The notes under the pieces are model-generated. The model did no database searches, was not told the origin of the DNA, and worked only from the letters and a program-made list of their open reading frames with translations. From positions 1 to 62,899 of IMG/VR virus record IMGVR_UViG_3300032304_001576: a DNA stretch of 62,899 bases; one strand, written 5' to 3'. Every line of letters starts with the position of its first letter. Position 1 is the stretch's first letter. Below, one piece after another: positions 1-62,899 of this stretch. The stretch is from a virus (lineage: Duplodnaviria; Caudoviricetes). The translations under genes and the position numbers were made by a program.

Positions 1-116
1 GTCCTCTAGCATATAGGACTCGCCAGTATATTCTCTAAGGAAGGCTAGATCGGTTTTAGCAATCCAACTATTATCTCCCCGCCCGTCATTATCTATCTCA
101 TAGAAATGAATAGTCA

Positions 117-470
117 TTACTCCACCGTCCAGAATGATAGTTGGCCTGCATATTCTTTCTGCTCCCGCTCGTAGTCTGCCCATGTATCCATAGGCTCATC
201 GCAATCCCAGAAGAGCGCCTCCCACAGACGCAGATCATCAAGGAGGCTACGTCCTGTCACCACCGCACCATTAGGCAACTTATATGTCCGATCAAATACA
301 GACTCATCCTCGTAGTCATAGTCCCAATTCTCGGGAATGTCTGCCCATCCTGAGATAAATGGATACGAGTCTGCCTGCAACTCATCGAATATCTCCTGCA
401 CGCGCATCTGAATGTCAGCAGGAATCGGCGGGTAGAAGTTAGCAGTAAGGTGCATGGTGATATTAGGCAT
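117..470 (-). CDS. Hypothetical early phage protein (acidic)
   Basis: 117-aa ORF, stop/start coupled to the upstream ORF, GGAGG-type RBS upstream. Confidence 0.75.
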   Translation of the reverse strand: MPNITMHLTANFYPPIPADIQMRVQEIFDELQADSYPFISGWADIPENWDYDYEDESVFDRTYKLPNGAVVTGRSLLDDLRLWEALFWDCDEPMDTWADYEREQKEYAGQLSFWTVE

Positions 471-646
471 TAGCCCTCCATAGGTTCGATACTAACGGAC
501 TCCTGAAGATAGCCGCCCTCAGTAAGTACGGCCTCTCCTTGATAGTCACCATTATAGAAGTTTTCCATAGCCTCGTCAATATTAGAAGCCTCTACGTCCA
601 ACCTCCACCAATCCTCAGTAGTAAAACTAATCCTATACTTAGGCAT
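470..646 (-). CDS. Small hypothetical protein (58 aa, MPKYRISFTT...)
   Basis: Hand-translated; GGAGG RBS upstream; TAATG overlap with next gene. Confidence 0.65.
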   Translation of the reverse strand: MPKYRISFTTEDWWRLDVEASNIDEAMENFYNGDYQGEAVLTEGGYLQESVSIEPMEG

Positions 647-658
647 CCTGATCCTCCA

Positions 659-793
659 TTACTTCCACTTCCAATCCCAATGTACTGAGTAGGGGAAACC
701 ATAGTCCTCATCATAGCCAAAACGCTCGCCCATTACAAGCAAAGCGTCTGCTTCTTCTTCACATTCAATCTCTACAATGAATGTATGTTTCAT
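659..793 (-). CDS. Small hypothetical protein (44 aa, MKHTFIVEIEC...)
   Basis: Hand-translated; GGAGG RBS upstream. Confidence 0.6.
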   Translation of the reverse strand: MKHTFIVEIECEEEADALLVMGERFGYDEDYGFPYSVHWDWKWK

Positions 794-817
794 TACGCCT
801 CCACCTCTTCAGTAGTC

Positions 818-976
818 TTATGAATAATCGTCTTCAACCTCGGCTTCTAGCCGTTCAACTTCGGAACGCACATAGCGAAAAATCTGATCACGCTCGTCAG
901 CCCTGACCAATGCGATTAGACGACATTGACAGTTGTGTGGATCGTCGTCTGAGAAGCACAGCGGGTCGTGGGTCAT
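818..976 (-). CDS. Small hypothetical protein (52 aa, MTHDPLC...C.C.LIALVRADER)
   Basis: Hand-translated; AAGGAG RBS; Cys/His pattern. Confidence 0.6.
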   Translation of the reverse strand: MTHDPLCFSDDDPHNCQCRLIALVRADERDQIFRYVRSEVERLEAEVEDDYS

Positions 977-1012
977 TAGTTTCTCCTTAGATACTATCTT
1001 TATAGATACTTC

Positions 1013-1144
1013 TTAGTATACTCGCAATTCTGTCCAGTCCCAAGCGTACTCTTGCAGAAAGTCCTCTACCTTAGCGATAGCCTCGCTCTCATCCTCTGCG
1101 TCAATGATGAAACTAACATTCTGAACCTCTACTGAAATATCCAT
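1013..1144 (-). CDS. Small hypothetical protein (43 aa)
   Basis: Hand-translated; TGATG coupling with upstream ORF and GGAGG RBS. Confidence 0.55.
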   Translation of the reverse strand: MDISVEVQNVSFIIDAEDESEAIAKVEDFLQEYAWDWTELRVY

Positions 1145-1356
1145 CACGCCTCCACAAAGTTGTAGTAGTAACGAGTATAGCCAAGCGGGTTGGAAGAATC
1201 CTCGGGACGGAGGATAGGATGATCTCCAAAATCCAATGCACCCTTCACACCATCAGACTTGCGCTTGACTACACACATGCCATAAGCAAATCCTAGAACC
1301 TCATACTGCTCTAGCATCTGATCTTTGGTAAGCATATTACTGGCTAGCATCTGCAT
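1144..1356 (-). CDS. Hypothetical early protein (VVKRKSDGVKGAL...RYYYNF)
   Basis: ORF track; the likely start is the ATG near 1337 (MLTKDQ), coupled to the upstream stop. Confidence 0.7.
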   Translation of the reverse strand: MQMLASNMLTKDQMLEQYEVLGFAYGMCVVKRKSDGVKGALDFGDHPILRPEDSSNPLGYTRYYYNFVEA

Positions 1357-1651
1357 CCTCCGTTAGATAGAGACTCTGATCTATTACTTCCCAATACAAT
1401 CCCTCGCGGGTATTGGTGTTGAGATATTCTAGCGCATCCTCAAAGGTCCAGTCAATCGAATCAAGAATATCCTGCTCACGATCAAAGTCGTCATCAGGAT
1501 TCTTCATCCAATCTACGTCAGCAACAAAGGCTTCCCACTCCATCTCAAAACCATAGTCATGAGCCAGTTCGATAACTAGACACATGAAATCAAAGTTGGA
1601 GCGGTGGGTACAGTCAATGTAGCAACCAGTCTCAGCATCACTCAGATTCAT
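1337..1651 (-). CDS. Hypothetical acidic early protein
   Basis: ORF track 1337..1681; start trimmed to MNLSDAETG to reduce overlap. Confidence 0.7.
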   Translation of the reverse strand: MNLSDAETGCYIDCTHRSNFDFMCLVIELAHDYGFEMEWEAFVADVDWMKNPDDDFDREQDILDSIDWTFEDALEYLNTNTREGLYWEVIDQSLYLTEDADASQ

Positions 1652-1877
1652 CATCATCATCTCCATAGTCAAATGATACATTCTCTACCGTAGGAACGAT
1701 AGAAATATTACCCATGATCTCGTTATACAACGAGGGGTCGGAGCCAGAAGCAAGATCATTTGCAAACTCCTCCAACTCTCGGCGGGAAAGACCAAACTCC
1801 TCCCAGTCATACTCAAAATCCATAAAGTGACCAGTTCCCTCGTAGATAAGTTCTACTGAGAATGTGATGGTTGCCAT
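1638..1877 (-). CDS. Hypothetical acidic early protein
   Basis: ORF track; start MATITF coupled to upstream TAA, GGAGG RBS. Confidence 0.7.
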   Translation of the reverse strand: MATITFSVELIYEGTGHFMDFEYDWEEFGLSRRELEEFANDLASGSDPSLYNEIMGNISIVPTVENVSFDYGDDDDESE

Positions 1878-2080
1878 TAGTTCCTCCAAGTGGTAGGGAT
1901 ACGTCCATTACGCATGTAGTAATCAAGGGCGAGAAGATCGGTGCTAAGAGAGTTCGCAGCATTATCCATGGAAAAGCCCTCGCCTGACAACACTCTGCTA
2001 GCAATATCTAAAAGGTTATCCAACACCTCATCCTCGCCATTAGGCCACTCGTCGCGCAACTTATCTAGATCATATGCCAT
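1877..2080 (-). CDS. Hypothetical early protein
   Basis: ORF with AGGAGG RBS directly downstream of the TGTCAGAC promoter at 2105-2126. Confidence 0.75.
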   Translation of the reverse strand: MAYDLDKLRDEWPNGEDEVLDNLLDIASRVLSGEGFSMDNAANSLSTDLLALDYYMRNGRIPTTWRN

Positions 2081-2224
2081 AGTTTCCTCCTATCGAATAC
2101 ATAAAGCGTAGCATAGGGGTCTGACATATTCCAGCGAAAATTCCTGTGACTTTCGTAAGGGTCATCGTAAAAGGTCTTGGAATATTCTTGGACGGCCCGG
2201 CCCCAAATTCTTAGATTTGTCAAG

Positions 2225-2297
2225 CGCACCTGATGGGATTCGAACCCACGACCTCCACCGTGACAGGGTGGCGAGATAACCGCTACTCTACAAGTGC
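2225..2297 (-). tRNA. tRNA-Asp(GTC)
   Basis: Cloverleaf: GCACTTG/CAGGTGC acceptor, CCACC-CT-GTC-AC-GGTGG anticodon arm, GTTCGAATC T loop; CCA not encoded. Confidence 0.93.
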
Positions 2298-2301
2298 CAA
2301 G

Positions 2302-2369
2302 CACCACCCCAAAGAATCGAACTCTGCACGACAAGGGTTGGAATCTCGTCTGCGCCCAGCGCGGGTGGC
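2302..2369 (-). tRNA. Atypical tRNA-Trp(CCA)-like RNA (68 nt, minimal D arm)
   Basis: Acceptor GCCACCC/GGGTGGT, T arm CAGAG-TTCGATT-CTTTG, loop TT-CCA-AC; D arm only GCGC-TGG-GCGC. Confidence 0.7.
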
Positions 2370-2373
2370 GTGC

Positions 2374-2400
2374 AGGCAGTTTTACATCATGCCCAGGATG
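2374..2400 (-). ncRNA. Compact H-type pseudoknot motif, copy 1
   Basis: CATC-CTGGGCAT-GATG-TAAAAC-TGCCT; ends 4 nt 5' of the tRNA-Trp-like RNA. Confidence 0.6.
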
Positions 2401-2405
2401 TTTGA

Positions 2406-3401
2406 TTACGCGAAAGCGATCTCCTTGACCGCCCTCAGGATGCGACCCTTCTCCGCATTGGTGACAGGATCGAAACCGCTAGCAGCAGCGAGAACATTCT
2501 CAGCACCACGCTCGCCACGACCCTTGCGGAACCAGTCAAGGCGCTCCGTCATGGCATTGAACGCACCCCACGCGGTGGTAGCGATCATGTTGTTGGTGTC
2601 AGAGGTCCAAATCTCCTCAATGAGATCGACCTTGTTCTCCCACTTCTTGATAGCACCCTTAGCATCAGCCTCAGGACGCGGGTAGACAGCCTGCACGATA
2701 GCATCGAACTTGGCCTTGGTGATATCCTTGGCAATGAGAGCCTGAGCCTCCTTGTCGAACTCGTCCAGGTAGGTGTTTGCGAGAGCAAGAGCCTCGCGTG
2801 CAGCAGCAACCTTGCCACCGACAGTCTGCGTGTGACGAATCTTGAAGGACTGCTTCACACCTGACAGCGCCATGTTGAGAGTGTTCTGGCACACAACGCG
2901 GACGGGAGTGATAGAAGCCTGCACAGCGGTAGAACCGTCATGCGAGGTGTGGACAAGAAGGTAGGACTTCACAACATCCGACACGCCCTTAGGATCAAGG
3001 ACAGTCTCACGCTCAAGCGCGAGCGAACCGAACACAACGCGACCCTGACGAATAGAGCCAGCAGTCTCCCAGCGACCACCGTCAAGCAGCGCATCACCGA
3101 AGTCGAAAAGATCCTCGTTCTGAAGAACGTGGTAACGCTCGCCAACGGTAGCGAGAACGTCAGTACCCTGGTCGAAGGGATTGTCACGAAGGACCATGTA
3201 GGAAGGCGTGATCACATTGTACGCCCTGGGGTAAGGAACGGCCTCCAGGCGAACGTTCCAGTTGGAAAGGTAAGCCGCATCCAGCATCTCGCGGGTGGAC
3301 TTCTCCTCAAAGAACACGGTGCCAAGACCATGCCATGCGGGTTCGCGGAAGGAAGCAAAAGCCTGCTCTCCGTTAGCGCCAACCTCTACTGCGTGTGCCA
3401 T
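2406..3401 (-). CDS. DUF932/DUF945-family phage/plasmid protein (TIGR03299-like)
   Basis: Motifs AWHGLG, LLVHTSHDGS, TPVRVVCQNT, IRHT, TAWGAFNA; AAGGAG RBS. Confidence 0.85.
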   Translation of the reverse strand: MAHAVEVGANGEQAFASFREPAWHGLGTVFFEEKSTREMLDAAYLSNWNVRLEAVPYPRAYNVITPSYMVLRDNPFDQGTDVLATVGERYHVLQNEDLFDFGDALLDGGRWETAGSIRQGRVVFGSLALERETVLDPKGVSDVVKSYLLVHTSHDGSTAVQASITPVRVVCQNTLNMALSGVKQSFKIRHTQTVGGKVAAAREALALANTYLDEFDKEAQALIAKDITKAKFDAIVQAVYPRPEADAKGAIKKWENKVDLIEEIWTSDTNNMIATTAWGAFNAMTERLDWFRKGRGERGAENVLAAASGFDPVTNAEKGRILRAVKEIAFA

Positions 3402-3570
3402 ATGTATCTCCTTAGTTGATTGAACTTATAGAAGAACTATACACCCTAGGTCTGACAGTCTCAAGGATATCTAGCAGATTATTTAGATAAATTTCTGGTA
3501 ACAAATTCCCGTGATCGTAAAATAGAGGTCGTAAATGCTTGACAGATTAAATTTTTTCGGGCCGGGGTCT

Positions 3571-3614
3571 AATAAAATAAGACGGGGGGAAGGAGACCGT
3601 CACTTCCCCCCGCC
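3571..3614 (-). terminator. Rho-independent terminator
   Basis: GGCGGGGGGAAG...CTTCCCCCCGTC stem followed by TTATTTTATT on the minus strand. Confidence 0.75.
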
Positions 3615-3622
3615 CGACTAGG

Positions 3623-3684
3623 CCCCTGGAGAGGGAAGCGGAATGGTGGGGTTGGTGGCGGATTCCGCACATTCTCTCCAGGGG
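3623..3684 (-). ncRNA. Putative structured RNA (long hairpin with C-rich loop) downstream of tRNA-Glu
   Basis: CCCCTGGAGAG/CTCTCCAGGGG and GCGGAAT/ATTCCGC stems enclosing CCGCCACCAACCCCACC. Confidence 0.45.
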
Positions 3685-3687
3685 TTG

Positions 3688-3760
3688 TACTCCCAACGGG
3701 ATTCGAACCCGTGCTACCGCCTTGAAAGGGCGGCGTCCTTGGCCTCTAGACGATGGGAGC
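3688..3760 (-). tRNA. tRNA-Glu(TTC)
   Basis: Canonical cloverleaf GCTCCCA...CCGCC-CT-TTC-AA-GGCGG...GTTCGAATC...TGGGAGT-A. Confidence 0.95.
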
Positions 3761-3763
3761 CGT

Positions 3764-3798
3764 GAGCAGTTTATTATGCAAGACATGCTCAGGTCTGC
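3764..3798 (-). ncRNA. Compact H-type pseudoknot motif, copy 2
   Basis: GCAGAC-CTGAGCAT-GTCTTGC-ATAATAAAC-TGCTC; ends 3 nt 5' of tRNA-Glu. Confidence 0.6.
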
Positions 3799-3831
3799 AG
3801 GGCGGAGGCGTAGTTAGGATACCACCGCTGC

Positions 3832-4254
3832 CTAACTCTCTGTCCAGTCGATCTCCATATGATCCTCTGAGAAATCAGACTCTAGATCGCTGTAGTAGGA
3901 CACATCAAGACTAGCATTCAGAGAATCCTCAAGTCTATCCATGTCGAAATTGAGAGGAGCAGTAACAATACCAGAGAATGTGACGGTAATTGTCACATCA
4001 TAGTCCTTGGTGATATTGAAACCAAAGATATCGACAATGCTCTGAGAGATATTCTCATCAATGTAGTCAAACTGATCCTTGATGTATTGCTCAAGATTGT
4101 CAATCATTGACTGCTTCTCATGATTCTTGTCCCGCCAGAAGTTACGATCACTCTCCATATCGGCAAGTTTTTTCTCAAGATCGCGGTACTTCTGCTCCAA
4201 CTCCTGCATAGTGGGCGGGAATGGATGAATGTCAGTCATACTAGGATCAATCAT
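3832..4254 (-). CDS. Hypothetical protein with N-terminal coiled coil
   Basis: ORF track; GGAGG RBS; heptad-like segment. Confidence 0.8.
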   Translation of the reverse strand: MIDPSMTDIHPFPPTMQELEQKYRDLEKKLADMESDRNFWRDKNHEKQSMIDNLEQYIKDQFDYIDENISQSIVDIFGFNITKDYDVTITVTFSGIVTAPLNFDMDRLEDSLNASLDVSYYSDLESDFSEDHMEIDWTES

Positions 4255-4255
4255 T

Positions 4256-4645
4256 TCAGACCTCCATCAATGTCTTGGCGTACTTACGGATAAACTCGTT
4301 CAGAGAGAACTCTACAATGATATCAGTCAGCACTCCCGCCGTCCAGTCATAGTCATACAGAGTTACGGTCTGGAATGCAAAGTCATAGACAGGAACCTTA
4401 TGCTCGTTGTCTGCAAGGTAATTGACGGTAACACCCCAGTTATAGTCACTAGACCATGCATCGCCAACCAAACGTGAAATGATGATGCGATTAGCATAAG
4501 CCTGGTCGTCAATGCGTCCAGCATCCTGAACACGGTCAAGAGCATTAGCAAACCTAGCAAGCATACCCTCGCCTGCCCAATGTCCGTAGACGTAGATGAT
4601 GTTGCCGTCTACCTGACGCAATCCAAAGTTAGCGCGGTCTCCCAT
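4256..4645 (-). CDS. Hypothetical early protein (MGDRAN...YGHWAG)
   Basis: ORF track 4256..4684; start trimmed to the ATG downstream of the promoter at 4675-4696. Confidence 0.8.
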   Translation of the reverse strand: MGDRANFGLRQVDGNIIYVYGHWAGEGMLARFANALDRVQDAGRIDDQAYANRIIISRLVGDAWSSDYNWGVTVNYLADNEHKVPVYDFAFQTVTLYDYDWTAGVLTDIIVEFSLNEFIRKYAKTLMEV

Positions 4646-4713
4646 ATCGGTCTCTTTCTGTAGTAGGTAGTAGAACTCTATCATGTGGGTCTGACAGTAG
4701 TCAAGACTTTATG

Positions 4714-4795
4714 TGCCTAAGGTGGGACTTGAACCCACACTCCAGATGGAACACGATTTTGAGTCGTGCGTGTCTGCCAATTCCACCACTCAGGC
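4714..4795 (-). tRNA. tRNA-Leu(CAA)
   Basis: GCCTGAG/CTTAGGC acceptor, CACGA-CT-CAA-AA-TCGTG anticodon arm, long variable arm, GTTCAAGTC T loop. Confidence 0.93.
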
Positions 4796-4797
4796 TT

Positions 4798-4872
4798 ATG
4801 CGGTGTGTGGGGAGTGTCATCGCAGATCCTCTACATAACCTATCCCACAACTTACTAGGATCTCAACCGCAT
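4798..4872 (-). ncRNA. Putative pseudoknotted ncRNA between pseudoknot copy 3 and tRNA-Leu
   Basis: Closing stem ATGCGGT/ACCGCAT, inner stem AGATCCT/AGGATCT, loop TGTGGG complementary to downstream CCCACA. Confidence 0.5.
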
Positions 4873-4873
4873 T

Positions 4874-4904
4874 GGGCAGTTTTAGCGAACATGCCCAGGT
4901 TCGC
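4874..4904 (-). ncRNA. Compact H-type pseudoknot motif, copy 3
   Basis: GCGAAC-CTGGGCAT-GTTCGC-TAAAAC-TGCCC. Confidence 0.6.
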
Positions 4905-4908
4905 CCTA

Positions 4909-5064
4909 CTATCGACCAGCAGGGACGCCCTTGCGGAGTGTCTCAAGTGCGGGGGTTGAATCAACGAACTTGCCATCAATGCGGGTGACAATACGAGTCT
5001 GAACCCCGTAGCGAGTGTTCCAAGTCTCAAGATATGAGAACTTGTTTTCCTTCTTCTTAGCCAT
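4909..5064 (-). CDS. Small basic hypothetical protein (51 aa, MAKKKENKF...)
   Basis: Hand-translated; AAGGAG RBS. Confidence 0.65.
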   Translation of the reverse strand: MAKKKENKFSYLETWNTRYGVQTRIVTRIDGKFVDSTPALETLRKGVPAGR

Positions 5065-5074
5065 TTGTTTCTCC

Positions 5075-5284
5075 TTATTCTAGAATGAGTAGGTCGATCA
5101 TATCATCTTCGGGGAGGTGGTAGATATCTTCCTCTCCGTCAAGGTCTTTATAGTGAATATCATACCCTCCTTCCACCGAATCTACAAAGGAAACGACTAT
5201 CTCATTTCCGTCGGCGGTGCGGAGAATATCATTAGGTTCTATAGAGAACCCATATAACTTATCAGCAACTAGGTATTCACCCAT
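5075..5284 (-). CDS. Hypothetical protein
   Basis: ORF track; GGAGG RBS; TTGACG-N17-TACTTT promoter upstream (~5315-5343). Confidence 0.75.
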   Translation of the reverse strand: MGEYLVADKLYGFSIEPNDILRTADGNEIVVSFVDSVEGGYDIHYKDLDGEEDIYHLPEDDMIDLLILE

Positions 5285-5588
5285 CTATTTCCTCCCCTCT
5301 TCAGTTATGCCTCTAAAGTACACGATATTGCCGTGATCGTCAAGGGGGGAGTCTTAAAAGTTTCTGTGAAATATTCCTGTGATTTCTTAATCGTAATCGT
5401 AAATATATGGACATATGTGTACAAAGCGGCCCGGCCCCGCCGAAGCGGGGCTGTCAAGCCTATTTGTCCATGAGTCCGATTATTACTCCTAGGGCGAGGA
5501 AGAATCCGATAGCGACGAGAAAAATCTCCATATCACACTCCCACAAAATCGCGCAGCATCTCCCGAAAGTTCTCTAGCGTGATATCGT

Positions 5589-6146
5589 TCACGCTGCACC
5601 CCCTCGCACGATGATCCAGATAAGAGCCTGCGCGGTGCGCGGTGTGATTCCAAACTGTGCAGCAACGGACTCAACAGCCTCAGACAGTAGAGCGTATTGA
5701 GTCTTATTAGGAGAGTCAGTCTCCATACCTGCCGCACGCATCATCCAAACGTCAATGACAACCGCGTTAGTGTCGCCTGCGATAGCGCGAGCGAATGCGT
5801 TAGTCTTCTGACCCTTGAGCGCGTCAAAGCCTGCCGCTACGGATGCGTCAGCCATGCGGAGATTATTGCCAAGGCCAGCGGGACGCGAGCCAAGCGAGTA
5901 CGCGATAGCCTTAGCGACATTAGTAGACCAGCGCTCACGCGGGGAGAATGCTGCAACGATAGACGCGCCAACCTCAAGCGAGGTGCCAAGGTTGCGAGCA
6001 ACCTCAGAGGCAACGGCAGCGGCGTCATGGTACCAGACGCTAGCAGCCTCAGTCTGCGAAAGGGTGGCGGTCATGATAAGGCTCTCAAAGCGAGCGGCGT
6101 AGGTAGCGTATGCGAGTGTGCCCTCAGGGGCGGTAACTGTAATCAT
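5589..6146 (-). CDS. Conserved phage protein (DUF7178-like; possible helical DNA-glycosylase-like fold)
   Basis: Motifs WY, AFSP..RW..N, GQKTNAF, VVIDVWMMRAA; leaderless ATG 6 nt after the -10 of promoter 6153-6174. Confidence 0.65.
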   Translation of the reverse strand: MITVTAPEGTLAYATYAARFESLIMTATLSQTEAASVWYHDAAAVASEVARNLGTSLEVGASIVAAFSPRERWSTNVAKAIAYSLGSRPAGLGNNLRMADASVAAGFDALKGQKTNAFARAIAGDTNAVVIDVWMMRAAGMETDSPNKTQYALLSEAVESVAAQFGITPRTAQALIWIIVRGGAA

Positions 6147-6195
6147 GGAATGATCCTAGCACTAGGGTCTGACATTGAAAGGGGGAATATTGGGA

Positions 6196-6342
6196 TCAGT
6201 CGGTAACGAAACGGTTACGATGCTTGTCCTTGCGCGAATACTTGGCCTTATTCTTATGAGGCTGCGCGGCATTAGAGCGACGACGCTCAACAACGATACG
6301 ATTATGCTCCGCACTACGGCGGGGGCTCACACGATTACTCAT
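6196..6342 (-). CDS. Small basic protein (48 aa; RRSNAAQPHKNKAKYSRKDKH)
   Basis: Hand-translated; leaderless start after TTGACA-N18-TATGCT. Confidence 0.65.
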   Translation of the reverse strand: MSNRVSPRRSAEHNRIVVERRRSNAAQPHKNKAKYSRKDKHRNRFVTD

Positions 6343-6447
6343 AGGGTGAGCATATCATGACCGTGATCCCCGTGTCAAATCGTAAGAGGTCGTAAATCTA
6401 TGAGTATTCTTGGAATCGCGGCCCGGCCCCGCTTTCGCGGGGTGGTA

Positions 6448-6576
6448 TTAGATAAAATCCACCAAATCCCCATCCATGATCTCTGAGGGATCGATTCCCA
6501 AGTCTTCTGCGATAGCCTCCCACAGTTCATCCTCTGTGAAGTCGCCATCGGCGGGAAGGTAATCTAGATAACTCAT
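6448..6576 (-). CDS. Small acidic hypothetical protein (42 aa)
   Basis: Hand-translated; AGGAG RBS. Confidence 0.6.
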   Translation of the reverse strand: MSYLDYLPADGDFTEDELWEAIAEDLGIDPSEIMDGDLVDFI

Positions 6577-6577
6577 T

Positions 6578-6712
6578 CTAATACTCCTGTTCGTCTACTT
6601 GGTCAATGATCTCGTTATACAGAGAAGTTACGATCCATCCCTGCGACATTAGTTCCTGTAGGCACGTTAGCAATTGATCCCAATTGGCACGAGGCATCTC
6701 TACCTTTACCAT
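6578..6712 (-). CDS. Small hypothetical protein (44 aa)
   Basis: Hand-translated; GAGGAGG RBS. Confidence 0.6.
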   Translation of the reverse strand: MVKVEMPRANWDQLLTCLQELMSQGWIVTSLYNEIIDQVDEQEY

Positions 6713-6791
6713 TAGTCCTCCTCACAATACTTGCAATGATGATGTGGGTTTACGAGCATGTCGATTAGGTGATCGGCAAATTCTAGTCTCA

Positions 6792-7007
6792 TCATGCCAC
6801 CGCCAATGCAACGCGCTTACGCTCTTCACCTGTCATGCCACCATAGACATGCGGCTCAAAGTCTTCATTAGCGAGTGCGAATGACAAACACTCTTGGATA
6901 ACGGGACATGATGCACACACAGCCTTAGCAATGTTTACGCGGGAGGTCACTCCCGAAAGGAATACGCTAGAGTCCATACCAGCGCACGCTGCCCTATCCT
7001 GCCACAT
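6792..7007 (-). CDS. whiB: WhiB-family (Wbl) Fe-S transcription factor
   Basis: W..RAAC, AKAVCASCPVIQEC..FAL, VYGGMTGEER: four Cys plus a variant of the G[IV]WGG turn. Confidence 0.9.
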   Translation of the reverse strand: MWQDRAACAGMDSSVFLSGVTSRVNIAKAVCASCPVIQECLSFALANEDFEPHVYGGMTGEERKRVALAVA

Positions 7008-7158
7008 CAGAACGGCACCTCCTCATAGCGAACGCCATCAGCGATTAGCGTTCCGTTGTCAAGATATGTCACGCGGGTAGAGTCGAAAGCCTCATCCTCT
7101 AGCGTGTAGTAAACATCTAGCCATGCCTTCTCAAACTCTACGCCAAACTTATTGCACT

Positions 7159-7296
7159 TCACAGTTCATCACTCCAATCTAGAATCTCATAGTCTTCAGG
7201 TACGTCCTGAGAGGAAACATACTTCAGAGCCTTATCGCGGGTATTGAATGCCTTCTTGAATCGGTTCAAGTGGAACACGCGGTAGTAGTTGGTCAT
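7159..7296 (-). CDS. Small hypothetical protein (45 aa)
   Basis: Hand-translated; leaderless start after promoter 7303-7324. Confidence 0.6.
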   Translation of the reverse strand: MTNYYRVFHLNRFKKAFNTRDKALKYVSSQDVPEDYEILDWSDEL

Positions 7297-7421
7297 GGCT
7301 TCACCTTATCAGAGGGGTCTGACACCCAAGGGTTAGGGTCAAGGTCAAGGCTCAACTTCATAGCCTCCATCTCGTCATGGTGACGAGCGAACCAATCCTC
7401 GTCGGCGGGGTAATAATGCAT
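7293..7421 (-). CDS. Small hypothetical protein ending in VSDPSDKVKP
   Basis: Hand-translated; GAAAGG RBS, with an alternative in-frame leaderless ATG at 7439; runs through the next promoter. Confidence 0.5.
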   Translation of the reverse strand: MHYYPADEDWFARHHDEMEAMKLSLDLDPNPWVSDPSDKVKP

Positions 7422-7553
7422 CTCTGTCCTTTCACTCATAGGATGACTTTATCATAGGGGTCTGACACTCAAGCATCCCCGTGACCGTTTTCGTGTGTGT
7501 CGTATGTCACATCGTAAGACTTGACAATGTGAGGATTTTCGGGCCGGGGCCTT

Positions 7554-7685
7554 TCAGTAGTAGTCGTAGTAGTCGTCATCAAGACGGCGCTGGACAGAGG
7601 CATAGATTGCCCCCATATCGGGGACATAGTTGCAGCCAAGGCCATCGGTGTGTCCACAGCACGGGTAATCTTCACAGCGAGCCAT
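7554..7685 (-). CDS. Small Cys-rich protein (MARCEDYPCCGH..., 43 aa)
   Basis: Hand-translated; GAAAGGA RBS, downstream of promoter 7714-7735. Confidence 0.7.
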   Translation of the reverse strand: MARCEDYPCCGHTDGLGCNYVPDMGAIYASVQRRLDDDYYDYY

Positions 7686-7750
7686 TTTCGTGTCCTTTCG
7701 TATGTGTATCGTAAGACTAGCACAGGGGTCTGACAGCGAGCCGGGGCCTT

Positions 7751-7855
7751 TCAGTCGTAGGGTTCATCGTAGTAGGGGTCATAGTCCTCATCCTCCATGC
7801 GCGAGAGGTGGAACGCGACGGCATCAAAGCCGTCTGAGTACTCAAACGTGGCCAT
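7751..7855 (-). CDS. Small Tyr/Asp-rich peptide (34 aa)
   Basis: Hand-translated; GAAAGGAG RBS and a TTGACA-N17-TAGGTT promoter upstream. Confidence 0.6.
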   Translation of the reverse strand: MATFEYSDGFDAVAFHLSRMEDEDYDPYYDEPYD

Positions 7856-7961
7856 ATCTTGGCTCCTTTCGACATGTCGAACCTATCAAAATTCCCGTGA
7901 CTTGTCAAGTCGTAACGTAATTATTTATATAACATTTTCACAACGCGGCCCGGCCCGTCTT

Positions 7962-8165
7962 TCAGGATTTGTCAAGTCTATTTCGAATATTCTCCGCAAG
8001 AATGTGTAGAGACTTCTCCAATTCTTCCAAAGTTTGGAAGTCGCCAGGATTCTCAGCACATGCCCACATGCGCTTGCATCGTGTGAGCAATTCCTGAATG
8101 TCATTCCATTGCATTGTCATATTGATATCGAATGGACGGCGGTCTACTACTTTTACGTTAGGCAT
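7962..8165 (-). CDS. Hypothetical protein
   Basis: ORF track; coupled to upstream ORF. Confidence 0.6.
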   Translation of the reverse strand: MPNVKVVDRRPFDINMTMQWNDIQELLTRCKRMWACAENPGDFQTLEELEKSLHILAENIRNRLDKS

Positions 8166-8346
8166 ACTCTCTGACTCTCCTATTCACTGCCGCGCAAAAA
8201 TCTACAAATGTGGGAGTGCTACCGTCTGCCATGAATCCAAAGGTGAAGCAGTCGATTTCTTCACCCTCACGGTTATAAATACTGACGGTATGCGATTCGT
8301 TCCAACGATACGTCAATCCTGAGCGTGAGTCGTGAAGATCAAACAT
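8158..8346 (-). CDS. Hypothetical protein
   Basis: ORF track; TAATG coupling. Confidence 0.7.
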   Translation of the reverse strand: MFDLHDSRSGLTYRWNESHTVSIYNREGEEIDCFTFGFMADGSTPTFVDFCAAVNRRVREYA

Positions 8347-8624
8347 TAGAACTCCAATCCCATAGAAGCCAGTCCTGTAATTAGTTCTGCTTGGATTACA
8401 GGATCATCTTTATCTTCTGGCTTGAGCCAGGTTACTGCCGCGTCACCGCGTGACTTGATCATAGCACCCGTGGCGATGAAGGTCACGAGAAACCAGTCAT
8501 CACCCTCAGGGTCGATGGTGATGGTGGCAAGATCCAGAATGGGTCCAGCGTTCAGAACATAGTCGAACACGGGAGGGCACTCACGAAGCGGAGTGGTAAC
8601 GATACGATCTACTGAGTCAATCAT
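8346..8624 (-). CDS. Hypothetical protein
   Basis: ORF track; leaderless start after promoter 8631-8652. Confidence 0.75.
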   Translation of the reverse strand: MIDSVDRIVTTPLRECPPVFDYVLNAGPILDLATITIDPEGDDWFLVTFIATGAMIKSRGDAAVTWLKPEDKDDPVIQAELITGLASMGLEF

Positions 8625-8809
8625 GCTGACACCTTATCATCTAGGTCTGACAGGCAATCGCAATCGTAGGAAACCTTGAGGTAGTCCTCAAAGGCTTCCA
8701 CGGTCATGATACCCTTATAGTCATGACACGTTCCGCACACGCGGGTATCAAAGCCAATCTCGTTGTCGCAGAAGCAACAGACGAGGTGGGAATGGAGAGT
8801 GTTGTTCAT
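8621..8809 (-). CDS. Small Zn-ribbon-like protein (CxxC..CxxC)
   Basis: ORF track; GAAAGG RBS. Confidence 0.7.
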   Translation of the reverse strand: MNNTLHSHLVCCFCDNEIGFDTRVCGTCHDYKGIMTVEAFEDYLKVSYDCDCLSDLDDKVSA

Positions 8810-9045
8810 TTCGTTCCTTTCTATCTAGGTACAACCTATCATGGGGGACTGACATTTACCTAATCCAAAACCTATACAAATCGGACAACTTTCATAACAG
8901 GTTGGTAACGTAAAAATTCCTGTGAAATTCCTGTGAATGTTCTTATAAGGTCGTAATTATACTATATGTCCGAATCGCGGCCCGGCCCCGTTTTCCAGAT
9001 TTGTCAAGTACTGAAAAACCCTTTATTTATAAGGGTTTTTGGCTA

Positions 9046-9303
9046 CTACCCTCCCGTGCCGTAGTTCTCAAGGAACATTGCGAATTCGATCAGAGAGACA
9101 TACGGGTACACCTCATGCGAGTAGTAGTCTGCCAACTCAGGAAGCGGTTCAGTAACCCATTCGTCATTCTTGAAGAATGCAAGTTCGACGGAATAGGGGA
9201 AGCGTGCATACGCTCCCTGTCCCATAGCGATAGAAACCTCATCGGCCATAGGATGAGCAATCTTAGCCTTAGCATTGACGATACCTTCTGCGCGGGTAAT
9301 CAT
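9046..9303 (-). CDS. Hypothetical protein (SIAMG..AY..YSVELAFF...EVYPYV)
   Basis: ORF track; ATGA coupling. Confidence 0.7.
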   Translation of the reverse strand: MITRAEGIVNAKAKIAHPMADEVSIAMGQGAYARFPYSVELAFFKNDEWVTEPLPELADYYSHEVYPYVSLIEFAMFLENYGTGG

Positions 9304-9404
9304 GGAAGCAATTCTCCAGACTGTATGCCTCCTACGATAGCCATCGCAAAGAGGATGCCGAATACAATGACGAATGATGCAGCGTGCTGCAGGAATGTTC
9401 TCAT
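9300..9404 (-). CDS. Small membrane peptide (34 aa)
   Basis: Hand-translated hydrophobic helix; leaderless start after promoter 9411-9432. Confidence 0.55.
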   Translation of the reverse strand: MRTFLQHAASFVIVFGILFAMAIVGGIQSGELLP

Positions 9405-9522
9405 GGGTTCACCTTATCACTAGGGTCTGACAGTCTACGCTCTGCAGCCTTAGCCTGCAGCCACGCCTTCCAATCTTCACGCTGCTTTGCCTCTGCAGCG
9501 TAGTCAAGGTAAGTGAAGCCAA

Positions 9523-9714
9523 TCATGCGCTCACCCCATAGAGCGCACCACGCTTGGATTCTACCGCAAGCGTGCGACCAGGCTGATCCTTGGACCATGC
9601 CTCGCGGACGCGCATAGCATCCTCACGCGGCATCCAACGTGTCCACGGGGTACGGTGAAGCGCACCGTTACGCATGGGGGTAAGCACTACCACCCTGTAT
9701 CCTTTGAAAGCCAT
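9523..9714 (-). CDS. Hypothetical basic protein
   Basis: ORF track; GAAAGGAG RBS after promoter 9739-9760. Confidence 0.7.
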   Translation of the reverse strand: MAFKGYRVVVLTPMRNGALHRTPWTRWMPREDAMRVREAWSKDQPGRTLAVESKRGALYGVSA

Positions 9715-9764
9715 GGGGCTCTCCTTTCTTCTGCCCCCATCCTAGCAGGGGGGTCTGACAGTCT

Positions 9765-9818
9765 GGCCTAGGGCTCACCCGCCCGAAGCGGTTTATTTGC
9801 CTAGGAATATTTAGTTAT
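9765..9818 (-). ncRNA. Repeated hairpin element (CCTAGG-CAAATAA...TGAGC-CCTAGG), copy 1
   Basis: Near-identical to 10419-10471 but with a different apical hairpin. Confidence 0.5.
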
Positions 9819-10223
9819 TAGGCGAATGCCTTAGCATCGCAATTGGTGCAGATGATATCCGCACCACGCAGGCGCATCGCGCCAGCGGCGTTAGCCGCGC
9901 AATCCGCGCAACGTGCAGCCTGCACGATATCGCGGACGATAGCCTTAGTGATTCTCATGGTCACCTCCTCTCGCTTGCTCATGGAACTATTCAATCATAG
10001 GGGTCTGACATTCACCCTACCCTAGGGGGTATACAAACTAGGGTAAAACGGACATCTCTAAAAACAATTTAAAAAAAGTTTTAGTGACTGGTATGTCCGA
10101 ATTGTATGTCAAGCGACACGCCGTGAGTTTTTTAGATCGTAACGTAATTGTTATTATCCGATATGTCCGATTCGGGCCGGGGTCGCGTAAGCGGATTTGT
10201 CAAGTGCTGAAAAACCCTTATAT

Positions 10224-10394
10224 CTAAAGGCTTTTTTGGTCCTTAGCCTGCGCAATCAGCGCACGGTAGTAGTCGATGCGATCTGCATCCTGTTGTGCTA
10301 CAGCATCATTGCCAATGCGAGCGACCAATGAGCGACGCGCACGAAGCGCGGCGGTAGTGCGAGGGGCAATACCCTTGTATGCCTGAGTGTTCAT
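10224..10394 (-). CDS. Small hypothetical protein (56 aa)
   Basis: Hand-translated; GAAAGG RBS. Confidence 0.6.
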   Translation of the reverse strand: MNTQAYKGIAPRTTAALRARRSLVARIGNDAVAQQDADRIDYYRALIAQAKDQKSL

Positions 10395-10418
10395 GTCTAG
10401 CCTTTCTATCTATGGTGT

Positions 10419-10471
10419 GGCCTAGGGCTCATCCCTCATGGGGCTTATTTGCCTAGGAGATATTTAGTTAT
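10419..10471 (-). ncRNA. Repeated hairpin element, copy 2 (5' leader)
   Basis: Starts at the predicted transcription start of promoter 10478-10499. Confidence 0.5.
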
Positions 10472-10645
10472 AGGTACACCTTAGCATGGGGGTCTGACAT
10501 TGAGACGCTAGAAACGCATACAAATCGGACATGCCTAGGTAACAGGATGATAACTATAGAATCCGCATTATGCTGTGATCTAATCGTTATTTTGTGTATC
10601 CGCATAATGCTCCAGAATGTCAGACGGCTGTGGTAGGTTGGACCT

Positions 10646-10819
10646 ATGAGCATTAAGGAGGTGAACATGACCCAGGTCATTGATATGATCGGCATCCGCA
10701 AGGGTGACGAGATCTTGACGCTCGCAGGAACTTGCGAGTGTGACCGTTTCGTCTGCACCATGGACGACACGCTGGAGTGGGCGACTAATATCGCCGTCTT
10801 CTGCGACTACTGCTCCTAG
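10646..10819 (+). CDS. Small Cys-containing protein (57 aa); the only plus-strand early gene seen
   Basis: ATG 6 nt after the -10 of promoter 10618-10639; alternative in-frame ATG behind AAGGAGG. Confidence 0.65.
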   Translation: MSIKEVNMTQVIDMIGIRKGDEILTLAGTCECDRFVCTMDDTLEWATNIAVFCDYCS

Positions 10820-10927
10820 TATGGGCGCACTAGTGACTCTGAAAGGAGTTACTTAAAATCGTGCATTATACATAATAAAATTTTATTAACATTTTCATGA
10901 AATTAAAAGGTAACAATTTGATAACGG

Positions 10928-11290
10928 TCAGATACCAAGGAAATGCAAGATACTAGTAGGCTCATTATAAATGGGGGTCTTATGCTGATTATAAGAAGCG
11001 CGGGTATCACGGGAATGTCGTGCATGACATAATTTGCAAATAACACGACATTTGTCAATTTCATCTTGAATGGTAGGCCATGCATAATCGGAACGGATTA
11101 AATCGGACACATTGCCTTTTTTTAAATTAGCATCAATATGATCAAAGTCTAGATCTACAGGTTCAAATAAAAAATCGGACGGAAGTGGACAACTGCCACT
11201 CTCACATCCTCTTGATACCTTTATTCGTCCAGAACGACGCCATTTGGCTGCTCTTTGAATATTACGTTTTTCATTCCTTGTCATTCTCAT
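10928..11290 (-). CDS. HNH endonuclease-like protein
   Basis: GC...C, LDFDHID...K, EIDKC.VICKLCHARH. Confidence 0.8.
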   Translation of the reverse strand: MRMTRNEKRNIQRAAKWRRSGRIKVSRGCESGSCPLPSDFLFEPVDLDFDHIDANLKKGNVSDLIRSDYAWPTIQDEIDKCRVICKLCHARHSRDTRASYNQHKTPIYNEPTSILHFLGI

Positions 11291-11498
11291 CTTCTAACAT
11301 TAAAGACGGCGGGGGAGCCATTAGTTGACCTTGCGAATGCAAGTTGATCAATTGCAAGGCATCCTCTCCCTTGCCTACTGCATCTGCTATCAATACTAGC
11401 ATATCGTATATACGTCCAAGCATGATATACGTTACTGCCCCGAAATTTTCATTGATATCGTTCATTTGATCAGACACGATGTTTTTCCCAACTAGCAT
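11271..11498 (-). CDS. Hypothetical protein
   Basis: ORF track; overlaps neighbours in an operon-like arrangement. Confidence 0.7.
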   Translation of the reverse strand: MLVGKNIVSDQMNDINENFGAVTYIMLGRIYDMLVLIADAVGKGEDALQLINLHSQGQLMAPPPSLMLEDENDKE

Positions 11499-12159
11499 AC
11501 GTTGATGGAAACTTCTCCTTCACCGCTGCCGCGATAGCGGTAGCGTATTGTTGCATTTCCCATTGTGCGTGACTATCAAGACGTAAGGATACAAAATGGA
11601 GGAGTGCATTGAGAGATGCCGTCCATCTCCATCTTACATACATAGCATAAGCAGGAAGGAATAGTCTTGCTTGTTCTACCGCCACCCCATCTTTCATAGC
11701 CGCCTCATATGCATGTACTCCAGTCTCTGCAAAGTAGTCTAGCAACTTGTTGTATTTAAGAGAAATAAGTGGGTCTACCTCCCCGTTGCTCCCTTGTTTT
11801 TTATTCTCCGCTGTGGCCCTCCAGGAGCCAGGAATATAGAACTCTGGTTCTTCGGTAACGTAGCGACGAGAGGATTCGTTCCAGCCGTTTTGGTCATCCA
11901 CACTTGTCGCGGACACATGGTGCTTCCACCATTGCCGTGCGACGAAAAGTGGGGCATAAACTTCAAAGGTCATAGCACAATGTCTCAAAACGGAATCATG
12001 CTTATTCTTAATCAAATAGTCAATAAGATTAAAGTCAAGGCGAGAGAGTGAAGAAACAGATTTATCAAAAGATACTCTTGCAGAATTTACAACATCTACA
12101 TCAGTACCAAGAGTATTAATTAATCTAACATAACCTTTATCTAGAACATCGATATTCAA
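11470..12159 (-). CDS. thyX: FAD-dependent thymidylate synthase ThyX
   Basis: VNSARVSF, HDSVLRH, APLFVARQWWKH, WNESSRRY, EQARLFLP, LRLDSHAQWE. Confidence 0.93.
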   Translation of the reverse strand: MNIDVLDKGYVRLINTLGTDVDVVNSARVSFDKSVSSLSRLDFNLIDYLIKNKHDSVLRHCAMTFEVYAPLFVARQWWKHHVSATSVDDQNGWNESSRRYVTEEPEFYIPGSWRATAENKKQGSNGEVDPLISLKYNKLLDYFAETGVHAYEAAMKDGVAVEQARLFLPAYAMYVRWRWTASLNALLHFVSLRLDSHAQWEMQQYATAIAAAVKEKFPSTYASWEKHRV

Positions 12160-12231
12160 AGAAGATCCAATCGTCAGGGGTATTATAGTGTATTCTCATT
12201 TCGGCTTTCGATTTCGACTTTGTGCATAGAG

Positions 12232-12318
12232 CGGAAGTAATAGGATTCGAACCTATGGATCAGTATTACCCGATCACGGTTTAGCAAACCGTTGCAATAA
12301 CCACTCTGCCATACTTCC
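12232..12318 (-). tRNA. tRNA-Ser(GCT)
   Basis: GGAAGTA/TACTTCC acceptor, ACGGT-TT-GCT-AA-ACCGT anticodon arm, long variable arm. Confidence 0.93.
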
Positions 12319-12323
12319 ATATG

Positions 12324-12396
12324 TGTGCCTGGAGGGATTCGAACCCCCAACCTAATGGGTAGAAACCATTTGCGCTATCCGTTGCGCCACAGGCAC
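12324..12396 (-). tRNA. tRNA-Arg(TCT)
   Basis: GTGCCTG/CAGGCAC acceptor, AATGG-TT-TCT-AC-CCATT anticodon arm. Confidence 0.93.
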
Positions 12397-12401
12397 CTGA
12401 G

Positions 12402-12474
12402 TCCGCCAGGGTGGAATTGAACCACCTATCTTTTCCTTATAAGAGAACTGCATCGACCGTTATGCTACTGGCGG
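12402..12474 (-). tRNA. tRNA-Ile(TAT)
   Basis: CCGCCAG/CTGGCGG acceptor, TTCT-CT-TAT-AA-GGAA anticodon arm, GGTGG-TTCAATT-CCACC T arm. Confidence 0.85.
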
Positions 12475-12923
12475 GTGGTAGAGTCAAGATACTCTACTAG
12501 TTTTAGTATTGTCTGCCTATTGTCTTGTGTATGTGCAAGTGCTGAGTTGCACCAGTTACATAATACTCCTCTAACACAGTCTCCGCAACTAAAAGGGCCA
12601 GGACAGCAACCATGATCATGGTCAACACATGTTGCCGCATTTTTCATACAAGAATGACAAAGACCGTTATATTTATTTATAAGAACTTTATGTTGTTCAT
12701 CACTAAGACCATGCCTTCTATGGGAGCCATAACCTTTATAGGTTTTATCATTTTCTTTTACTAACTTTTTATGTTTTTTGTATTGTTCAGGATTCTTCTT
12801 ATAATATTTTTTCATGTATTCAGAAATACATGACTTACATTGTTTCTTATGGCCAAGTTTAGTAGGAGCATAAGAGAATGCTGCTATATCTTTTTCTATT
12901 TGGCAGGTTGTACATTTATACAT
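12465..12923 (-). CDS. Endonuclease VII-family (HNH-like) nuclease, possibly homing
   Basis: N-terminal CxxC..CKxC; C-terminal CVDHDHGCCPG.FSCGDCVRGVLCNWCN. Confidence 0.85.
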   Translation of the reverse strand: MYKCTTCQIEKDIAAFSYAPTKLGHKKQCKSCISEYMKKYYKKNPEQYKKHKKLVKENDKTYKGYGSHRRHGLSDEQHKVLINKYNGLCHSCMKNAATCVDHDHGCCPGPFSCGDCVRGVLCNWCNSALAHTQDNRQTILKLVEYLDSTTRQ

Positions 12924-12959
12924 AAATGTATTATAAGATATTATAAGAATAATGTCAAG

Positions 12960-13202
12960 TTATGCAGAAGATTCAGACTTTGCATTTATTAGATGCCTTT
13001 CGTCAATGACTTCATAGGCATCCTTAATTAGTGCGGCTTCAAATTTATCAAAGTGGTGGGAACAAAACAACAATTCTCCCGAAAGAAATTTTACTAATAC
13101 CCAAGCCTGTGCAGGACAGTTACCTGTGTCACAACGATCTTGCCTTGTCAAGTCATTTTGAACTGATACTGCAGATGCTGATTCTTGTGTCATGGTATCC
13201 AT
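12960..13202 (-). CDS. DUF7455-like actinobacterial small Zn-binding protein
   Basis: LTRQDRCD...CPAQA.V....GELLFCSHH...DER. Confidence 0.75.
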   Translation of the reverse strand: MDTMTQESASAVSVQNDLTRQDRCDTGNCPAQAWVLVKFLSGELLFCSHHFDKFEAALIKDAYEVIDERHLINAKSESSA

Positions 13203-13370
13203 TTTTCTCCTTAGGAGTTGTAGTTATATTGTAGTATTGTTTTTGTTCCGGCTCTGATTCGCGCTTTGTGTTTTTAATAATATAGAAGAAAGTATACTTA
13301 TATTTAAGTGTTAGAAATTTAACATATTCAATATCTTTAACATCTTTATATATGAAAGGATTGTAGCAGA

Positions 13371-13595
13371 ATGAGTAAAGAGGAAGCATTACAAGTTACC
13401 AAAACGTTATTAACTATTTTCATTTCTTCAGCCTTAGCAGCATTTATCGGTCTTGGAGTGAACATCTTTGATGTTACCCTAGAAGGCTGGAAGGGTATTG
13501 CTGGTGCTGCTATTGCTGCCGTTGCCGTTGCTGCTTTCAATTACCTTAATCCAAGAGATACACGATATGGAATAGGAGCAAAAAAGAATGCCTGA
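13371..13595 (+). CDS. Putative holin
   Basis: Two transmembrane segments and a YLNP.D.RYG tail, just upstream of the endolysin. Confidence 0.75.
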   Translation: MSKEEALQVTKTLLTIFISSALAAFIGLGVNIFDVTLEGWKGIAGAAIAAVAVAAFNYLNPRDTRYGIGAKKNA

Positions 13596-13719
13596 AGTTA
13601 ACGGTGATCTTGATCTAGCCGATATTGATACAAACCAGCCAGTTCCTGCTGGATGGGCTCCAGAACAAGATGAACTCCCCTTCCCAGCGTCTGATAAGAA
13701 TGAGGACCCCAATGGTTAA
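13588..13719 (+). CDS. Small acidic, Pro-rich peptide in the lysis cassette (43 aa)
   Basis: Hand-translated; AGGAG RBS; overlaps the holin stop and endolysin start. Confidence 0.5.
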   Translation: MPEVNGDLDLADIDTNQPVPAGWAPEQDELPFPASDKNEDPNG

Positions 13720-14596
13720 TCCTACTCCCACCCAAATTCGTCAAGCCCTCATCGATCACGGTGTTGATGCTCAATTCTATAAAGATTGGGATAAGAAAGG
13801 GCAATCATGGAGTAATGGCTTGCAGGCATGTGTAGTCCATCACACTTCAACTCAATCTGCTGTAAACGGAAACGGTGCGCCATCACTTTACTGGGCTGTA
13901 AATGCTTTTGCCCCCATGATGGTTGCAAACCAACTAGTCGGAAAAGATAGAGGTAGTAACTGGTATCTTAGCGCTGGAGGGACATATCATAGCGGCGACG
14001 GTGGACCTTGGAGCGCAGTAGGTGTAGGTACAGGAAATGTTCTACATTGGCGTGCATGGGGTATTGAAATAGATGACCCAGGTCAATCAAATACTATTAA
14101 TGCTTATCAGGTAGAGCAAGTCGGTAGAACTCTTGCTGCTCTTTGGGACCTTTGTGAATGGCCTGAAGATGGATCTCGTATCATCACCCACGGCGACTGG
14201 ACTGACTCAGGTCCATACCTTGGTGAAAAGAACTATGGCCCATATCGTTATCGTAAGAATGACACATTACGTCAATGGTATGATCAGGAATTCTGGCGTA
14301 ATGAGGCAAGAAAGTATAGACTAAAGGCTTCCACCTGGGACGGTACAATTCCTTCCCGCTCTATTGCAACAAAGGCTGCTACAGAAAAACTAAAGAACAA
14401 GGCTTCATGGCGTGTTGCCTGCCACCTACATGATCTTGGATTCCGTAAGCAAAAACCATTCGCTGCAGGGAAACAATCATTTCCAACAGCCGCTCTTAAG
14501 TTATACCAAGAGTCAATCGGAATTAAGGAAGATCGCCGTGACGGTATGCCTAATAAGACCACCTGGATTAAATTATTTGGGAAGGATAAACCATAA
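13712..14596 (+). CDS. Endolysin, N-acetylmuramoyl-L-alanine amidase (Amidase_2-like) with a C-terminal peptidoglycan-binding domain
   Basis: VVHHT, GIEID, IITHGDWT, RKND; C-terminal ALKLYQ..IGI...DG.P...TW; start trimmed to MVNPTP after GAGG. Confidence 0.85.
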   Translation: MVNPTPTQIRQALIDHGVDAQFYKDWDKKGQSWSNGLQACVVHHTSTQSAVNGNGAPSLYWAVNAFAPMMVANQLVGKDRGSNWYLSAGGTYHSGDGGPWSAVGVGTGNVLHWRAWGIEIDDPGQSNTINAYQVEQVGRTLAALWDLCEWPEDGSRIITHGDWTDSGPYLGEKNYGPYRYRKNDTLRQWYDQEFWRNEARKYRLKASTWDGTIPSRSIATKAATEKLKNKASWRVACHLHDLGFRKQKPFAAGKQSFPTAALKLYQESIGIKEDRRDGMPNKTTWIKLFGKDKP

Positions 14597-14620
14597 TTTA
14601 ACAGTAGGTGACAACTGAAT

Positions 14621-14977
14621 ATGACAAACTGGCTAATAACAGAAAACATAATAGCAATTGCTGCACTTATCACCGCCGCAACTATAATCATTGTTGCTAC
14701 AGTTAAAAGCAGTAAGTTTATAAAAAGAATAGTCCATTTCTTTGATGATTATTTTGGTGAAGAAGAGAGACCAGGATTCCCTGCTAGACCAGGATTTTCA
14801 GAGCGATTAGGAAAGATAGAGTCTTGCTTAGAAAAAGTAGATTCTAAATTTAAAACAGTAGAGTTCAATTTAGATAGTATAGATAAAGAACTTAAACCAA
14901 ACTCTGGAACTTCTCTCAGAGATGCAATTAACAGGATTGAACAAAGAGTAGAGAAACTTGAATCTAGGAGTAACTAA
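14621..14977 (+). CDS. Single-pass membrane protein with coiled coil (lysis-cassette associated)
   Basis: N-terminal TM helix, ELKPNSGTSLRDAINRIE. Confidence 0.75.
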   Translation: MTNWLITENIIAIAALITAATIIIVATVKSSKFIKRIVHFFDDYFGEEERPGFPARPGFSERLGKIESCLEKVDSKFKTVEFNLDSIDKELKPNSGTSLRDAINRIEQRVEKLESRSN

Positions 14978-15354
14978 TGTCAGACGTTGATAACATTTCT
15001 ATAACGTACTCCGACGCAGTAGATAATATAAATATTAACTATCAGTCAACTGTAGACACTATTCTTCTAAACATGAGTTCCGCCATAGTAACTGGCGCTG
15101 CGGTAACATCAGTAAACGCATTGACGGATGCTGTTATTCTTACTGCTTCTGGAACATTAACTCTTACAACCGCATCAAATAATTACTTCAATCATTTCTT
15201 TTATCATAACTTAAATTATCAAAATGTAATTGTTAATGTTTTTGATCAACAGAATCGTCTTATCATTGCAGATATAGCAAACGAAAGTACAAACTATGTT
15301 AATATTAAGGCTCTAATAAATCTTACTGGATATAAGGTGGTAGCACAAAGATGA
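14977..15354 (+). CDS. Putative virion structural protein
   Basis: VTSVNA motif typical of tail fibres and an HNLN motif; TAATG coupling. Confidence 0.65.
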   Translation: MSDVDNISITYSDAVDNININYQSTVDTILLNMSSAIVTGAAVTSVNALTDAVILTASGTLTLTTASNNYFNHFFYHNLNYQNVIVNVFDQQNRLIIADIANESTNYVNIKALINLTGYKVVAQR

Positions 15355-15692
15355 CAATGCCTGCATACAATTCTTTTCAGTTATATAAGGGTGACACTTT
15401 ACAGTTTAGTTTAACTCTTAATGCCTCAGGTAGCGCTTACACAATACCTGCAGGATCTACTTTTACAGGAGCCATAAAAGAAAAAGGTGCGGCTACAATA
15501 ACAGCCGACTTTAGTTCTAGTATTACGTCTGCTTCTGCTGGTAAGGTTCTTTTCACACTACCGTCTTCTGAATCTTCGCTACTTGACGCAAAGAAAAACT
15601 GGGTTTATGATGTTCAGTTTCAAACGGTAACTGGTGTAGTAACTACTTTAATGGCAGGAAATATTTTCGTTACTGACCAAGTAACGACCTAA
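15351..15692 (+). CDS. BppU-N-like virion/baseplate protein
   Basis: YKGDT..F, GKV.FTL, VYDVQ, TLMAG.IFV..QVT. Confidence 0.7.
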   Translation: MTMPAYNSFQLYKGDTLQFSLTLNASGSAYTIPAGSTFTGAIKEKGAATITADFSSSITSASAGKVLFTLPSSESSLLDAKKNWVYDVQFQTVTGVVTTLMAGNIFVTDQVTT

Positions 15693-15882
15693 TATAATCT
15701 TCCCTTTCAGATCCTAGATAAACTTTAGAATTACAATAAATACACCATAAACATACTTTATCTTCTTCATCAGTCCATGGAAAAATTTCATTGTGTAAAA
15801 CATCTATTGGGCAAACTAGAGATGGAACAACACCAATGTCAGATAATTTTTTATACGCATGAAGTTCTTTAATTGTGATCAT
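15670..15882 (-). CDS. Small Zn-finger-like hypothetical protein
   Basis: L.CP...H and LWC..C motifs; convergent with the lysis block. Confidence 0.65.
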   Translation of the reverse strand: MITIKELHAYKKLSDIGVVPSLVCPIDVLHNEIFPWTDEEDKVCLWCIYCNSKVYLGSEREDYIRSLLGQ

Positions 15883-15997
15883 TCCGATATGATATCACAT
15901 CAAAAAATCTTATACTTTAAACTCCATAAGTAGTAGAATTGTAAAGGTCGCCATACTATGTGTGGTGACTATATTTTATATTTTAATAGGAGTAAAA

Positions 15998-17932
15998 ATG
16001 ACAGTTTCACTACCAACCGCCTACCAGCAAGTTATCCATAAGACACGTTATGCAAGATGGATAGAAGAAGAAAATCGTAGAGAGGATTGGCACGAAACTG
16101 TTAATAGGTTCGTAGAATATTTGTCTGAGTCATTGGAAAAGCACAATAACTACAAGGTTAATAAAGAACTTAAAGATAGAATACAAAACTTTATTCTAGA
16201 GACTAAGGTTATGCCATCTATGCGCGGCCTAATGACTGCAGGGCCATCACTAGAAAGAGATAATACATGCCTATATAACTGTTCTTACCTACCCGTGGAC
16301 TCTCTAAGATCATTCGATGAGGCAATGTATATTCTAATGTGTGGTACAGGCGTTGGATACTCAGTAGAGTCAAAGTATGTAAGTCAACTACCAGCAGTAA
16401 ATGAACATTTTGAAGATTCCTCTACAGTAATTGTTGTAGATGACTCTAAGGCTGGTTGGGCTAAGGCTTTAAGAGAACTTATCGCTCTTTTATATCAAGG
16501 ACAAGTTCCTTCATGGGATATGTCAAATGTTCGACCTGCAGGGGCAAGGTTAAAGACATTTGGTGGAAGAGCGTCAGGTCCAGAGCCATTAGATAGATTA
16601 TTTAAATTTACTGTAGAAACTGTTAAGTCATCTGCTGGTAGAAAACTTACTCCATTAGAGGCCCACGACATTATGTGTAAGATCGCTGAAGTTGTTGTAG
16701 TAGGTGGGGTTCGCAGATCCGCCATGATTTCCCTATCAGATCTTGAGGATAGGAATATGGCGGCAGCAAAATCAGGATCTTGGTGGGAGTATAACGGACA
16801 AAGAGCGCTTGCAAATAATTCAGCCGTCTATGAGACAAAGCCAAGCATGGAAGTATTCATGGCTGAGTGGAAGTCTTTATATGATTCTAAGAGTGGCGAA
16901 AGAGGTATCTTTTCTAGAGATGCCGCTCGTAAAGTAGCCTCCAAGAATGGTCGCAGAGATGCAACAGCAGAGTTTGGAACTAATCCATGTTCAGAGATCA
17001 TTCTGAAGCCGTTTGAGTTTTGCAACCTTACTGAAATTGTCGTTAGAGAAAACGATACCTTAGAAGATCTTTTAGAAAAGGTTGAGGTTGCCACTATTCT
17101 TGGAACATTCCAGTCAACATTTACTAGATTCAAATATCTTCGTAAGCAATGGCAAAAGAATTGTGAAGATGAAAGGCTTCTAGGAGTTTCACTAACTGGA
17201 CAATTAGGCCATAAAGTTCTTAGTGGAAGTAAAGGACACGATAAACTAATTGAGTGGCTAGACGCTATGAGGGAAAAGGCGGTAGAAATAAATGCTGTAT
17301 ACGCCACCGATCTTGGCATTAATCCTGCTGCCGCTATCACCTGTGTAAAGCCCTCTGGAACAGTATCTCAGTTAGTTGGTGTGTCGTCTGGAATGCACCC
17401 CTGGCACAATGAATTCTATGCCCGTACTATTCGTGGGGATAATAAAGATCCTATTACTACAATGCTTAAAGATTTTGGAATATTGGCAGAACCAGACGTA
17501 ATGAAACCTTCAGATACAACTGTTTTTACATTTCCCATTAAAGCACCTAAAGATGCTTTAACTAGAACAGACCTATCAGCAATTGAGCATCTTGAGTTAT
17601 GGCTAATATATCAGCGCCATTGGTCTGAGCATAAGCCTTCTATTACTGTCTCTGTCAAGGAACATGAATGGATGGCAGTAGGTGCCTGGGTATATGATCA
17701 TATGGATGAATTGTCTGGAGTATCATTTTTGCCCCATTCCGATCACACATATCAACAAGCGCCCTATCAGGACATAACCGAATCGGAGTATAATGAATTA
17801 TTAGAAAAAACTCCGAAAGATATCGATTGGACCTGGCTTACCTACTATGAATCTTCAGATGGTACCACGGGCAGCCAGGATCTTGCATGTACAGCAGGGT
17901 ACTGCGAAACGGTTGATATCACTTCGGCATAA
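15998..17932 (+). CDS. nrdJ: Class II (adenosylcobalamin-dependent) ribonucleotide reductase
   Basis: NCSY, GGVRRSA, TNPCSEI, TCVKPSGTVS, C-terminal ACTAGYC; no beta-subunit gene adjacent; start at ATG after AGGAG. Confidence 0.9.
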   Translation: MTVSLPTAYQQVIHKTRYARWIEEENRREDWHETVNRFVEYLSESLEKHNNYKVNKELKDRIQNFILETKVMPSMRGLMTAGPSLERDNTCLYNCSYLPVDSLRSFDEAMYILMCGTGVGYSVESKYVSQLPAVNEHFEDSSTVIVVDDSKAGWAKALRELIALLYQGQVPSWDMSNVRPAGARLKTFGGRASGPEPLDRLFKFTVETVKSSAGRKLTPLEAHDIMCKIAEVVVVGGVRRSAMISLSDLEDRNMAAAKSGSWWEYNGQRALANNSAVYETKPSMEVFMAEWKSLYDSKSGERGIFSRDAARKVASKNGRRDATAEFGTNPCSEIILKPFEFCNLTEIVVRENDTLEDLLEKVEVATILGTFQSTFTRFKYLRKQWQKNCEDERLLGVSLTGQLGHKVLSGSKGHDKLIEWLDAMREKAVEINAVYATDLGINPAAAITCVKPSGTVSQLVGVSSGMHPWHNEFYARTIRGDNKDPITTMLKDFGILAEPDVMKPSDTTVFTFPIKAPKDALTRTDLSAIEHLELWLIYQRHWSEHKPSITVSVKEHEWMAVGAWVYDHMDELSGVSFLPHSDHTYQQAPYQDITESEYNELLEKTPKDIDWTWLTYYESSDGTTGSQDLACTAGYCETVDITSA

Positions 17933-17942
17933 TGGAGGATAG

Positions 17943-20900
17943 GTGTCCTATAGCCAACTTATTTTGCGCGACTCAGCCGAAATTGTATGGCCCCTGGATG
18001 ATATAACCGAATCATCTTCTGTATCAAAGCCAATCAATTTTTTCACAGATAATGAGAATGCATACAGCGCATCAATTAATATAGCCTCTACTAATATAGT
18101 AAAGAACCCTATGGTTTTTGGCGGTGGAACCTTACTAGAGTTTACTAGTTCCGCAGTAGGCCTATCGATTCCTGCCATGGACAGATTCTCTGAGTATTAT
18201 GACAATAGAGACTCTACTATATCTTTATGGTTTCAAACTAATTCATTACCTACAGAAGAATATACTATTTTTAAAAAACGTGGGTATGAAAATATTGGTC
18301 TATTCATTAAAAATAATTATTTAATATTTAGATACGGGACAAGTGCTAGTTACAATGAATTGTCCGTAGACTTTGTAAATGTTAAAGAACCTCATCACAT
18401 AGTACTATCTAGAAATAGATCTGGGCTAGTAATGGTTCTAGACGGAGTTTCATACTCTAGCAAAGACGGTGAAAGTATAAGGCTAGAGAAAGACGCATCT
18501 CATGCAAACAATAACTACATAGATTTTTATGGACCACCAAATGGTTCATGGAATATAGACGCCCCCTCATTCTATCCAAACATATTGAATACTAATGTTG
18601 CTAAAAGACATTATGTTTATGGTCTTGGAAAGAGTGTTCCAGAAAAAACTTTTTATTCTCGCGGTGGCAGCCTTTACAACTTTACAACAATATATACAGA
18701 AAGACTTAGTGATATTAATTGGGACTACCCAGATGAGTGGAAGATTACAGAATTAGTAGATTTAAATAATGATGAGTTTGGATTAGGTCCAGTAAAATTT
18801 ACAGGTCCGCATACATACTCATTTGATAACAATATTGATACATCTTCTAATAAATATAAGTTTAGTTCAAGTGTTGCCAATACTGAGGCTTCATACATAG
18901 AAATAAATAAACTATTTTCTAAATTAGATTCTGGACAGTACCCGTTTTTTGTTAAATTTAAATTAGACGGAGAACTTCCAGCAAAATATTTATCTCAAAG
19001 ATTAATATCAATAGGTCGTATTGCTAATGAAGAAGTTCTAAAATTTGATTTATACAATAATAACGGAACGTATCAGGTAAAAGTATCGGCAATTAATTCA
19101 TCATCTGTAGCATTCAATATATCAAACGTATCCGCTAGTTTGAGTTTCTATGTAGGTATGAAGTTTGACGGAGCCACTAGTTTATACTTTGCCCAGTCAG
19201 GTAGTGCTATACAAACAGCATCATTCAACTATACTTCTGCTAGTTCAACAGGCCTAGACCCACTTCTTCCTTATCTACCTTGGACGTATGAGACATTACT
19301 AAGAATTGGTAGTTCTTTAAATTATGATGAGACTAGTTTTAATAACAATGTTTACGGGGTAGAGCAGTATTTAGGATCAGTACAAAGATTTTTAGTTGCA
19401 CAAACAGATTTTTCAGCGTCATCAAATTATTCTTATATAGAAAACTATGATAAACCAAGGTATGAGTTTAACTATGATTCCAGTATAAATAGATTTAAGG
19501 TTAAAACATATGGTCATGGAAGTTTTAACTTACACACTATAAATTTTTCAGAATACATAAGTGATACCAATCAAAGAATTGGTGCAAACTACATTGCAAT
19601 AGGTTATCCATTTACAGAATCTTCATCATTCGTAAACTTCTACGCTACGCTAATGTCATATAGTGGTAGCGTTATTAATCCACAAACTATGCTATCTGAA
19701 AACAACTACCTAAACTTTCTCAATAACGTTGACCTGTCTGACAAATATTTAAAGATAGACTTTGAAATATATTCGGACGATTCACTTTACTACCCACCAA
19801 GAGTAAAATACTTTAAGATGCAGACATTTAAAACTACAAATAACTCTGTAGTTTTAAAGGACGACGCTGGACCTAGTTATACTTTGTATCCTTCAGCATC
19901 ATCGGTGTATCTTCCAGAAATAAGATATACCCCAAGCATTTTTATGACAGAAGATTCTGGTATTAAAATAACAAGAACCTACGCAGATTTTACTGAAAAT
20001 ATTTTGCCAAAGCCACTCAACCCTTTGACAATAAATGGCCTTAAATTATGGCTAGACTCTAGGTTTATAAATGGATTGAATAAAATTAATCCTAATGATG
20101 ACACAAGATTAACTTCGTGGAAAGATTTATCAAATAACAATAATAACGCGATTCAGACAACATCCTCAGTAGCACCAGTTTTTAGAACACAGTCGTTAAA
20201 CTTGTTAAGAATGAACCAGTTGGATGGCGGAGAGGGTGATGACACCTCATTTATTATTCCAACTAATTCAACGATATCAACAAACGTTGAGGGGGCTATT
20301 TCTGGAACGAGAGGAATACAGGTAATTCCAAGCGGCAGTTCAACAAACTCCTATATTGATGTAAGTTTTAATACTGCTTCTATTACTGTATTTCCCTCGC
20401 AATCATATTCTGTAGTTGGAAGTATAAAAATGTTTAAGCCTCAAACGGCATCTTCCCTGCATCAGAATGCAAGAAAAATAATGGTATATACAACAGACGG
20501 AGTTACTGAAACTTTATCGGCATCTTCTATTGCTGCAAATAATTCTGCCAGCGTTTATTCATTATCAGCAGTATTTACTACCACCGCATCCACAGTATCT
20601 GCAAGAATATTGTTTTATAACGGCTCCTATGATGCAAGCGATAGTGTTTATTGGGATAACTTAGGTTTATATCCAGTAACCGCATCAAGTTCTCAGTATC
20701 AATGGGTTCAACCTTTGACCCTAAGAGATAACCCAGTTGTAAAATTTGATGGGTATAAAACATTTTTACAGTCATCTGCCTCTATAAGCCAGCCTTATAC
20801 ACTATATGTTGTTGGAAGGACTTTCAATAAATCAGTAATTTTAGGAAACTCTTCTTCTGCATTATTGTATTCTAAGGATGGATACTACTACTTTAACTCT

Positions 20901-21185
20901 GGTAGCGCCGCTCAAATGAGTCCAATAAATAAAGAGTTTAATATCTACACAGTAACTGTTAATTCTGGTAGTGCAAGATTTTATCTGAATGGACAATCAG
21001 AGGGTCTTAAATACTCTGGATTTAATAATTTTAATAATTTAAATATAGGTAAAGGTATCATTCCTGGAGAAGCAGTATCCTATTTGTCAGGAGATGTATG
21101 CTCTGTCCTGCTATTTGAAAATGAACATAATTCTAACACTAGGGAAACTATAGAAAATTGGCTTCTAGAGTCATTTAACATTTAG
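17943..21185 (+). CDS. Large virion structural protein with LamG/concanavalin-like domains
   Basis: WPLDD, ISLWF, PHHIVL, LKLWLDS..WKDLS.N; GGAGG RBS with GTG start. Confidence 0.75.
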   Translation: MSYSQLILRDSAEIVWPLDDITESSSVSKPINFFTDNENAYSASINIASTNIVKNPMVFGGGTLLEFTSSAVGLSIPAMDRFSEYYDNRDSTISLWFQTNSLPTEEYTIFKKRGYENIGLFIKNNYLIFRYGTSASYNELSVDFVNVKEPHHIVLSRNRSGLVMVLDGVSYSSKDGESIRLEKDASHANNNYIDFYGPPNGSWNIDAPSFYPNILNTNVAKRHYVYGLGKSVPEKTFYSRGGSLYNFTTIYTERLSDINWDYPDEWKITELVDLNNDEFGLGPVKFTGPHTYSFDNNIDTSSNKYKFSSSVANTEASYIEINKLFSKLDSGQYPFFVKFKLDGELPAKYLSQRLISIGRIANEEVLKFDLYNNNGTYQVKVSAINSSSVAFNISNVSASLSFYVGMKFDGATSLYFAQSGSAIQTASFNYTSASSTGLDPLLPYLPWTYETLLRIGSSLNYDETSFNNNVYGVEQYLGSVQRFLVAQTDFSASSNYSYIENYDKPRYEFNYDSSINRFKVKTYGHGSFNLHTINFSEYISDTNQRIGANYIAIGYPFTESSSFVNFYATLMSYSGSVINPQTMLSENNYLNFLNNVDLSDKYLKIDFEIYSDDSLYYPPRVKYFKMQTFKTTNNSVVLKDDAGPSYTLYPSASSVYLPEIRYTPSIFMTEDSGIKITRTYADFTENILPKPLNPLTINGLKLWLDSRFINGLNKINPNDDTRLTSWKDLSNNNNNAIQTTSSVAPVFRTQSLNLLRMNQLDGGEGDDTSFIIPTNSTISTNVEGAISGTRGIQVIPSGSSTNSYIDVSFNTASITVFPSQSYSVVGSIKMFKPQTASSLHQNARKIMVYTTDGVTETLSASSIAANNSASVYSLSAVFTTTASTVSARILFYNGSYDASDSVYWDNLGLYPVTASSSQYQWVQPLTLRDNPVVKFDGYKTFLQSSASISQPYTLYVVGRTFNKSVILGNSSSALLYSKDGYYYFNSGSAAQMSPINKEFNIYTVTVNSGSARFYLNGQSEGLKYSGFNNFNNLNIGKGIIPGEAVSYLSGDVCSVLLFENEHNSNTRETIENWLLESFNI

Positions 21186-21204
21186 TTAGATATATAATTG
21201 ATTC

Positions 21205-21681
21205 ATGACTATTCCTCCAATTAGATCTCATGGTGACTCCGGCCATTTACAAGACCATAATGATTTAAGAAATACTTTAAATACACATGATGGCTATTTG
21301 GATCAATCAGTCACTACCAGCAGTTCCCCCACATTTCAGGCACTCCTTTATGCTCACGCCCAAAGTAAATCATCCACTATTAATATAACCACTAACCTCA
21401 CCACCACCATCGATTCATTCCCAGTATCTTCTTATAGAAGCGCGGAATATAATATACAACTTGTTCAAGGAACAAAGTATACTACTGTAAAGGCTGTAGT
21501 CGTACATAATGGTACAGATGCAGGTATATGTGAGTACGGAAAAATAGAGTTAGGTGGGGGAATAAATTACACCCTGTCCGCTGACATTATTAACTCAAAC
21601 GCCGTTCTTAGGATAGTGGTGCCAAACGGAGATGTTAGCCCTCTCACCGTCAAGATTTACAAAATTATGATAAACATATAG
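21205..21681 (+). CDS. Virion protein (fibre C-terminal-like domain)
   Basis: IDSF..S.YRSAEY.IQ..QG...HNGT...EYG, paralogous to the C-terminus of the next gene. Confidence 0.75.
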   Translation: MTIPPIRSHGDSGHLQDHNDLRNTLNTHDGYLDQSVTTSSSPTFQALLYAHAQSKSSTINITTNLTTTIDSFPVSSYRSAEYNIQLVQGTKYTTVKAVVVHNGTDAGICEYGKIELGGGINYTLSADIINSNAVLRIVVPNGDVSPLTVKIYKIMINI

Positions 21682-21724
21682 TGATATAATCTAGTAGAAA
21701 TATAAATTTTTTTGTGAGGTGCCC

Positions 21725-23413
21725 ATGGCTACTGTAAATAAAGACTTTGTTGTAAAGAATGGCGTTATTGCTGGCGATAACGTTCAGGGGGTTCAATTAG
21801 TATCAACTACTTCTTCTTCACCCCCATTAACTGTTACATCATCAGTAAACGTATCTAACCTGAATGCTGACCTTCTTGACGGTCAACACGGATCGCACTA
21901 CCTTGATTTTACTAATGCGACAAATATTCCAGATCCCACAATTGGTATTTATTTAGACGGATCAGTTTCTGGTTCTGGGGTAGCAACTTTAACTAATCTA
22001 TCAAGTGCGTCAATTACTCTTTTTAACACAATAGTTAATGCAGACAGCGTGACTCTTGGGGTAGAAACTACTGGTAATTATGTTGCCAACCTTGTTGCAG
22101 GAACTGGTGTTACCGTAAGTGCATCTGCTGGTGAATCAGCAAGTCCAACAATTTCTATTGGTCAAAATGTTAGCACCTCATCAAACGTATCTTTTAATAC
22201 TATTACTTCTACCACTACTGCTAGCGCACCATTTACAGTATCTTCATCTGTTCAAGTAAACAACCTGAATGTTGAATACCTAGGTGGCTACACCTTAGCG
22301 CAAGTTCTATCCGGCGGCGGAGTTCAGTCAGTTATTGGTACAGCAAACGAAATTGAAGTTTCTGCATCAACAGGTGCAATTCAAATTGGTCTTCCAAACA
22401 ATGTTAACGTCGGCGGGTCACTTACAGTAGGAGAAAATCTTATTGTAACAGGCTCAGTAGTTACCATTAATAGCACCGTTGTCACCATTGATGACCCAAT
22501 CTTTACATTAGGAGGAGACACCGCTCCTAGCGTAGATGACAATAAGGATCGCGGTATTGAATTTAGATACCACAATGGATCATCTGCTAAAGTTGGCTTC
22601 TTTGGTTATGATGATTCTACTGGCAAGTTTACTTTTATTCCAGATGCTACGAATACATCTGAAGTATTTAGCGGAACTAAAGGAACAATTGATGCCAGTA
22701 TTGAATGGGCAGATGTTCTTAGCAAGCCAGACCCCACAGTTACATTAACTGGTGATGTTTCAGGTTCTGGGACACTTACAGATCTTGGTTCTGCATCAAT
22801 TTCTGTCACAGTAGAAAAAGACTTCTCCCTCACATTCACAGGTGATGTTACTGGATCTGGAACTGTTAATAATCTTGGCAGCGCAAGCATTTCTCTTACC
22901 GTTGCAGCAAATTCTGTTGCTTTAGGTTCAGATACAACAGGAGATTATGTTGCTGGAGTTTATGGTACTGCTAATCAAGTCCTTGTTTCTGGTACTGGTG
23001 AATCAGCATCTGTTACCTTAAGCCTTCCACAGGATATTGCAACTACATCAACTCCCACATTTGCTGGTGTAGCGCTATCAAATGCAGCGGTAACAAGTTC
23101 AAGTGTTACGGTTACAGCGAATAATACTGCTACTACTATAGACTCATTTGCAGTATCAACATTCACAACTGCTGAATATATCATTCAGGCCAAGCAAAGC
23201 ACTAAGATGACCTCCACAAAGATTCTTGTTATGTGGGATGGAACTAATGCTTATGTATCTGAATATGCTGTAGTGGATAGTTCTGCTGGTGCAGCCAATG
23301 TTGACTTTACCGCAACAGAATCTGGTGGTACACTTTCAGTTACCGCTTCATCTCCAGACGCTGCATCTACTAACGTAGTAATTAAAGCAGTTAGAACAAG
23401 CCTAGAAGCATAA
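21725..23413 (+). CDS. Tail fibre-like protein
   Basis: MATVNKDFVVKNG, NADLLDGQH, LTGDV.GSG repeats, DNKDRGIEF, T.TPTFAG. Confidence 0.8.
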   Translation: MATVNKDFVVKNGVIAGDNVQGVQLVSTTSSSPPLTVTSSVNVSNLNADLLDGQHGSHYLDFTNATNIPDPTIGIYLDGSVSGSGVATLTNLSSASITLFNTIVNADSVTLGVETTGNYVANLVAGTGVTVSASAGESASPTISIGQNVSTSSNVSFNTITSTTTASAPFTVSSSVQVNNLNVEYLGGYTLAQVLSGGGVQSVIGTANEIEVSASTGAIQIGLPNNVNVGGSLTVGENLIVTGSVVTINSTVVTIDDPIFTLGGDTAPSVDDNKDRGIEFRYHNGSSAKVGFFGYDDSTGKFTFIPDATNTSEVFSGTKGTIDASIEWADVLSKPDPTVTLTGDVSGSGTLTDLGSASISVTVEKDFSLTFTGDVTGSGTVNNLGSASISLTVAANSVALGSDTTGDYVAGVYGTANQVLVSGTGESASVTLSLPQDIATTSTPTFAGVALSNAAVTSSSVTVTANNTATTIDSFAVSTFTTAEYIIQAKQSTKMTSTKILVMWDGTNAYVSEYAVVDSSAGAANVDFTATESGGTLSVTASSPDAASTNVVIKAVRTSLEA

Positions 23414-23440
23414 ATTTAAAGACTAGGGGGATAGGGAACC

Positions 23441-24940
23441 TTGGCCAGTATTGATAAAGATTTTAAGGTAAAGAACGGCCTTATTGTAGGCGACTCCACT
23501 AACCTTGTCAATTACACCTCATCGTCCCCATCAAATCCCTTTCTTGGTCAACTTTGGATTAGTGCAAGTAGCCTATATGCATGGTCTTCAGCGTCTACAT
23601 GGGTTCTAGTTGGTGACGGCGGCGGAGGTGGATCAGCCTCTGGAACTCCATTAAATATACCTAACACCCTAGTTTCTAGAAGTGCTTCTGGAATATTTTC
23701 TATTGGCGGGATAGACCTTGATCTTTCTGGAACAGTACCTCTAGGTGTAGGTAGGTTTCAATGGAATTCTTCTTTTGGCACTCCAGAAGTTGGTTTAACT
23801 GGCGGCAACGTTACCGCTCATATTGGTCAGCATGTTCATGCCTATGTAACAAACGCTCAAGGTTCCCCTCTTGTTAAAGGTGATGTTGTTTATTTATTTG
23901 GAGCGTCAGGAGATAGAGCATCTGTTAAAAAAGCAATTAACACAGGAGAACCCACATCTGCTAAAACTTTAGGTGTGGTGGCAGAGGCAATAACAACAGG
24001 AGGCCAAGGTTATGTTACTGTATTTGGCGTTGTCGATAAACTTAACTTAAGTGCATATTCACCTGGAGATACTTTATGGCTATCTGCTTCTGCTGGTAAA
24101 TTTACTAGCGTTAAACCTTCTGCTCCAAATCATGCAGTTTTTGTTGGTGTTGTAGAAAGAGCAAATGCTGGCAACGGTCAACTTTTTGTTAATGTTCAGA
24201 ATGGCTATCAGTTAGACGAACTTCATAATGTTTCAATAATAAATGCTGCAGACAACGATATAATTTCATACAATCAATCTGCTAGTTTATGGCTTAATCA
24301 AAATCTTGCAACTGCCATTACAGAGGTTGACGGAGCGGGATCAGGAATAGATGCCGATTTACTTGATGGTCAACATGCATCATATTTTCTTAATACTTCT
24401 AGTGCAACCCAAGAAAGAACGGGAACAACAACGTTCCATGGAACCGTTAATATTAATAATTTAGTTATTACAGGAAGTGCTACAACAATTAGTTCAACAA
24501 ACTTAGCACTTACAGACTCACTTATTCAACTGGCACATGAACAATATACAACAGATGCTGTAGATATTGGTCTAGTTGGATCTTATGGCGATGTCACAAC
24601 ATCTTCTGCAAATCATTATCATGCATCCTTTGCAAGAGATGCTTCACAAAATAAATGGAAACTTCTTTCAAAAGGACCATTAGCGGTCAATAATACCATT
24701 AACTATTCAGATCCATCTGTAGAGTTTGGTGTTTTGCAGATAGCAGCACTAGAAGTTTCATCGAGCACTGTCGTAACTAATTTTAATGCTGACATGCTAG
24801 ATGGTCAACATGCAAGTTACTTTTTGGCGGCAGGAACAGCATCTGCAACTTATCTTTCTCAAGCCAATGCTTCTGCAACTTATGTTACTAAACAAGAATT
24901 TGAGAATCTAAAGATTGCAACTATAATGGGAATTTACTAA
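23441..24940 (+). CDS. Tail fibre-like protein
   Basis: KDFKVKNG N-terminus, two AD(L/M)LDGQH motifs, QNGYQLDELHNV, DGAGSGIDADLLDG. Confidence 0.8.
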   Translation: MASIDKDFKVKNGLIVGDSTNLVNYTSSSPSNPFLGQLWISASSLYAWSSASTWVLVGDGGGGGSASGTPLNIPNTLVSRSASGIFSIGGIDLDLSGTVPLGVGRFQWNSSFGTPEVGLTGGNVTAHIGQHVHAYVTNAQGSPLVKGDVVYLFGASGDRASVKKAINTGEPTSAKTLGVVAEAITTGGQGYVTVFGVVDKLNLSAYSPGDTLWLSASAGKFTSVKPSAPNHAVFVGVVERANAGNGQLFVNVQNGYQLDELHNVSIINAADNDIISYNQSASLWLNQNLATAITEVDGAGSGIDADLLDGQHASYFLNTSSATQERTGTTTFHGTVNINNLVITGSATTISSTNLALTDSLIQLAHEQYTTDAVDIGLVGSYGDVTTSSANHYHASFARDASQNKWKLLSKGPLAVNNTINYSDPSVEFGVLQIAALEVSSSTVVTNFNADMLDGQHASYFLAAGTASATYLSQANASATYVTKQEFENLKIATIMGIY

Positions 24941-24975
24941 TATGAATGATATAATTTATAAAAAAGGAGGTTTAA

Positions 24976-25311
24976 GTGTCAACTTATAATCTTAAACAAT
25001 TAGTTCCTGCCAGACCTCTTCCTAGTTCTGCTAGTGTTTTATATACCGTTCCATCTTTAACTCAAACAGTAGTTAGACAAATAATTCTTGGAAATACCAC
25101 AGCAACAGATCTTACTGCAACTATATATTTTGTTCCAGACAGTGGATCACCATCTACGTCTAATTCAATGTTTCCAGAAATTATTATTCAAGCCAATAAT
25201 GCTGTGACAATAGATATTGCCAGCGTTTTGTCGTCTTCTTCATCAATTCACGCTAAAGCAAGTGCTTCTGCCTCTATAAATATTCATATCTCAGGAGTAG
25301 AGGTTAGTTAA
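24976..25311 (+). CDS. Small fibre-associated structural protein
   Basis: LYTVP...T.V..I...N...ISGVE pattern; AAGGAGG RBS. Confidence 0.75.
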   Translation: MSTYNLKQLVPARPLPSSASVLYTVPSLTQTVVRQIILGNTTATDLTATIYFVPDSGSPSTSNSMFPEIIIQANNAVTIDIASVLSSSSSIHAKASASASINIHISGVEVS

Positions 25312-26966
25312 TGTCTATAGAAAATATTCCAGTTACTGGGATATATAATACTCGCGGCGGAGAATCGGTATATGGACCTGGAACAGATGGAAATGTTACA
25401 ATAACAGGAACAGTCTCTTTAAATAGAGATATGTATTATAACAATCTAACTGTTCAATCTGGGGCACAACTGGATACAAATGGCTATAGGGTTTTTGTAA
25501 AAAATACTCTTAATATGTCAGACCCTACTGCAACGATAGGAAGACTTTCTAATACAACAACAACAGGAACTTTAAAAGGCGGTGCCGTAGCAGGTATCAA
25601 GGCATCTGATACTTTAGGGGGAAATGGAGGTCTAAACCCAGGAGAAAATTTTTTCGGGGAGGCCGAATTTTATAATTTTTCTCAGGCTATTGCTGGTTAT
25701 AAGTTTAATGCGGTTGCAGGAACATTAAAGTTTTTAATGGGTGGCAGCGGTGGTGCCTCTGGACCAGCAGGCGCAACAGGACAAAGTGGATCTTTTACCT
25801 CTGGAAGCCCAGGGACTTCTGGTAGCGCTGGATCTCTTGGCACCCGTCCAGGATTTACTGCATCAGTAGGGGCTCCTGGTGGACAGGGGTATCCAGGGAC
25901 TAGTGGTAGCGCAGGTTCTCCAGGAATTGGAGGCGCTGGTGGAGCAGGAGGTATAGGGGGGACTGGAGGCGCAGGCGGAGGGGTCGTAATAATATCAGCA
26001 AGATATATTACTGGATATGGAATAATTAGAGCCGATGGACTTGGAGGTCTGGCTGGCACCGCAGGATCTCCTGGATCTCCAGGTTCAAATGGATCTTCAG
26101 GGGCAAACGGAGTAGCAGGATTACCCGCACCAGACTTCTTTGAAGCAGCGTACACATATATATCACAGTATGCTTACAACTATTATTTTTCATATTCTAA
26201 TGAAGCCTATACTGTGTATGGTACAACATATAGTTATCCAGCGACTCCTACTGTTGGATATAATACCGCTTATGTCCCACCACAGTATGACCCACCTGTT
26301 CCAGCATATGGAGGAAATAGACCCACTACACTAGGAAATGAAGCAAGAGTAAATCCATTCGTTGCTTCATCTGGTGGAAATCAGATAAGAACAACTGGTG
26401 GAAATCAAAATCCTTTTGCAAGAAATCCAGCAAGACAATTCGGAGGAAACTTCAACCCTGTATCCGAACTTAGAGTAAATCCATTCGTTCCTTCATATGG
26501 TGGAAACCAGATAAGAGTAAATCCTACTACATATGGACCTGTTAACCCATTTGTCCCTGCTTATGCAGGATACTTCAAGCCAGGATATACAAATACTTAT
26601 GCATACCCATATGTGGCATATCCATTGGCAGCATATCCATTTAGCGTGTATATACCACCCTCGCCTGCGTCCAACTTTGAATTTTCACCACAACAAAATG
26701 CATTCGTTCCATCACAATTTTGGCCTGGTGGAGCAGGAGGCGCTGCTGGAATAGGTGGCGCGGGTGGAATTGGAAGCGCTGGATTACCAGGATCTCCAGG
26801 AACTTCTGGTTATGCTGGTGGTGGAGGCGTGGTGTTAGTGATTACTGAAAATAATATTACTGAAAATATAGAAATTCGTGCTGCTGCAGGCACAGGCGGC
26901 AGCGGCGCGGCAACATCAGGAACTGTTATAATTATTAAAAATGAGGCGGTAAAAAATGGCAATTAA
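25311..26966 (+). CDS. Gly-rich/collagen-like virion protein with a Pro/Tyr/Asn-rich repeat insert
   Basis: Gly-X-X runs, RVNPFV and GGN repeats; N-terminal domain paralogous to 26956..27630. Confidence 0.8.
   Translation: MSIENIPVTGIYNTRGGESVYGPGTDGNVTITGTVSLNRDMYYNNLTVQSGAQLDTNGYRVFVKNTLNMSDPTATIGRLSNTTTTGTLKGGAVAGIKASDTLGGNGGLNPGENFFGEAEFYNFSQAIAGYKFNAVAGTLKFLMGGSGGASGPAGATGQSGSFTSGSPGTSGSAGSLGTRPGFTASVGAPGGQGYPGTSGSAGSPGIGGAGGAGGIGGTGGAGGGVVIISARYITGYGIIRADGLGGLAGTAGSPGSPGSNGSSGANGVAGLPAPDFFEAAYTYISQYAYNYYFSYSNEAYTVYGTTYSYPATPTVGYNTAYVPPQYDPPVPAYGGNRPTTLGNEARVNPFVASSGGNQIRTTGGNQNPFARNPARQFGGNFNPVSELRVNPFVPSYGGNQIRVNPTTYGPVNPFVPAYAGYFKPGYTNTYAYPYVAYPLAAYPFSVYIPPSPASNFEFSPQQNAFVPSQFWPGGAGGAAGIGGAGGIGSAGLPGSPGTSGYAGGGGVVLVITENNITENIEIRAAAGTGGSGAATSGTVIIIKNEAVKNGN
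26346..26516 (+). repeat. 45-nt direct repeat (26346-26390 and 26472-26516, 3 mismatches)
   Basis: Encodes RVNPFV(A/P)S(S/Y)GGNQIR twice. Confidence 0.8.
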
Positions 26967-27630
26967 AAATTATGCTGGAAATTCAGCATCTACTACTTTT
27001 ATTCCAGACCCAATTTATGGTTCTGGAAAAGATGGAAATTCTACTGCATCTGCTAATTTTTCTCTTACTAGAGATATGTATTATAATAACTTAACTATTA
27101 ACTCTGGAGTCCATCTGAATACTAATGGGTACAGAGTTTTTGTTAGGAATATTTTACTTTTTAATGGATCTACAGATCAAGATGCTAACACTAGCCTAGG
27201 TCTTAAGAATGGATCTAATTCTGTAGGGTCTTTAGGAAGAGGTTTTACTGCTTCAGTTTCAAATAGCCTTGGTGGAAATAGCGCAAGTTATAATGCATTT
27301 GGCCCATCTGCTAGTTTCGGAGGGGCAGACTACTTTGACCGACCAGAATATGCCGTAGAAGGGTATATTTTAAATGCTATACAGCAAACTCCCCTGCCTT
27401 TAAATGGTGGCGCGGGGAATTCAACTAATCCTGGTGGAGGGGTGGTAGTAGTATCAGCAAGAAGAGTCTCTGGAAGGGGGACTATTTATGCCGATGGGTT
27501 TAATAATGGAACGGCATATTTAACGGGTGGTGGAGTAGCAATATATTGTTCTAATAAAATAAAACCTTCATCAATTAATATTAATACGTTAGGATATACA
27601 AGTGGATCAGCCCTACAGTTTGTGGTATAA
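26956..27630 (+). CDS. Gly-rich virion protein, paralogue of the preceding gene
   Basis: Shared YG.G.DGN, L.RDMYYNNLT, TNGYRVFV, GGGVV..SAR. Confidence 0.8.
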   Translation: MAIKNYAGNSASTTFIPDPIYGSGKDGNSTASANFSLTRDMYYNNLTINSGVHLNTNGYRVFVRNILLFNGSTDQDANTSLGLKNGSNSVGSLGRGFTASVSNSLGGNSASYNAFGPSASFGGADYFDRPEYAVEGYILNAIQQTPLPLNGGAGNSTNPGGGVVVVSARRVSGRGTIYADGFNNGTAYLTGGGVAIYCSNKIKPSSININTLGYTSGSALQFVV

Positions 27631-27633
27631 ATA

Positions 27634-28116
27634 ATGAAAGTCTATTTATATGTTCCAGAAGATTTAGATGCTTCAGAGTATCTTATAACGGCAGCACAAA
27701 ATAATATAGATCAGATAATCCACGGATCGTCTGATATATTAAAAGATCTTAAATATAATCATAATGAAGTCAGCGCAATAAATGTTCCAGAATTTTGCGG
27801 AGTCTGGATGGAGTCAGTAGTGTTCCCTACTGATACAGATGTACCTCTAGTTTTTATTGATGAGTGGAGTAATGAAAAAGGGTATAGTAAAATAACTGCT
27901 GTAATAGATGAAATAGATTTAGAAAATCCAAAAAAACACTCAACAATAGAAGAAGTTGAGTTAAACTATGATGATAAAAATTCATACTATTATAAATTTA
28001 GTTTTAAAAACATTGGTGAATATAGAATTAATTTAATGGCAGAATTTTTAGACGGGGAAAAAACTTTAATAGAGAGTAAAGACATTATTGTATTTAGAGG
28101 TAAAAATGGAAATTGA
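27634..28116 (+). CDS. Hypothetical protein
   Basis: ORF track; TGTGGTATAAAT extended -10-like element just upstream. Confidence 0.7.
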   Translation: MKVYLYVPEDLDASEYLITAAQNNIDQIIHGSSDILKDLKYNHNEVSAINVPEFCGVWMESVVFPTDTDVPLVFIDEWSNEKGYSKITAVIDEIDLENPKKHSTIEEVELNYDDKNSYYYKFSFKNIGEYRINLMAEFLDGEKTLIESKDIIVFRGKNGN

Positions 28117-28741
28117 TAAAAATATTCCAGGGCTTGCGTCCTTTGATCAAGTATTAATCTTTTCTGAAGAAGAAATAAACATGTTTGAAAATATATTCAA
28201 TAGTGATGAGTTTAAAAAACTTAATGAATCAAAAAGTATAAAAAACTCTCTATGGAATATATTTTACCATCTAGATTGTATAGAATTAATTAAAAAAATT
28301 CAAAAGACACTCTTAATTTGTTTAGCAGAATATTCAGATTATTATAAAGAGTCAATACATTCTATTCAATGGCAGGAAAGAATAGATTTAAAGATATTAT
28401 ACCCAGGCGAGTCAGAGTATATGTTTAATCCAAGTAAATCCTTCAATGTAAAAGATAATATACCTTTCAGCCGTCAAATAGTTGCTGAGATTGGTATTGA
28501 AGATGCTCACCATGGCGGCAAATCCTCATGGGAGTATTTTAATGTAGATGAGAAAATACTAAAATCTGGAGAGATAAGAATTTATCCTGCAAGTTACTTG
28601 TATTCAAATACTACATCAACTATACTGGATGGAAGAAAGATATATCTAAGGACATTCTTTAATGGTGGCAAAGACTTTATATCAGAAGATGAGTCTTTCG
28701 ATGGTTTTGAAAACATTTATATGTTTTCCTATATGAGATAA
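28106..28741 (+). CDS. Degenerate 2OG-Fe(II) oxygenase-like protein
   Basis: C-terminal GG...GEIRIYPASYLYS...ILDGRK pattern resembles the next gene, but metal-binding His/Asp residues are not evident. Confidence 0.55.
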   Translation: MEIDKNIPGLASFDQVLIFSEEEINMFENIFNSDEFKKLNESKSIKNSLWNIFYHLDCIELIKKIQKTLLICLAEYSDYYKESIHSIQWQERIDLKILYPGESEYMFNPSKSFNVKDNIPFSRQIVAEIGIEDAHHGGKSSWEYFNVDEKILKSGEIRIYPASYLYSNTTSTILDGRKIYLRTFFNGGKDFISEDESFDGFENIYMFSYMR

Positions 28742-28749
28742 GGATCGTA

Positions 28750-29397
28750 ATGACCACAGAGGCACCGTATCCCTCAAAAACTGAGGCAGGCTGCATTGAA
28801 ATATATAATAATATAATGCCTCAAAGTGCTGCAGATAAATTAATTGAATCGTTTGAGTTTTCAGATACTAGTAGTCTATGTAAGGCTGAATATTCAAAGG
28901 CACGCATGGGGGCGGGGCCACAATCTATTAATGGGGGTCTCTATAGATCTAATCAGACAATGAGCCTCTTCCCTCATGATTGTGAAGATAAAGATTGCAA
29001 GATGACTAATGCTATAGAGTATTTGTTAGAGAGATATGTTGCTTGCGTAAATCACTATCAATCAAAGTACGAGGTTGAGATAGGCTTTGACGAGGGCTTT
29101 CAATTGCTAAAGTATTCACCAGGAAATGAATACAAGGCTCACTCAGATAGTGGTCCAGGGCAAGATTTTAGAGTTGTATCTGGTCTAATTCTTTTGAATC
29201 CATCAGAATATATCGGAGGCGGAACGTACTTTACTAATTTTGACGTTACTATAAAAACAGATACGCCATCTATAATTTTATTCCCATCAAATTATGCTTA
29301 TATGCACAGGGCAAAAGCAGTACTTGATGGCATTAAGTACGCTATTGTTACATGGATGGGTCCACCATGGAGAGGTCCAGAATTACATGAACAATAA
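28750..29397 (+). CDS. 2OG-Fe(II) dioxygenase (prolyl-4-hydroxylase-like)
   Basis: QLLKY..G.EYKAHSD (HxD), YIGGGT.F, LFPSNYAYMH, GIKYAIVTW. Confidence 0.85.
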   Translation: MTTEAPYPSKTEAGCIEIYNNIMPQSAADKLIESFEFSDTSSLCKAEYSKARMGAGPQSINGGLYRSNQTMSLFPHDCEDKDCKMTNAIEYLLERYVACVNHYQSKYEVEIGFDEGFQLLKYSPGNEYKAHSDSGPGQDFRVVSGLILLNPSEYIGGGTYFTNFDVTIKTDTPSIILFPSNYAYMHRAKAVLDGIKYAIVTWMGPPWRGPELHEQ

Positions 29398-30601
29398 AAA
29401 AAGATTTGACAGTTATTCAAACACCTTTCTAAATTATGATGAAATAGAAAGACTTACTAAATCTATTTTTATTTCAATAGTTTCATATAATGATGAAAAT
29501 ATTTTAAGGACAATTAATTCAATAATGTTGAATTCTAAAAGACCTGAAAATATTTTTATTGGGCTGGCGGTAGTAGATTATCAAGAGTCTCATATAAAAA
29601 CTCTTTTAGAAATTAGTGAAAAGAATAGAAATTTAAATATTTATATAATTAATGAACGTACAACATATGGGTATCTAAAACATAAAGCCGATTCATTTTA
29701 TAACAAAGAAGACTACTATATGAGTGTTTCATCTTGCTCAGAATTTGACCCATATTGGGATGACATATTAATAAAACAATATGATGCATTTGAAACAATA
29801 ACCTCTCCACAACCACTATTAATAACTGGAGAGCCTAGAGGCTGGCTTCCACACGATAATGTGGTTGAGGGGTATGTATATTTTACTAATCATAGAACTA
29901 ATGCATCTATGCAAAGAGAAGTAAATGATTCATCCTACCTTCCTATATCTGGATATCATGAGAATATAAAAAAAGAACATCTTGAAAGTAATTTTTCTTC
30001 ATCAATGAGTGAGTATGATATATCAAGGTATATTACCGAACTATCTGAATGCTCAGAATTTCTAAAAGAAAATGGGTTTGTAAAGTTTTCAAAAAGAAAG
30101 TTCCTAGACGATGAATTTGTTGCAAGATCTCTAGGACTTTCTTGCAATTTTATTTTCACTAAAGCAAAAAACTATATAAAAATTAACACACTAAATAATA
30201 ATTTAATAGATGAGGAAGACTTTAATTTTAACTCAATGATTAACCTACTGAATAATGACTATTTAATTTTATCAACAAGGTATATCCCCCTGTATCATTT
30301 ATATGATAATAAAGAAGTATTTTCTTATAAAAGAAAAAGAATATCTGAAGAATATACTCCAGATGAAAAATTAAATATGAGGTCATATATTTTAGATAGA
30401 GTAAAGAATTTTGAATTCCTAGGTGATGATAAAAAATTATATTACTCTGTAATATTTAGCACAGACTGGTACGCTAGAGAATTCAAATTGAGGAAAAGTC
30501 ACATAAGAACTAGTCTAGAAACTTTGATAAACCTATCTATATCTATGTACAATTTCTCTATGAATGAAAACTCTCTACATTGGAATAAAAGGGACAGATG
30601 A
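29387..30601 (+). CDS. Gnt1/GT60-like glycosyltransferase homologue, DxH motif degenerate
   Basis: IFISIVSYND, SKRPENIFIG, EDYYMSVSSCSEFD.YWD, EEDF, PLYHLY. Confidence 0.6.
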   Translation: MNNKKRFDSYSNTFLNYDEIERLTKSIFISIVSYNDENILRTINSIMLNSKRPENIFIGLAVVDYQESHIKTLLEISEKNRNLNIYIINERTTYGYLKHKADSFYNKEDYYMSVSSCSEFDPYWDDILIKQYDAFETITSPQPLLITGEPRGWLPHDNVVEGYVYFTNHRTNASMQREVNDSSYLPISGYHENIKKEHLESNFSSSMSEYDISRYITELSECSEFLKENGFVKFSKRKFLDDEFVARSLGLSCNFIFTKAKNYIKINTLNNNLIDEEDFNFNSMINLLNNDYLILSTRYIPLYHLYDNKEVFSYKRKRISEEYTPDEKLNMRSYILDRVKNFEFLGDDKKLYYSVIFSTDWYAREFKLRKSHIRTSLETLINLSISMYNFSMNENSLHWNKRDR

Positions 30602-31305
30602 AAAAAATAATATTTACTATGACAGAACCAGACCTATCAGATGTAGCAGAATTCCCCTCACCATCTATTAAAAATCTACCAGAATGGTATAAAGAAATGT
30701 CTACTTTTATTGGTGGCGAAAAAATGAAAGTAGACAATGGTGAGGCCAATCTAACTGTTAAAAAATGTGTTCCCGTACTTGATGCGATATCATCTGGATA
30801 CATAATAAAGTTATGGACTGATGTTTTTGTATCTAGGGATGATAATGGAGTATCATACTCCTTTAGTGTAAAAAACAATAATGTGCCACCAGCAGTAACT
30901 GGCCACCCAATGGATCAGGCTCCGACTTATCCTATTAAAGATATGTACGATAAAGATATTCTGAAGTGGGTAAACCCATGGCATATAAAAACTCCAAGTG
31001 GGTACAGTACATTATTCACTACTCCAAATCATAGAGATCTACCTTTTGAAATAATGGAAGGGGTTGTAGATACAGATATATTCCCTCTTTCAGTTAACTT
31101 TCCATTTTTCATAAAAAAGGGTTTTGAAGGACTTATTCCATATGGGACTCCAATAGCCCAGGTTATTCCGTTTAAAAGAGATTCCTGGTCCTCTTCGGAA
31201 GGAGAGTTCGATCAGAAGAAGTATTCTTCTATGCATAATTTTCATGATAGCAACTTTATAAATAGATATAAGAGAAAATGGTGGAGCAGAAAGGTATATA
31301 AGTGA
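30598..31305 (+). CDS. Conserved phage protein, paralogue 1 (tentatively DUF6065-like)
   Basis: PEWYK, KKCVPVLDA..SGY, TPSGYS, GVVDTD, GTPIAQVIPFKR. Confidence 0.7.
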   Translation: MKKIIFTMTEPDLSDVAEFPSPSIKNLPEWYKEMSTFIGGEKMKVDNGEANLTVKKCVPVLDAISSGYIIKLWTDVFVSRDDNGVSYSFSVKNNNVPPAVTGHPMDQAPTYPIKDMYDKDILKWVNPWHIKTPSGYSTLFTTPNHRDLPFEIMEGVVDTDIFPLSVNFPFFIKKGFEGLIPYGTPIAQVIPFKRDSWSSSEGEFDQKKYSSMHNFHDSNFINRYKRKWWSRKVYK

Positions 31306-32045
31306 TTTTTAAAAAAAATAAAAATACAGTTAAAGAGTATTTAGATATAACTTTTGTGGCTAAAGATGAATTTATTGCAGAGGCGACACAGGCTCCTGTT
31401 CCAGCCAGAACATTAGTGCCAGAGTGGTATAAGGATATGTCAACTCATAGAACAAAAACACCCGACTTTGACGAACATTTTGGTAATCAAAATACTACAT
31501 TTAAAGCCTGTATGCCATTTTTTGATAGTTGGACTTTTGGCTATGTAGCAGTCACGCCGTGTGACCTAGTTGTTGAAGTTGGTTTTGATGAAAATGACAT
31601 TAAGATACACGGAAATAAAATTTTTGATCTTATTGGATATCGTGGGGCACCGAATAAACATTCTATGCCAATCCCAGATGATTACTATCAATTAGAGTTT
31701 ACATGGCAAACTCATTGGGAGGCCCAGACTCCTGATGGATACAGTTCTTTTTATACACATCCAATAAATAGGCCCGAACTACCATTCTATACAATATCTG
31801 GAGTAATGGATACTGATAAGTGGTATGCTACTGGAAATCATCCATTTTTCTTAAAAAAAGGTTTTGAGGGCATTATCCCCATGGGCACCCCAATGATGAG
31901 TATCATTCCTTTTAAAAGAGACACTTGGAAAAGTGATAAAAGATCAATGAGGCCGATGGAATACGATGTTTTAAATAGTAAAGTTAGAAGACATGCTTCT
32001 TCTGGGTATAAAAAAGAGATGTGGCAGAGAAAGGATTTTTCATAA
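31302..32045 (+). CDS. Conserved phage protein, paralogue 2
   Basis: PEWYK, KACMPFFDS..GY, TPDGYS, GVMDTD, GTPM..IIPFKR. Confidence 0.7.
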   Translation: MIFKKNKNTVKEYLDITFVAKDEFIAEATQAPVPARTLVPEWYKDMSTHRTKTPDFDEHFGNQNTTFKACMPFFDSWTFGYVAVTPCDLVVEVGFDENDIKIHGNKIFDLIGYRGAPNKHSMPIPDDYYQLEFTWQTHWEAQTPDGYSSFYTHPINRPELPFYTISGVMDTDKWYATGNHPFFLKKGFEGIIPMGTPMMSIIPFKRDTWKSDKRSMRPMEYDVLNSKVRRHASSGYKKEMWQRKDFS

Positions 32046-32737
32046 TGAAGGTAAAATGGATACCTCAGAACGAATTTGCTAGTAAGTTTATAGATCCGCC
32101 AAAGCCAGCAAAAAATTATATACCAGAATGGTATAAAAAACTACCGCAATTTACGACTGGTAATAGACCTAAATTTTTTGGTAAAAGAGCAAATACAACT
32201 GCAAAACATTGTATGCCATTGCTAGATTCATTTACTACTGGCTATATTCAGGAAACATGGTGCGACATAGCAGTTACTAGATTAGACAATGAAATTCAAG
32301 TTTCTTTTGCAGCACCAGAACAAAATCTTTTTGTAGATGGGCACGATAAAAATCCAATATTTCCAGAAACTGGGTACTATGATAAAATGTTAGCATGGTG
32401 GACCCAATGGGAGCCTCAGACTCCTAAGGGATGGTCTACACTATACACCCACCCGCTGAACCAAAATAATTTACCATTTTATACAATAAGCGGAGTCATT
32501 GATACAGATAAATGGCCTGTAGGTGGTAAAATTCAATTCTATATAAAAGATGGGTTCGAAGGAATAATTCCAAAAGGTACTCCTATGTATCAAATGATTT
32601 TTTTTAAGAGAGAGAACTGGAAATCAGAAGTTAATCCACATGATCAAGAATGGTTTGTTAAAACAAATAAAAAAGTTTTTGATTACTTCCATTCTGGATA
32701 TAGAAATAATATCTGGGTGAAAAAAAATTATGAATAA
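32045..32737 (+). CDS. Conserved phage protein, paralogue 3
   Basis: PEWYK, KHCMPLLDS..GY, TPKGWS, GVIDTD, GTPMYQMIFFKR. Confidence 0.7.
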   Translation: MKVKWIPQNEFASKFIDPPKPAKNYIPEWYKKLPQFTTGNRPKFFGKRANTTAKHCMPLLDSFTTGYIQETWCDIAVTRLDNEIQVSFAAPEQNLFVDGHDKNPIFPETGYYDKMLAWWTQWEPQTPKGWSTLYTHPLNQNNLPFYTISGVIDTDKWPVGGKIQFYIKDGFEGIIPKGTPMYQMIFFKRENWKSEVNPHDQEWFVKTNKKVFDYFHSGYRNNIWVKKNYE

Positions 32738-33872
32738 AAAGTCTATATTTGTATCTATACCGTCTATGAATGATAGAGAATATCTTCATACGGTTAAAAG
32801 ACTTTTCGAATCAGCAACTCACCCAGAAAGAATTTTTTTAGGCAGCACTATCTTTTGGAAAAAATCAGATATATCAGAAGTAGGAGCCCCATTCTTCTAT
32901 CACTTTGATCAACAACTTTCAAAAATAAAAAGAAATATAAAGTACGATATTTTATATTGGAATAATTACCCAGGGGTTGGATTTGGAAGAACAGAGCCTT
33001 TAAAACATTATAATAATGAAGATTATTATCTTTCATTAGATTCTCATACAATGTTTGTAAAAGGGTGGGACGAAAAAGTAATAGAGACTTATGAGAATGC
33101 AAAAAAAAGTTTTGGCAAACGACTAGTTTTAACTTCATATTTAGCCCCATATTATATTAAATCCGACAAAGATGCCCCTCTAGAAATAGACAAACTTCTT
33201 CCAGGAGTAGATGGTCTAGACGTATTTGAGTATGAAGATATAGTGTTTGTACAAAATGATAATGATCCAAGGTGGCAGTTTTTTGACTATACTCATTTTA
33301 GATATAGGTCTAACATTCAAACTAAAAGTATCTTTCCCTATCCAAATGATGTATCTTTAAATAGGGCTGGTCAATTTATTCTTCCACATTTAATAGATGA
33401 AATGTATTTGCCTGCTAAAAAAATATCTGCTCACTTTACTTTTACGGAAGCAGATCCATGGGTAACTAAATTTAATCTTAATTTAGATAGAAGAATATCT
33501 TTTTGGCTAGAAGAGTTTTATCAATCATCTTTATCCTATGCTAGAGGGTATAATCTTGTTTGGGCGAAAGAAACATTTTTCTTCCATAAATATTTAAACT
33601 CACAACACAGGCTACACGATCAAAAATATGAATATGACTCAATGTACAAAAAAAGAATTTTTTATGAAAAATATATAAAAACTATAGAAAATAAGACCCC
33701 GTTGCCGTTAGATGAAAATGAAATAATTAAAAAATTTCTCAATAAAGAAGAGTATTTTGGCTTTCTTCCTAGAAGCCCTATTTCTTTTCAAAAATACTCA
33801 GGAGTCAACCTAGAGATATCTAGGTGTGAACCGTGGTGGAAGGTGCCCGAGGTTGATATCATCTACAAATAA
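32730..33872 (+). CDS. Gnt1/GT60-like (Skp1-hydroxyproline GlcNAc-transferase-like) glycosyltransferase
   Basis: IFVSIPSMND.E, ATHPERIFLG, G.GFGR, EDYYLSLDSHTMF.KGWD, SAHFTF, WLEE, FFHKY. Confidence 0.75.
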   Translation: MNKKSIFVSIPSMNDREYLHTVKRLFESATHPERIFLGSTIFWKKSDISEVGAPFFYHFDQQLSKIKRNIKYDILYWNNYPGVGFGRTEPLKHYNNEDYYLSLDSHTMFVKGWDEKVIETYENAKKSFGKRLVLTSYLAPYYIKSDKDAPLEIDKLLPGVDGLDVFEYEDIVFVQNDNDPRWQFFDYTHFRYRSNIQTKSIFPYPNDVSLNRAGQFILPHLIDEMYLPAKKISAHFTFTEADPWVTKFNLNLDRRISFWLEEFYQSSLSYARGYNLVWAKETFFFHKYLNSQHRLHDQKYEYDSMYKKRIFYEKYIKTIENKTPLPLDENEIIKKFLNKEEYFGFLPRSPISFQKYSGVNLEISRCEPWWKVPEVDIIYK

Positions 33873-34587
33873 AAATATTTATATTCCTTTTAGAGAAGAC
33901 AGTATAACCAATAGGAATGAAATGTTCAAAGTGGTAAAAGAATATTATAATAACTTGGGGTATAACGTAGTCGCTCTAGACTCAGGAGATGATGACTTTA
34001 ACCTATCTAAGTCAAGGAATATGGCCTTCACTAACTACGATGATAATGAAGTTATATTAATAAATGCAGACTGCCTGATCTTTGATATGGCAATAGAGGA
34101 TTCTTTGAAATTAATAAAAGAAAGATCTTCTATTGTAAAACCATTCTTAAAACTTTTAAGAGTTTCAGCCATAGATAAAAAATTTATTGAATCTATCATA
34201 GATAATGAAATTTTTGATATAAAGATAGAGTCTCAAAGTAATAGTTTTTATCCTGGAGAGGCTTTTATTTTAAATAAAAGTTCTTGGGAAAAAGTTGGCG
34301 GGTTCAATGAAAATCTTTTAGACCCAATAATATCAAGTATAGACTTCTGCCTGAGAGCATCAGAATTATCAGAGTTAGTATTTTTAGAATACGATGCATA
34401 TAGTTTTCATCATCCAAAAGTCTCTGGAAGAAAAGAAAGAGATGGAGAGTCCCACCTATTTGAAGTGAATAAATCATTTTTTAATGGTGATAAAAATATT
34501 TATTTATCAAGATTTGGGAACAAACTTATTAAAATGAATGAAAGTGAAAATAAAATCAGTTTAATATTTAATTTAGAAAACTATTAA
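33826..34587 (+). CDS. GT-A fold glycosyltransferase (GT2/GT7C-like)
   Basis: IPFR, FNLSKSRN, LINADC, WEKVGGFNE; true start uncertain (TTG at 33853 possible). Confidence 0.7.
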   Translation: MNRGGRCPRLISSTNKNIYIPFREDSITNRNEMFKVVKEYYNNLGYNVVALDSGDDDFNLSKSRNMAFTNYDDNEVILINADCLIFDMAIEDSLKLIKERSSIVKPFLKLLRVSAIDKKFIESIIDNEIFDIKIESQSNSFYPGEAFILNKSSWEKVGGFNENLLDPIISSIDFCLRASELSELVFLEYDAYSFHHPKVSGRKERDGESHLFEVNKSFFNGDKNIYLSRFGNKLIKMNESENKISLIFNLENY

Positions 34588-35539
34588 TAAGTTCGTTTTC
34601 ATTACTAAGTCCCCGAACACCATCAATAAATAAGTCTTGCATATTAACTTTAGCGTACTCTTGAAACTTTTTAATCTTGTGTTTATTAGAAATATAATAA
34701 TTAATGATTTCTTCTTTTGCTTCACTTCTATATAAAAATTCTGTGGATAGAATTTCTCTTTTACCCCCAATAGAATTAATATCCTCATAGTAAAGATGAG
34801 CCACAGGCATAGGCTCTAGTGGAGTTAGCAGTTTGAATCCATGATGGATTAATTCTATAGACATAAATAACTCTTCCTCTGGAAGAGTATAGTCGTATTG
34901 TATTAAAGAGTCATAGTTTTCAGCGAATTGTTGATCTCCAAATAATAAACCTCCAGAAATTTTTTGGTTCAATTCAAAATTTCCTGGAGAGTCATCAACC
35001 ACTCTATCATTAAAATTGGGGAGTATATTGTATATACTTGGGTCATCGCGGTACTGAGTGGATGAGATATTAGTATCAATAAAATAAGATACTGCTGGAA
35101 ACCATGAGTACCGCAAACTAATTCCATTTTCAGTATAAAAATAAGAATCAGGGTAGCCAGTTATAACAGATTTTCCAAAGATACTTTGCCCACGAATTAA
35201 TTGATCGATAAGAGTTAAGTCCCAATCCTTTTTATAAAGGCTATGGCAGTCCACTTGGAGCATATAATCCTCTCCTGAGTACATCTCATAAGCCTTCCTT
35301 CTTCCCACCCCTGTACCCATGTGATTAGTTGAACTGTAATATTTAAAATTACTTTTAGGAACTATTTGCTGTATTTCTTTTCCAATATTTAATATATCTT
35401 CTTTACTTAAAACTCTAGATGAATGAGCAATTCCTAAAAATATTTCATTCTCTCCGCTAGATTGAGATAAACAACTCTTAATAGATTTTATTAGTTCAGA
35501 GTCAGATAAACTACATATAGAAACATATATGCTGGACAT
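34568..35539 (-). CDS. Gnt1/GT60-like glycosyltransferase
   Basis: IYVSICSLSD.E, GTGVGR, EDYMLQVDCHSLY.KDWD, VITGY, ISGGLLF, PEEE, VAHLY. Confidence 0.75.
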   Translation of the reverse strand: MSSIYVSICSLSDSELIKSIKSCLSQSSGENEIFLGIAHSSRVLSKEDILNIGKEIQQIVPKSNFKYYSSTNHMGTGVGRRKAYEMYSGEDYMLQVDCHSLYKKDWDLTLIDQLIRGQSIFGKSVITGYPDSYFYTENGISLRYSWFPAVSYFIDTNISSTQYRDDPSIYNILPNFNDRVVDDSPGNFELNQKISGGLLFGDQQFAENYDSLIQYDYTLPEEELFMSIELIHHGFKLLTPLEPMPVAHLYYEDINSIGGKREILSTEFLYRSEAKEEIINYYISNKHKIKKFQEYAKVNMQDLFIDGVRGLSNENELINSFLN

Positions 35540-35554
35540 TTAATATTCCTGTCT

Positions 35555-36052
35555 TTAGTTAAAGGTTTCTAGCCATTCAGAATAAGTATAATAATTTCCA
35601 TCTTCTGCTAAGAATTTAGTAAAATTATCTTGGTATTCTATACACCACTTTTTTAACATCTCATTAACAAATGGCTCGCGTTGATCAAGGGGAGGAGGCA
35701 TTAGAAGAACTTGATTGTAATATGCTAAATAAGATTTAATAGCGCTACCGATCCAGTACCCAATTCCATTGCTCTGAAAAAAAGAATTTACAGTTAAAGA
35801 TGTAACGTAAAATACGTTGCCATTTAATCCGGTAAACCATCCAATAGATGCAACAATAAATTCTGGATTAATGTCGTAATTATTATCAAATATAATAGAC
35901 TTATTATCGTGATCGGGATTGTTTATTAAAAAGGCTTTCTTAAAACCATTGGGCTCGTCCTTGATGTTTAACCAAGAATTTTCTACAATAGTAGGCCAAT
36001 AAGTAGTTAAAAATTCTAAATCATAAACCATTCCATTTAATTCTTCACGCAT
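35555..36052 (-). CDS. Putative GNAT-like acetyltransferase
   Basis: YVTSLTVNSFFQSNGIG resembles the acetyl-CoA-binding motif A (Q/RxxGxG). Confidence 0.5.
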   Translation of the reverse strand: MREELNGMVYDLEFLTTYWPTIVENSWLNIKDEPNGFKKAFLINNPDHDNKSIIFDNNYDINPEFIVASIGWFTGLNGNVFYVTSLTVNSFFQSNGIGYWIGSAIKSYLAYYNQVLLMPPPLDQREPFVNEMLKKWCIEYQDNFTKFLAEDGNYYTYSEWLETFN

Positions 36053-36107
36053 TATTCTTCTCCATTTATAAATAATTATACCCTTTTCATCAATATTAGT
36101 TTATAAT

Positions 36108-36965
36108 ATGAATCAAATGATTAAATATTTAGGCTCAGTCGGAGCATTTATTAGACTTAATGATAGCGAAAATAAAACCTATACCCTTTTAAATGTATAT
36201 TCCTCTTCAGCCGCACAATTATCATTATTTTCTGCAAGTGTCAACAATCTATCTGGCGCGGTCACATTTAACTCTGCCTCAACATCTTTATATGTGAATG
36301 GAGTATCTGGGTCAGTTATTCCAGGCAAACAATGGGCGCATGTCACGTTCTCTTTTAATGATAAGTTGGCCACCTATGACACCAATAATTTTTTAATTAG
36401 ATTCGGACATGCTGCATCAAGTAACTTCAACATACAAAATCTTTACATACTAGAGAACTCGTTTACTGATTCAGAGGTTGCCTACCTTCATCAAGAATTT
36501 ACAGGCGGCACGACAAATAAATTGACCGTTCCACCTTCGGCTTCATACTCTATCAACATTATTGATTACCCAGAAACTAATTTCACCTCTGCCTCTACAA
36601 ATGTAATTTATCAGCCATCATTTGGACAAAACAAATATCTTATGGATATAAGTGCGGTGGCAGAGGAAAGCCTTAGTAAATTTGTTTCTGCATCAGTAAT
36701 GACCAACGATAACTTATACATAGACTCAGTAAATGTAAGTATTGGGGATAATATTTTATCTTTAGCGGACAATCAAATATATAGGCTAACATCATCTTCA
36801 CAACTTATTACCGTTTCAAGTTCTGTAGGAGATGTTGTTAAAGTTTTATATGGACAGTATTTCAACCGAATCTCTTTCATAAAGACTGCGAGTGGGTTCA
36901 ACGTTGAGCCAATAGTGGTAAAAATTAACTCATACCTGAACACAATACAGTCAAATAATGCCTAG
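36108..36965 (+). CDS. Virion structural protein (LamG-like segment)
   Basis: LYVNG...WAHV.F; [ST]AS-rich like the other surface proteins. Confidence 0.7.
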   Translation: MNQMIKYLGSVGAFIRLNDSENKTYTLLNVYSSSAAQLSLFSASVNNLSGAVTFNSASTSLYVNGVSGSVIPGKQWAHVTFSFNDKLATYDTNNFLIRFGHAASSNFNIQNLYILENSFTDSEVAYLHQEFTGGTTNKLTVPPSASYSINIIDYPETNFTSASTNVIYQPSFGQNKYLMDISAVAEESLSKFVSASVMTNDNLYIDSVNVSIGDNILSLADNQIYRLTSSSQLITVSSSVGDVVKVLYGQYFNRISFIKTASGFNVEPIVVKINSYLNTIQSNNA

Positions 36966-36983
36966 TGTGGTATTATTTGGTAC

Positions 36984-37310
36984 ATGGGACTTCAAGTAGT
37001 AAGAGATAAAAGTAACTTCGGCATCTATGTATGGCTTCTACCAGAAGGTGGAGTATTCAAAGATGATGATGACAATGTTCTCAACATTCCATCACAGCGC
37101 GGAGATATAACAAAGATGGCTGAACTTCGTAAGGTTGCGGCCCATTATGGTCAGCCAGATGGTCAGGCGGTATTCATTCCTGGTATTGGGCGGGTAACAG
37201 AAGAGGAATATCAGGAAGATAAGTACCGCATGGAGAATGGTTTATTAAGTTACGGTGACACAGGAGCGTGGAGAGATGCAGCAAGAACCAGAAGAGACCT
37301 GGATAGATAA
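36984..37310 (+). CDS. Conserved hypothetical protein preceding the portal
   Basis: GIYVW.LP.G...D...N.LNIPS..GD...AAHYG..G.A.F.PG..R..EEEY. Confidence 0.8.
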   Translation: MGLQVVRDKSNFGIYVWLLPEGGVFKDDDDNVLNIPSQRGDITKMAELRKVAAHYGQPDGQAVFIPGIGRVTEEEYQEDKYRMENGLLSYGDTGAWRDAARTRRDLDR

Positions 37311-38877
37311 CGTCGGCCTGAGCAAGGCCATGAGTCCAGAATCATTTATTCCTGTGGACAAAGATGATTTCAGCCAGGATGCCGATTCAATTCTTAACCT
37401 AAATGGTCTATCACAAAATTTTAAAAGATCCGTTAGACGTAAATTAAACAAAAGCCTCATAACTGCAGGAGGCGAAATTGTAACAGCAGAAGATAACATG
37501 TATGCTGGCGACGACGCTACATCTAAGCAGATTATTCCAGATAAGTATGGGTACGGCATCTTTGACGTTGTAGAGCCTCTTTATAATCCTTATGCATTGG
37601 CTAAGATCTATGAACTATCTGCCCCCAACTATTCAGCAATCAATGCTAAGGTGGCAAATATTGTTGGCCTTGGATATGATTTGTTGCCTACCCTCAATGT
37701 CATGGAAAAACTTGAATCCATTTCAAGCACAGAAGAAATTGGTAGAGTGAGAAGAAATCTTGCTCGCCAGAAGCATCGTGTAATTGATTGGCTAGAAACA
37801 AGAAATGACGACGATACATTCACCATGACGTTGATGAAGGCCTACATTGATGCAGAGTCAACGGGGAATGGGTACATTGAAGTTGGAAGAAAAACAACTG
37901 GAGAAATTGGTTATATTGGACATATTCCTGCACCAACAATGAGAGTACGTCGTTTAAGAGATGGGTTTGTCCAAATTGTTAACGGTAAGGCTGTATTCTT
38001 CCGTAACTTCCAAGGTGAAGAAAAAAATCCTATTACCAACGACCCCAGGCCAAACGAAATAATTCATATCAAGAATTACACTCCAACAAATACTTATTAT
38101 GGACTACCTGCAATTGTGGCAGCAAAGAATGCAATGGCAGGAAATGAATTTGCTTCTCGCTTTAATCTAGAGTACTTTGAGAATAAGGCTGTTCCCCGCT
38201 ACATCTTTTGGCTTAAGGGTGCAAAGATGAGCCGCGCAGCAGAAGAAAGATTGTTTGAATTTTTCCAAGGTAATCTGCGCGGACAGTCCCATAGAACAGC
38301 CATTATCCCCATTCCTGGCGATACTCCAGATCATAAGGTAGAAATGAAGATGGAGCCCATTGAGACTAATATCCAGGATTCATCATTCAATAACTACAAG
38401 AAGATGAATAAGGATGAAATCCTTATGGCTCACCGTGTACCCTCCTCAAAAGTAGGATCTACAGAAGGAATTGGTTTGGCGGCGGCTAGAGAAGCAGATA
38501 GAACCTTTAAGGAACAAGTATGCAGACCAGCCCAAGATGCATTAGAAAAGAAAATCAACAAAATAATTGCTGAGAAAACTGATGCATTCAAGTTTGAGTT
38601 TAATGAACTCACCCTTACTGATGAGGAAACAAGATCTAAGATTGATGAGCGGTACCTGAGGATGCAAGTTATTGTTCCTAATGAAGTAAGAGAGCGACTT
38701 GGAATGTCCACCCTTCCTAGTGGAGACACCCCCGTTGTTCTTAATGCTCAAGCACAAGCAGAGCAAACTGCACAGTCAACAAGAAATAGAGTAAGAGATC
38801 AGCAACGTGCCTCAAATGCTCCAGATAACGATGAGTTAGGAAGAGCAACCCAAGGAGAAGGTAGGCAGCAAAATTAA
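37276..38877 (+). CDS. Portal protein
   Basis: D.ESTGNGYIE, EIIH.K, YYGLP, YFENKAVP, ILMAHRVP, PNEVRE.LG. Confidence 0.92.
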   Translation: MQQEPEETWIDNVGLSKAMSPESFIPVDKDDFSQDADSILNLNGLSQNFKRSVRRKLNKSLITAGGEIVTAEDNMYAGDDATSKQIIPDKYGYGIFDVVEPLYNPYALAKIYELSAPNYSAINAKVANIVGLGYDLLPTLNVMEKLESISSTEEIGRVRRNLARQKHRVIDWLETRNDDDTFTMTLMKAYIDAESTGNGYIEVGRKTTGEIGYIGHIPAPTMRVRRLRDGFVQIVNGKAVFFRNFQGEEKNPITNDPRPNEIIHIKNYTPTNTYYGLPAIVAAKNAMAGNEFASRFNLEYFENKAVPRYIFWLKGAKMSRAAEERLFEFFQGNLRGQSHRTAIIPIPGDTPDHKVEMKMEPIETNIQDSSFNNYKKMNKDEILMAHRVPSSKVGSTEGIGLAAAREADRTFKEQVCRPAQDALEKKINKIIAEKTDAFKFEFNELTLTDEETRSKIDERYLRMQVIVPNEVRERLGMSTLPSGDTPVVLNAQAQAEQTAQSTRNRVRDQQRASNAPDNDELGRATQGEGRQQN

Positions 38878-38907
38878 TAAACTTAGATATAATATAATTT
38901 AATTGTT

Positions 38908-41139
38908 ATGATTATTAATAAAGCACACTTCGATGTAGATGGAGACAGTCTCCGTCTTACTATGCCTATTGCTAAAATAGATGAAGAACGTAGAGTAGTT
39001 AGCGGATTCGCCACCCTTGACAACATAGATCGTCAAGGGGACATTCTTTTATCAGAAGCATCAAGAAAAGCCTTTGAAAACTTTAGAGGAAATGTCCGAT
39101 TGATGCATCAGCCAATTCCTGCTGGAAAAGTTATTTCCTTCCGTGAGAATTCTTTCTATGATCAAGAAACTGGAAAAACATACAGCGGCATATTCGTTGA
39201 CGCATACATCTCTAAAGGTGCAGAAAATATTTGGCAAATGGTTCTAGATGGTACCCTTACAGGTTTTTCAATCGGTGGCAGAATTGTAGATTTTGAAAAT
39301 AAGATGGACGATCAAGATGCTGATCGTGGCGCAGTAAGGGTTGTAAAAGAATATGAACTTATGGAACTCTCCTTAGTTGATAGCCCAGCCAATCAATTCG
39401 CTAACATCTTCTCTATTCAAAAATTAGGTGACGAAATCGTTACATCTGGAATTGCAACAGAATTTTCTACAGAAAATGTTTTTTGGTGCGCCTCAGACAA
39501 GATTGCTCTGACAGAAAAATCTGACTCTGCAGACTGCCCAGTTTGCCAAAACTCTATGAATGAAATCGGTTGGGTAGAATCAACGGATGTAAAGAAGAAT
39601 GAAGAGGTTGGAAGACTTGTGGATGGCTTTATTTCAAAGGCAGACTCAGTAAGAGTAGGAGATTTTGTATCATGGGGTTCAAGCGGTGGAACGGCTAGAG
39701 GAAAGGTAGAAAGAGTTGTACGATCAGGCTCTATTGATGTTCCTGGCTCAGACTTTACCATTAACGCAGAAGAAGGAAATCCTGCTGTTTTAATTAGAGT
39801 TTATCGTAAGGGTGCCGATGGCTGGGCTCCTTCAGATACAAGGGTTGGTCACAAAATGAGTACTCTTAGAAGAATCTCTGCCCTAAGCGCTAAGATGCAC
39901 GATGAAGACATGGAGGATGAGGATCTAGAAAAAGAAACAATAACTAGTGAAAATACTCCTGCTCGTAATGCACAGCAAGGTTTACCTGGAGGCATTCCAA
40001 AGTCTCCACGAAAGAAAAAGCGTATGTATCGCAAAGATGAGGGTATGGTTAAGTCTGGCGATTATGTAGTATTCTCAGACAAAGGGAAACTTTCTAAGGG
40101 TCGTGTGGATGTTATTGACACAGAGAAAGCGGCGGTTAGAATTTACAAAGAAGTGGCAGATAATAAGTTCCAACCAACCAATAACATCATCACTAAAAAT
40201 ATTACAGACTTAACAAAAATTAAGGTTGCAAGCAAAGAAGCATTAGAGAAGTCATTATCAAATGAAGATATTGATCATTTAAATACCTTAATTTCTCAGC
40301 ATAATGAAAAATATGGTAATGTTGATTCTAAGAATGTCTCATTCGACACGCTGCGTAAGGTTTTTGAGCGCGGCGTAACAGCATTTAAGGCTAACCCAGA
40401 GATGCAAAAGTCAGATGAGTATTCTCCTGAGCAATGGGCGTATGCAAGAGTTAATGGATTCTTGCAGGCGGTAAGATCAGGAAAATTCAACAACAGACCA
40501 TATGACACAGATTTGTTGCCAAAGGGTCACCCATTGTCAACGAAAAAGTCAGATAATTCAGAGGAAAATGAACTGGCTTTACAAAAACGAGAAGGAGGTG
40601 TTGAAATGGCTGACAATAATACAAGCCATGAAGAACTTGACACCGCCGAGGCAACAGACGAGACTTCTGAGGAAGTAACGTTTGAAGTAGAAGAAACTGT
40701 AGAGGACGTAGTTACGGAAGCGCTTGCAATGGCTAAGTCCGATGGTGTTGAGGCTGAAGTTGCCGATGATACCACCTCTGAAGTTTTTGACATGGAAAAG
40801 GCCCTTGGCGAGGTTAAGTCCTTCGTAGAAGAGACAATTACTAAGTCCATTGAAACTAATACCGAATCACTTGAAAAGTTCTCCAACGCAGTAGTCGAAC
40901 TTGCTAAGGCAGTTGACGAAAAGATTGGTCAACTTCAATCAAAGTATGAAGAGGTTACCAAAAGTTTAGCCGATCTTAATTCTGCTGCTGTAGAAATCGC
41001 TAACCGCGTAGAATCAGTAGAAGAAGAAACGGCAATTAAGAAGTCTGGTGAACTGGAATCCAGTATCCCAGAGCAACCCATAATGAAGAAATCAGTATGG
41101 GGCGGACGCTTCCTCAGTTCCGCAGAAGTATTTAACTAA
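38908..41139 (+). CDS. HK97-type prohead protease with inserted domains fused to a C-terminal scaffolding coiled coil
   Basis: D.QGD, MHQ, GFSIGG, ELSLVDSPAN; acidic coiled-coil C-terminus ending KSVWGGRF. Confidence 0.88.
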   Translation: MIINKAHFDVDGDSLRLTMPIAKIDEERRVVSGFATLDNIDRQGDILLSEASRKAFENFRGNVRLMHQPIPAGKVISFRENSFYDQETGKTYSGIFVDAYISKGAENIWQMVLDGTLTGFSIGGRIVDFENKMDDQDADRGAVRVVKEYELMELSLVDSPANQFANIFSIQKLGDEIVTSGIATEFSTENVFWCASDKIALTEKSDSADCPVCQNSMNEIGWVESTDVKKNEEVGRLVDGFISKADSVRVGDFVSWGSSGGTARGKVERVVRSGSIDVPGSDFTINAEEGNPAVLIRVYRKGADGWAPSDTRVGHKMSTLRRISALSAKMHDEDMEDEDLEKETITSENTPARNAQQGLPGGIPKSPRKKKRMYRKDEGMVKSGDYVVFSDKGKLSKGRVDVIDTEKAAVRIYKEVADNKFQPTNNIITKNITDLTKIKVASKEALEKSLSNEDIDHLNTLISQHNEKYGNVDSKNVSFDTLRKVFERGVTAFKANPEMQKSDEYSPEQWAYARVNGFLQAVRSGKFNNRPYDTDLLPKGHPLSTKKSDNSEENELALQKREGGVEMADNNTSHEELDTAEATDETSEEVTFEVEETVEDVVTEALAMAKSDGVEAEVADDTTSEVFDMEKALGEVKSFVEETITKSIETNTESLEKFSNAVVELAKAVDEKIGQLQSKYEEVTKSLADLNSAAVEIANRVESVEEETAIKKSGELESSIPEQPIMKKSVWGGRFLSSAEVFN

Positions 41140-41171
41140 TTAATTAAAGAAAGAGAGGTGCAAAGAAAAGC

Positions 41172-42290
41172 ATGAGTGACGCAATTAATAAGGCCGCTGC
41201 CGCAGTAAATGTTGGTACAGGTGCAATCATCTCAGATCTCGCTTCAAGCGGTGATATGGAGAACTTGACAAGCAACCCACTAACACAAAATGGTGGCGTC
41301 CTACTTCCAGAACAATCCCGTCGATTCCTAGACTATGTGTTTGACCAAATGGTCCTAGGTAACGATGGTCGTAGACAAGTCATGCGTTCAAATACCGCTG
41401 AATTCGATAAGATTCAGGTCGGTACACGCTTGATCCGTAAAGCATCACAGGCAAGTGATAACATCTTTGATGCTGCTGCAGGCGAAACAGACTACGCTAA
41501 CCGTGGCGCACAATTCACCAAGGTTGAAATTGTCACTACTAAGTTCCGCTTGGATTACGAACTCTCAACTGAGGCACTTGAGGATAACATTGAAGGTACT
41601 GCTCTTGAAGATCACATCGTACGCCTAATGGCTAACCAATTCGGTAATGATCTTGAAGATATCGCCATCAATGGTCTCGCTGCTCAGGGTACTGCATCAT
41701 ACGCTGGTACAACTTACCCATACACAATCGATGGGTTCGTTAAACTCGCTGATGGCGCTGCTGGTGGTACTCACTTCGGTACCGCTGCAACCCTTACCAC
41801 AGCATCAACATTCTTCACCGCTGCTACTACAGCAGGTCAGGTAAAGAGTGGTTCCGCAATCGCCTTCTTTGAGCAACTTTACAACGCATTGCCCCGTAAG
41901 TTCAAGGCTCGTCGTCAAGAGTTGAAGTTCTATGCTTCAACAAAGAACGTACAAACCCTTCTTACGGATCTCCGCGCAATTGGTTCAGGTGGCGTTCCTG
42001 AGGATATCGCTTCTGGTATCCTTCGTGGTTCACAGCCTCGCGTCGGTGGTCCTGCTGGTATGACAACCTCCATCTTCGGTATTCCCGTGATGGAAGTTCC
42101 ACTATACCCAGATCACTACGTTGACCTTACGTTCCCACAGAACAGAATCTGGGGCTTCCAGAGAGATGTTACTGTACACCGTGAGTTCCAGCCAAAGAAA
42201 GACACCGTAGAGTACACAGTTTACGTCCGCATGGGTCTTAACATTGAGGAACTTTCCGCAATGGCTAAGGCTAACGCCGTAACTGGCTGA
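41172..42290 (+). CDS. Major capsid protein (HK97 fold)
   Basis: GGVLLPEQ, LEDNIEG, GNDLED.AING, NRIWGFQRD; follows protease/scaffold; terminator downstream. Confidence 0.92.
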   Translation: MSDAINKAAAAVNVGTGAIISDLASSGDMENLTSNPLTQNGGVLLPEQSRRFLDYVFDQMVLGNDGRRQVMRSNTAEFDKIQVGTRLIRKASQASDNIFDAAAGETDYANRGAQFTKVEIVTTKFRLDYELSTEALEDNIEGTALEDHIVRLMANQFGNDLEDIAINGLAAQGTASYAGTTYPYTIDGFVKLADGAAGGTHFGTAATLTTASTFFTAATTAGQVKSGSAIAFFEQLYNALPRKFKARRQELKFYASTKNVQTLLTDLRAIGSGGVPEDIASGILRGSQPRVGGPAGMTTSIFGIPVMEVPLYPDHYVDLTFPQNRIWGFQRDVTVHREFQPKKDTVEYTVYVRMGLNIEELSAMAKANAVTG

Positions 42291-42310
42291 TAATTTAATA
42301 GTTGTTGGGT

Positions 42311-42340
42311 AGGGGGCCGCATACGCGGCCCCCTTTCCAT
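42311..42340 (+). terminator. Terminator hairpin after the capsid gene
   Basis: AGGGGGCCGC-ATAC-GCGGCCCCCT followed by a short T tract. Confidence 0.75.
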
Positions 42341-42388
42341 ATTCCAAAATATAGTAAAATATAAATAATTAAATCATGGCGGTGCTGA

Positions 42389-43294
42389 ATGCTTGAATAT
42401 TTAAGAAAAGATAACTCTCCGTTAACAATATCTTATACGGCGAGTTCATACGCTACTAATGTGTATTTTGAAGCCTATGATTTGGATACAGAAGAGTTTA
42501 TCCAAAGTGGAGCGGCGACAACTAGTGGGTCATCCATTTATTCAATTACTTTTACAGCAGACTCAACAGCATACGATAGAAATATCAAATTAGAAATAAT
42601 CACAACAAGTTCTGCTAATGCCTACAATGAAATACAAAATGTTTCCTTGATAAGACCTTATGCGTCAGTAAGTAGAATTGAATCTCTGGCTACTATCCCT
42701 CCTAACACAGCATCATCTACATTACTTAAATTAGAACGCAGGGCACGACTAAGCCTCAACGCATTTATTGGACATAGTTTTTATAAACTTAAAAAAGATA
42801 TGACTGTATATGGTAACAACACAGATATTCTTACACTTCCAGAAAATCTTTACAGAATAGATAAAGTTTATGAAGACGATTTATTAGTATATGAAAGAGA
42901 TAATACAGAAATTCAATTAGAGCATCCAATAGAAATTGCCGACTCACGAAATAGAATTAAGATTGTTAACACTTCATCTAAGAGTAAAGACACGGCAGAA
43001 TCACCTATATTTTCAGTATTCTATTATCAAGGTGTATTTAAAAAAGATCATGCCTACAGAATAGATGGGATATGGGGTTGGGACTATATTCCAGCCGATA
43101 TTGAGCAGGCGACGGCATTACTAGTAGAAGATTATTTATGCAATGATTTCAATATCAGGAACAAAAATATTGCAGAACTATCCAACGACTCATATGATAT
43201 TAAATATGGCTCAGATTTCGCCACAGGAACAGGAAACCTTGCTGTAGACAATCTTATTGCTCACTATAAAGAGCCTAGATATTTGGTGATTTAA
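42389..43294 (+). CDS. Head-tail connector/adaptor protein
   Basis: Position; G.WGW.YIPADIEQAT..LV, TGN..VD.L..Y. Confidence 0.75.
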   Translation: MLEYLRKDNSPLTISYTASSYATNVYFEAYDLDTEEFIQSGAATTSGSSIYSITFTADSTAYDRNIKLEIITTSSANAYNEIQNVSLIRPYASVSRIESLATIPPNTASSTLLKLERRARLSLNAFIGHSFYKLKKDMTVYGNNTDILTLPENLYRIDKVYEDDLLVYERDNTEIQLEHPIEIADSRNRIKIVNTSSKSKDTAESPIFSVFYYQGVFKKDHAYRIDGIWGWDYIPADIEQATALLVEDYLCNDFNIRNKNIAELSNDSYDIKYGSDFATGTGNLAVDNLIAHYKEPRYLVI

Positions 43295-43737
43295 TGTCTG
43301 GGTGCATTAGTTCTACATCATATACGATGAAAGCCGATATTTATTCTGCCTCTGTTACTCAAGGGGCGGCTGGTGAAGTAATAAGAACTTGGGTCAAGGA
43401 AGAAACTATAGATTGTTACGCAAGAGGAATTCTCCGTAAGGGTGTTGGAGAAAACTCAACGGCGTTTGAAATTAATAATTATGTAAATATTCTTAACTCT
43501 ATGGTCAAGGTAAGGGCTAATAAAATTATTGCTGCAGATAAAAGAATAGCAAATATTAGAAACGACTATGAAATTATTTATAAGGAAGGTCAAGACCCAG
43601 CAACTGCTGGTGGCATTGGTGGGTCAACCATTTTTGAACCTAGAGGTAGCACCCCTATAACTAATTTTGATGGATCAATTATAGAATACGAAACTGTTCT
43701 TATGCGGCAAGAAATTCAAAGACTGGGTATTGTTTAA
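43294..43737 (+). CDS. Head-to-tail stopper-like protein
   Basis: Position; Q...GEV.R.W....TI.C.A. Confidence 0.65.
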   Translation: MSGCISSTSYTMKADIYSASVTQGAAGEVIRTWVKEETIDCYARGILRKGVGENSTAFEINNYVNILNSMVKVRANKIIAADKRIANIRNDYEIIYKEGQDPATAGGIGGSTIFEPRGSTPITNFDGSIIEYETVLMRQEIQRLGIV

Positions 43738-44441
43738 TGGCAACTAAAGTTTTTAATACAGATAAATTTTCTGAAAAAGTGATAGCCTTATCAATGTACG
43801 ATAGTACGCTTTTAACAGATTTATATTTAAATCCATTTAACGCTCAAAAAATTAATCGTGGGGCAGCCTTTCTTATTAAAAATTATTTTGAAGAATATAT
43901 GGATGCAAAGTCTAAACAAAATCCTCAGTCATATCATCATGTTTATGAGTTTGATAACATAGGAAATAGATCTTCTAGATTATTTAAAGCAAATATTAAT
44001 AGTACGCCAGATGGAAGCGCTACAATAACTTATTCATTCACTAACGCTAAATTACCTAATAGAGAAGGATACCCTTTTCCTAATAAAGCAGAGGTAATGG
44101 AGGCTGGAAACCCAATTACAATAACTCCGAAAAAATCAGAATATTTACAGTTTATGTTAGAGGATGGAAAGTTTGTTAAAAGTAAAAAGGTAGTTGTTAA
44201 TAATCCTGGTGGCCCAGGGGTAGCAAAAAGTTTTGAAACTACTCTAAATAGATTTATGTCATCTCAAGCACAAGTTGTTTTAACAAAAGCAAGGTATTTT
44301 GAAAGAATAGAAGATGCTGTGGTTGTAAAAAGAACCATTATGATTCCTAGAATAAATTCTGGATTAGTCTCAGATGCTATACAGCGTGCTAAAATAGATG
44401 CAGATCAAATAACTGCAGGCTTAGGAGCATTATATGCCTAG
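43737..44441 (+). CDS. Putative neck/tail completion protein
   Basis: Position; HHVYE, RLF, F.NKA.VME.G..ITI.PK. Confidence 0.6.
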   Translation: MATKVFNTDKFSEKVIALSMYDSTLLTDLYLNPFNAQKINRGAAFLIKNYFEEYMDAKSKQNPQSYHHVYEFDNIGNRSSRLFKANINSTPDGSATITYSFTNAKLPNREGYPFPNKAEVMEAGNPITITPKKSEYLQFMLEDGKFVKSKKVVVNNPGGPGVAKSFETTLNRFMSSQAQVVLTKARYFERIEDAVVVKRTIMIPRINSGLVSDAIQRAKIDADQITAGLGALYA

Positions 44442-44928
44442 TTACACAGAACTTCCAATAGTTCTTATTAATAATTATTTGTGGGCTCTTGCCCGTGGAA
44501 ATGTTGCGGGTCAACCAGCGGTTGCCAGCGCTGTATGGAATACAGCCTCATATACCTTCACACCATTCTATCCCGTAAGTGAAAACCTTGCTCCAGACTC
44601 TGAACCGATTCCATATATTTTATACGATTACATATTTCTTCCAAAGCCAGGAACATTTTGGCCTATGCAAAAAGAAGAAGCAGACTACATAATAGTAGGC
44701 GATTTACCTCAAATTTATTATATAAAAAACTATATTGTAGAGGCTTTGGAAAAGTTTGATGAAAGTGCGCGGGAAGTAAATAACCATCTTCTTACCGCTT
44801 CAGTATCTACTAATTTTAAATACATAACGGTAGACCAAGAAAACTATATTGCGGAAGAAAAAAGAATTGGTAGTTTTGCCCCTAAGTTCATCACATGTCT
44901 TAAATTAACTTATGAATATACTAAATAA
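44434..44928 (+). CDS. Putative tail terminator
   Basis: Position immediately before the tail tube gene; PYILYD. Confidence 0.6.
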   Translation: MPSYTELPIVLINNYLWALARGNVAGQPAVASAVWNTASYTFTPFYPVSENLAPDSEPIPYILYDYIFLPKPGTFWPMQKEEADYIIVGDLPQIYYIKNYIVEALEKFDESAREVNNHLLTASVSTNFKYITVDQENYIAEEKRIGSFAPKFITCLKLTYEYTK

Positions 44929-44996
44929 ACCCAGATATGATAACATATCTATGAGGAAGCGTAATACAATATCGCTTCAAGGAGGTGAAAAAATAA

Positions 44997-45755
44997 ATGG
45001 CCAGAGACTTTAATGCAAAGAATATTATTACAGGCGCAGCAACCGTATATGTCGGCAAGGACGGTGTAGAGAATAACAGAATCAATGTTTCATCTGCTAC
45101 TGCAACCGCACAAGATCCAGGTAACGTTACCACAGTTACTGACGGTGAATGGTACCACCTAGGTTACACAATGGAAGGCGTCACGCTCAACATTGAACCA
45201 ACCTTCAATGACGTTATGGTTGATCAGTTGCTTGACACAGCAAGACTGTTCAAGACTCAACAAAGAGTTACTGTCGCTACATCACTTACAGAGGCTACGC
45301 TAGAAAATCTTTATGTTGCTATTGGTGGCGCTTCAACTGACTACCAAACTGCTTCCGCAGGCGCATCATATAACCAAATCACCGCAGCAGACGGCTCTGC
45401 AAGCGCCCTAGGTGCAGCAGGTGCTAGTGCAGTTTTCGTTAGTGGTTCCGCTAATGCACAGGTTCAGAATCTACTTCATCTTAATGGTGGTTCACTTGGT
45501 ATTGCTCCTGTGGAGCGTTCCATGTGTTTCGTTGGTTCTGCACCCACCTCAGTCGCTGAATCAGGTGGTGCAAACAAGAGAGCAGAAAGAATCTACACGG
45601 TTTACCGCGCTGTTTCTGTTGAAGCAGTTGGTGTTGGTGTTCGTCGTGACGACGCCACAGTATTCCCTGTTAACTTCCGCGTTCTACCCTCTACCTCTAA
45701 CGAGGCACCTGACGGCAACGCCGCATACGGCAAGATTGTTGACCGTATCTTCTAA
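44997..45755 (+). CDS. Major tail tube protein
   Basis: NII.GAA, LGYT.EG, VDQLLD, L.EATLENL, T.FPV.FR.LP, YGKIVDR; AAGGAGGTG RBS. Confidence 0.85.
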   Translation: MARDFNAKNIITGAATVYVGKDGVENNRINVSSATATAQDPGNVTTVTDGEWYHLGYTMEGVTLNIEPTFNDVMVDQLLDTARLFKTQQRVTVATSLTEATLENLYVAIGGASTDYQTASAGASYNQITAADGSASALGAAGASAVFVSGSANAQVQNLLHLNGGSLGIAPVERSMCFVGSAPTSVAESGGANKRAERIYTVYRAVSVEAVGVGVRRDDATVFPVNFRVLPSTSNEAPDGNAAYGKIVDRIF

Positions 45756-45771
45756 TAATTCAACATAGTTT

Positions 45772-45812
45772 ATGATAAAGGCGCAGTATTTTACTGCGTC
45801 TTTATCATTTAT
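45772..45812 (+). terminator. Long hairpin/terminator after the tail tube gene
   Basis: ATGATAAAGGCGCAGTA/TACTGCGTCTTTATCAT inverted repeat. Confidence 0.65.
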
Positions 45813-45847
45813 ACTGTATAATATTGCTAACAACGAAAGGATATCAA

Positions 45848-46183
45848 ATGGCAACCAAAGTATATGAAACTGTAGAACTAGAACTCCTTGATGGCAGAAC
45901 AATTACTGTCAAGCCCCTTAATCTTAAAAACCTCCGTGAGGTTATGAAGGAATGGCAGAAGGCCTCAGAAGTTGAAAATGAGGACGAGTTCCTTGACGTT
46001 CTAATTAAATGTACATCGATTGCTTTCCGTCAATTTGCTCCAGATTTGGCTGGAACAACTGAAGAACTTGAAGAAGCGGTAGACCTTCAGACAATGTATA
46101 AGATCCTTGAGGTTGCTGCCGATATCAAGTTGAACGACCCAAACCTAGTAGCGACGGCTCAGGAACTCGCTGGGAGGATCTAG
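45848..46183 (+). CDS. Tail assembly chaperone (gpG-like)
   Basis: Between tail tube and tape measure genes; GAAAGGA RBS. Confidence 0.85.
   Translation: MATKVYETVELELLDGRTITVKPLNLKNLREVMKEWQKASEVENEDEFLDVLIKCTSIAFRQFAPDLAGTTEELEEAVDLQTMYKILEVAADIKLNDPNLVATAQELAGRI
46138..46144 (+). other. Programmed -1 frameshift site C-CCA-AAC
   Basis: X-XXY-YYZ heptamer in correct phase; the -1 frame is open into ORF 46195..46527. Confidence 0.8.
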
Positions 46184-46194
46184 ACCTAGCCTCC

Positions 46195-46527
46195 ATGCTT
46201 GGAGAAGTCTTTCTGTTGGGACATTGGAAAGACTACGAAGAACTTGAATCGTCGCTATCTATGCCAGAACTTGCCGCTACATTAAAAGCAGTTTATGAGG
46301 CGGAAAGAAGAAGACAAAAGTTTATGGCTGCTCTTCAGGGCATAGACATTGACGAAAATTCTGAAGAACCAAAGGAGGAGTCCCGAATTCCTAGCGTAGA
46401 AGAAATTCAGGCTAGGGCAGTCGCAAGACTGACTGGTGATAAGAGTATGGCTGGAGCAATTGAACAAGGGTTTACCCCAGATATGGGTGTTATATATGAG
46501 TTAGCAGAGGGCGCTGAACTTGGCTAA
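46195..46527 (+). CDS. Tail assembly chaperone C-terminal extension (gpT-like, reached by -1 frameshift)
   Basis: -1 frame relative to the upstream ORF; WEDLDLAS.LGEVFLLGHWKDYEELE. Confidence 0.8.
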   Translation: MLGEVFLLGHWKDYEELESSLSMPELAATLKAVYEAERRRQKFMAALQGIDIDENSEEPKEESRIPSVEEIQARAVARLTGDKSMAGAIEQGFTPDMGVIYELAEGAELG

Positions 46528-49500
46528 CATTCAATCTACCATCGTATATAACGCTAATCTTTCTGCTGCCCAGGCACAAATTAAGGCTCTCACTACTCAA
46601 ATTGGAACTCTTACTGCGGCATTTAATACTTTAGATAAAGCAGCCCTTAGTACTCAAAGAAGTCTTGCGGCAACATTTGCTGCTAACGTTGGACAAATTG
46701 GTGGATTTACTGCACAAACTGTAAAGGCAACTGATGCAGTAGAAACATTTGGGAAACGTCTTGCTTCAAATAAACTGACGATGAGAGAGTATTTCCGTGA
46801 GGCTATTGCTGGATATACTAATCAAGAAAGTTTAATGAGAAGACTTGCTGCACAGCAAGTAAGATATCAACAATCTGTAGCAGTACCAATGGGTGCTGGT
46901 CAAGCAATGCTCTTGACCCCTCAGTCTATAGCGGCAGCAGGAAATGCCACCGCATTAGCCTCTCAGAAATTTTCAATATTCAATGAATTAATTAATGGTG
47001 GATCTACAGCCATGCTTAACTGGGGTAAGAATACCCAATGGGCTGGACGCCAGTTAATGGTTGGCTTTACCGTTCCCCTGATGTTGTTTACTGCTGTTGC
47101 TTCAAAACAATTCCGCGAACTTGACAAAGAATTAACTAGATTCCAGAAGGTATACGGATCTGATCTTGGTAATGCTATTAGTGCTTCAACTGCGAGAATG
47201 CGCGAAGATGTAAAAGAACTGGCGTTTGAAATTTCTCGTACCTACGGAATTGCTGCTAAGGAAACTGCTGCCCTTGCTGCAGATATTGCTGCTACGGGAG
47301 CAGAAGGAGAGCAACTATTATCATCAGTACAACAAACAACAAGACTTGCAGTACTTGGTGAAGTAGATAGACAAGAGGCAATGAAAGCAACTCTTGCACT
47401 TCAGTCTGCCTTTAAGATGAGTACTACTGAATTAGCGGAATCAATTAACTTCCTTAATGCTGTAGAAAATCAAACGTCTGCAACACTAGAGGATCTTTCA
47501 ATTGCTATCCCGAAGGTTGGGCCTGTTGTTAGATCCCTTGGGGGAGACATTGAAGATCTTTCAATACTTCTTGTTGCTATGCGTGAAGGTGGCATTCCAG
47601 CAGCAGAAGCAGCAAATGCATTAAAGTCTGGCCTTGCATCACTTATCAATCCAACAAAACAAGCATCAGAAGTAGCAAAACAATTTGGAGTAGACCTTGT
47701 TGGGATTGTAGAGGCAAATCAAGGTCAATTAATGCCAACTATTTATGCAATGAAAGATGCTCTATCTGGTTTAGATAGTTTTGCTAGGGCTAGAATTATT
47801 GAGCAAATTTTTGGTAAGTACCAGTTTGCAAGAATTACAGCCCTATTCGATAATATTGGTAGATTAGGATCACAAACACAATCGGTGGTAGAACTAGCCG
47901 CTAAATCATCTGCAGAATTAGCGGCAGTAGCAAATGGAGAAATAAGAGTTCTTACAGAATCTACAGCAGTTAAATTCCAAAGAACATTAGAAGAACTTAA
48001 AAATTCAATAATGCCAATAGGTGAGGCTATTACTGAAACCCTTATCCCCATATTTGAGTTTATTGGTAAGGGCGTAAAAATGTTTACATCATTCTTCCAA
48101 GCCCTTCCAGAGCCAGTTAAGAATTTTGCTAAATACGGGGTTGCTATAGCGGCATTAGCGGGTCCAGTAATTATGTTGGTGGGTCTATTTGGAAACCTTA
48201 TTGCTAATGGAATTAAATTTGGGATGATGATTACTAGACTAGGCGCTAGGGTTGCTGGTCTTAAATTTGAGAAATTTGAATTATTAGACAGTCATGTCAT
48301 GGCTGCCAAACTAGGAGTAGACCAACTTACTCTGTCATTTGATACACAAGAGGCAGCACTAAGAAGATTAACGGGAGTTCTATCCGCATATGAAACATCT
48401 TTAAATAGATTAACAAAATCTAATCCTGCACTATTTATTCCAGGGGCTATTCCTGGCGCTAGAGGACAGGTTCCAATTAGAAGAAGTAAAGGCTCTACTT
48501 CACCAGAAAAAGTTCCTGGTGGTTACGGTGGCGGAGACAGAATTCCAGCATTATTAGAGCCAGGAGAATCTGTAGTAACTAAAGAGGCTACTTCAAGATA
48601 CTGGCCAGTTATTTCTGCAATGAATAAAGGAAAACTTCCTGGATTCGCTAGCGGAGTAGTTTTCCTTGGAATGGCAAGAAAATATCAGGACGTACAGCAA
48701 GCAAAAGAATTAAGAACAAGATTATCTAGAGTAAATGCAGAAGCAACTACTGGAAGATTTGCTGATCTTCCAGTTACTCCTTTGGGCGCAAAAGTAACTT
48801 CAATCGGTGGTAAAAGTTCTTCTATTCCAGGAATCAATGGAGTGTATGAGGATAATGGTCAAAGGTATGTAGTTAAAACACATGATTCGGCAGACTCTGC
48901 ATTAGCAGAGGTTCGCGGATCTCAATTAACTAGAGATATTTTTGGACTTAAAACTCCTGTGCAAGAATTAATTAAAATTAAGCATCCTATAACAGGAGAT
49001 GTTGTATTTGCTGTTAGATCCCCCTATGATGCTAGATTTGCTGCCAGCAGCGGAAAGATAGATGAGGGAGATTTCTTCACTCAAGCACTTGCTTCTGTTA
49101 TTAGAAGAGATAAAGATTTACAGCCAGATAATTTATATGACGGTGTTGTAACAGATGTAGGGGCAGCCTTTGTTGCCAATAAAGCCTCTCAGCCAAGAGT
49201 AATTGGTGGAGATGTTCCAAGTGTTCAGGATCAGGCAGAGATCAACTTCTTGATGAAAAAGGGTGGGGCAAGAAAGTGGTTTGCAGAAGAAACAGCATCC
49301 TTAGCAAAATCAATGACAGAGCAAGAATATGTTAGTGGATTTAGAACAGCCATTGCTAAAGCATCTGAAAATGTCCGTGGCGCGATAGATAAACTTCCAT
49401 ATCTAGATGAAAATGAAAGACAGATGTACATGCGTTTAGTTAAAGACCTAGACGATGCTGAAAAGATAGACTGGAGCGCTGTATATAGATTCCATAAAGA

Positions 49501-52500
49501 CATAGTTCCCGAAGTTAAGCGGCCACCTACAGCCGCTGCTATTGCTAAAAAAGAGGCAGCAGAGGCAGAAAGAATTAGACAGACTGGAGATATGGCCCCA
49601 TGGCAATACGGTCTTCCGCTAACATTTAATACTGGCGGAAAAGTCCCAGGTAGCGGTGAAGGAGATAAGATTCCGGCACTACTAGAACCAGGAGAGTTTG
49701 TTGTAACTAAAAAGGCAACAAAAGATTATGCACCAATCTTACATGCAATGAATAAAGGTGTTCTTCAAGGTTTTGCCCTAGGAACTCCAAGAAATGATGC
49801 TGTAGACAAATGGTTGAGAGAATATGAGGCAGCAACTACTGGTATTGGACAGGGACAAGTTTCTCTTGGCCCATGGGATGCCACAAAAAGAGCGCGTAAA
49901 TCTAGCGCTCCTTCATCAATAAGAAACCTTGGAGCGCCAGAGGATATCCCTGGAGTTAGATGGGCTAGAGGACACTATACAGAGGCAGGCGCAGATGTAA
50001 AAAGTATGAGACTTGATAGAAATCCATTAGTTAATATATCCTGGCATCCAGAACTATGGAAATTTATTACAGATGCAGAAAATCAACTAGCAAACAAATT
50101 ATCTACGGCTGGTGCTGGATCTGCACAAATTAGACGCCAGATAGAAGTAGCCTTACGAGATACTGGAGCAAATACAGAAAAAATAGATAGAATCATGTTT
50201 GCAATAACTGAAGGCATAATGGTTCACTCTGAAGATATACAAGAATATGAAAATGCTTTAAGGCATCTGCACGCCCAGGGTGCTGACATTACATTTCTTG
50301 GAGATACTTTATCTCAGGCAGATATATTAAAGAGTCAAGGTAGACCTGGATTAGCATCTGCTACAACAACAGAACTTAGGGACGCACAAGCAATTCAATT
50401 AAGAAATTATCAGGCACTAGAAAGAAGACTCGCTGCAGATCCAGGAAATGCTGTTTTGCAGCAAGGAAGAGATAGAATTGCTAGACAAATAATTCAAATT
50501 GAGGACTATTTAGAAAAATTTGGTGAAGATGTAGGAAGATTGCCAGAAACAGTTCTTAGAAGTATTAGAGAACATTCAGATCAAGCATCTCCATCAAGAG
50601 AAGCGGAAAAGGTCGGACGAAATATGTCCGAAGGATATCTACAGGGCGCTGAAAGTGTTGATGGTCGTTCTGCTGGAGAAGATTTAGGAAGAGAAATAGT
50701 TTCTGGTGCAAAATCTTCTAAAACTAATGCAAGGCCCGTAGGCCCAGGAATTGAATCTGCTTCCACTAGCCAGCAAATTGCAGCAGCAGAGAAGTCCGTA
50801 CTTGATTATACTAAAGCCCAGGCAAAGTTCACCAGCCAGAGATCTGTTGCACAGCAACAAATAGCAGCAATTGATGCAGAAATTTTAAGATTGCGTCAAG
50901 AAGAACGTGCTGGAAGAATGACGGCTGGAACTAGACTAGCAAAAGAACTTGTATTGCTAGAAGAACGTAATAAATACGATACAGAACTTACTCGCGCTAG
51001 CAGACTTGAACAGATGTATCAAGAAAAAATTAATGCCGCAAAGCAAAGAATTGCTGCCGCAGATGAAAGACAGTTAAGAGCAGAAGAAGAAGAGGCTAGA
51101 AGGGCTGAAGCCCGTGCCCAGGCTGCTCCTGGAAGAATAACCATGGGAATGCTTGGTGGCAGCCAAACAGATGCAAAGACTCTTTCAGCAATGAGAAGAG
51201 TGCAGGCTGGTTATGGAAAGCCTGGAGATAAAGATCTTATCAATCAAGCGCTTGGAATACAAAGTGGGCCTACTGATAGTTTAAGAAGAGCCAAGGATGC
51301 CTCAGGCGATATAGATAATCGCCGTGGAATGGGCACTATGGCTCTAACAAATATAATGTTTACTCTATCGGCAGCCGTTTCTGGAATAACCGCTATGACT
51401 GGAGCATCAGAAGACGCAGCCGCAAAGATAGGTATGCTTACCACCGCGATGATGGGTCTTACTACAATACTATCGTTTAGAGATATGATTCCAGGAGGCG
51501 GTGGTTTCCTAGGGTTGAAGGCCGCTGGCGCTAAATTAAGTGATTTGGGTGCTAATAAAATACCAGCACCCTTTGCACCTACACTTGGAGGAGCGGCTGC
51601 AGCGCGTGGCGCTGGACAGTCTGTTGGGTTTGGTGCTTCAACATTACTTAGGGGTGGCGCTGCACTTTCATTTATGGGCAGCGGACCTGGAATTGCTATT
51701 GCTGCTGGACTTACTGCTGCTGTAACTGGATATATGATGTACAAAAAGGCAGCAGATGAAGCAAGAGAAAGAGCCATAGCAGCATTCGAAGATCCAGCGG
51801 AAAGCGCAAAATATTTTGGCGAAGAAATTAAGGATTTAAGTAGATTATTAGAAGAAAGAGCGGGAAGATTCCTTCCAGGAGATAATGCTGCAGCAGTAGA
51901 TCAAGGATTAAGGGATATTGTTAAAGAAGAGTACGCTCCGCTTATTGAAAAAGTTAAATACTCTAATGCCGAGGCGGGGGCTAGAGAACTAGCAATTGCA
52001 TATAATAGCATGTTGCTAAACGGACTTTCTTCAGATGCTGCTAAAGAAACTTTAAAGGCTATAGCAGTAGAAGCGGGTATAGTAGGAGGACAAGCCTATG
52101 GGGAAGCGTTCACAAGCAATCTTTTAGTAGCAGATAACGCAGAGCAGGCGATACAAGAGCAACTTGATAGATTAAATCCAGAAAATTATAAAGGGTTGGC
52201 AGACAAACTAGAAGCATCCTTGCCACAAATGCAACAGGGGGTATATGATGCTATAGATGCAGATGCTATAGATAGATGGAAACAACTAGGAAAAGGTCTT
52301 CTTCAAATAAGTGGCGTAGATTTTGAGAAACCATCAAGAGGAATATTAGATATTAGTAGATCTTTACAGAATATGGGTGCTGGCCTAACTAATGTTTGGC
52401 AATCATTTACCGGACAACTTTTTGATAGCACCCCACTTGCACAAGCAGCAGATGCTGCTTCAAATAGATTAGATCAGATTAAGAATCAGATAGAAGAAAT

Positions 52501-55500
52501 GAGAAATCTATCAGCAGATGCATTCCTAGCCAACGCAGAAGATTTTATGAAAGCATATGAGGCTGCCCCAGAAGCCGTAGTTGAGGCAATACAAACAAGT
52601 GGTCAATGGATGGATGATACTGCTGAAAATCTAGATATAGTTAAAGCCAAATTAATGGAACTTAACCCACTATCAGCAGGATTTATTAATCTTATTGGCA
52701 GTATGGAAGATGCAGTTCTAGCATTCCAATTAACAACAATGGGAATAGATTTATCTAGAGTATTTACTGTTGGTGAAGATGGTGTAATAGTATTTAATTC
52801 AGCATTAGCAGAATCAATTAAATTAACTCAAGCCTACTACGATCAACAAGAATTAGAATCAAAAGAATCATTCGACAAACTAAAAGAAAATACTGTTGCA
52901 TTTATAGATGAAGAAATCAAGGCAACTAAGAAGGGCATCAATAGAATAAATGACTACTTTGATTCATGGAAAAAGATTATTAATAAGCAAGAGCGCGAAT
53001 CTGAAAGACAATTTAAGCAAGATCAAAGAAGATCAGAGAAGTTCATTGACGCTAAAGAAGATGAAATTGATTCTATACAGGACGCTCTTGAGGCTAGCCG
53101 CGAGGCATTTGATGACAAAATGCAGCAGTATGAAGATGAAAGAAAGGCTATTGAAGATAGTTCAGATGCTTATATTAAATCTCTTCAAAAAAATCAAGCA
53201 GCCGATTCATTCTATGCACAGCAAAGACAAACTTCTCTTGGCGCTCTAGAAAAACTTGCATCTGGTGATGTGTTTGGATTCCTTCAAGATCGTGAGAAAA
53301 TGTCAGCAGATGCACAATCATTCTCCTATGACACAATGATTGCAGAGATTGAAGATAGAAGAGACCTGGAATTAAAAGCCATTGATGAAACAATGGAGAA
53401 GGAAAGAAGAAAGCAAGAAGAATATGAAGAAAATCAACAGAAGAAGATTGACTTAATCAATGATCAAATAGAGGCGGAAAGAGAATTAATGGATGCGCGT
53501 CAAAAAGCGCATGAAAAAGAATTAAGGCAGTTTGAAAAGAAGAGAAAGACTATTGAAACAAATAGAAAGATGGAGTTGAAAGATGAGCAAACTAAACTTT
53601 CCGATCTACAAAGACAAAGAGAAACTGCCCAAACTACTGAACTAAAAGATTATCAGAAGTTTACAGAAAGTCTTGGGGAAGAATACAAAAAGAGATACGG
53701 TAAAGAAATAGTTGAATTACAAAAAGTACAATACTATATTAGATTTAATGCTCTTTATCAACAAAATCAATCAAGAGAAACAAGCAAGCAACTATCTGAT
53801 GACCAATTAATGATTGCTGCATTTACTCAATCATTTGGGAAAAAGCCGCAGGCTAAAGTTCCAATTCAACAACAAATATTAAATATGGGCCTGGACCCGT
53901 ATGATCCTAACAACCCAATGTATAAGCCAAGGACAGCAGCAAACGGCGGTCTGATGAAATTTGGTGATGGAAGCGGTGGGAAGGTCGTTGGTCCAGGCGG
54001 TCCTAAGTCTGATGTAATTCCTGCATACCTATCTAATGGTGAATATGTTGTCAAGGCTTCTAGCGTAAAATCGTACGGCGTTCCAATGATGGAAGCAATT
54101 AACGCCGGAAAATTTGCATATGGCGGATATGTTGGATCTGCCGACGCCCAGGAGACCAGGGCACAGGGCAATGTATATGGAGGTACACCAAAAACAAATT
54201 ATTCATATACACCTGGATCTTCAGTTAGACAAATTCCTTGGAGCGCCAATAGGCCAAACCTTACATCATTATTAGATGATACGCCAAATGATAATTATAA
54301 GGCACGGGGTAAGTATGCTGATAGAAAATATGTAGCGTACGCATTAGAGGCTAAAGAATATAGACCAGGATATTCTGGCGGTAAAAAGTGGCGCGAGAAT
54401 ATGTCAAGGATGCAAAACCTTGGGCTGAATATAACTAGTGCTTTTGAAGAGTGGCGCAATCTTAGAAGGTGGGAGAAAGAACAGTTTATTAGAGGACTTC
54501 CACCAACAACAACTTCTTCGCAACAAACTACTAATTCTACTACTACGAATAATTATCCAGGAACAACTATACCTTCTGCTCAAATGAGAGGTGAGGGTAC
54601 ATCACCTTACTACAAAGACTGGTGGACCAACTATGAATCTAAGGCAAAGGCATATCTAAGAACTCTTCCAGGCGGGGCAAATAGATGGATGATTGAACAC
54701 TTCCAAGATACAGATGGGCATCATTCATATAGAATTATTCCAAGGGCTCAGGATAATAGACCTTGGTGGCAAAAACTTCTTCAACCAGCGTATGATGATG
54801 GCGCAGGGCATCTTAAGGGAGACTATAACTATGATGGAAAAACTTGGCCAAATAAGGGAGATAAAGGAACTGCAGTAGATTATGGGTGGAAAGATGGAGG
54901 ATTAGTTAAAGGTTTTAAAAATGGTGGAATAATTAAAGCCTATGACGGCACCTATGTATCTGCCGACCGTGCAGAAACTAATGCTGCAGATCGCCGCGCC
55001 CGTAACCAAAACCGTACTACAACAACATATACTGGTGGAACACCAACAGCAGCATATGCTCCAAAAGCATCATATTACACGACTCCAAACTGGAATCCAA
55101 GAAAACACGGAGTTCTGCCACAATATAAAAATCCTCTTCCCATAGGAAGAATTGCTGGAACTACAAATCCATATTCTATGGCTGGAGCATTTACAGCGGA
55201 TACAGCAACTATGTATTCACAAAATTATTCACATAAACTTCCCGCATATGCTTCATACGATCAGATACAAAGTCGTTTAATGAGCAAGGCATTTAATAAT
55301 TATGGCTCTAGTCAAGGTGGCGATAGATGGAAACAAATTGCTTCTATGCTAGCCTCACCATATGATACTCCAGCAAAACAAAGATTAATTTCTTCTGCGA
55401 GAGGTGTGCCAACAATGGCATACTGGAGAAACTTAAGTAGAGAGCAAAAAGATTGGTTTATTAGATATGCAACTACTGGCAATGGTGCTAGTTGGACTGG

Positions 55501-57844
55501 TGCAAAGCCATTTAAGATTCTTCCTTGGATGCCGCCACCAGGAAAAACAATTGAAAGAGGGCTATCTAATAAACAAATTTTTGATGATCGTGGGCCAATA
55601 GAAGCGTTATTAAGTTATCCAAATACTGCAACTATTGGTGGAGCAAACTATGCATGGGATTCAATTACAAAACAATGGGTTAAACTTTCTGATGTTGATC
55701 GTCCACTAGGAGGAACAAAGTATTCACCCGCGCCTAATCTTCCAACACCAGATATGATGAGAGATGGAAAAACTGGGGCATATGATAGATACACCTATGA
55801 CATGTCTCGCCCAGACAATCTTCCATATCCTACCGGAATGGGCTGGACTACTGCCTGGGACTTAAATACTAGAGTCCCAGTAAATAATCTTCCAAGAGAT
55901 CCTGGTAGTTGGAATATCCCTGGCCCTAATTTTGGCAATCCAGATGGAGTTATAAGATTTAGACCAAATATGACTCCAGCAACTACAAGAACATCACAGC
56001 AAGAGCAATTCCCCATAGGAATGTCTGGACTATATCTTGGACAAGAAGATTCTCCATTCTCAGTAGGATCAAGAACTTCTGGAGCAGTTGGTTCGATACT
56101 TGATAGAGTTTTATCAGAACGTGGATCTATAACTAGAGCAATAGAAGTTCTTACTCCAGAAGAAAGAAGTAGATTAATCACAGAATTGTATCTTAGATCT
56201 ACTGGCCCACAGGCATCATTAAGAAGTTTAAACTCTGAATATGGATTATCTAACAACCTTGGAGAAATATCATTAGATAAGATTGTCTACAATGAAAGTC
56301 TTCTTCGTAGGTTTGCTGAAGGTGGACTGGTCTCATTAGATGAAAATCTTCTTAGACAAGAGGGGGTATCTCTTAATACTGCTAAAAATGCCGTAAGTTA
56401 TATTAATAATGGCGGATGGCCAGATAATTTAACTAGATTAGCGTTTGCTATTGCTATGAGAGAGTCAAACGGTAATGCAAATGCATTCTCAAGATATTCT
56501 CCAACTAATTCAGATACTGGATTATTCCAAGTAAATGAAGCCGCATACGGAAAACAGCCGTGGTTCGACCTGAATAGATTAAAGGATGGATCATATAATG
56601 CTGGAGTAGCATATAAGTATGTTTCTCAAGGCGGCACCCACTTCCTACCTTGGGCGCTAACGCCAGGATTTGATGGTACAAATGGCTGGGATTGGTCATA
56701 TTATGCAAATTCATCATATTTTGCTCCAGGATCACAGGCTAGAGGTGAAACAATAAGAAGAACTAAGTTGTTCTGGGATGCTTTCAAGGGATCATCTGGT
56801 GGCAATGGGACGACTGATACAACAAATAATAATTCTAATGAAACAGATAATGATAATTATTATCTGCCAGAAAGAGGATTGTTAGGCCGTCTATCATTAA
56901 TACAACGTGGAGAAGGTGGAAATAGAGGCGGTATTCCTGCTCCAGATGGAAGTTACCAGCCTCCAGTTAATACAGGAAATCCAGATGGAGTTCTAGCGGT
57001 TGCATTTGCTAAACAACAATTAGGCGAGCCATACGTTGCAGATGCTGATGGTCCAGATCAATGGGATTGTTCTGGTTTAACTGCTGCAGCATACAATGTT
57101 GGTGTGCCAGACGGGTATAAAAAATATAGTTTAGTTTCATACTCTACATCTCAAGCAGAAAGATTGAAGATTAATGTTAGAAGAACTTCTGGAACTCCTG
57201 GGGACGGTAGTATGCCAGAAATTCAAGATAATTTTAATATAGGAGATATTCTTTACTTTACAAATACTGGCATTGGATCTTCTGGAAAACATGTTTCTAT
57301 GTATGCTGGAAATGGTCAAATAATTGAGGCCGGAGATCCAGTACAGATGAATCCCTTGAATAATGACTGGAATAAAAAATATTTTACTTTTGGTGGCACA
57401 CCTATTGCTAAGTTTGCATCTGGAGGATTTATTTCTGGACCTGGCGGACCTAGATCTGATATGATTCCAGCAATGCTTTCTAACGGGGAGTATGTAGTTA
57501 AAGCATCATCTGTTGCAAAATACGGTAAAGGATTTATGGATCAAGTTAATTCTGGTTCACTTAATCCATTCCAGGGTTCATCCATGCAACCTAGAATGTT
57601 TGCAGACGGTGGAATGGTTGGATCTGCACCTATGCCAGCATTTAGTATGCCAGCAATGGCAGATACATCTGTTGGAGTTAATAATACTAATTATGCTGGA
57701 AATTCCTCTTCAACAAGAAATAACACCAAGGTTAAGGTTGTTATAAATGGTGCTGGTGGCAAGGGTGCTAACGCAATTGCTAATAAAGTTGTTAGTATGA
57801 TTAACTCTGCAAACAATAGAAGAAACCATAGTAGGAGTATCTAA
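46520..57844 (+). CDS. Tape measure protein with kinase-like, lytic transglycosylase and NlpC/P60 cargo domains
   Basis: N-terminal TMP core (NWGKNTQWAGRQ, NFLNAVENQT), coiled coils, RES.G...GLFQ, DCSGL...HV.MY. Confidence 0.9.
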   Translation: MANIQSTIVYNANLSAAQAQIKALTTQIGTLTAAFNTLDKAALSTQRSLAATFAANVGQIGGFTAQTVKATDAVETFGKRLASNKLTMREYFREAIAGYTNQESLMRRLAAQQVRYQQSVAVPMGAGQAMLLTPQSIAAAGNATALASQKFSIFNELINGGSTAMLNWGKNTQWAGRQLMVGFTVPLMLFTAVASKQFRELDKELTRFQKVYGSDLGNAISASTARMREDVKELAFEISRTYGIAAKETAALAADIAATGAEGEQLLSSVQQTTRLAVLGEVDRQEAMKATLALQSAFKMSTTELAESINFLNAVENQTSATLEDLSIAIPKVGPVVRSLGGDIEDLSILLVAMREGGIPAAEAANALKSGLASLINPTKQASEVAKQFGVDLVGIVEANQGQLMPTIYAMKDALSGLDSFARARIIEQIFGKYQFARITALFDNIGRLGSQTQSVVELAAKSSAELAAVANGEIRVLTESTAVKFQRTLEELKNSIMPIGEAITETLIPIFEFIGKGVKMFTSFFQALPEPVKNFAKYGVAIAALAGPVIMLVGLFGNLIANGIKFGMMITRLGARVAGLKFEKFELLDSHVMAAKLGVDQLTLSFDTQEAALRRLTGVLSAYETSLNRLTKSNPALFIPGAIPGARGQVPIRRSKGSTSPEKVPGGYGGGDRIPALLEPGESVVTKEATSRYWPVISAMNKGKLPGFASGVVFLGMARKYQDVQQAKELRTRLSRVNAEATTGRFADLPVTPLGAKVTSIGGKSSSIPGINGVYEDNGQRYVVKTHDSADSALAEVRGSQLTRDIFGLKTPVQELIKIKHPITGDVVFAVRSPYDARFAASSGKIDEGDFFTQALASVIRRDKDLQPDNLYDGVVTDVGAAFVANKASQPRVIGGDVPSVQDQAEINFLMKKGGARKWFAEETASLAKSMTEQEYVSGFRTAIAKASENVRGAIDKLPYLDENERQMYMRLVKDLDDAEKIDWSAVYRFHKDIVPEVKRPPTAAAIAKKEAAEAERIRQTGDMAPWQYGLPLTFNTGGKVPGSGEGDKIPALLEPGEFVVTKKATKDYAPILHAMNKGVLQGFALGTPRNDAVDKWLREYEAATTGIGQGQVSLGPWDATKRARKSSAPSSIRNLGAPEDIPGVRWARGHYTEAGADVKSMRLDRNPLVNISWHPELWKFITDAENQLANKLSTAGAGSAQIRRQIEVALRDTGANTEKIDRIMFAITEGIMVHSEDIQEYENALRHLHAQGADITFLGDTLSQADILKSQGRPGLASATTTELRDAQAIQLRNYQALERRLAADPGNAVLQQGRDRIARQIIQIEDYLEKFGEDVGRLPETVLRSIREHSDQASPSREAEKVGRNMSEGYLQGAESVDGRSAGEDLGREIVSGAKSSKTNARPVGPGIESASTSQQIAAAEKSVLDYTKAQAKFTSQRSVAQQQIAAIDAEILRLRQEERAGRMTAGTRLAKELVLLEERNKYDTELTRASRLEQMYQEKINAAKQRIAAADERQLRAEEEEARRAEARAQAAPGRITMGMLGGSQTDAKTLSAMRRVQAGYGKPGDKDLINQALGIQSGPTDSLRRAKDASGDIDNRRGMGTMALTNIMFTLSAAVSGITAMTGASEDAAAKIGMLTTAMMGLTTILSFRDMIPGGGGFLGLKAAGAKLSDLGANKIPAPFAPTLGGAAAARGAGQSVGFGASTLLRGGAALSFMGSGPGIAIAAGLTAAVTGYMMYKKAADEARERAIAAFEDPAESAKYFGEEIKDLSRLLEERAGRFLPGDNAAAVDQGLRDIVKEEYAPLIEKVKYSNAEAGARELAIAYNSMLLNGLSSDAAKETLKAIAVEAGIVGGQAYGEAFTSNLLVADNAEQAIQEQLDRLNPENYKGLADKLEASLPQMQQGVYDAIDADAIDRWKQLGKGLLQISGVDFEKPSRGILDISRSLQNMGAGLTNVWQSFTGQLFDSTPLAQAADAASNRLDQIKNQIEEMRNLSADAFLANAEDFMKAYEAAPEAVVEAIQTSGQWMDDTAENLDIVKAKLMELNPLSAGFINLIGSMEDAVLAFQLTTMGIDLSRVFTVGEDGVIVFNSALAESIKLTQAYYDQQELESKESFDKLKENTVAFIDEEIKATKKGINRINDYFDSWKKIINKQERESERQFKQDQRRSEKFIDAKEDEIDSIQDALEASREAFDDKMQQYEDERKAIEDSSDAYIKSLQKNQAADSFYAQQRQTSLGALEKLASGDVFGFLQDREKMSADAQSFSYDTMIAEIEDRRDLELKAIDETMEKERRKQEEYEENQQKKIDLINDQIEAERELMDARQKAHEKELRQFEKKRKTIETNRKMELKDEQTKLSDLQRQRETAQTTELKDYQKFTESLGEEYKKRYGKEIVELQKVQYYIRFNALYQQNQSRETSKQLSDDQLMIAAFTQSFGKKPQAKVPIQQQILNMGLDPYDPNNPMYKPRTAANGGLMKFGDGSGGKVVGPGGPKSDVIPAYLSNGEYVVKASSVKSYGVPMMEAINAGKFAYGGYVGSADAQETRAQGNVYGGTPKTNYSYTPGSSVRQIPWSANRPNLTSLLDDTPNDNYKARGKYADRKYVAYALEAKEYRPGYSGGKKWRENMSRMQNLGLNITSAFEEWRNLRRWEKEQFIRGLPPTTTSSQQTTNSTTTNNYPGTTIPSAQMRGEGTSPYYKDWWTNYESKAKAYLRTLPGGANRWMIEHFQDTDGHHSYRIIPRAQDNRPWWQKLLQPAYDDGAGHLKGDYNYDGKTWPNKGDKGTAVDYGWKDGGLVKGFKNGGIIKAYDGTYVSADRAETNAADRRARNQNRTTTTYTGGTPTAAYAPKASYYTTPNWNPRKHGVLPQYKNPLPIGRIAGTTNPYSMAGAFTADTATMYSQNYSHKLPAYASYDQIQSRLMSKAFNNYGSSQGGDRWKQIASMLASPYDTPAKQRLISSARGVPTMAYWRNLSREQKDWFIRYATTGNGASWTGAKPFKILPWMPPPGKTIERGLSNKQIFDDRGPIEALLSYPNTATIGGANYAWDSITKQWVKLSDVDRPLGGTKYSPAPNLPTPDMMRDGKTGAYDRYTYDMSRPDNLPYPTGMGWTTAWDLNTRVPVNNLPRDPGSWNIPGPNFGNPDGVIRFRPNMTPATTRTSQQEQFPIGMSGLYLGQEDSPFSVGSRTSGAVGSILDRVLSERGSITRAIEVLTPEERSRLITELYLRSTGPQASLRSLNSEYGLSNNLGEISLDKIVYNESLLRRFAEGGLVSLDENLLRQEGVSLNTAKNAVSYINNGGWPDNLTRLAFAIAMRESNGNANAFSRYSPTNSDTGLFQVNEAAYGKQPWFDLNRLKDGSYNAGVAYKYVSQGGTHFLPWALTPGFDGTNGWDWSYYANSSYFAPGSQARGETIRRTKLFWDAFKGSSGGNGTTDTTNNNSNETDNDNYYLPERGLLGRLSLIQRGEGGNRGGIPAPDGSYQPPVNTGNPDGVLAVAFAKQQLGEPYVADADGPDQWDCSGLTAAAYNVGVPDGYKKYSLVSYSTSQAERLKINVRRTSGTPGDGSMPEIQDNFNIGDILYFTNTGIGSSGKHVSMYAGNGQIIEAGDPVQMNPLNNDWNKKYFTFGGTPIAKFASGGFISGPGGPRSDMIPAMLSNGEYVVKASSVAKYGKGFMDQVNSGSLNPFQGSSMQPRMFADGGMVGSAPMPAFSMPAMADTSVGVNNTNYAGNSSSTRNNTKVKVVINGAGGKGANAIANKVVSMINSANNRRNHSRSI

Positions 57845-57847
57845 CAC

Positions 57848-58387
57848 ATGTCTACTACGACATTACAAAGAATATGGACTCGTCCAGCATTAATGATATT
57901 TTCAGAAAATGCTCCCGTGGTGGTAAATGCTGCCTCAGGTCAATGGAATCTTGGCACGGCAGATACAGACTTCCTTTACCTTACTGACGACAGTAGATCG
58001 GAGTTACAGGTAGCAATAGAAAGAATTGAATATAAGAAAAGAATGATTAATGGAAGAATGAGATCTTATCATGTGGCAGATAAGAAAACATTCTCTGTGT
58101 CATGGGAGGATCTTCCTTCCGTACGAGATGAATTATCTGAGACTAGATTTGGCGGAACTACAACAGGCTGGGCATCCTCTCAACAGATGCTTGACTGGCA
58201 TAAAGATCATACAGACAGTTTCTATCTCACTTTGGTTTATGACACTCCTACATCATCTTCAGCCGTACCGCTGAAGTACTCATTAGAATACTATAATGTG
58301 TTCTTTGAGGATTTTAGTTATGTCATTACAAAGCGAGGGGCGACACACGATCTTTGGGATATCTCCATGACTTTGGTGGAGGTGTAA
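57848..58387 (+). CDS. Minor tail protein (distal tail-like)
   Basis: Follows the tape measure gene; RMINGRMRSYHVADK..SVSW.DLPS. Confidence 0.75.
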   Translation: MSTTTLQRIWTRPALMIFSENAPVVVNAASGQWNLGTADTDFLYLTDDSRSELQVAIERIEYKKRMINGRMRSYHVADKKTFSVSWEDLPSVRDELSETRFGGTTTGWASSQQMLDWHKDHTDSFYLTLVYDTPTSSSAVPLKYSLEYYNVFFEDFSYVITKRGATHDLWDISMTLVEV

Positions 58388-61300
58388 TGTTAAACTATAG
58401 CGACATTCGTGACCTATATAAAAATGCCGACAGAATAAATAGCGAGCATCAAGTTATTGCTGAATGGAATATGAATAAATATTTTTCTATAGAAAAATAT
58501 GGATTGTATAAACTCTATGGTCAACAATTTACCTATTCGTCTAGTAGTTCAAATATTATCGACGGCAAAAACAGAATTTTATTTAATGAAGATGAAACAA
58601 AAATAGATCCTAAATCAGAATTTTATTCACAACTATCATCTGTTTTTAAGCCCAATAGACCAGACGCTGGAATTGTTTTTGCTCAAAAACATCCTGGTGC
58701 CGTGTTCTCAGATAGCGTATTTGATATTAGAGTGTCAAGACTTTCTACTGCTTCTGCTAGATTTTATCCAGTATCAGAAGGCAGAACATATGATTACTAT
58801 AACTCTGGCAAGTTTCTTGGCTTTGATCAGATTGCTGATGTAAAAAGAAAAATGGTCGGGGTGGCGAATAGTTTTGGGAGCATCTCAGACGTTAACCCAT
58901 TTGTTGTTTATGAGCAAGATGTTATGTGCAATAAGATAGTCATTAAGGTACAAAATCATCTCGCTATTCCTTCATCATTTTCAATAGATATTTTAGTTAG
59001 TGGCTCATGGACTCAAATTTATAATGTTCCAAGAACTGAAGCAAGATTATCAAATCCAAGCGCTAGTGCTAATAGCAACGATGACTTTATATCAGGAGAA
59101 CTTAATTTATACTATCAAAGAAATGGAACTTGGTCTAAAACAGTTACAAGGCTAGATGATTTTGATGAAATTATATCAGCATCTCCAACTCACTTCAAAA
59201 GAATTCGTGGGCTAAGGTTTAGAGTAGACTCAATGGTTCCAGTAGTTCTACCTCCTCAAAAACCAACTGGAGAAAAATGGGTAAGCACCCTTAAGAATGC
59301 ACCTTTGGAACTTATAGAAATATCTCCACGCTTAGAAGCAGATGTTAGTGACTACGTTGAATCTTTTAGTCTAGCCTCTTCTATTGGTGATTCTACAAGT
59401 TTTGGTCTACCAGTTGGAACGGTAGTGTCTGGAACTGGTAATATATCATTGTCAAATGAAGACGGGCAATTTCTTTTCGCAAGCATCCTAAGTACATCTA
59501 AAATGCTTAATGAGGATGTAAAGTTTAGTCTTTACCAAAAGGTATATGTGCCAGATGTAAATCAGACATTCAATATTCCAATGGGAGTTTTATACTCAAA
59601 TCAATGGAACATAGGTGGAGATTATTCTGTATCAGTTTCTTTAGAGGATGGTATGAAGTACCTTAGGCAACTGTCCGCCCCTGATTTTATGATATCTTCA
59701 TTTGCTGCTACATCAGCCATTATTTTAATGATATTAGATAATGTTGGAGTGACTGGCCTAGACTTTAGGAAGTCCTCCGATTACAGTAAAAACGATAAAG
59801 AAGATACCTTAATTAAGAATTTCTTTTGTAAAAGAGAGCAAACGGTGGCAGAAGTATTTGAACAGATAGCGGTGGCAACACAATGTTCTATGTACTATGA
59901 TGCTACAGGTAAATTAAACGTACTCACAAAAGAAAGATTAACAGAGAATGCTGCAATAGAAGACTCTGTTCAAGAAATTAATAATTTAAACCCAGATCCA
60001 TATAAATATGTCTGGTACAACAACAATTGGTTCTTTTACGGTAGTAATACTGACGCTCTTCCAACAGAGACAGAATGGACCTATAGTGATTACTATGGGT
60101 TCTGGGTTTCTGAGGATCATCCAGTTCCAGCACAGTCTCCTGGGACAGACTTCTGGTTTATTATGGATGAAAATGTTTCTGCGTCAGCGACTGAATATCC
60201 ATATACTGCAAGTTATACTTCTAATGTTGTATCTTTAGCGGAAGAAAAAATTAACCCAATAACAGATGGAGATATTACATATCATTTTTATGGCCCTAAA
60301 AGAGCCCCACTTTCTAATATAATTGAGGATACGCAGAAAAAACTTTATCAGCAGTTATTGCTAGATCAATTCCCTATGAATTCTTTGGCCTTTTCGAACT
60401 TTGAGTATGGAACAACCATAATGTGGCAGCCATCGGATGATAACTCATCTGTTCTAGGGGCAGCAAATGTCATTAAAGATCTATATGAATATAGATTAAA
60501 AAATCTATATGATGGAAAAACTTATACAAAATTTAATGAAGAAGACGCAATTAGAGCGATGTTTACTACCGAAACTGATGATAACTACAGAAGATCTTTA
60601 GTAATTTATTTAGATGCAAACGAGGGCTTTACGATACCAGATTATGAAGGATATGTTCTTATAGATAATGAATATATTAAGTATCGTGGAAAGTTATTTT
60701 ATGTCGCTGGCACCAATGGAGTTTATGGCAGTAGGATAATCTTTACTGAAGAAGAGTTTTTTGAGTTAAAGTCTTCTTTAGGAAAAGGTGATTCAATATC
60801 ATTTAGAGGTTTAATAGTAGACGTTAAATTTAAAAATATTGAAAAAGTAAATGATAAATATAAATATAGAGTAATAGGCGATGGTAGAGGTAAATTCAGT
60901 AGTGATGTATCAAGACATTATGCAGTAGTAGAGGAATCAGATGGAATAGAGCCTTCAAATAGATTTAAACTAGTTCTTGGTGAAAAAGCAAACTATAATG
61001 TTCCAGGTCAACTAGAGGCCACAACAAAATTTAATTTCTTGGATAAAGTTAAATATAAGTCTGCTAAAAAATTCTTAGGAACTATTCCGAGCGATACGCT
61101 AGACACCTACCTTGGATTTCTTAAAATATCAGGGCCTGTTGCCCCCAAGTCGGATAGAGATGTTGTTGAGTCTATTACAACCGCTTCGCCGTCTAATTCT
61201 GTAGTAAAAGAATTAAACAAAATAAATAATCAGGTAAACGACGATGTTCCTGGAAAAGACTTTGATCCATTTGTATCTCTTATGGGAGAAAAGGCATTAT

Positions 61301-62631
61301 ATGGTCAGAAAATTACTCTGCCATTTGCTCCAAACTTTATATCTACAAGGATGAGGCTCTACTCTCCTAGAAAGATAGTTGATAAAAATTATGTAGTATC
61401 ATCTACAAACTCTTCAATTGCTGGAATAGGCTTTGGCATAAATAGCCTAGGTGAAGGATACTATCTAGAGGTGGAAAACGCGGCGGCAGGTAAAGGTTTT
61501 TATAAAGAAGATGATGTTACTAAAAACCTTAGATTCTATAGAATTAAATTAGAAAAACAAAAGGATAGTGTTGTATATACTCCAACTCTTCTAATGAGGG
61601 CAAGCGTCGGCGGGGCAACTGTATCTGATACTGCTGTTCAAGTTATAAAATCTGACAATCAATCAGGAGACCCTGTATTTGAACTTGACATTGAAATAGA
61701 ACAGTTTAAAGACGCTATGAAGTATACAATTTACTACGGAGATAATAAGATCGGTAGTTATGTAGAAAAAATTGGTGAGTCTGTAGGAATTAACTCAAAA
61801 AATATTTGCATGTTTGTAAGAAATGATTCTCAGGCCATTTATGAATACATTGCTGCTGCGGCAAAGCCATTTGAAGATAGCACAGGATCATACTTTAAGG
61901 GTAAGAAACAATTTGAAAAAGTGTTAAATCAAGGGGCTATTTCTGTAAATAAATCTTTCTTGTTTAAGGATGATAAGAATGAAGCACTATTTTATTACAA
62001 TGATTTTGCTAGACTTGCAAGACAAGTAAGAGAGTATGAGATTAGATTTGCTGGCCCTGCTTTAACAACATCTCTTCTAGATATTTCAGAAATTAATCCT
62101 AAGTATCTAATTAAAAAATATGAGCCTAATGCCTTCGGTGCTAAATTGGTTGTAGCCAATATTTCTGGCGGAGCCATGAGGCTAGGTTCTGACGCTAGGC
62201 TTCCCCTATATATCGTTGGAATTGCGTTAGAGGAATTAAGTTCTGGAACCGTTACAGCAAAAGATTTATATGAAAATAGTGAAGAAGATAAATTAAAGCA
62301 GACGGAGAGAGAGAAAAATATTTCTATTTATGGAGATCAAACATTTTCTCTAGATAGCCAATACATCCAGTCACTATCTCAAGCAAGATCTATGATGCAA
62401 TGGGTTTTGAGGTATTGCAGTAGACAAAGAATAAAACTAACTATGGAAATTTTTGAGAACCCCCTAATAGAACTTGGAGATAAAGTAAAGATATACGATA
62501 AATCCCGTGGGTACTATGAGGGCAATAGTAACTTTGGCGACAAAACATTTGTTGTATCTTCTATCGCTCATTCAGTAAGCCCCAGCGGTCCATCAATGAC
62601 TATATCAATAGTAGAGGTCGGTGAAGCATAG
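58387..62631 (+). CDS. Large minor tail/baseplate hub protein
   Basis: IAEWNMN, ELIEISPRL, LPVG, IAVATQC.MYYD, NPLIELGD.V; TAATG-coupled start. Confidence 0.8.
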   Translation: MLNYSDIRDLYKNADRINSEHQVIAEWNMNKYFSIEKYGLYKLYGQQFTYSSSSSNIIDGKNRILFNEDETKIDPKSEFYSQLSSVFKPNRPDAGIVFAQKHPGAVFSDSVFDIRVSRLSTASARFYPVSEGRTYDYYNSGKFLGFDQIADVKRKMVGVANSFGSISDVNPFVVYEQDVMCNKIVIKVQNHLAIPSSFSIDILVSGSWTQIYNVPRTEARLSNPSASANSNDDFISGELNLYYQRNGTWSKTVTRLDDFDEIISASPTHFKRIRGLRFRVDSMVPVVLPPQKPTGEKWVSTLKNAPLELIEISPRLEADVSDYVESFSLASSIGDSTSFGLPVGTVVSGTGNISLSNEDGQFLFASILSTSKMLNEDVKFSLYQKVYVPDVNQTFNIPMGVLYSNQWNIGGDYSVSVSLEDGMKYLRQLSAPDFMISSFAATSAIILMILDNVGVTGLDFRKSSDYSKNDKEDTLIKNFFCKREQTVAEVFEQIAVATQCSMYYDATGKLNVLTKERLTENAAIEDSVQEINNLNPDPYKYVWYNNNWFFYGSNTDALPTETEWTYSDYYGFWVSEDHPVPAQSPGTDFWFIMDENVSASATEYPYTASYTSNVVSLAEEKINPITDGDITYHFYGPKRAPLSNIIEDTQKKLYQQLLLDQFPMNSLAFSNFEYGTTIMWQPSDDNSSVLGAANVIKDLYEYRLKNLYDGKTYTKFNEEDAIRAMFTTETDDNYRRSLVIYLDANEGFTIPDYEGYVLIDNEYIKYRGKLFYVAGTNGVYGSRIIFTEEEFFELKSSLGKGDSISFRGLIVDVKFKNIEKVNDKYKYRVIGDGRGKFSSDVSRHYAVVEESDGIEPSNRFKLVLGEKANYNVPGQLEATTKFNFLDKVKYKSAKKFLGTIPSDTLDTYLGFLKISGPVAPKSDRDVVESITTASPSNSVVKELNKINNQVNDDVPGKDFDPFVSLMGEKALYGQKITLPFAPNFISTRMRLYSPRKIVDKNYVVSSTNSSIAGIGFGINSLGEGYYLEVENAAAGKGFYKEDDVTKNLRFYRIKLEKQKDSVVYTPTLLMRASVGGATVSDTAVQVIKSDNQSGDPVFELDIEIEQFKDAMKYTIYYGDNKIGSYVEKIGESVGINSKNICMFVRNDSQAIYEYIAAAAKPFEDSTGSYFKGKKQFEKVLNQGAISVNKSFLFKDDKNEALFYYNDFARLARQVREYEIRFAGPALTTSLLDISEINPKYLIKKYEPNAFGAKLVVANISGGAMRLGSDARLPLYIVGIALEELSSGTVTAKDLYENSEEDKLKQTEREKNISIYGDQTFSLDSQYIQSLSQARSMMQWVLRYCSRQRIKLTMEIFENPLIELGDKVKIYDKSRGYYEGNSNFGDKTFVVSSIAHSVSPSGPSMTISIVEVGEA

Positions 62632-62899
62632 TGACTGACTTGCAAAAAATATTAGATAAAGTTAATTATGCTAGAAGTCAAAAGTTTATTTCTCAGGAAG
62701 AGGCTGAAAACTTACGCGCCCGTGCTAAAAAAATGGCGGACAATAAAGGCAACCTTAAAGAAGATGAAAGAAGTAAAATTAACACTATCCTTAACAATTC
62801 TTTGAATAAAAAAGGGCAGGAGGTTAAAAAAGAAACTGGTCTTAAGCCACCCGCAAGTAGTGATTTAACTCGTTTAGATAAACCAGGATCTGGTCAAAA
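62631..62899 (+). CDS. Partial hypothetical protein (runs off the window end)
   Basis: GTG overlapping the previous TAG; open to the end of the window. Confidence 0.6.
   Translation, partial: MTDLQKILDKVNYARSQKFISQEEAENLRARAKKMADNKGNLKEDERSKINTILNNSLNKKGQEVKKETGLKPPASSDLTRLDKPGSGQ

What the first reader, a model, noticed from the sequence alone, without database searches (positions are those of the whole stretch)
25311..36052. Candidate phage-encoded hydroxylation plus glycosylation system for virion decoration
Seen: directly after the fibre and Gly/Pro-rich virion genes lies an AT-rich block with a 2OG-Fe(II) dioxygenase (HxD...H), three glycosyltransferases with the IF(V/I)SI.S..D and EDY.L..D(S/C)H..F/Y...WD pattern (one degenerate), a GT2/GT7C-like enzyme, three tandem paralogues and a GNAT-like protein. 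Established: this GT pattern resembles Gnt1 (CAZy GT60), which in protists adds GlcNAc to hydroxyproline made on Skp1 by the 2OG prolyl hydroxylase PhyA; glycosylated capsid and tail tube proteins are known in some actinophages. Inference: the phage may run a PhyA/Gnt1-like multi-step pathway on its own structural proteins, for example on the Pro-rich insert of 25311..26966.
Basis: partly seen in the sequence, partly recalled or inferred. Interest (0 to 1): 0.85.

Follow-up and report, generated by a model that had tools for sequence, protein, structure and literature searches.

The report
Phage fibre hydroxylase and glycosyltransferase cassette
An uncultured long-tailed phage carries, between its fibre-like genes and its head genes, a conserved set of proline-hydroxylase-type, protein-type sugar-transferase and dUTPase-shaped enzymes that most likely decorate its own fibre proteins, although no chemistry has been shown.

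Summary
Pfam places 28750-29397 in the prolyl-hydroxylase family PF13640. It places 29387-30601, 32730-33872 and 34568-35539(-) in PF11397 (Gnt1/GT60-like). A GT2-like gene and three tandem paralogues lie between them, in an AT-rich block just after the fibre and Gly-rich genes.

New points:
- The block also holds a second 2OG-like protein without the iron triad.
- One GT60 line lacks DxH in 7 of 7 orthologues.
- The three paralogues have a dUTPase fold with an invariant Cys. They belong to the family of Syn9 gp43 (Iyer et al. 2010). In 71 of 80 other viral loci this family sits in tail-fibre modules.

The whole cassette is syntenic in 6 related viral contigs. It diverges much faster than the head genes. 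It is an insertion relative to Streptomyces phage Bmoc.

Best reading (about 0.5): the phage hydroxylates and glycosylates its own fibre or Gly-rich proteins. A Skp1-like Hyp-O-sugar linkage is only one option (about 0.25). DNA modification is unlikely. Host-protein or peptide targets remain open.

The scan found a near-identical cassette before on other DNA (e1-6122873). I rate it a new variant of a known kind, of moderate interest.

The parts
17943..21185 (+). 1080-aa LamG/ConA-like structural-type protein. It marks the left border of the inserted module.
   Evidence: PF13385 Laminin_G_3, E 1.2e-6, 29.1 bits. Its N-terminal 277 aa is homologous to Bmoc gp43, which in Bmoc lies just before gp44 and the portal.
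21205..21681 (+). 158-aa protein carrying the fibre C-terminal domain
   Evidence: 36% identity over 123 aa to the C-terminus of 21719-23413, E 6e-15.
21719..23413 (+). 564-aa Ser/Thr-rich fibre-like structural protein
   Evidence: phrog_697 structural protein, 4.9e-38. 28% Ser+Thr.
23441..24940 (+). 499-aa tail-fibre-like protein
   Evidence: Tail-fibre PHROGs 19602, 8443 and 5342. Conserved in related loci at 34-78% identity.
24976..25311 (+). 111-aa fibre-module protein (phrog_1276 family)
   Evidence: phrog_1276, 4.3e-7. Homologues accompany the dUTPase-fold family in 47 of 80 other viral loci.
25311..26966 (+). 551-aa Gly-rich protein (20% Gly, 8% Pro) with short G-X-Y runs and a variable Pro/Tyr/Asn-rich insert. 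This is the candidate substrate.
   Evidence: It has the highest 'PG' density of the 47 window ORFs tabulated (13 sites). G-X-Y runs reach up to 13 triplets, and orthologues carry (G-X-P) runs at about residues 243-272. PF01391 Collagen is below cut-off (16.4 against 27.2 bits). phrog_5073 tail fibre, 1.7e-5. The insert is variable and expanded in L008.
26956..27630 (+). 224-aa Gly-rich paralogue of the N-terminal part of the 551-aa protein
   Evidence: Reciprocal BLAST links in all related loci. Sequence read.
27634..28116 (+). 160-aa conserved protein of unknown family
   Evidence: No Pfam or PHROG hit. Orthologues in 6 related loci at 32-58% identity.
28106..28741 (+). 2OG-oxygenase-like protein without the iron-binding triad (pseudo-oxygenase)
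   Evidence: In the Atlas feature search, 26 of 30 hits are PF13640 clusters. It aligns with the active line. HxD and the distal His are absent in 7 of 7 orthologues. The L016 orthologue hits the active oxygenase by BLAST at 2e-6. The start is given.
28750..29397 (+). Prolyl-4-hydroxylase-type 2OG-Fe(II) oxygenase, predicted active
   Evidence: PF13640, 36.9 bits. phrog_61, 3e-25. H131, D133, H186 and K196 are conserved. The family profile's best solved matches are P4Hs. The model has pLDDT 92.5 and its neighbours are prolyl hydroxylases.
29387..30601 (+). PF11397 (GT60-like) protein lacking the DxH motif. It is probably non-catalytic or mechanistically altered.
   Evidence: PF11397, 44 bits. 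S-S-x stands in place of D-x-H in 7 of 7 orthologues. Start confirmed.
30598..31305 (+). dUTPase-fold, conserved-Cys protein, line A (phrog_7084, Syn9 gp43 family)
   Evidence: phrog_7084, 9.2e-53. Model pLDDT 89.4. The top 22 structural matches are all dUTPase or dCTP deaminase, Z 9.8-5.3, and the next is 3.1. hhalign to Syn9 gp43 gives 97.2%, E 3.6e-11.
31302..32045 (+). dUTPase-fold protein, line B
   Evidence: phrog_7084, 1.7e-39. Positional orthologues are 64-79% identical.
32021..32737 (+). dUTPase-fold protein, line C
   Evidence: phrog_7084, 2.3e-35. Positional orthologues are 51-72% identical.
32730..33872 (+). PF11397 (GT60-like) glycosyltransferase with an intact DSH motif, predicted active
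   Evidence: PF11397, E 1.9e-23, 83.9 bits. DSH is present in 7 of 7 orthologues. All 47 metagenomic homologues carry PF11397.
33826..34587 (+). GT2-like (GT-A) glycosyltransferase, a possible chain-extending enzyme
   Evidence: phrog_1721 galactosyl transferase, 2.4e-15. PF10111 is below cut-off at 20.9 bits. Present in all related loci at 25-55% identity.
34568..35539 (-). Third PF11397 glycosyltransferase (DCH motif), a variable accessory gene
   Evidence: PF11397, 58.5 bits. Among the related loci it is found only in the window and its 99% twin L007. GT60c-like genes lie beside dUTPase-fold genes in L059 and L082.
35555..36052 (-). 165-aa possible GNAT acetyltransferase (lead only)
   Evidence: Atlas features score 0.94 to GNAT clusters. 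No Pfam or PHROG hit. A homologue is present only in L007 and L010.
36108..36965 (+). 285-aa Ser/Thr-rich structural-type protein. It marks the right border, before the gp44-like gene and the portal.
   Evidence: Weak LamG match, E 0.032. Conserved at 50-96% identity in all related loci.

Best explanation
The block 17943-36965 is a single accessory module for fibre proteins and their modification.

Proposed mechanism:
1. After translation in the host cytoplasm, the P4H-type oxygenase (28750-29397) hydroxylates prolines of co-encoded fibre-type proteins. It may be paired with its iron-less paralogue (28106-28741). The most likely target is the Gly-rich 551-aa protein, at its X-Pro-Gly sites or its Pro-rich insert.
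2. The DxH-bearing GT60-like transferases (32730-33872, and in this phage also 34568-35539) attach a first sugar to the protein, on Hyp or on Ser/Thr.
3. The GT2-like enzyme (33826-34587) extends the glycan.
4. The DxH-less GT60 paralogue (29387-30601) acts as a non-catalytic partner.
5. The three dUTPase-fold, conserved-Cys proteins are a further, still unknown fibre-maturation activity.

Shown here: the family and fold assignments, the catalytic-motif status, synteny, and the fibre-module association.

Inferred: the target, the linkage, the donor sugar, the order of steps and every partner role.
For: 1. Enzyme families.
- The oxygenase matches PF13640, and three genes match PF11397 above cut-off.
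- The oxygenase-family profile hits 59 solved sequences. All are protein prolyl/lysyl hydroxylases or PKHD-type hydroxylases.
- The Foldseek neighbours shown are almost all prolyl hydroxylases, TM up to 0.72.

2. Active and degenerate pairs are conserved.
- The iron triad is present in 7 of 7 orthologues of one oxygenase line and 0 of 7 of the other.
- DxH is present in 7 of 7 orthologues of one GT60 line and 0 of 7 of the other.

3. The cassette is one unit together with the fibres.
- Bmoc has only gp43-gp44-portal where this phage has LamG-like gene, fibres, enzymes, gp44-like gene, portal.
- The order is identical in L008, L010, L011, L012, L014 and L016.
- Similar sets of Gly551-like, 2OG, GT60 and dUTPase-fold genes occur in the more distant L020 and L021.

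4. The cassette and fibre genes are 25-79% identical between loci, while portal and MCP are 80-97% identical. Fast divergence of this kind is typical of host-interaction genes.

5. The dUTPase-fold family is a fibre-module family.
- 71 of 80 other viral loci have a fibre marker within 8 kb.
- 56 of 80 have a protein with at least 18% Gly, at a median of 344 bp from the dUTPase-fold gene.
- 30 of 80 have one of three GT kinds.
- In Syn9 the homologous gp43 and its dioxygenase array follow the fibre and fibre-assembly genes directly.

6. A plausible substrate is present.
- Gly551 has 13 Pro-Gly sites, and its orthologues have 20-26, with (G-X-P) runs.
- X-Pro-Gly is the collagen P4H site (recalled knowledge).
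Against: - There is no chemistry and no virion proteomics.
- The window's own Gly551 has few G-X-P triplets. PF01391 is below cut-off.
- Among the 80 other dUTPase-fold loci, 2OG or GT60 genes are present in only 13. Of those 13, 8 have a Gly-rich ORF, against 48 of the other 67. So there is no enrichment of the oxygenase or transferase with Gly-rich proteins. Those Gly-rich proteins also have few Pro-Gly sites.
- By sequence the oxygenase family is also close to enzymes that hydroxylate EF-Tu (B. anthracis P4H entry 5v7y; P. putida PPHD 4iw3), so a host target is possible.
- No fused oxygenase-GT form was found (weak evidence).
- In HF2 and S-RIM4 the dUTPase-fold homologue lies beside ribonucleotide reductase.
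- Iyer et al. 2010 read the cyanophage arrays as secondary-metabolite machinery.
Confidence: 0.5

Rival explanations
1. Same target class (the phage's own fibre proteins) but no Hyp-sugar link. The P4H only stabilises or marks the Gly/Pro-rich protein. The GT60-type enzymes independently O-glycosylate Ser/Thr of the very Ser/Thr-rich fibre proteins, as the mucin-type GT60 enzymes of Trypanosoma and Dictyostelium do (recalled).
For: The fibre-type proteins have 20-29% Ser+Thr. In 13 other loci the 2OG and GT60 genes occur separately as often as together: 6 with 2OG only, 4 with GT60 only, 3 with both.
Against: In this lineage the oxygenase pair and the GT60 pair are always adjacent and translationally coupled. 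The only characterised P4H-plus-GT60 pairing that I recall is sequential; only search listings of the Skp1 papers were seen.
Confidence: 0.25
2. Host take-over. The hydroxylase and transferases modify a host protein, for example EF-Tu or a ribosomal or defence protein, during infection. The position beside fibre genes is incidental.
For: Close solved relatives include enzymes that hydroxylate EF-Tu (5v7y, 4iw3). The oxygenase belongs to a huge phage family of unknown role: 2017 representatives at E<=1e-3, phrog_61.
Against: The cassette is co-inserted and co-conserved with fibre genes. The dUTPase-fold partner family is tied to fibre modules in 71 of 80 loci. The cassette diverges fast, as the fibres do.
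Confidence: 0.12
3. Peptide or secondary-metabolite tailoring. The oxygenases, the dUTPase-fold Cys enzymes and the transferases build or modify a small peptide or metabolite. Iyer et al. 2010 proposed this for the Syn9-type arrays.
For: The three paralogues are homologous to Syn9 gp43. Passages of PMC2938197 describe that array and the proposal.
Against: The block has no peptide synthetase, halogenase or obvious precursor gene. The Syn9 array itself follows the fibre and fibre-assembly genes.
Confidence: 0.08
4. DNA base hypermodification. The oxygenase hydroxylates a base, the GTs glycosylate it, and the dUTPase-fold proteins adjust nucleotide pools.
For: The three paralogues have the dUTPase fold. 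Homologues lie beside ribonucleotide reductase in HF2 and S-RIM4.
Against: The oxygenase profile hits no nucleic-acid oxygenase among its 59 solved matches. No PF12851 match was found, although that search's control did not ring. No PF00145 match was found in 3 of 3 records. The family does not score as dUTPase by sequence: 1 of 40 members at E 0.13, and hhalign to an HF2 dCTP-deaminase-like protein gave probability 0.2. It sits in fibre modules, with RNR nearby in only 3 of 80 loci.
Confidence: 0.05
5. Host envelope remodelling. The transferases alter host cell-wall glycans, for example for superinfection exclusion.
For: Phage GTs that alter host surface glycans are known (recalled).
Against: PF11397 enzymes are soluble protein-modifying GTs (recalled). 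This reading gives no role to a P4H. The closest isolates are the Streptomyces phages.
Confidence: 0.04

Closest known systems
Skp1 hydroxyproline glycosylation of Dictyostelium and Toxoplasma (PhyA prolyl 4-hydroxylase, then Gnt1 of GT60/PF11397, then extending GTs)
   Same: A P4H-superfamily oxygenase is encoded with PF11397 transferases and a further GT-A enzyme. All are cytoplasmic and soluble, and several sugar-adding steps are possible. For the pathway papers I saw only the search listing and the starts of the abstracts.
   Different: This is a phage, not a protist, and there is no Skp1. By sequence profile the oxygenase is nearer to collagen-type P4Hs (2.3e-18) than to PhyA (6e-5). One GT60 and one oxygenase are catalytically degenerate. 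Three dUTPase-fold proteins are interleaved. The linkage to Hyp is not shown.
[quoted passage not shown]
   Same: It has the same dUTPase-fold Cys family (hhalign 97.2% to Syn9 gp43), next to classical 2OG oxygenases and directly behind tail-fibre genes.
   Different: Syn9 has ten dioxygenases and two halogenases, and 'glycosyltransferase' does not occur in the paper's main text. Here there is one active oxygenase, three copies of the dUTPase-fold gene and three or four GTs. The authors proposed metabolite synthesis, not virion modification.
Virus-encoded collagen or Pro-repeat hydroxylation: PBCV-1 prolyl 4-hydroxylase (5c5t) and Mimivirus L230 lysyl hydroxylase/glucosyltransferase (6ax6)
   Same: A viral P4H-family enzyme sits beside the virus's own repeat proteins. 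PBCV-1 P4H is the fourth-best solved match of the family profile, behind three B. anthracis P4H sequences, at E 1.5e-15. L230 also matches, at 0.014.
   Different: Those are giant viruses of eukaryotes. The glycosylation there is on hydroxylysine by a GT unrelated to PF11397 (recalled).
Mycobacteriophage virion glycosylation (Freeman et al. 2023). I saw it only as a cited reference and in listings. The paper is not held.
   Same: Actinophage-type siphoviruses encode their own GTs and decorate virion proteins.
   Different: As I recall, the targets there are capsid and tail-tube C-termini, and no hydroxylase is involved. The GT families were not compared here.

Membership tests
PF11397 / CAZy GT60 (Gnt1-like polypeptide GlcNAc-transferases) | Profile match above Pfam's curated cut-off (21 bits) | tested here: met
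   83.9, 58.5 and 44.0 bits for 32730-33872, 34568-35539(-) and 29294-30601. Confirmed on the DNA.
PF11397 / CAZy GT60 (Gnt1-like polypeptide GlcNAc-transferases) | Metal-binding DxH/DxD-type motif of GT-A enzymes | tested here: met
   D-S-H is present in 7 of 7 orthologues of 32730-33872, and D-C-H in 34568-35539. It is NOT met in the 29387-30601 line (S-S-x in 7 of 7). That line is filed only as a degenerate homologue.
PF11397 / CAZy GT60 (Gnt1-like polypeptide GlcNAc-transferases) | Acceptor is a protein hydroxyl (Hyp or Thr/Ser) and the donor is UDP-GlcNAc | not testable with these tools
   No solved relative could be found by sequence. An enzyme assay is needed.
Prolyl 4-hydroxylase family (PF13640, 2OG-FeII_Oxy_3) | Profile match above cut-off, plus the HxD...H iron triad and the basic 2OG-binding residue | tested here: met
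   36.9 bits against 27. H131, D133 and H186 are invariant in 60 sequences and K196 is nearly so. Conserved in 7 of 7 orthologues.
Prolyl 4-hydroxylase family (PF13640, 2OG-FeII_Oxy_3) | Closest characterised relatives are peptidyl-prolyl hydroxylases | tested here: met
   All 59 solved hits are protein hydroxylases or PKHD-type hydroxylases. The Foldseek neighbours are almost all PHD and P4H enzymes.
PhyA-type (Skp1) prolyl hydroxylase specifically | Closer to PhyA/PHD than to collagen-type P4H | tested here: inconclusive
   The sequence profile favours B. anthracis and PBCV-1 P4H (2.3e-18, 1.5e-15) over PhyA 6t8m (6e-5). By structure, TM is higher to PHD-type (0.72) than to collagen-type (about 0.6), and PhyA ranks 40th.
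Trimeric dUTPase / dCTP deaminase (PF00692) | Fold | tested here: met
   The top 22 of 48,161 chains are all of this superfamily, Z 9.8-5.3, and the next is 3.1.
Trimeric dUTPase / dCTP deaminase (PF00692) | Sequence-family membership | tested here: not met
   1 of 40 family members reaches PF00692, at E 0.13. The profile finds no solved chain at E<=10. hhalign to the HF2 dCTP-deaminase-like protein gives probability 0.2. The proteins are therefore not filed as dUTPases. The state of the triphosphate-binding motifs was judged only by eye against recalled motifs.
Syn9 gp43-like conserved-Cys dUTPase-fold family (phrog_7084; weakly DUF6065) | Homology to gp43 or the PHROG, the invariant Cys, and a neighbourhood with 2OG oxygenases | tested here: met
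   phrog_7084 at 9e-53 to 2e-35. hhalign to Syn9 gp43 is 97.2%. C57 is invariant in 40 of 40 sequences. A 2OG gene is adjacent here and lies within 8 kb in 9 of 80 other loci. DUF6065 is only below cut-off, in 19 of 40 members.
Collagen triple-helix repeat (PF01391), for 25311-26966 | Profile match above cut-off and long uninterrupted G-X-Y | tested here: not met
   16.4 bits against 27.2. The runs are only 4-13 triplets long. I call it 'collagen-like', not collagen.
GNAT acetyltransferase, for 35555-36052 | Profile match | tested here: inconclusive
   No Pfam hit at E<=5 and no PHROG hit. The Atlas feature score is 0.94 with 160 shared features, which is a lead only.

The most novel reading that the evidence does not exclude
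Tailed phages of bacteria run their own hydroxyproline-glycoprotein pathway. A collagen-type P4H and GT60 transferases, each working with a dedicated catalytically dead paralogue, build Hyp-O-linked glycans on a Gly/Pro-rich fibre protein. The widespread conserved-Cys dUTPase-fold family (Syn9 gp43 and phrog_7084, with thousands of metagenomic members) is a new class of fibre-protein-modifying enzyme, not a nucleotide enzyme. If so, the abundant 'orphan' phage 2OG oxygenases would be explained as virion-tailoring enzymes that tune adsorption or evade host recognition.
Probability: 0.22. Interest if true: 0.8.

Novelty: new variant of a known kind. Interest (0 to 1): 0.55.

Why it matters
If the reading is right, three things follow.
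- Hydroxyproline-linked, or at least hydroxylase-coupled, protein glycosylation would extend from protists, plants and giant viruses to ordinary tailed phages.
- The very large family of phage P4H-like oxygenases (2017 representatives at E<=1e-3) would gain a concrete, testable substrate.
- The uncharacterised dUTPase-fold family (2930 homologues) would gain a biological context, namely fibre maturation.

Modified fibres could affect host range, adsorption and recognition of phage particles. The cassette is compact and could be expressed in E. coli together with its candidate substrate.

Its weight is limited in three ways. Nothing is shown chemically. The phage is uncultured. The same theme has already been noted several times in this scan and, in part, by Iyer et al. 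2010.

Tried and rejected
- Near-identical DNA in the phage collection: none.
- GT60b by tblastn in isolated phages: a single weak hit, Xanthomonas phage Xoo-sp13, 24% identity over 41% of the query.
- Solved relatives by sequence: none for the GTs. None for the dUTPase-fold family.
- Foldseek of the dUTPase-fold model against the PDB gave only weak hits, best E 7.5e-3. The wide VIA search was what made the fold clear.
- BFVD returned only uncharacterised phage proteins and then dUTPases.
- Fused oxygenase-GT proteins: none found among longer homologues (weak evidence). The five longer oxygenase hits carry only PF13640.
- A heterotrimer of the three paralogues was tried with complex prediction. 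It gave no verdict, because a control scored higher than the complex. I draw nothing from it.
- The idea that the three paralogues are nucleotide-pool enzymes was rejected as the main reading after the neighbourhood census.
- The extra ORF of about 170 aa seen in relatives has no family assignment.
- Literature searches found no description of a phage P4H-plus-GT60 system: 'GT60'+'phage', 'virion glycosylation', 'DUF6065' (0 papers), P4H+bacteriophage+collagen-like+tail fiber (0 papers), and hydroxyproline+phage+GT+prolyl hydroxylase+tail (3 irrelevant papers).
- Supplementary data of Iyer et al. 2010, which may list this family's members, could not be seen.

Full report
**What the window is.** It is a 62.9-kb IMG/VR virus record, estimated about 50% complete.
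- Its portal is about 52% identical to those of large Streptomyces siphophages such as Bmoc (Stanwilliamsviridae).
- Its ThyX, tRNA cluster, class II-type ribonucleotide reductase, head genes and tail genes follow the same plan.
- No near-identical DNA exists in the isolate collection.

**Check of the observation.**
- Oxygenase: 28750-29397 is in PF13640 (E 7.2e-9, 36.9 bits against a cut-off of 27).
- PF11397 transferases: 32730-33872 scores 83.9 bits, 34568-35539(-) scores 58.5 bits and 29294-30601 scores 44 bits, all against a cut-off of 21. A DNA-level search confirmed them.
- GT2-like gene: 33826-34587 is sub-threshold for PF10111 but matches phrog_1721 at 2.4e-15.
- The three tandem paralogues are all phrog_7084.
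- The enzyme genes have GC 0.27-0.39. The head genes have 0.41-0.48.
- The 'GNAT-like' gene is supported only by a language-model feature search. Pfam and PHROGs give nothing.
- The likely start of the first transferase is 29387.

**What was added to the anatomy.**
1. 28106-28741 is a second 2OG-oxygenase-like protein.
   - In the Atlas feature search, 26 of 30 hits are PF13640 clusters.
   - It aligns with the active enzyme, but HxD and the distal His are missing in 7 of 7 orthologues. The active line keeps them in 7 of 7.
2. The GT60 line at 29387-30601 has S-S-x in place of D-x-H in 7 of 7 orthologues.
   - The line at 32730-33872 has D-S-H in 7 of 7.
   - 34568-35539 has D-C-H.
   - So the cassette holds an active and a degenerate member of each enzyme type, both conserved.
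3. The three paralogues are three distinct orthologous lines, each closest to its positional counterpart in every related locus.
   - A model of the first (pLDDT 89.4) matches only dUTPase or dCTP-deaminase chains at the top of a search of 48,161 chains. There are 22 such rows, Z 9.8 to 5.3, and the next is Z 3.1.
   - By sequence they are not dUTPases.
   - The family is large, with 2930 homologues at E<=1e-5, all unnamed.
   - It has an invariant Cys and many invariant polar residues, which suggests an enzyme.
   - It is homologous to Syn9 gp43 (hhalign 97.2%, E 3.6e-11).
   - Iyer et al. [quoted passage not shown]

**The oxygenase.**
- An exhaustive search found 2017 representatives at E<=1e-3, mostly stand-alone proteins of 170-220 aa.
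- A profile of 60 of them hits 59 solved sequences. All are protein prolyl/lysyl hydroxylases or PKHD-type hydroxylases.
- The matches run from B. anthracis P4H (2.3e-18), PBCV-1 P4H (1.5e-15) and algal P4H (1.5e-11) down through PHD2 (1e-7), P. putida PPHD and LH3, to Dictyostelium PhyA (6e-5) and Mimivirus L230 (0.014).
- No nucleic-acid oxygenase appears among them.
- The AF2 model (pLDDT 92.5) has prolyl hydroxylases as neighbours, with TM up to 0.72.
- The enzyme is therefore a prolyl-hydroxylase-type oxygenase. Whether it is 'collagen-type' or 'PHD/PhyA-type' is not resolved.

**Context.**
- In Bmoc the order is RNR, endolysin, gp43, gp44, portal.
- The 1080-aa LamG-like protein (17943-21185) is homologous to gp43, and 36984-37310 is homologous to gp44.
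- Everything between them is therefore extra relative to Bmoc. That comprises fibre-like proteins, the Gly-rich pair, the enzymes and the 285-aa protein.
- The same order is kept in L008, L010, L011, L012, L014 and L016, and in fragments L007, L013, L015 and L017.
- Three variable features:
  - An extra ORF of about 170 aa in five loci.
  - The minus-strand GT60, present only here and in the 99% twin.
  - The 165-aa gene, present only here, in L007 and in L010.
- Portal and MCP are 80-97% identical between these loci. Cassette and fibre genes are only 25-79% identical.
- More distant contigs L020 and L021 hold similar sets: a p111-like gene, a Gly551-like gene, a Gly224-like gene, 2OG, GT60 and dUTPase-fold genes.

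**Where the dUTPase-fold family lives.** I took 80 further viral loci (L020-L099, 38-51% identical to line A) and called, clustered and annotated their ORFs.

| Feature within 8 kb of the dUTPase-fold gene | Loci (of 80) |
|---|---|
| Any fibre-module marker | 71 |
| Fibre C-terminal domain cluster | 61 |
| p111-like, phrog_1276 | 47 |
| Fibre cluster | 34 |
| ORF with at least 18% Gly (median 344 bp away) | 56 |
| One of three GT kinds | 30 |
| 2OG oxygenase | 9 |
| PF11397 transferase | 7 |
| Ribonucleotide reductase | 3 |

- Copy number per locus is 1 in 55 loci, 2 in 21, 3 in 3 and 4 in 1.
- In Syn9, gp43 and the oxygenase array follow the fibre and fibre-assembly genes directly.
- In HF2 and S-RIM4 the homologue is next to ribonucleotide reductase. 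In HF2 it is also at the end of the tail module.
- I conclude that this is a fibre-module family. That removes the main argument for a nucleotide or DNA role.

**Candidate substrate.**
- 25311-26966 has 20% Gly and 8% Pro, and the highest Pro-Gly density of the 47 window ORFs tabulated (13 sites).
- Its orthologues have 20-26 such sites, with ten-triplet runs that are mostly G-X-P. That is the X-Pro-Gly context of collagen P4Hs (recalled).
- The central Pro/Tyr/Asn-rich insert is variable and expanded in L008.
- Against this:
  - The window's own copy has few G-X-P triplets.
  - PF01391 is below cut-off.
  - In the 13 other loci with 2OG or GT60, Gly-rich ORFs are not enriched: 8 of 13 against 48 of 67. 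Those ORFs also have few Pro-Gly sites.

**Rivals.**
- DNA hypermodification is unlikely. No C5-methylase or dUTPase family match appears in this record, in G001 (88% complete) or in G002 (72% complete). No Tet_JBP match appears either, though that control did not ring. The oxygenase has no nucleic-acid relatives.
- Host-protein modification remains possible, because related enzymes hydroxylate EF-Tu.
- The metabolite reading of Iyer et al. lacks any synthetase or precursor gene here.
- Within the favoured reading, the sugar may sit on Ser/Thr rather than Hyp.

**Prior knowledge.** I found no paper describing a phage P4H-plus-GT60 system.
- Iyer et al. 2010 predicted hydroxylation of bacterial collagen-like or tail-collar proteins by co-encoded dioxygenases. 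They also described the dUTPase-fold partner.
- Virion glycosylation in mycobacteriophages is known. I saw it only as a citation, and the paper is not held.
- Earlier notes of this scan describe a near-identical cassette on another genome (e1-6122873) and several related fibre-plus-P4H cassettes. They also note a bacterial fusion of GT60 modules with P4H-like domains (e1-2149009). I could not confirm that fusion; my search for fused forms found none.

**Verdict.** The most likely function is enzymatic decoration of the phage's own fibre-type proteins (about 0.5). A Skp1-like Hyp-O-glycan is one specific possibility (about 0.22-0.25). I rate it a new variant of a known kind, of moderate interest.

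Noticed in passing
window 46520-57844: The tape-measure-position ORF is 3774 aa, against about 2110 aa in Bmoc (6.3 kb). This implies an unusually long tail.
   Followed up: no
window 12401-12474: ARAGORN calls a tRNA-Tyr with anticodon ATA. It lies in a run of three tRNAs (Ser-GCT, Arg-TCT, Tyr-ATA). An A34 Tyr tRNA is unusual.
   Followed up: no
window 38908-41139: The prohead-protease gene encodes 743 aa, against 423 aa in Bmoc. The ends match Bmoc gp47 and the middle is extra. The middle carries a Hva1_TUDOR match at 7.5e-9 and weak DUF5824 and DUF2959 matches.
   Followed up: no
window 13625-14596: This 323-aa ORF sits where Bmoc has a glycosyltransferase (gp40, upstream of RNR). It has no similarity to gp40 and no Pfam or PHROG hit.
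   Followed up: partly
window 1-11000: The left 11 kb has GC 0.45-0.54 and few long ORFs. The rest of the contig has GC 0.29-0.48. This is strong compositional heterogeneity within one phage.
   Followed up: no
L010:1610-2122, L011:6101-6637, L012:6146-6652, L014:5404-5913, L016:6143-6649: An extra ORF of about 170 aa lies between the oxygenase and the first GT60 in five relatives. It is absent from the window and from L008. Its only family signal is a very weak 2OG-FeII_Oxy_2 hit, E 0.039, in one of four tested.
   Followed up: partly
L037:5959-6243 and 43 other loci: A small gene of about 94-106 aa (phrog_7759/14370) lies immediately upstream of the dUTPase-fold gene, at a median of 37 bp, in 44 of 80 loci. 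It could be a dedicated partner. No counterpart was recognised in the window.
   Followed up: no
L009 (HF2 48119-49003) and L019 (S-RIM4 158324-159118): Single-copy homologues of the dUTPase-fold family lie beside ribonucleotide reductase genes in a halovirus and a cyanomyovirus. HF2 also has a separate canonical dUTPase/dCTP-deaminase-like gene.
   Followed up: partly
L093:350-5382: One viral contig carries five 2OG-oxygenase-like genes in tandem with a dUTPase-fold gene among them. This is a Syn9-like array outside the cyanophage isolates.
   Followed up: no
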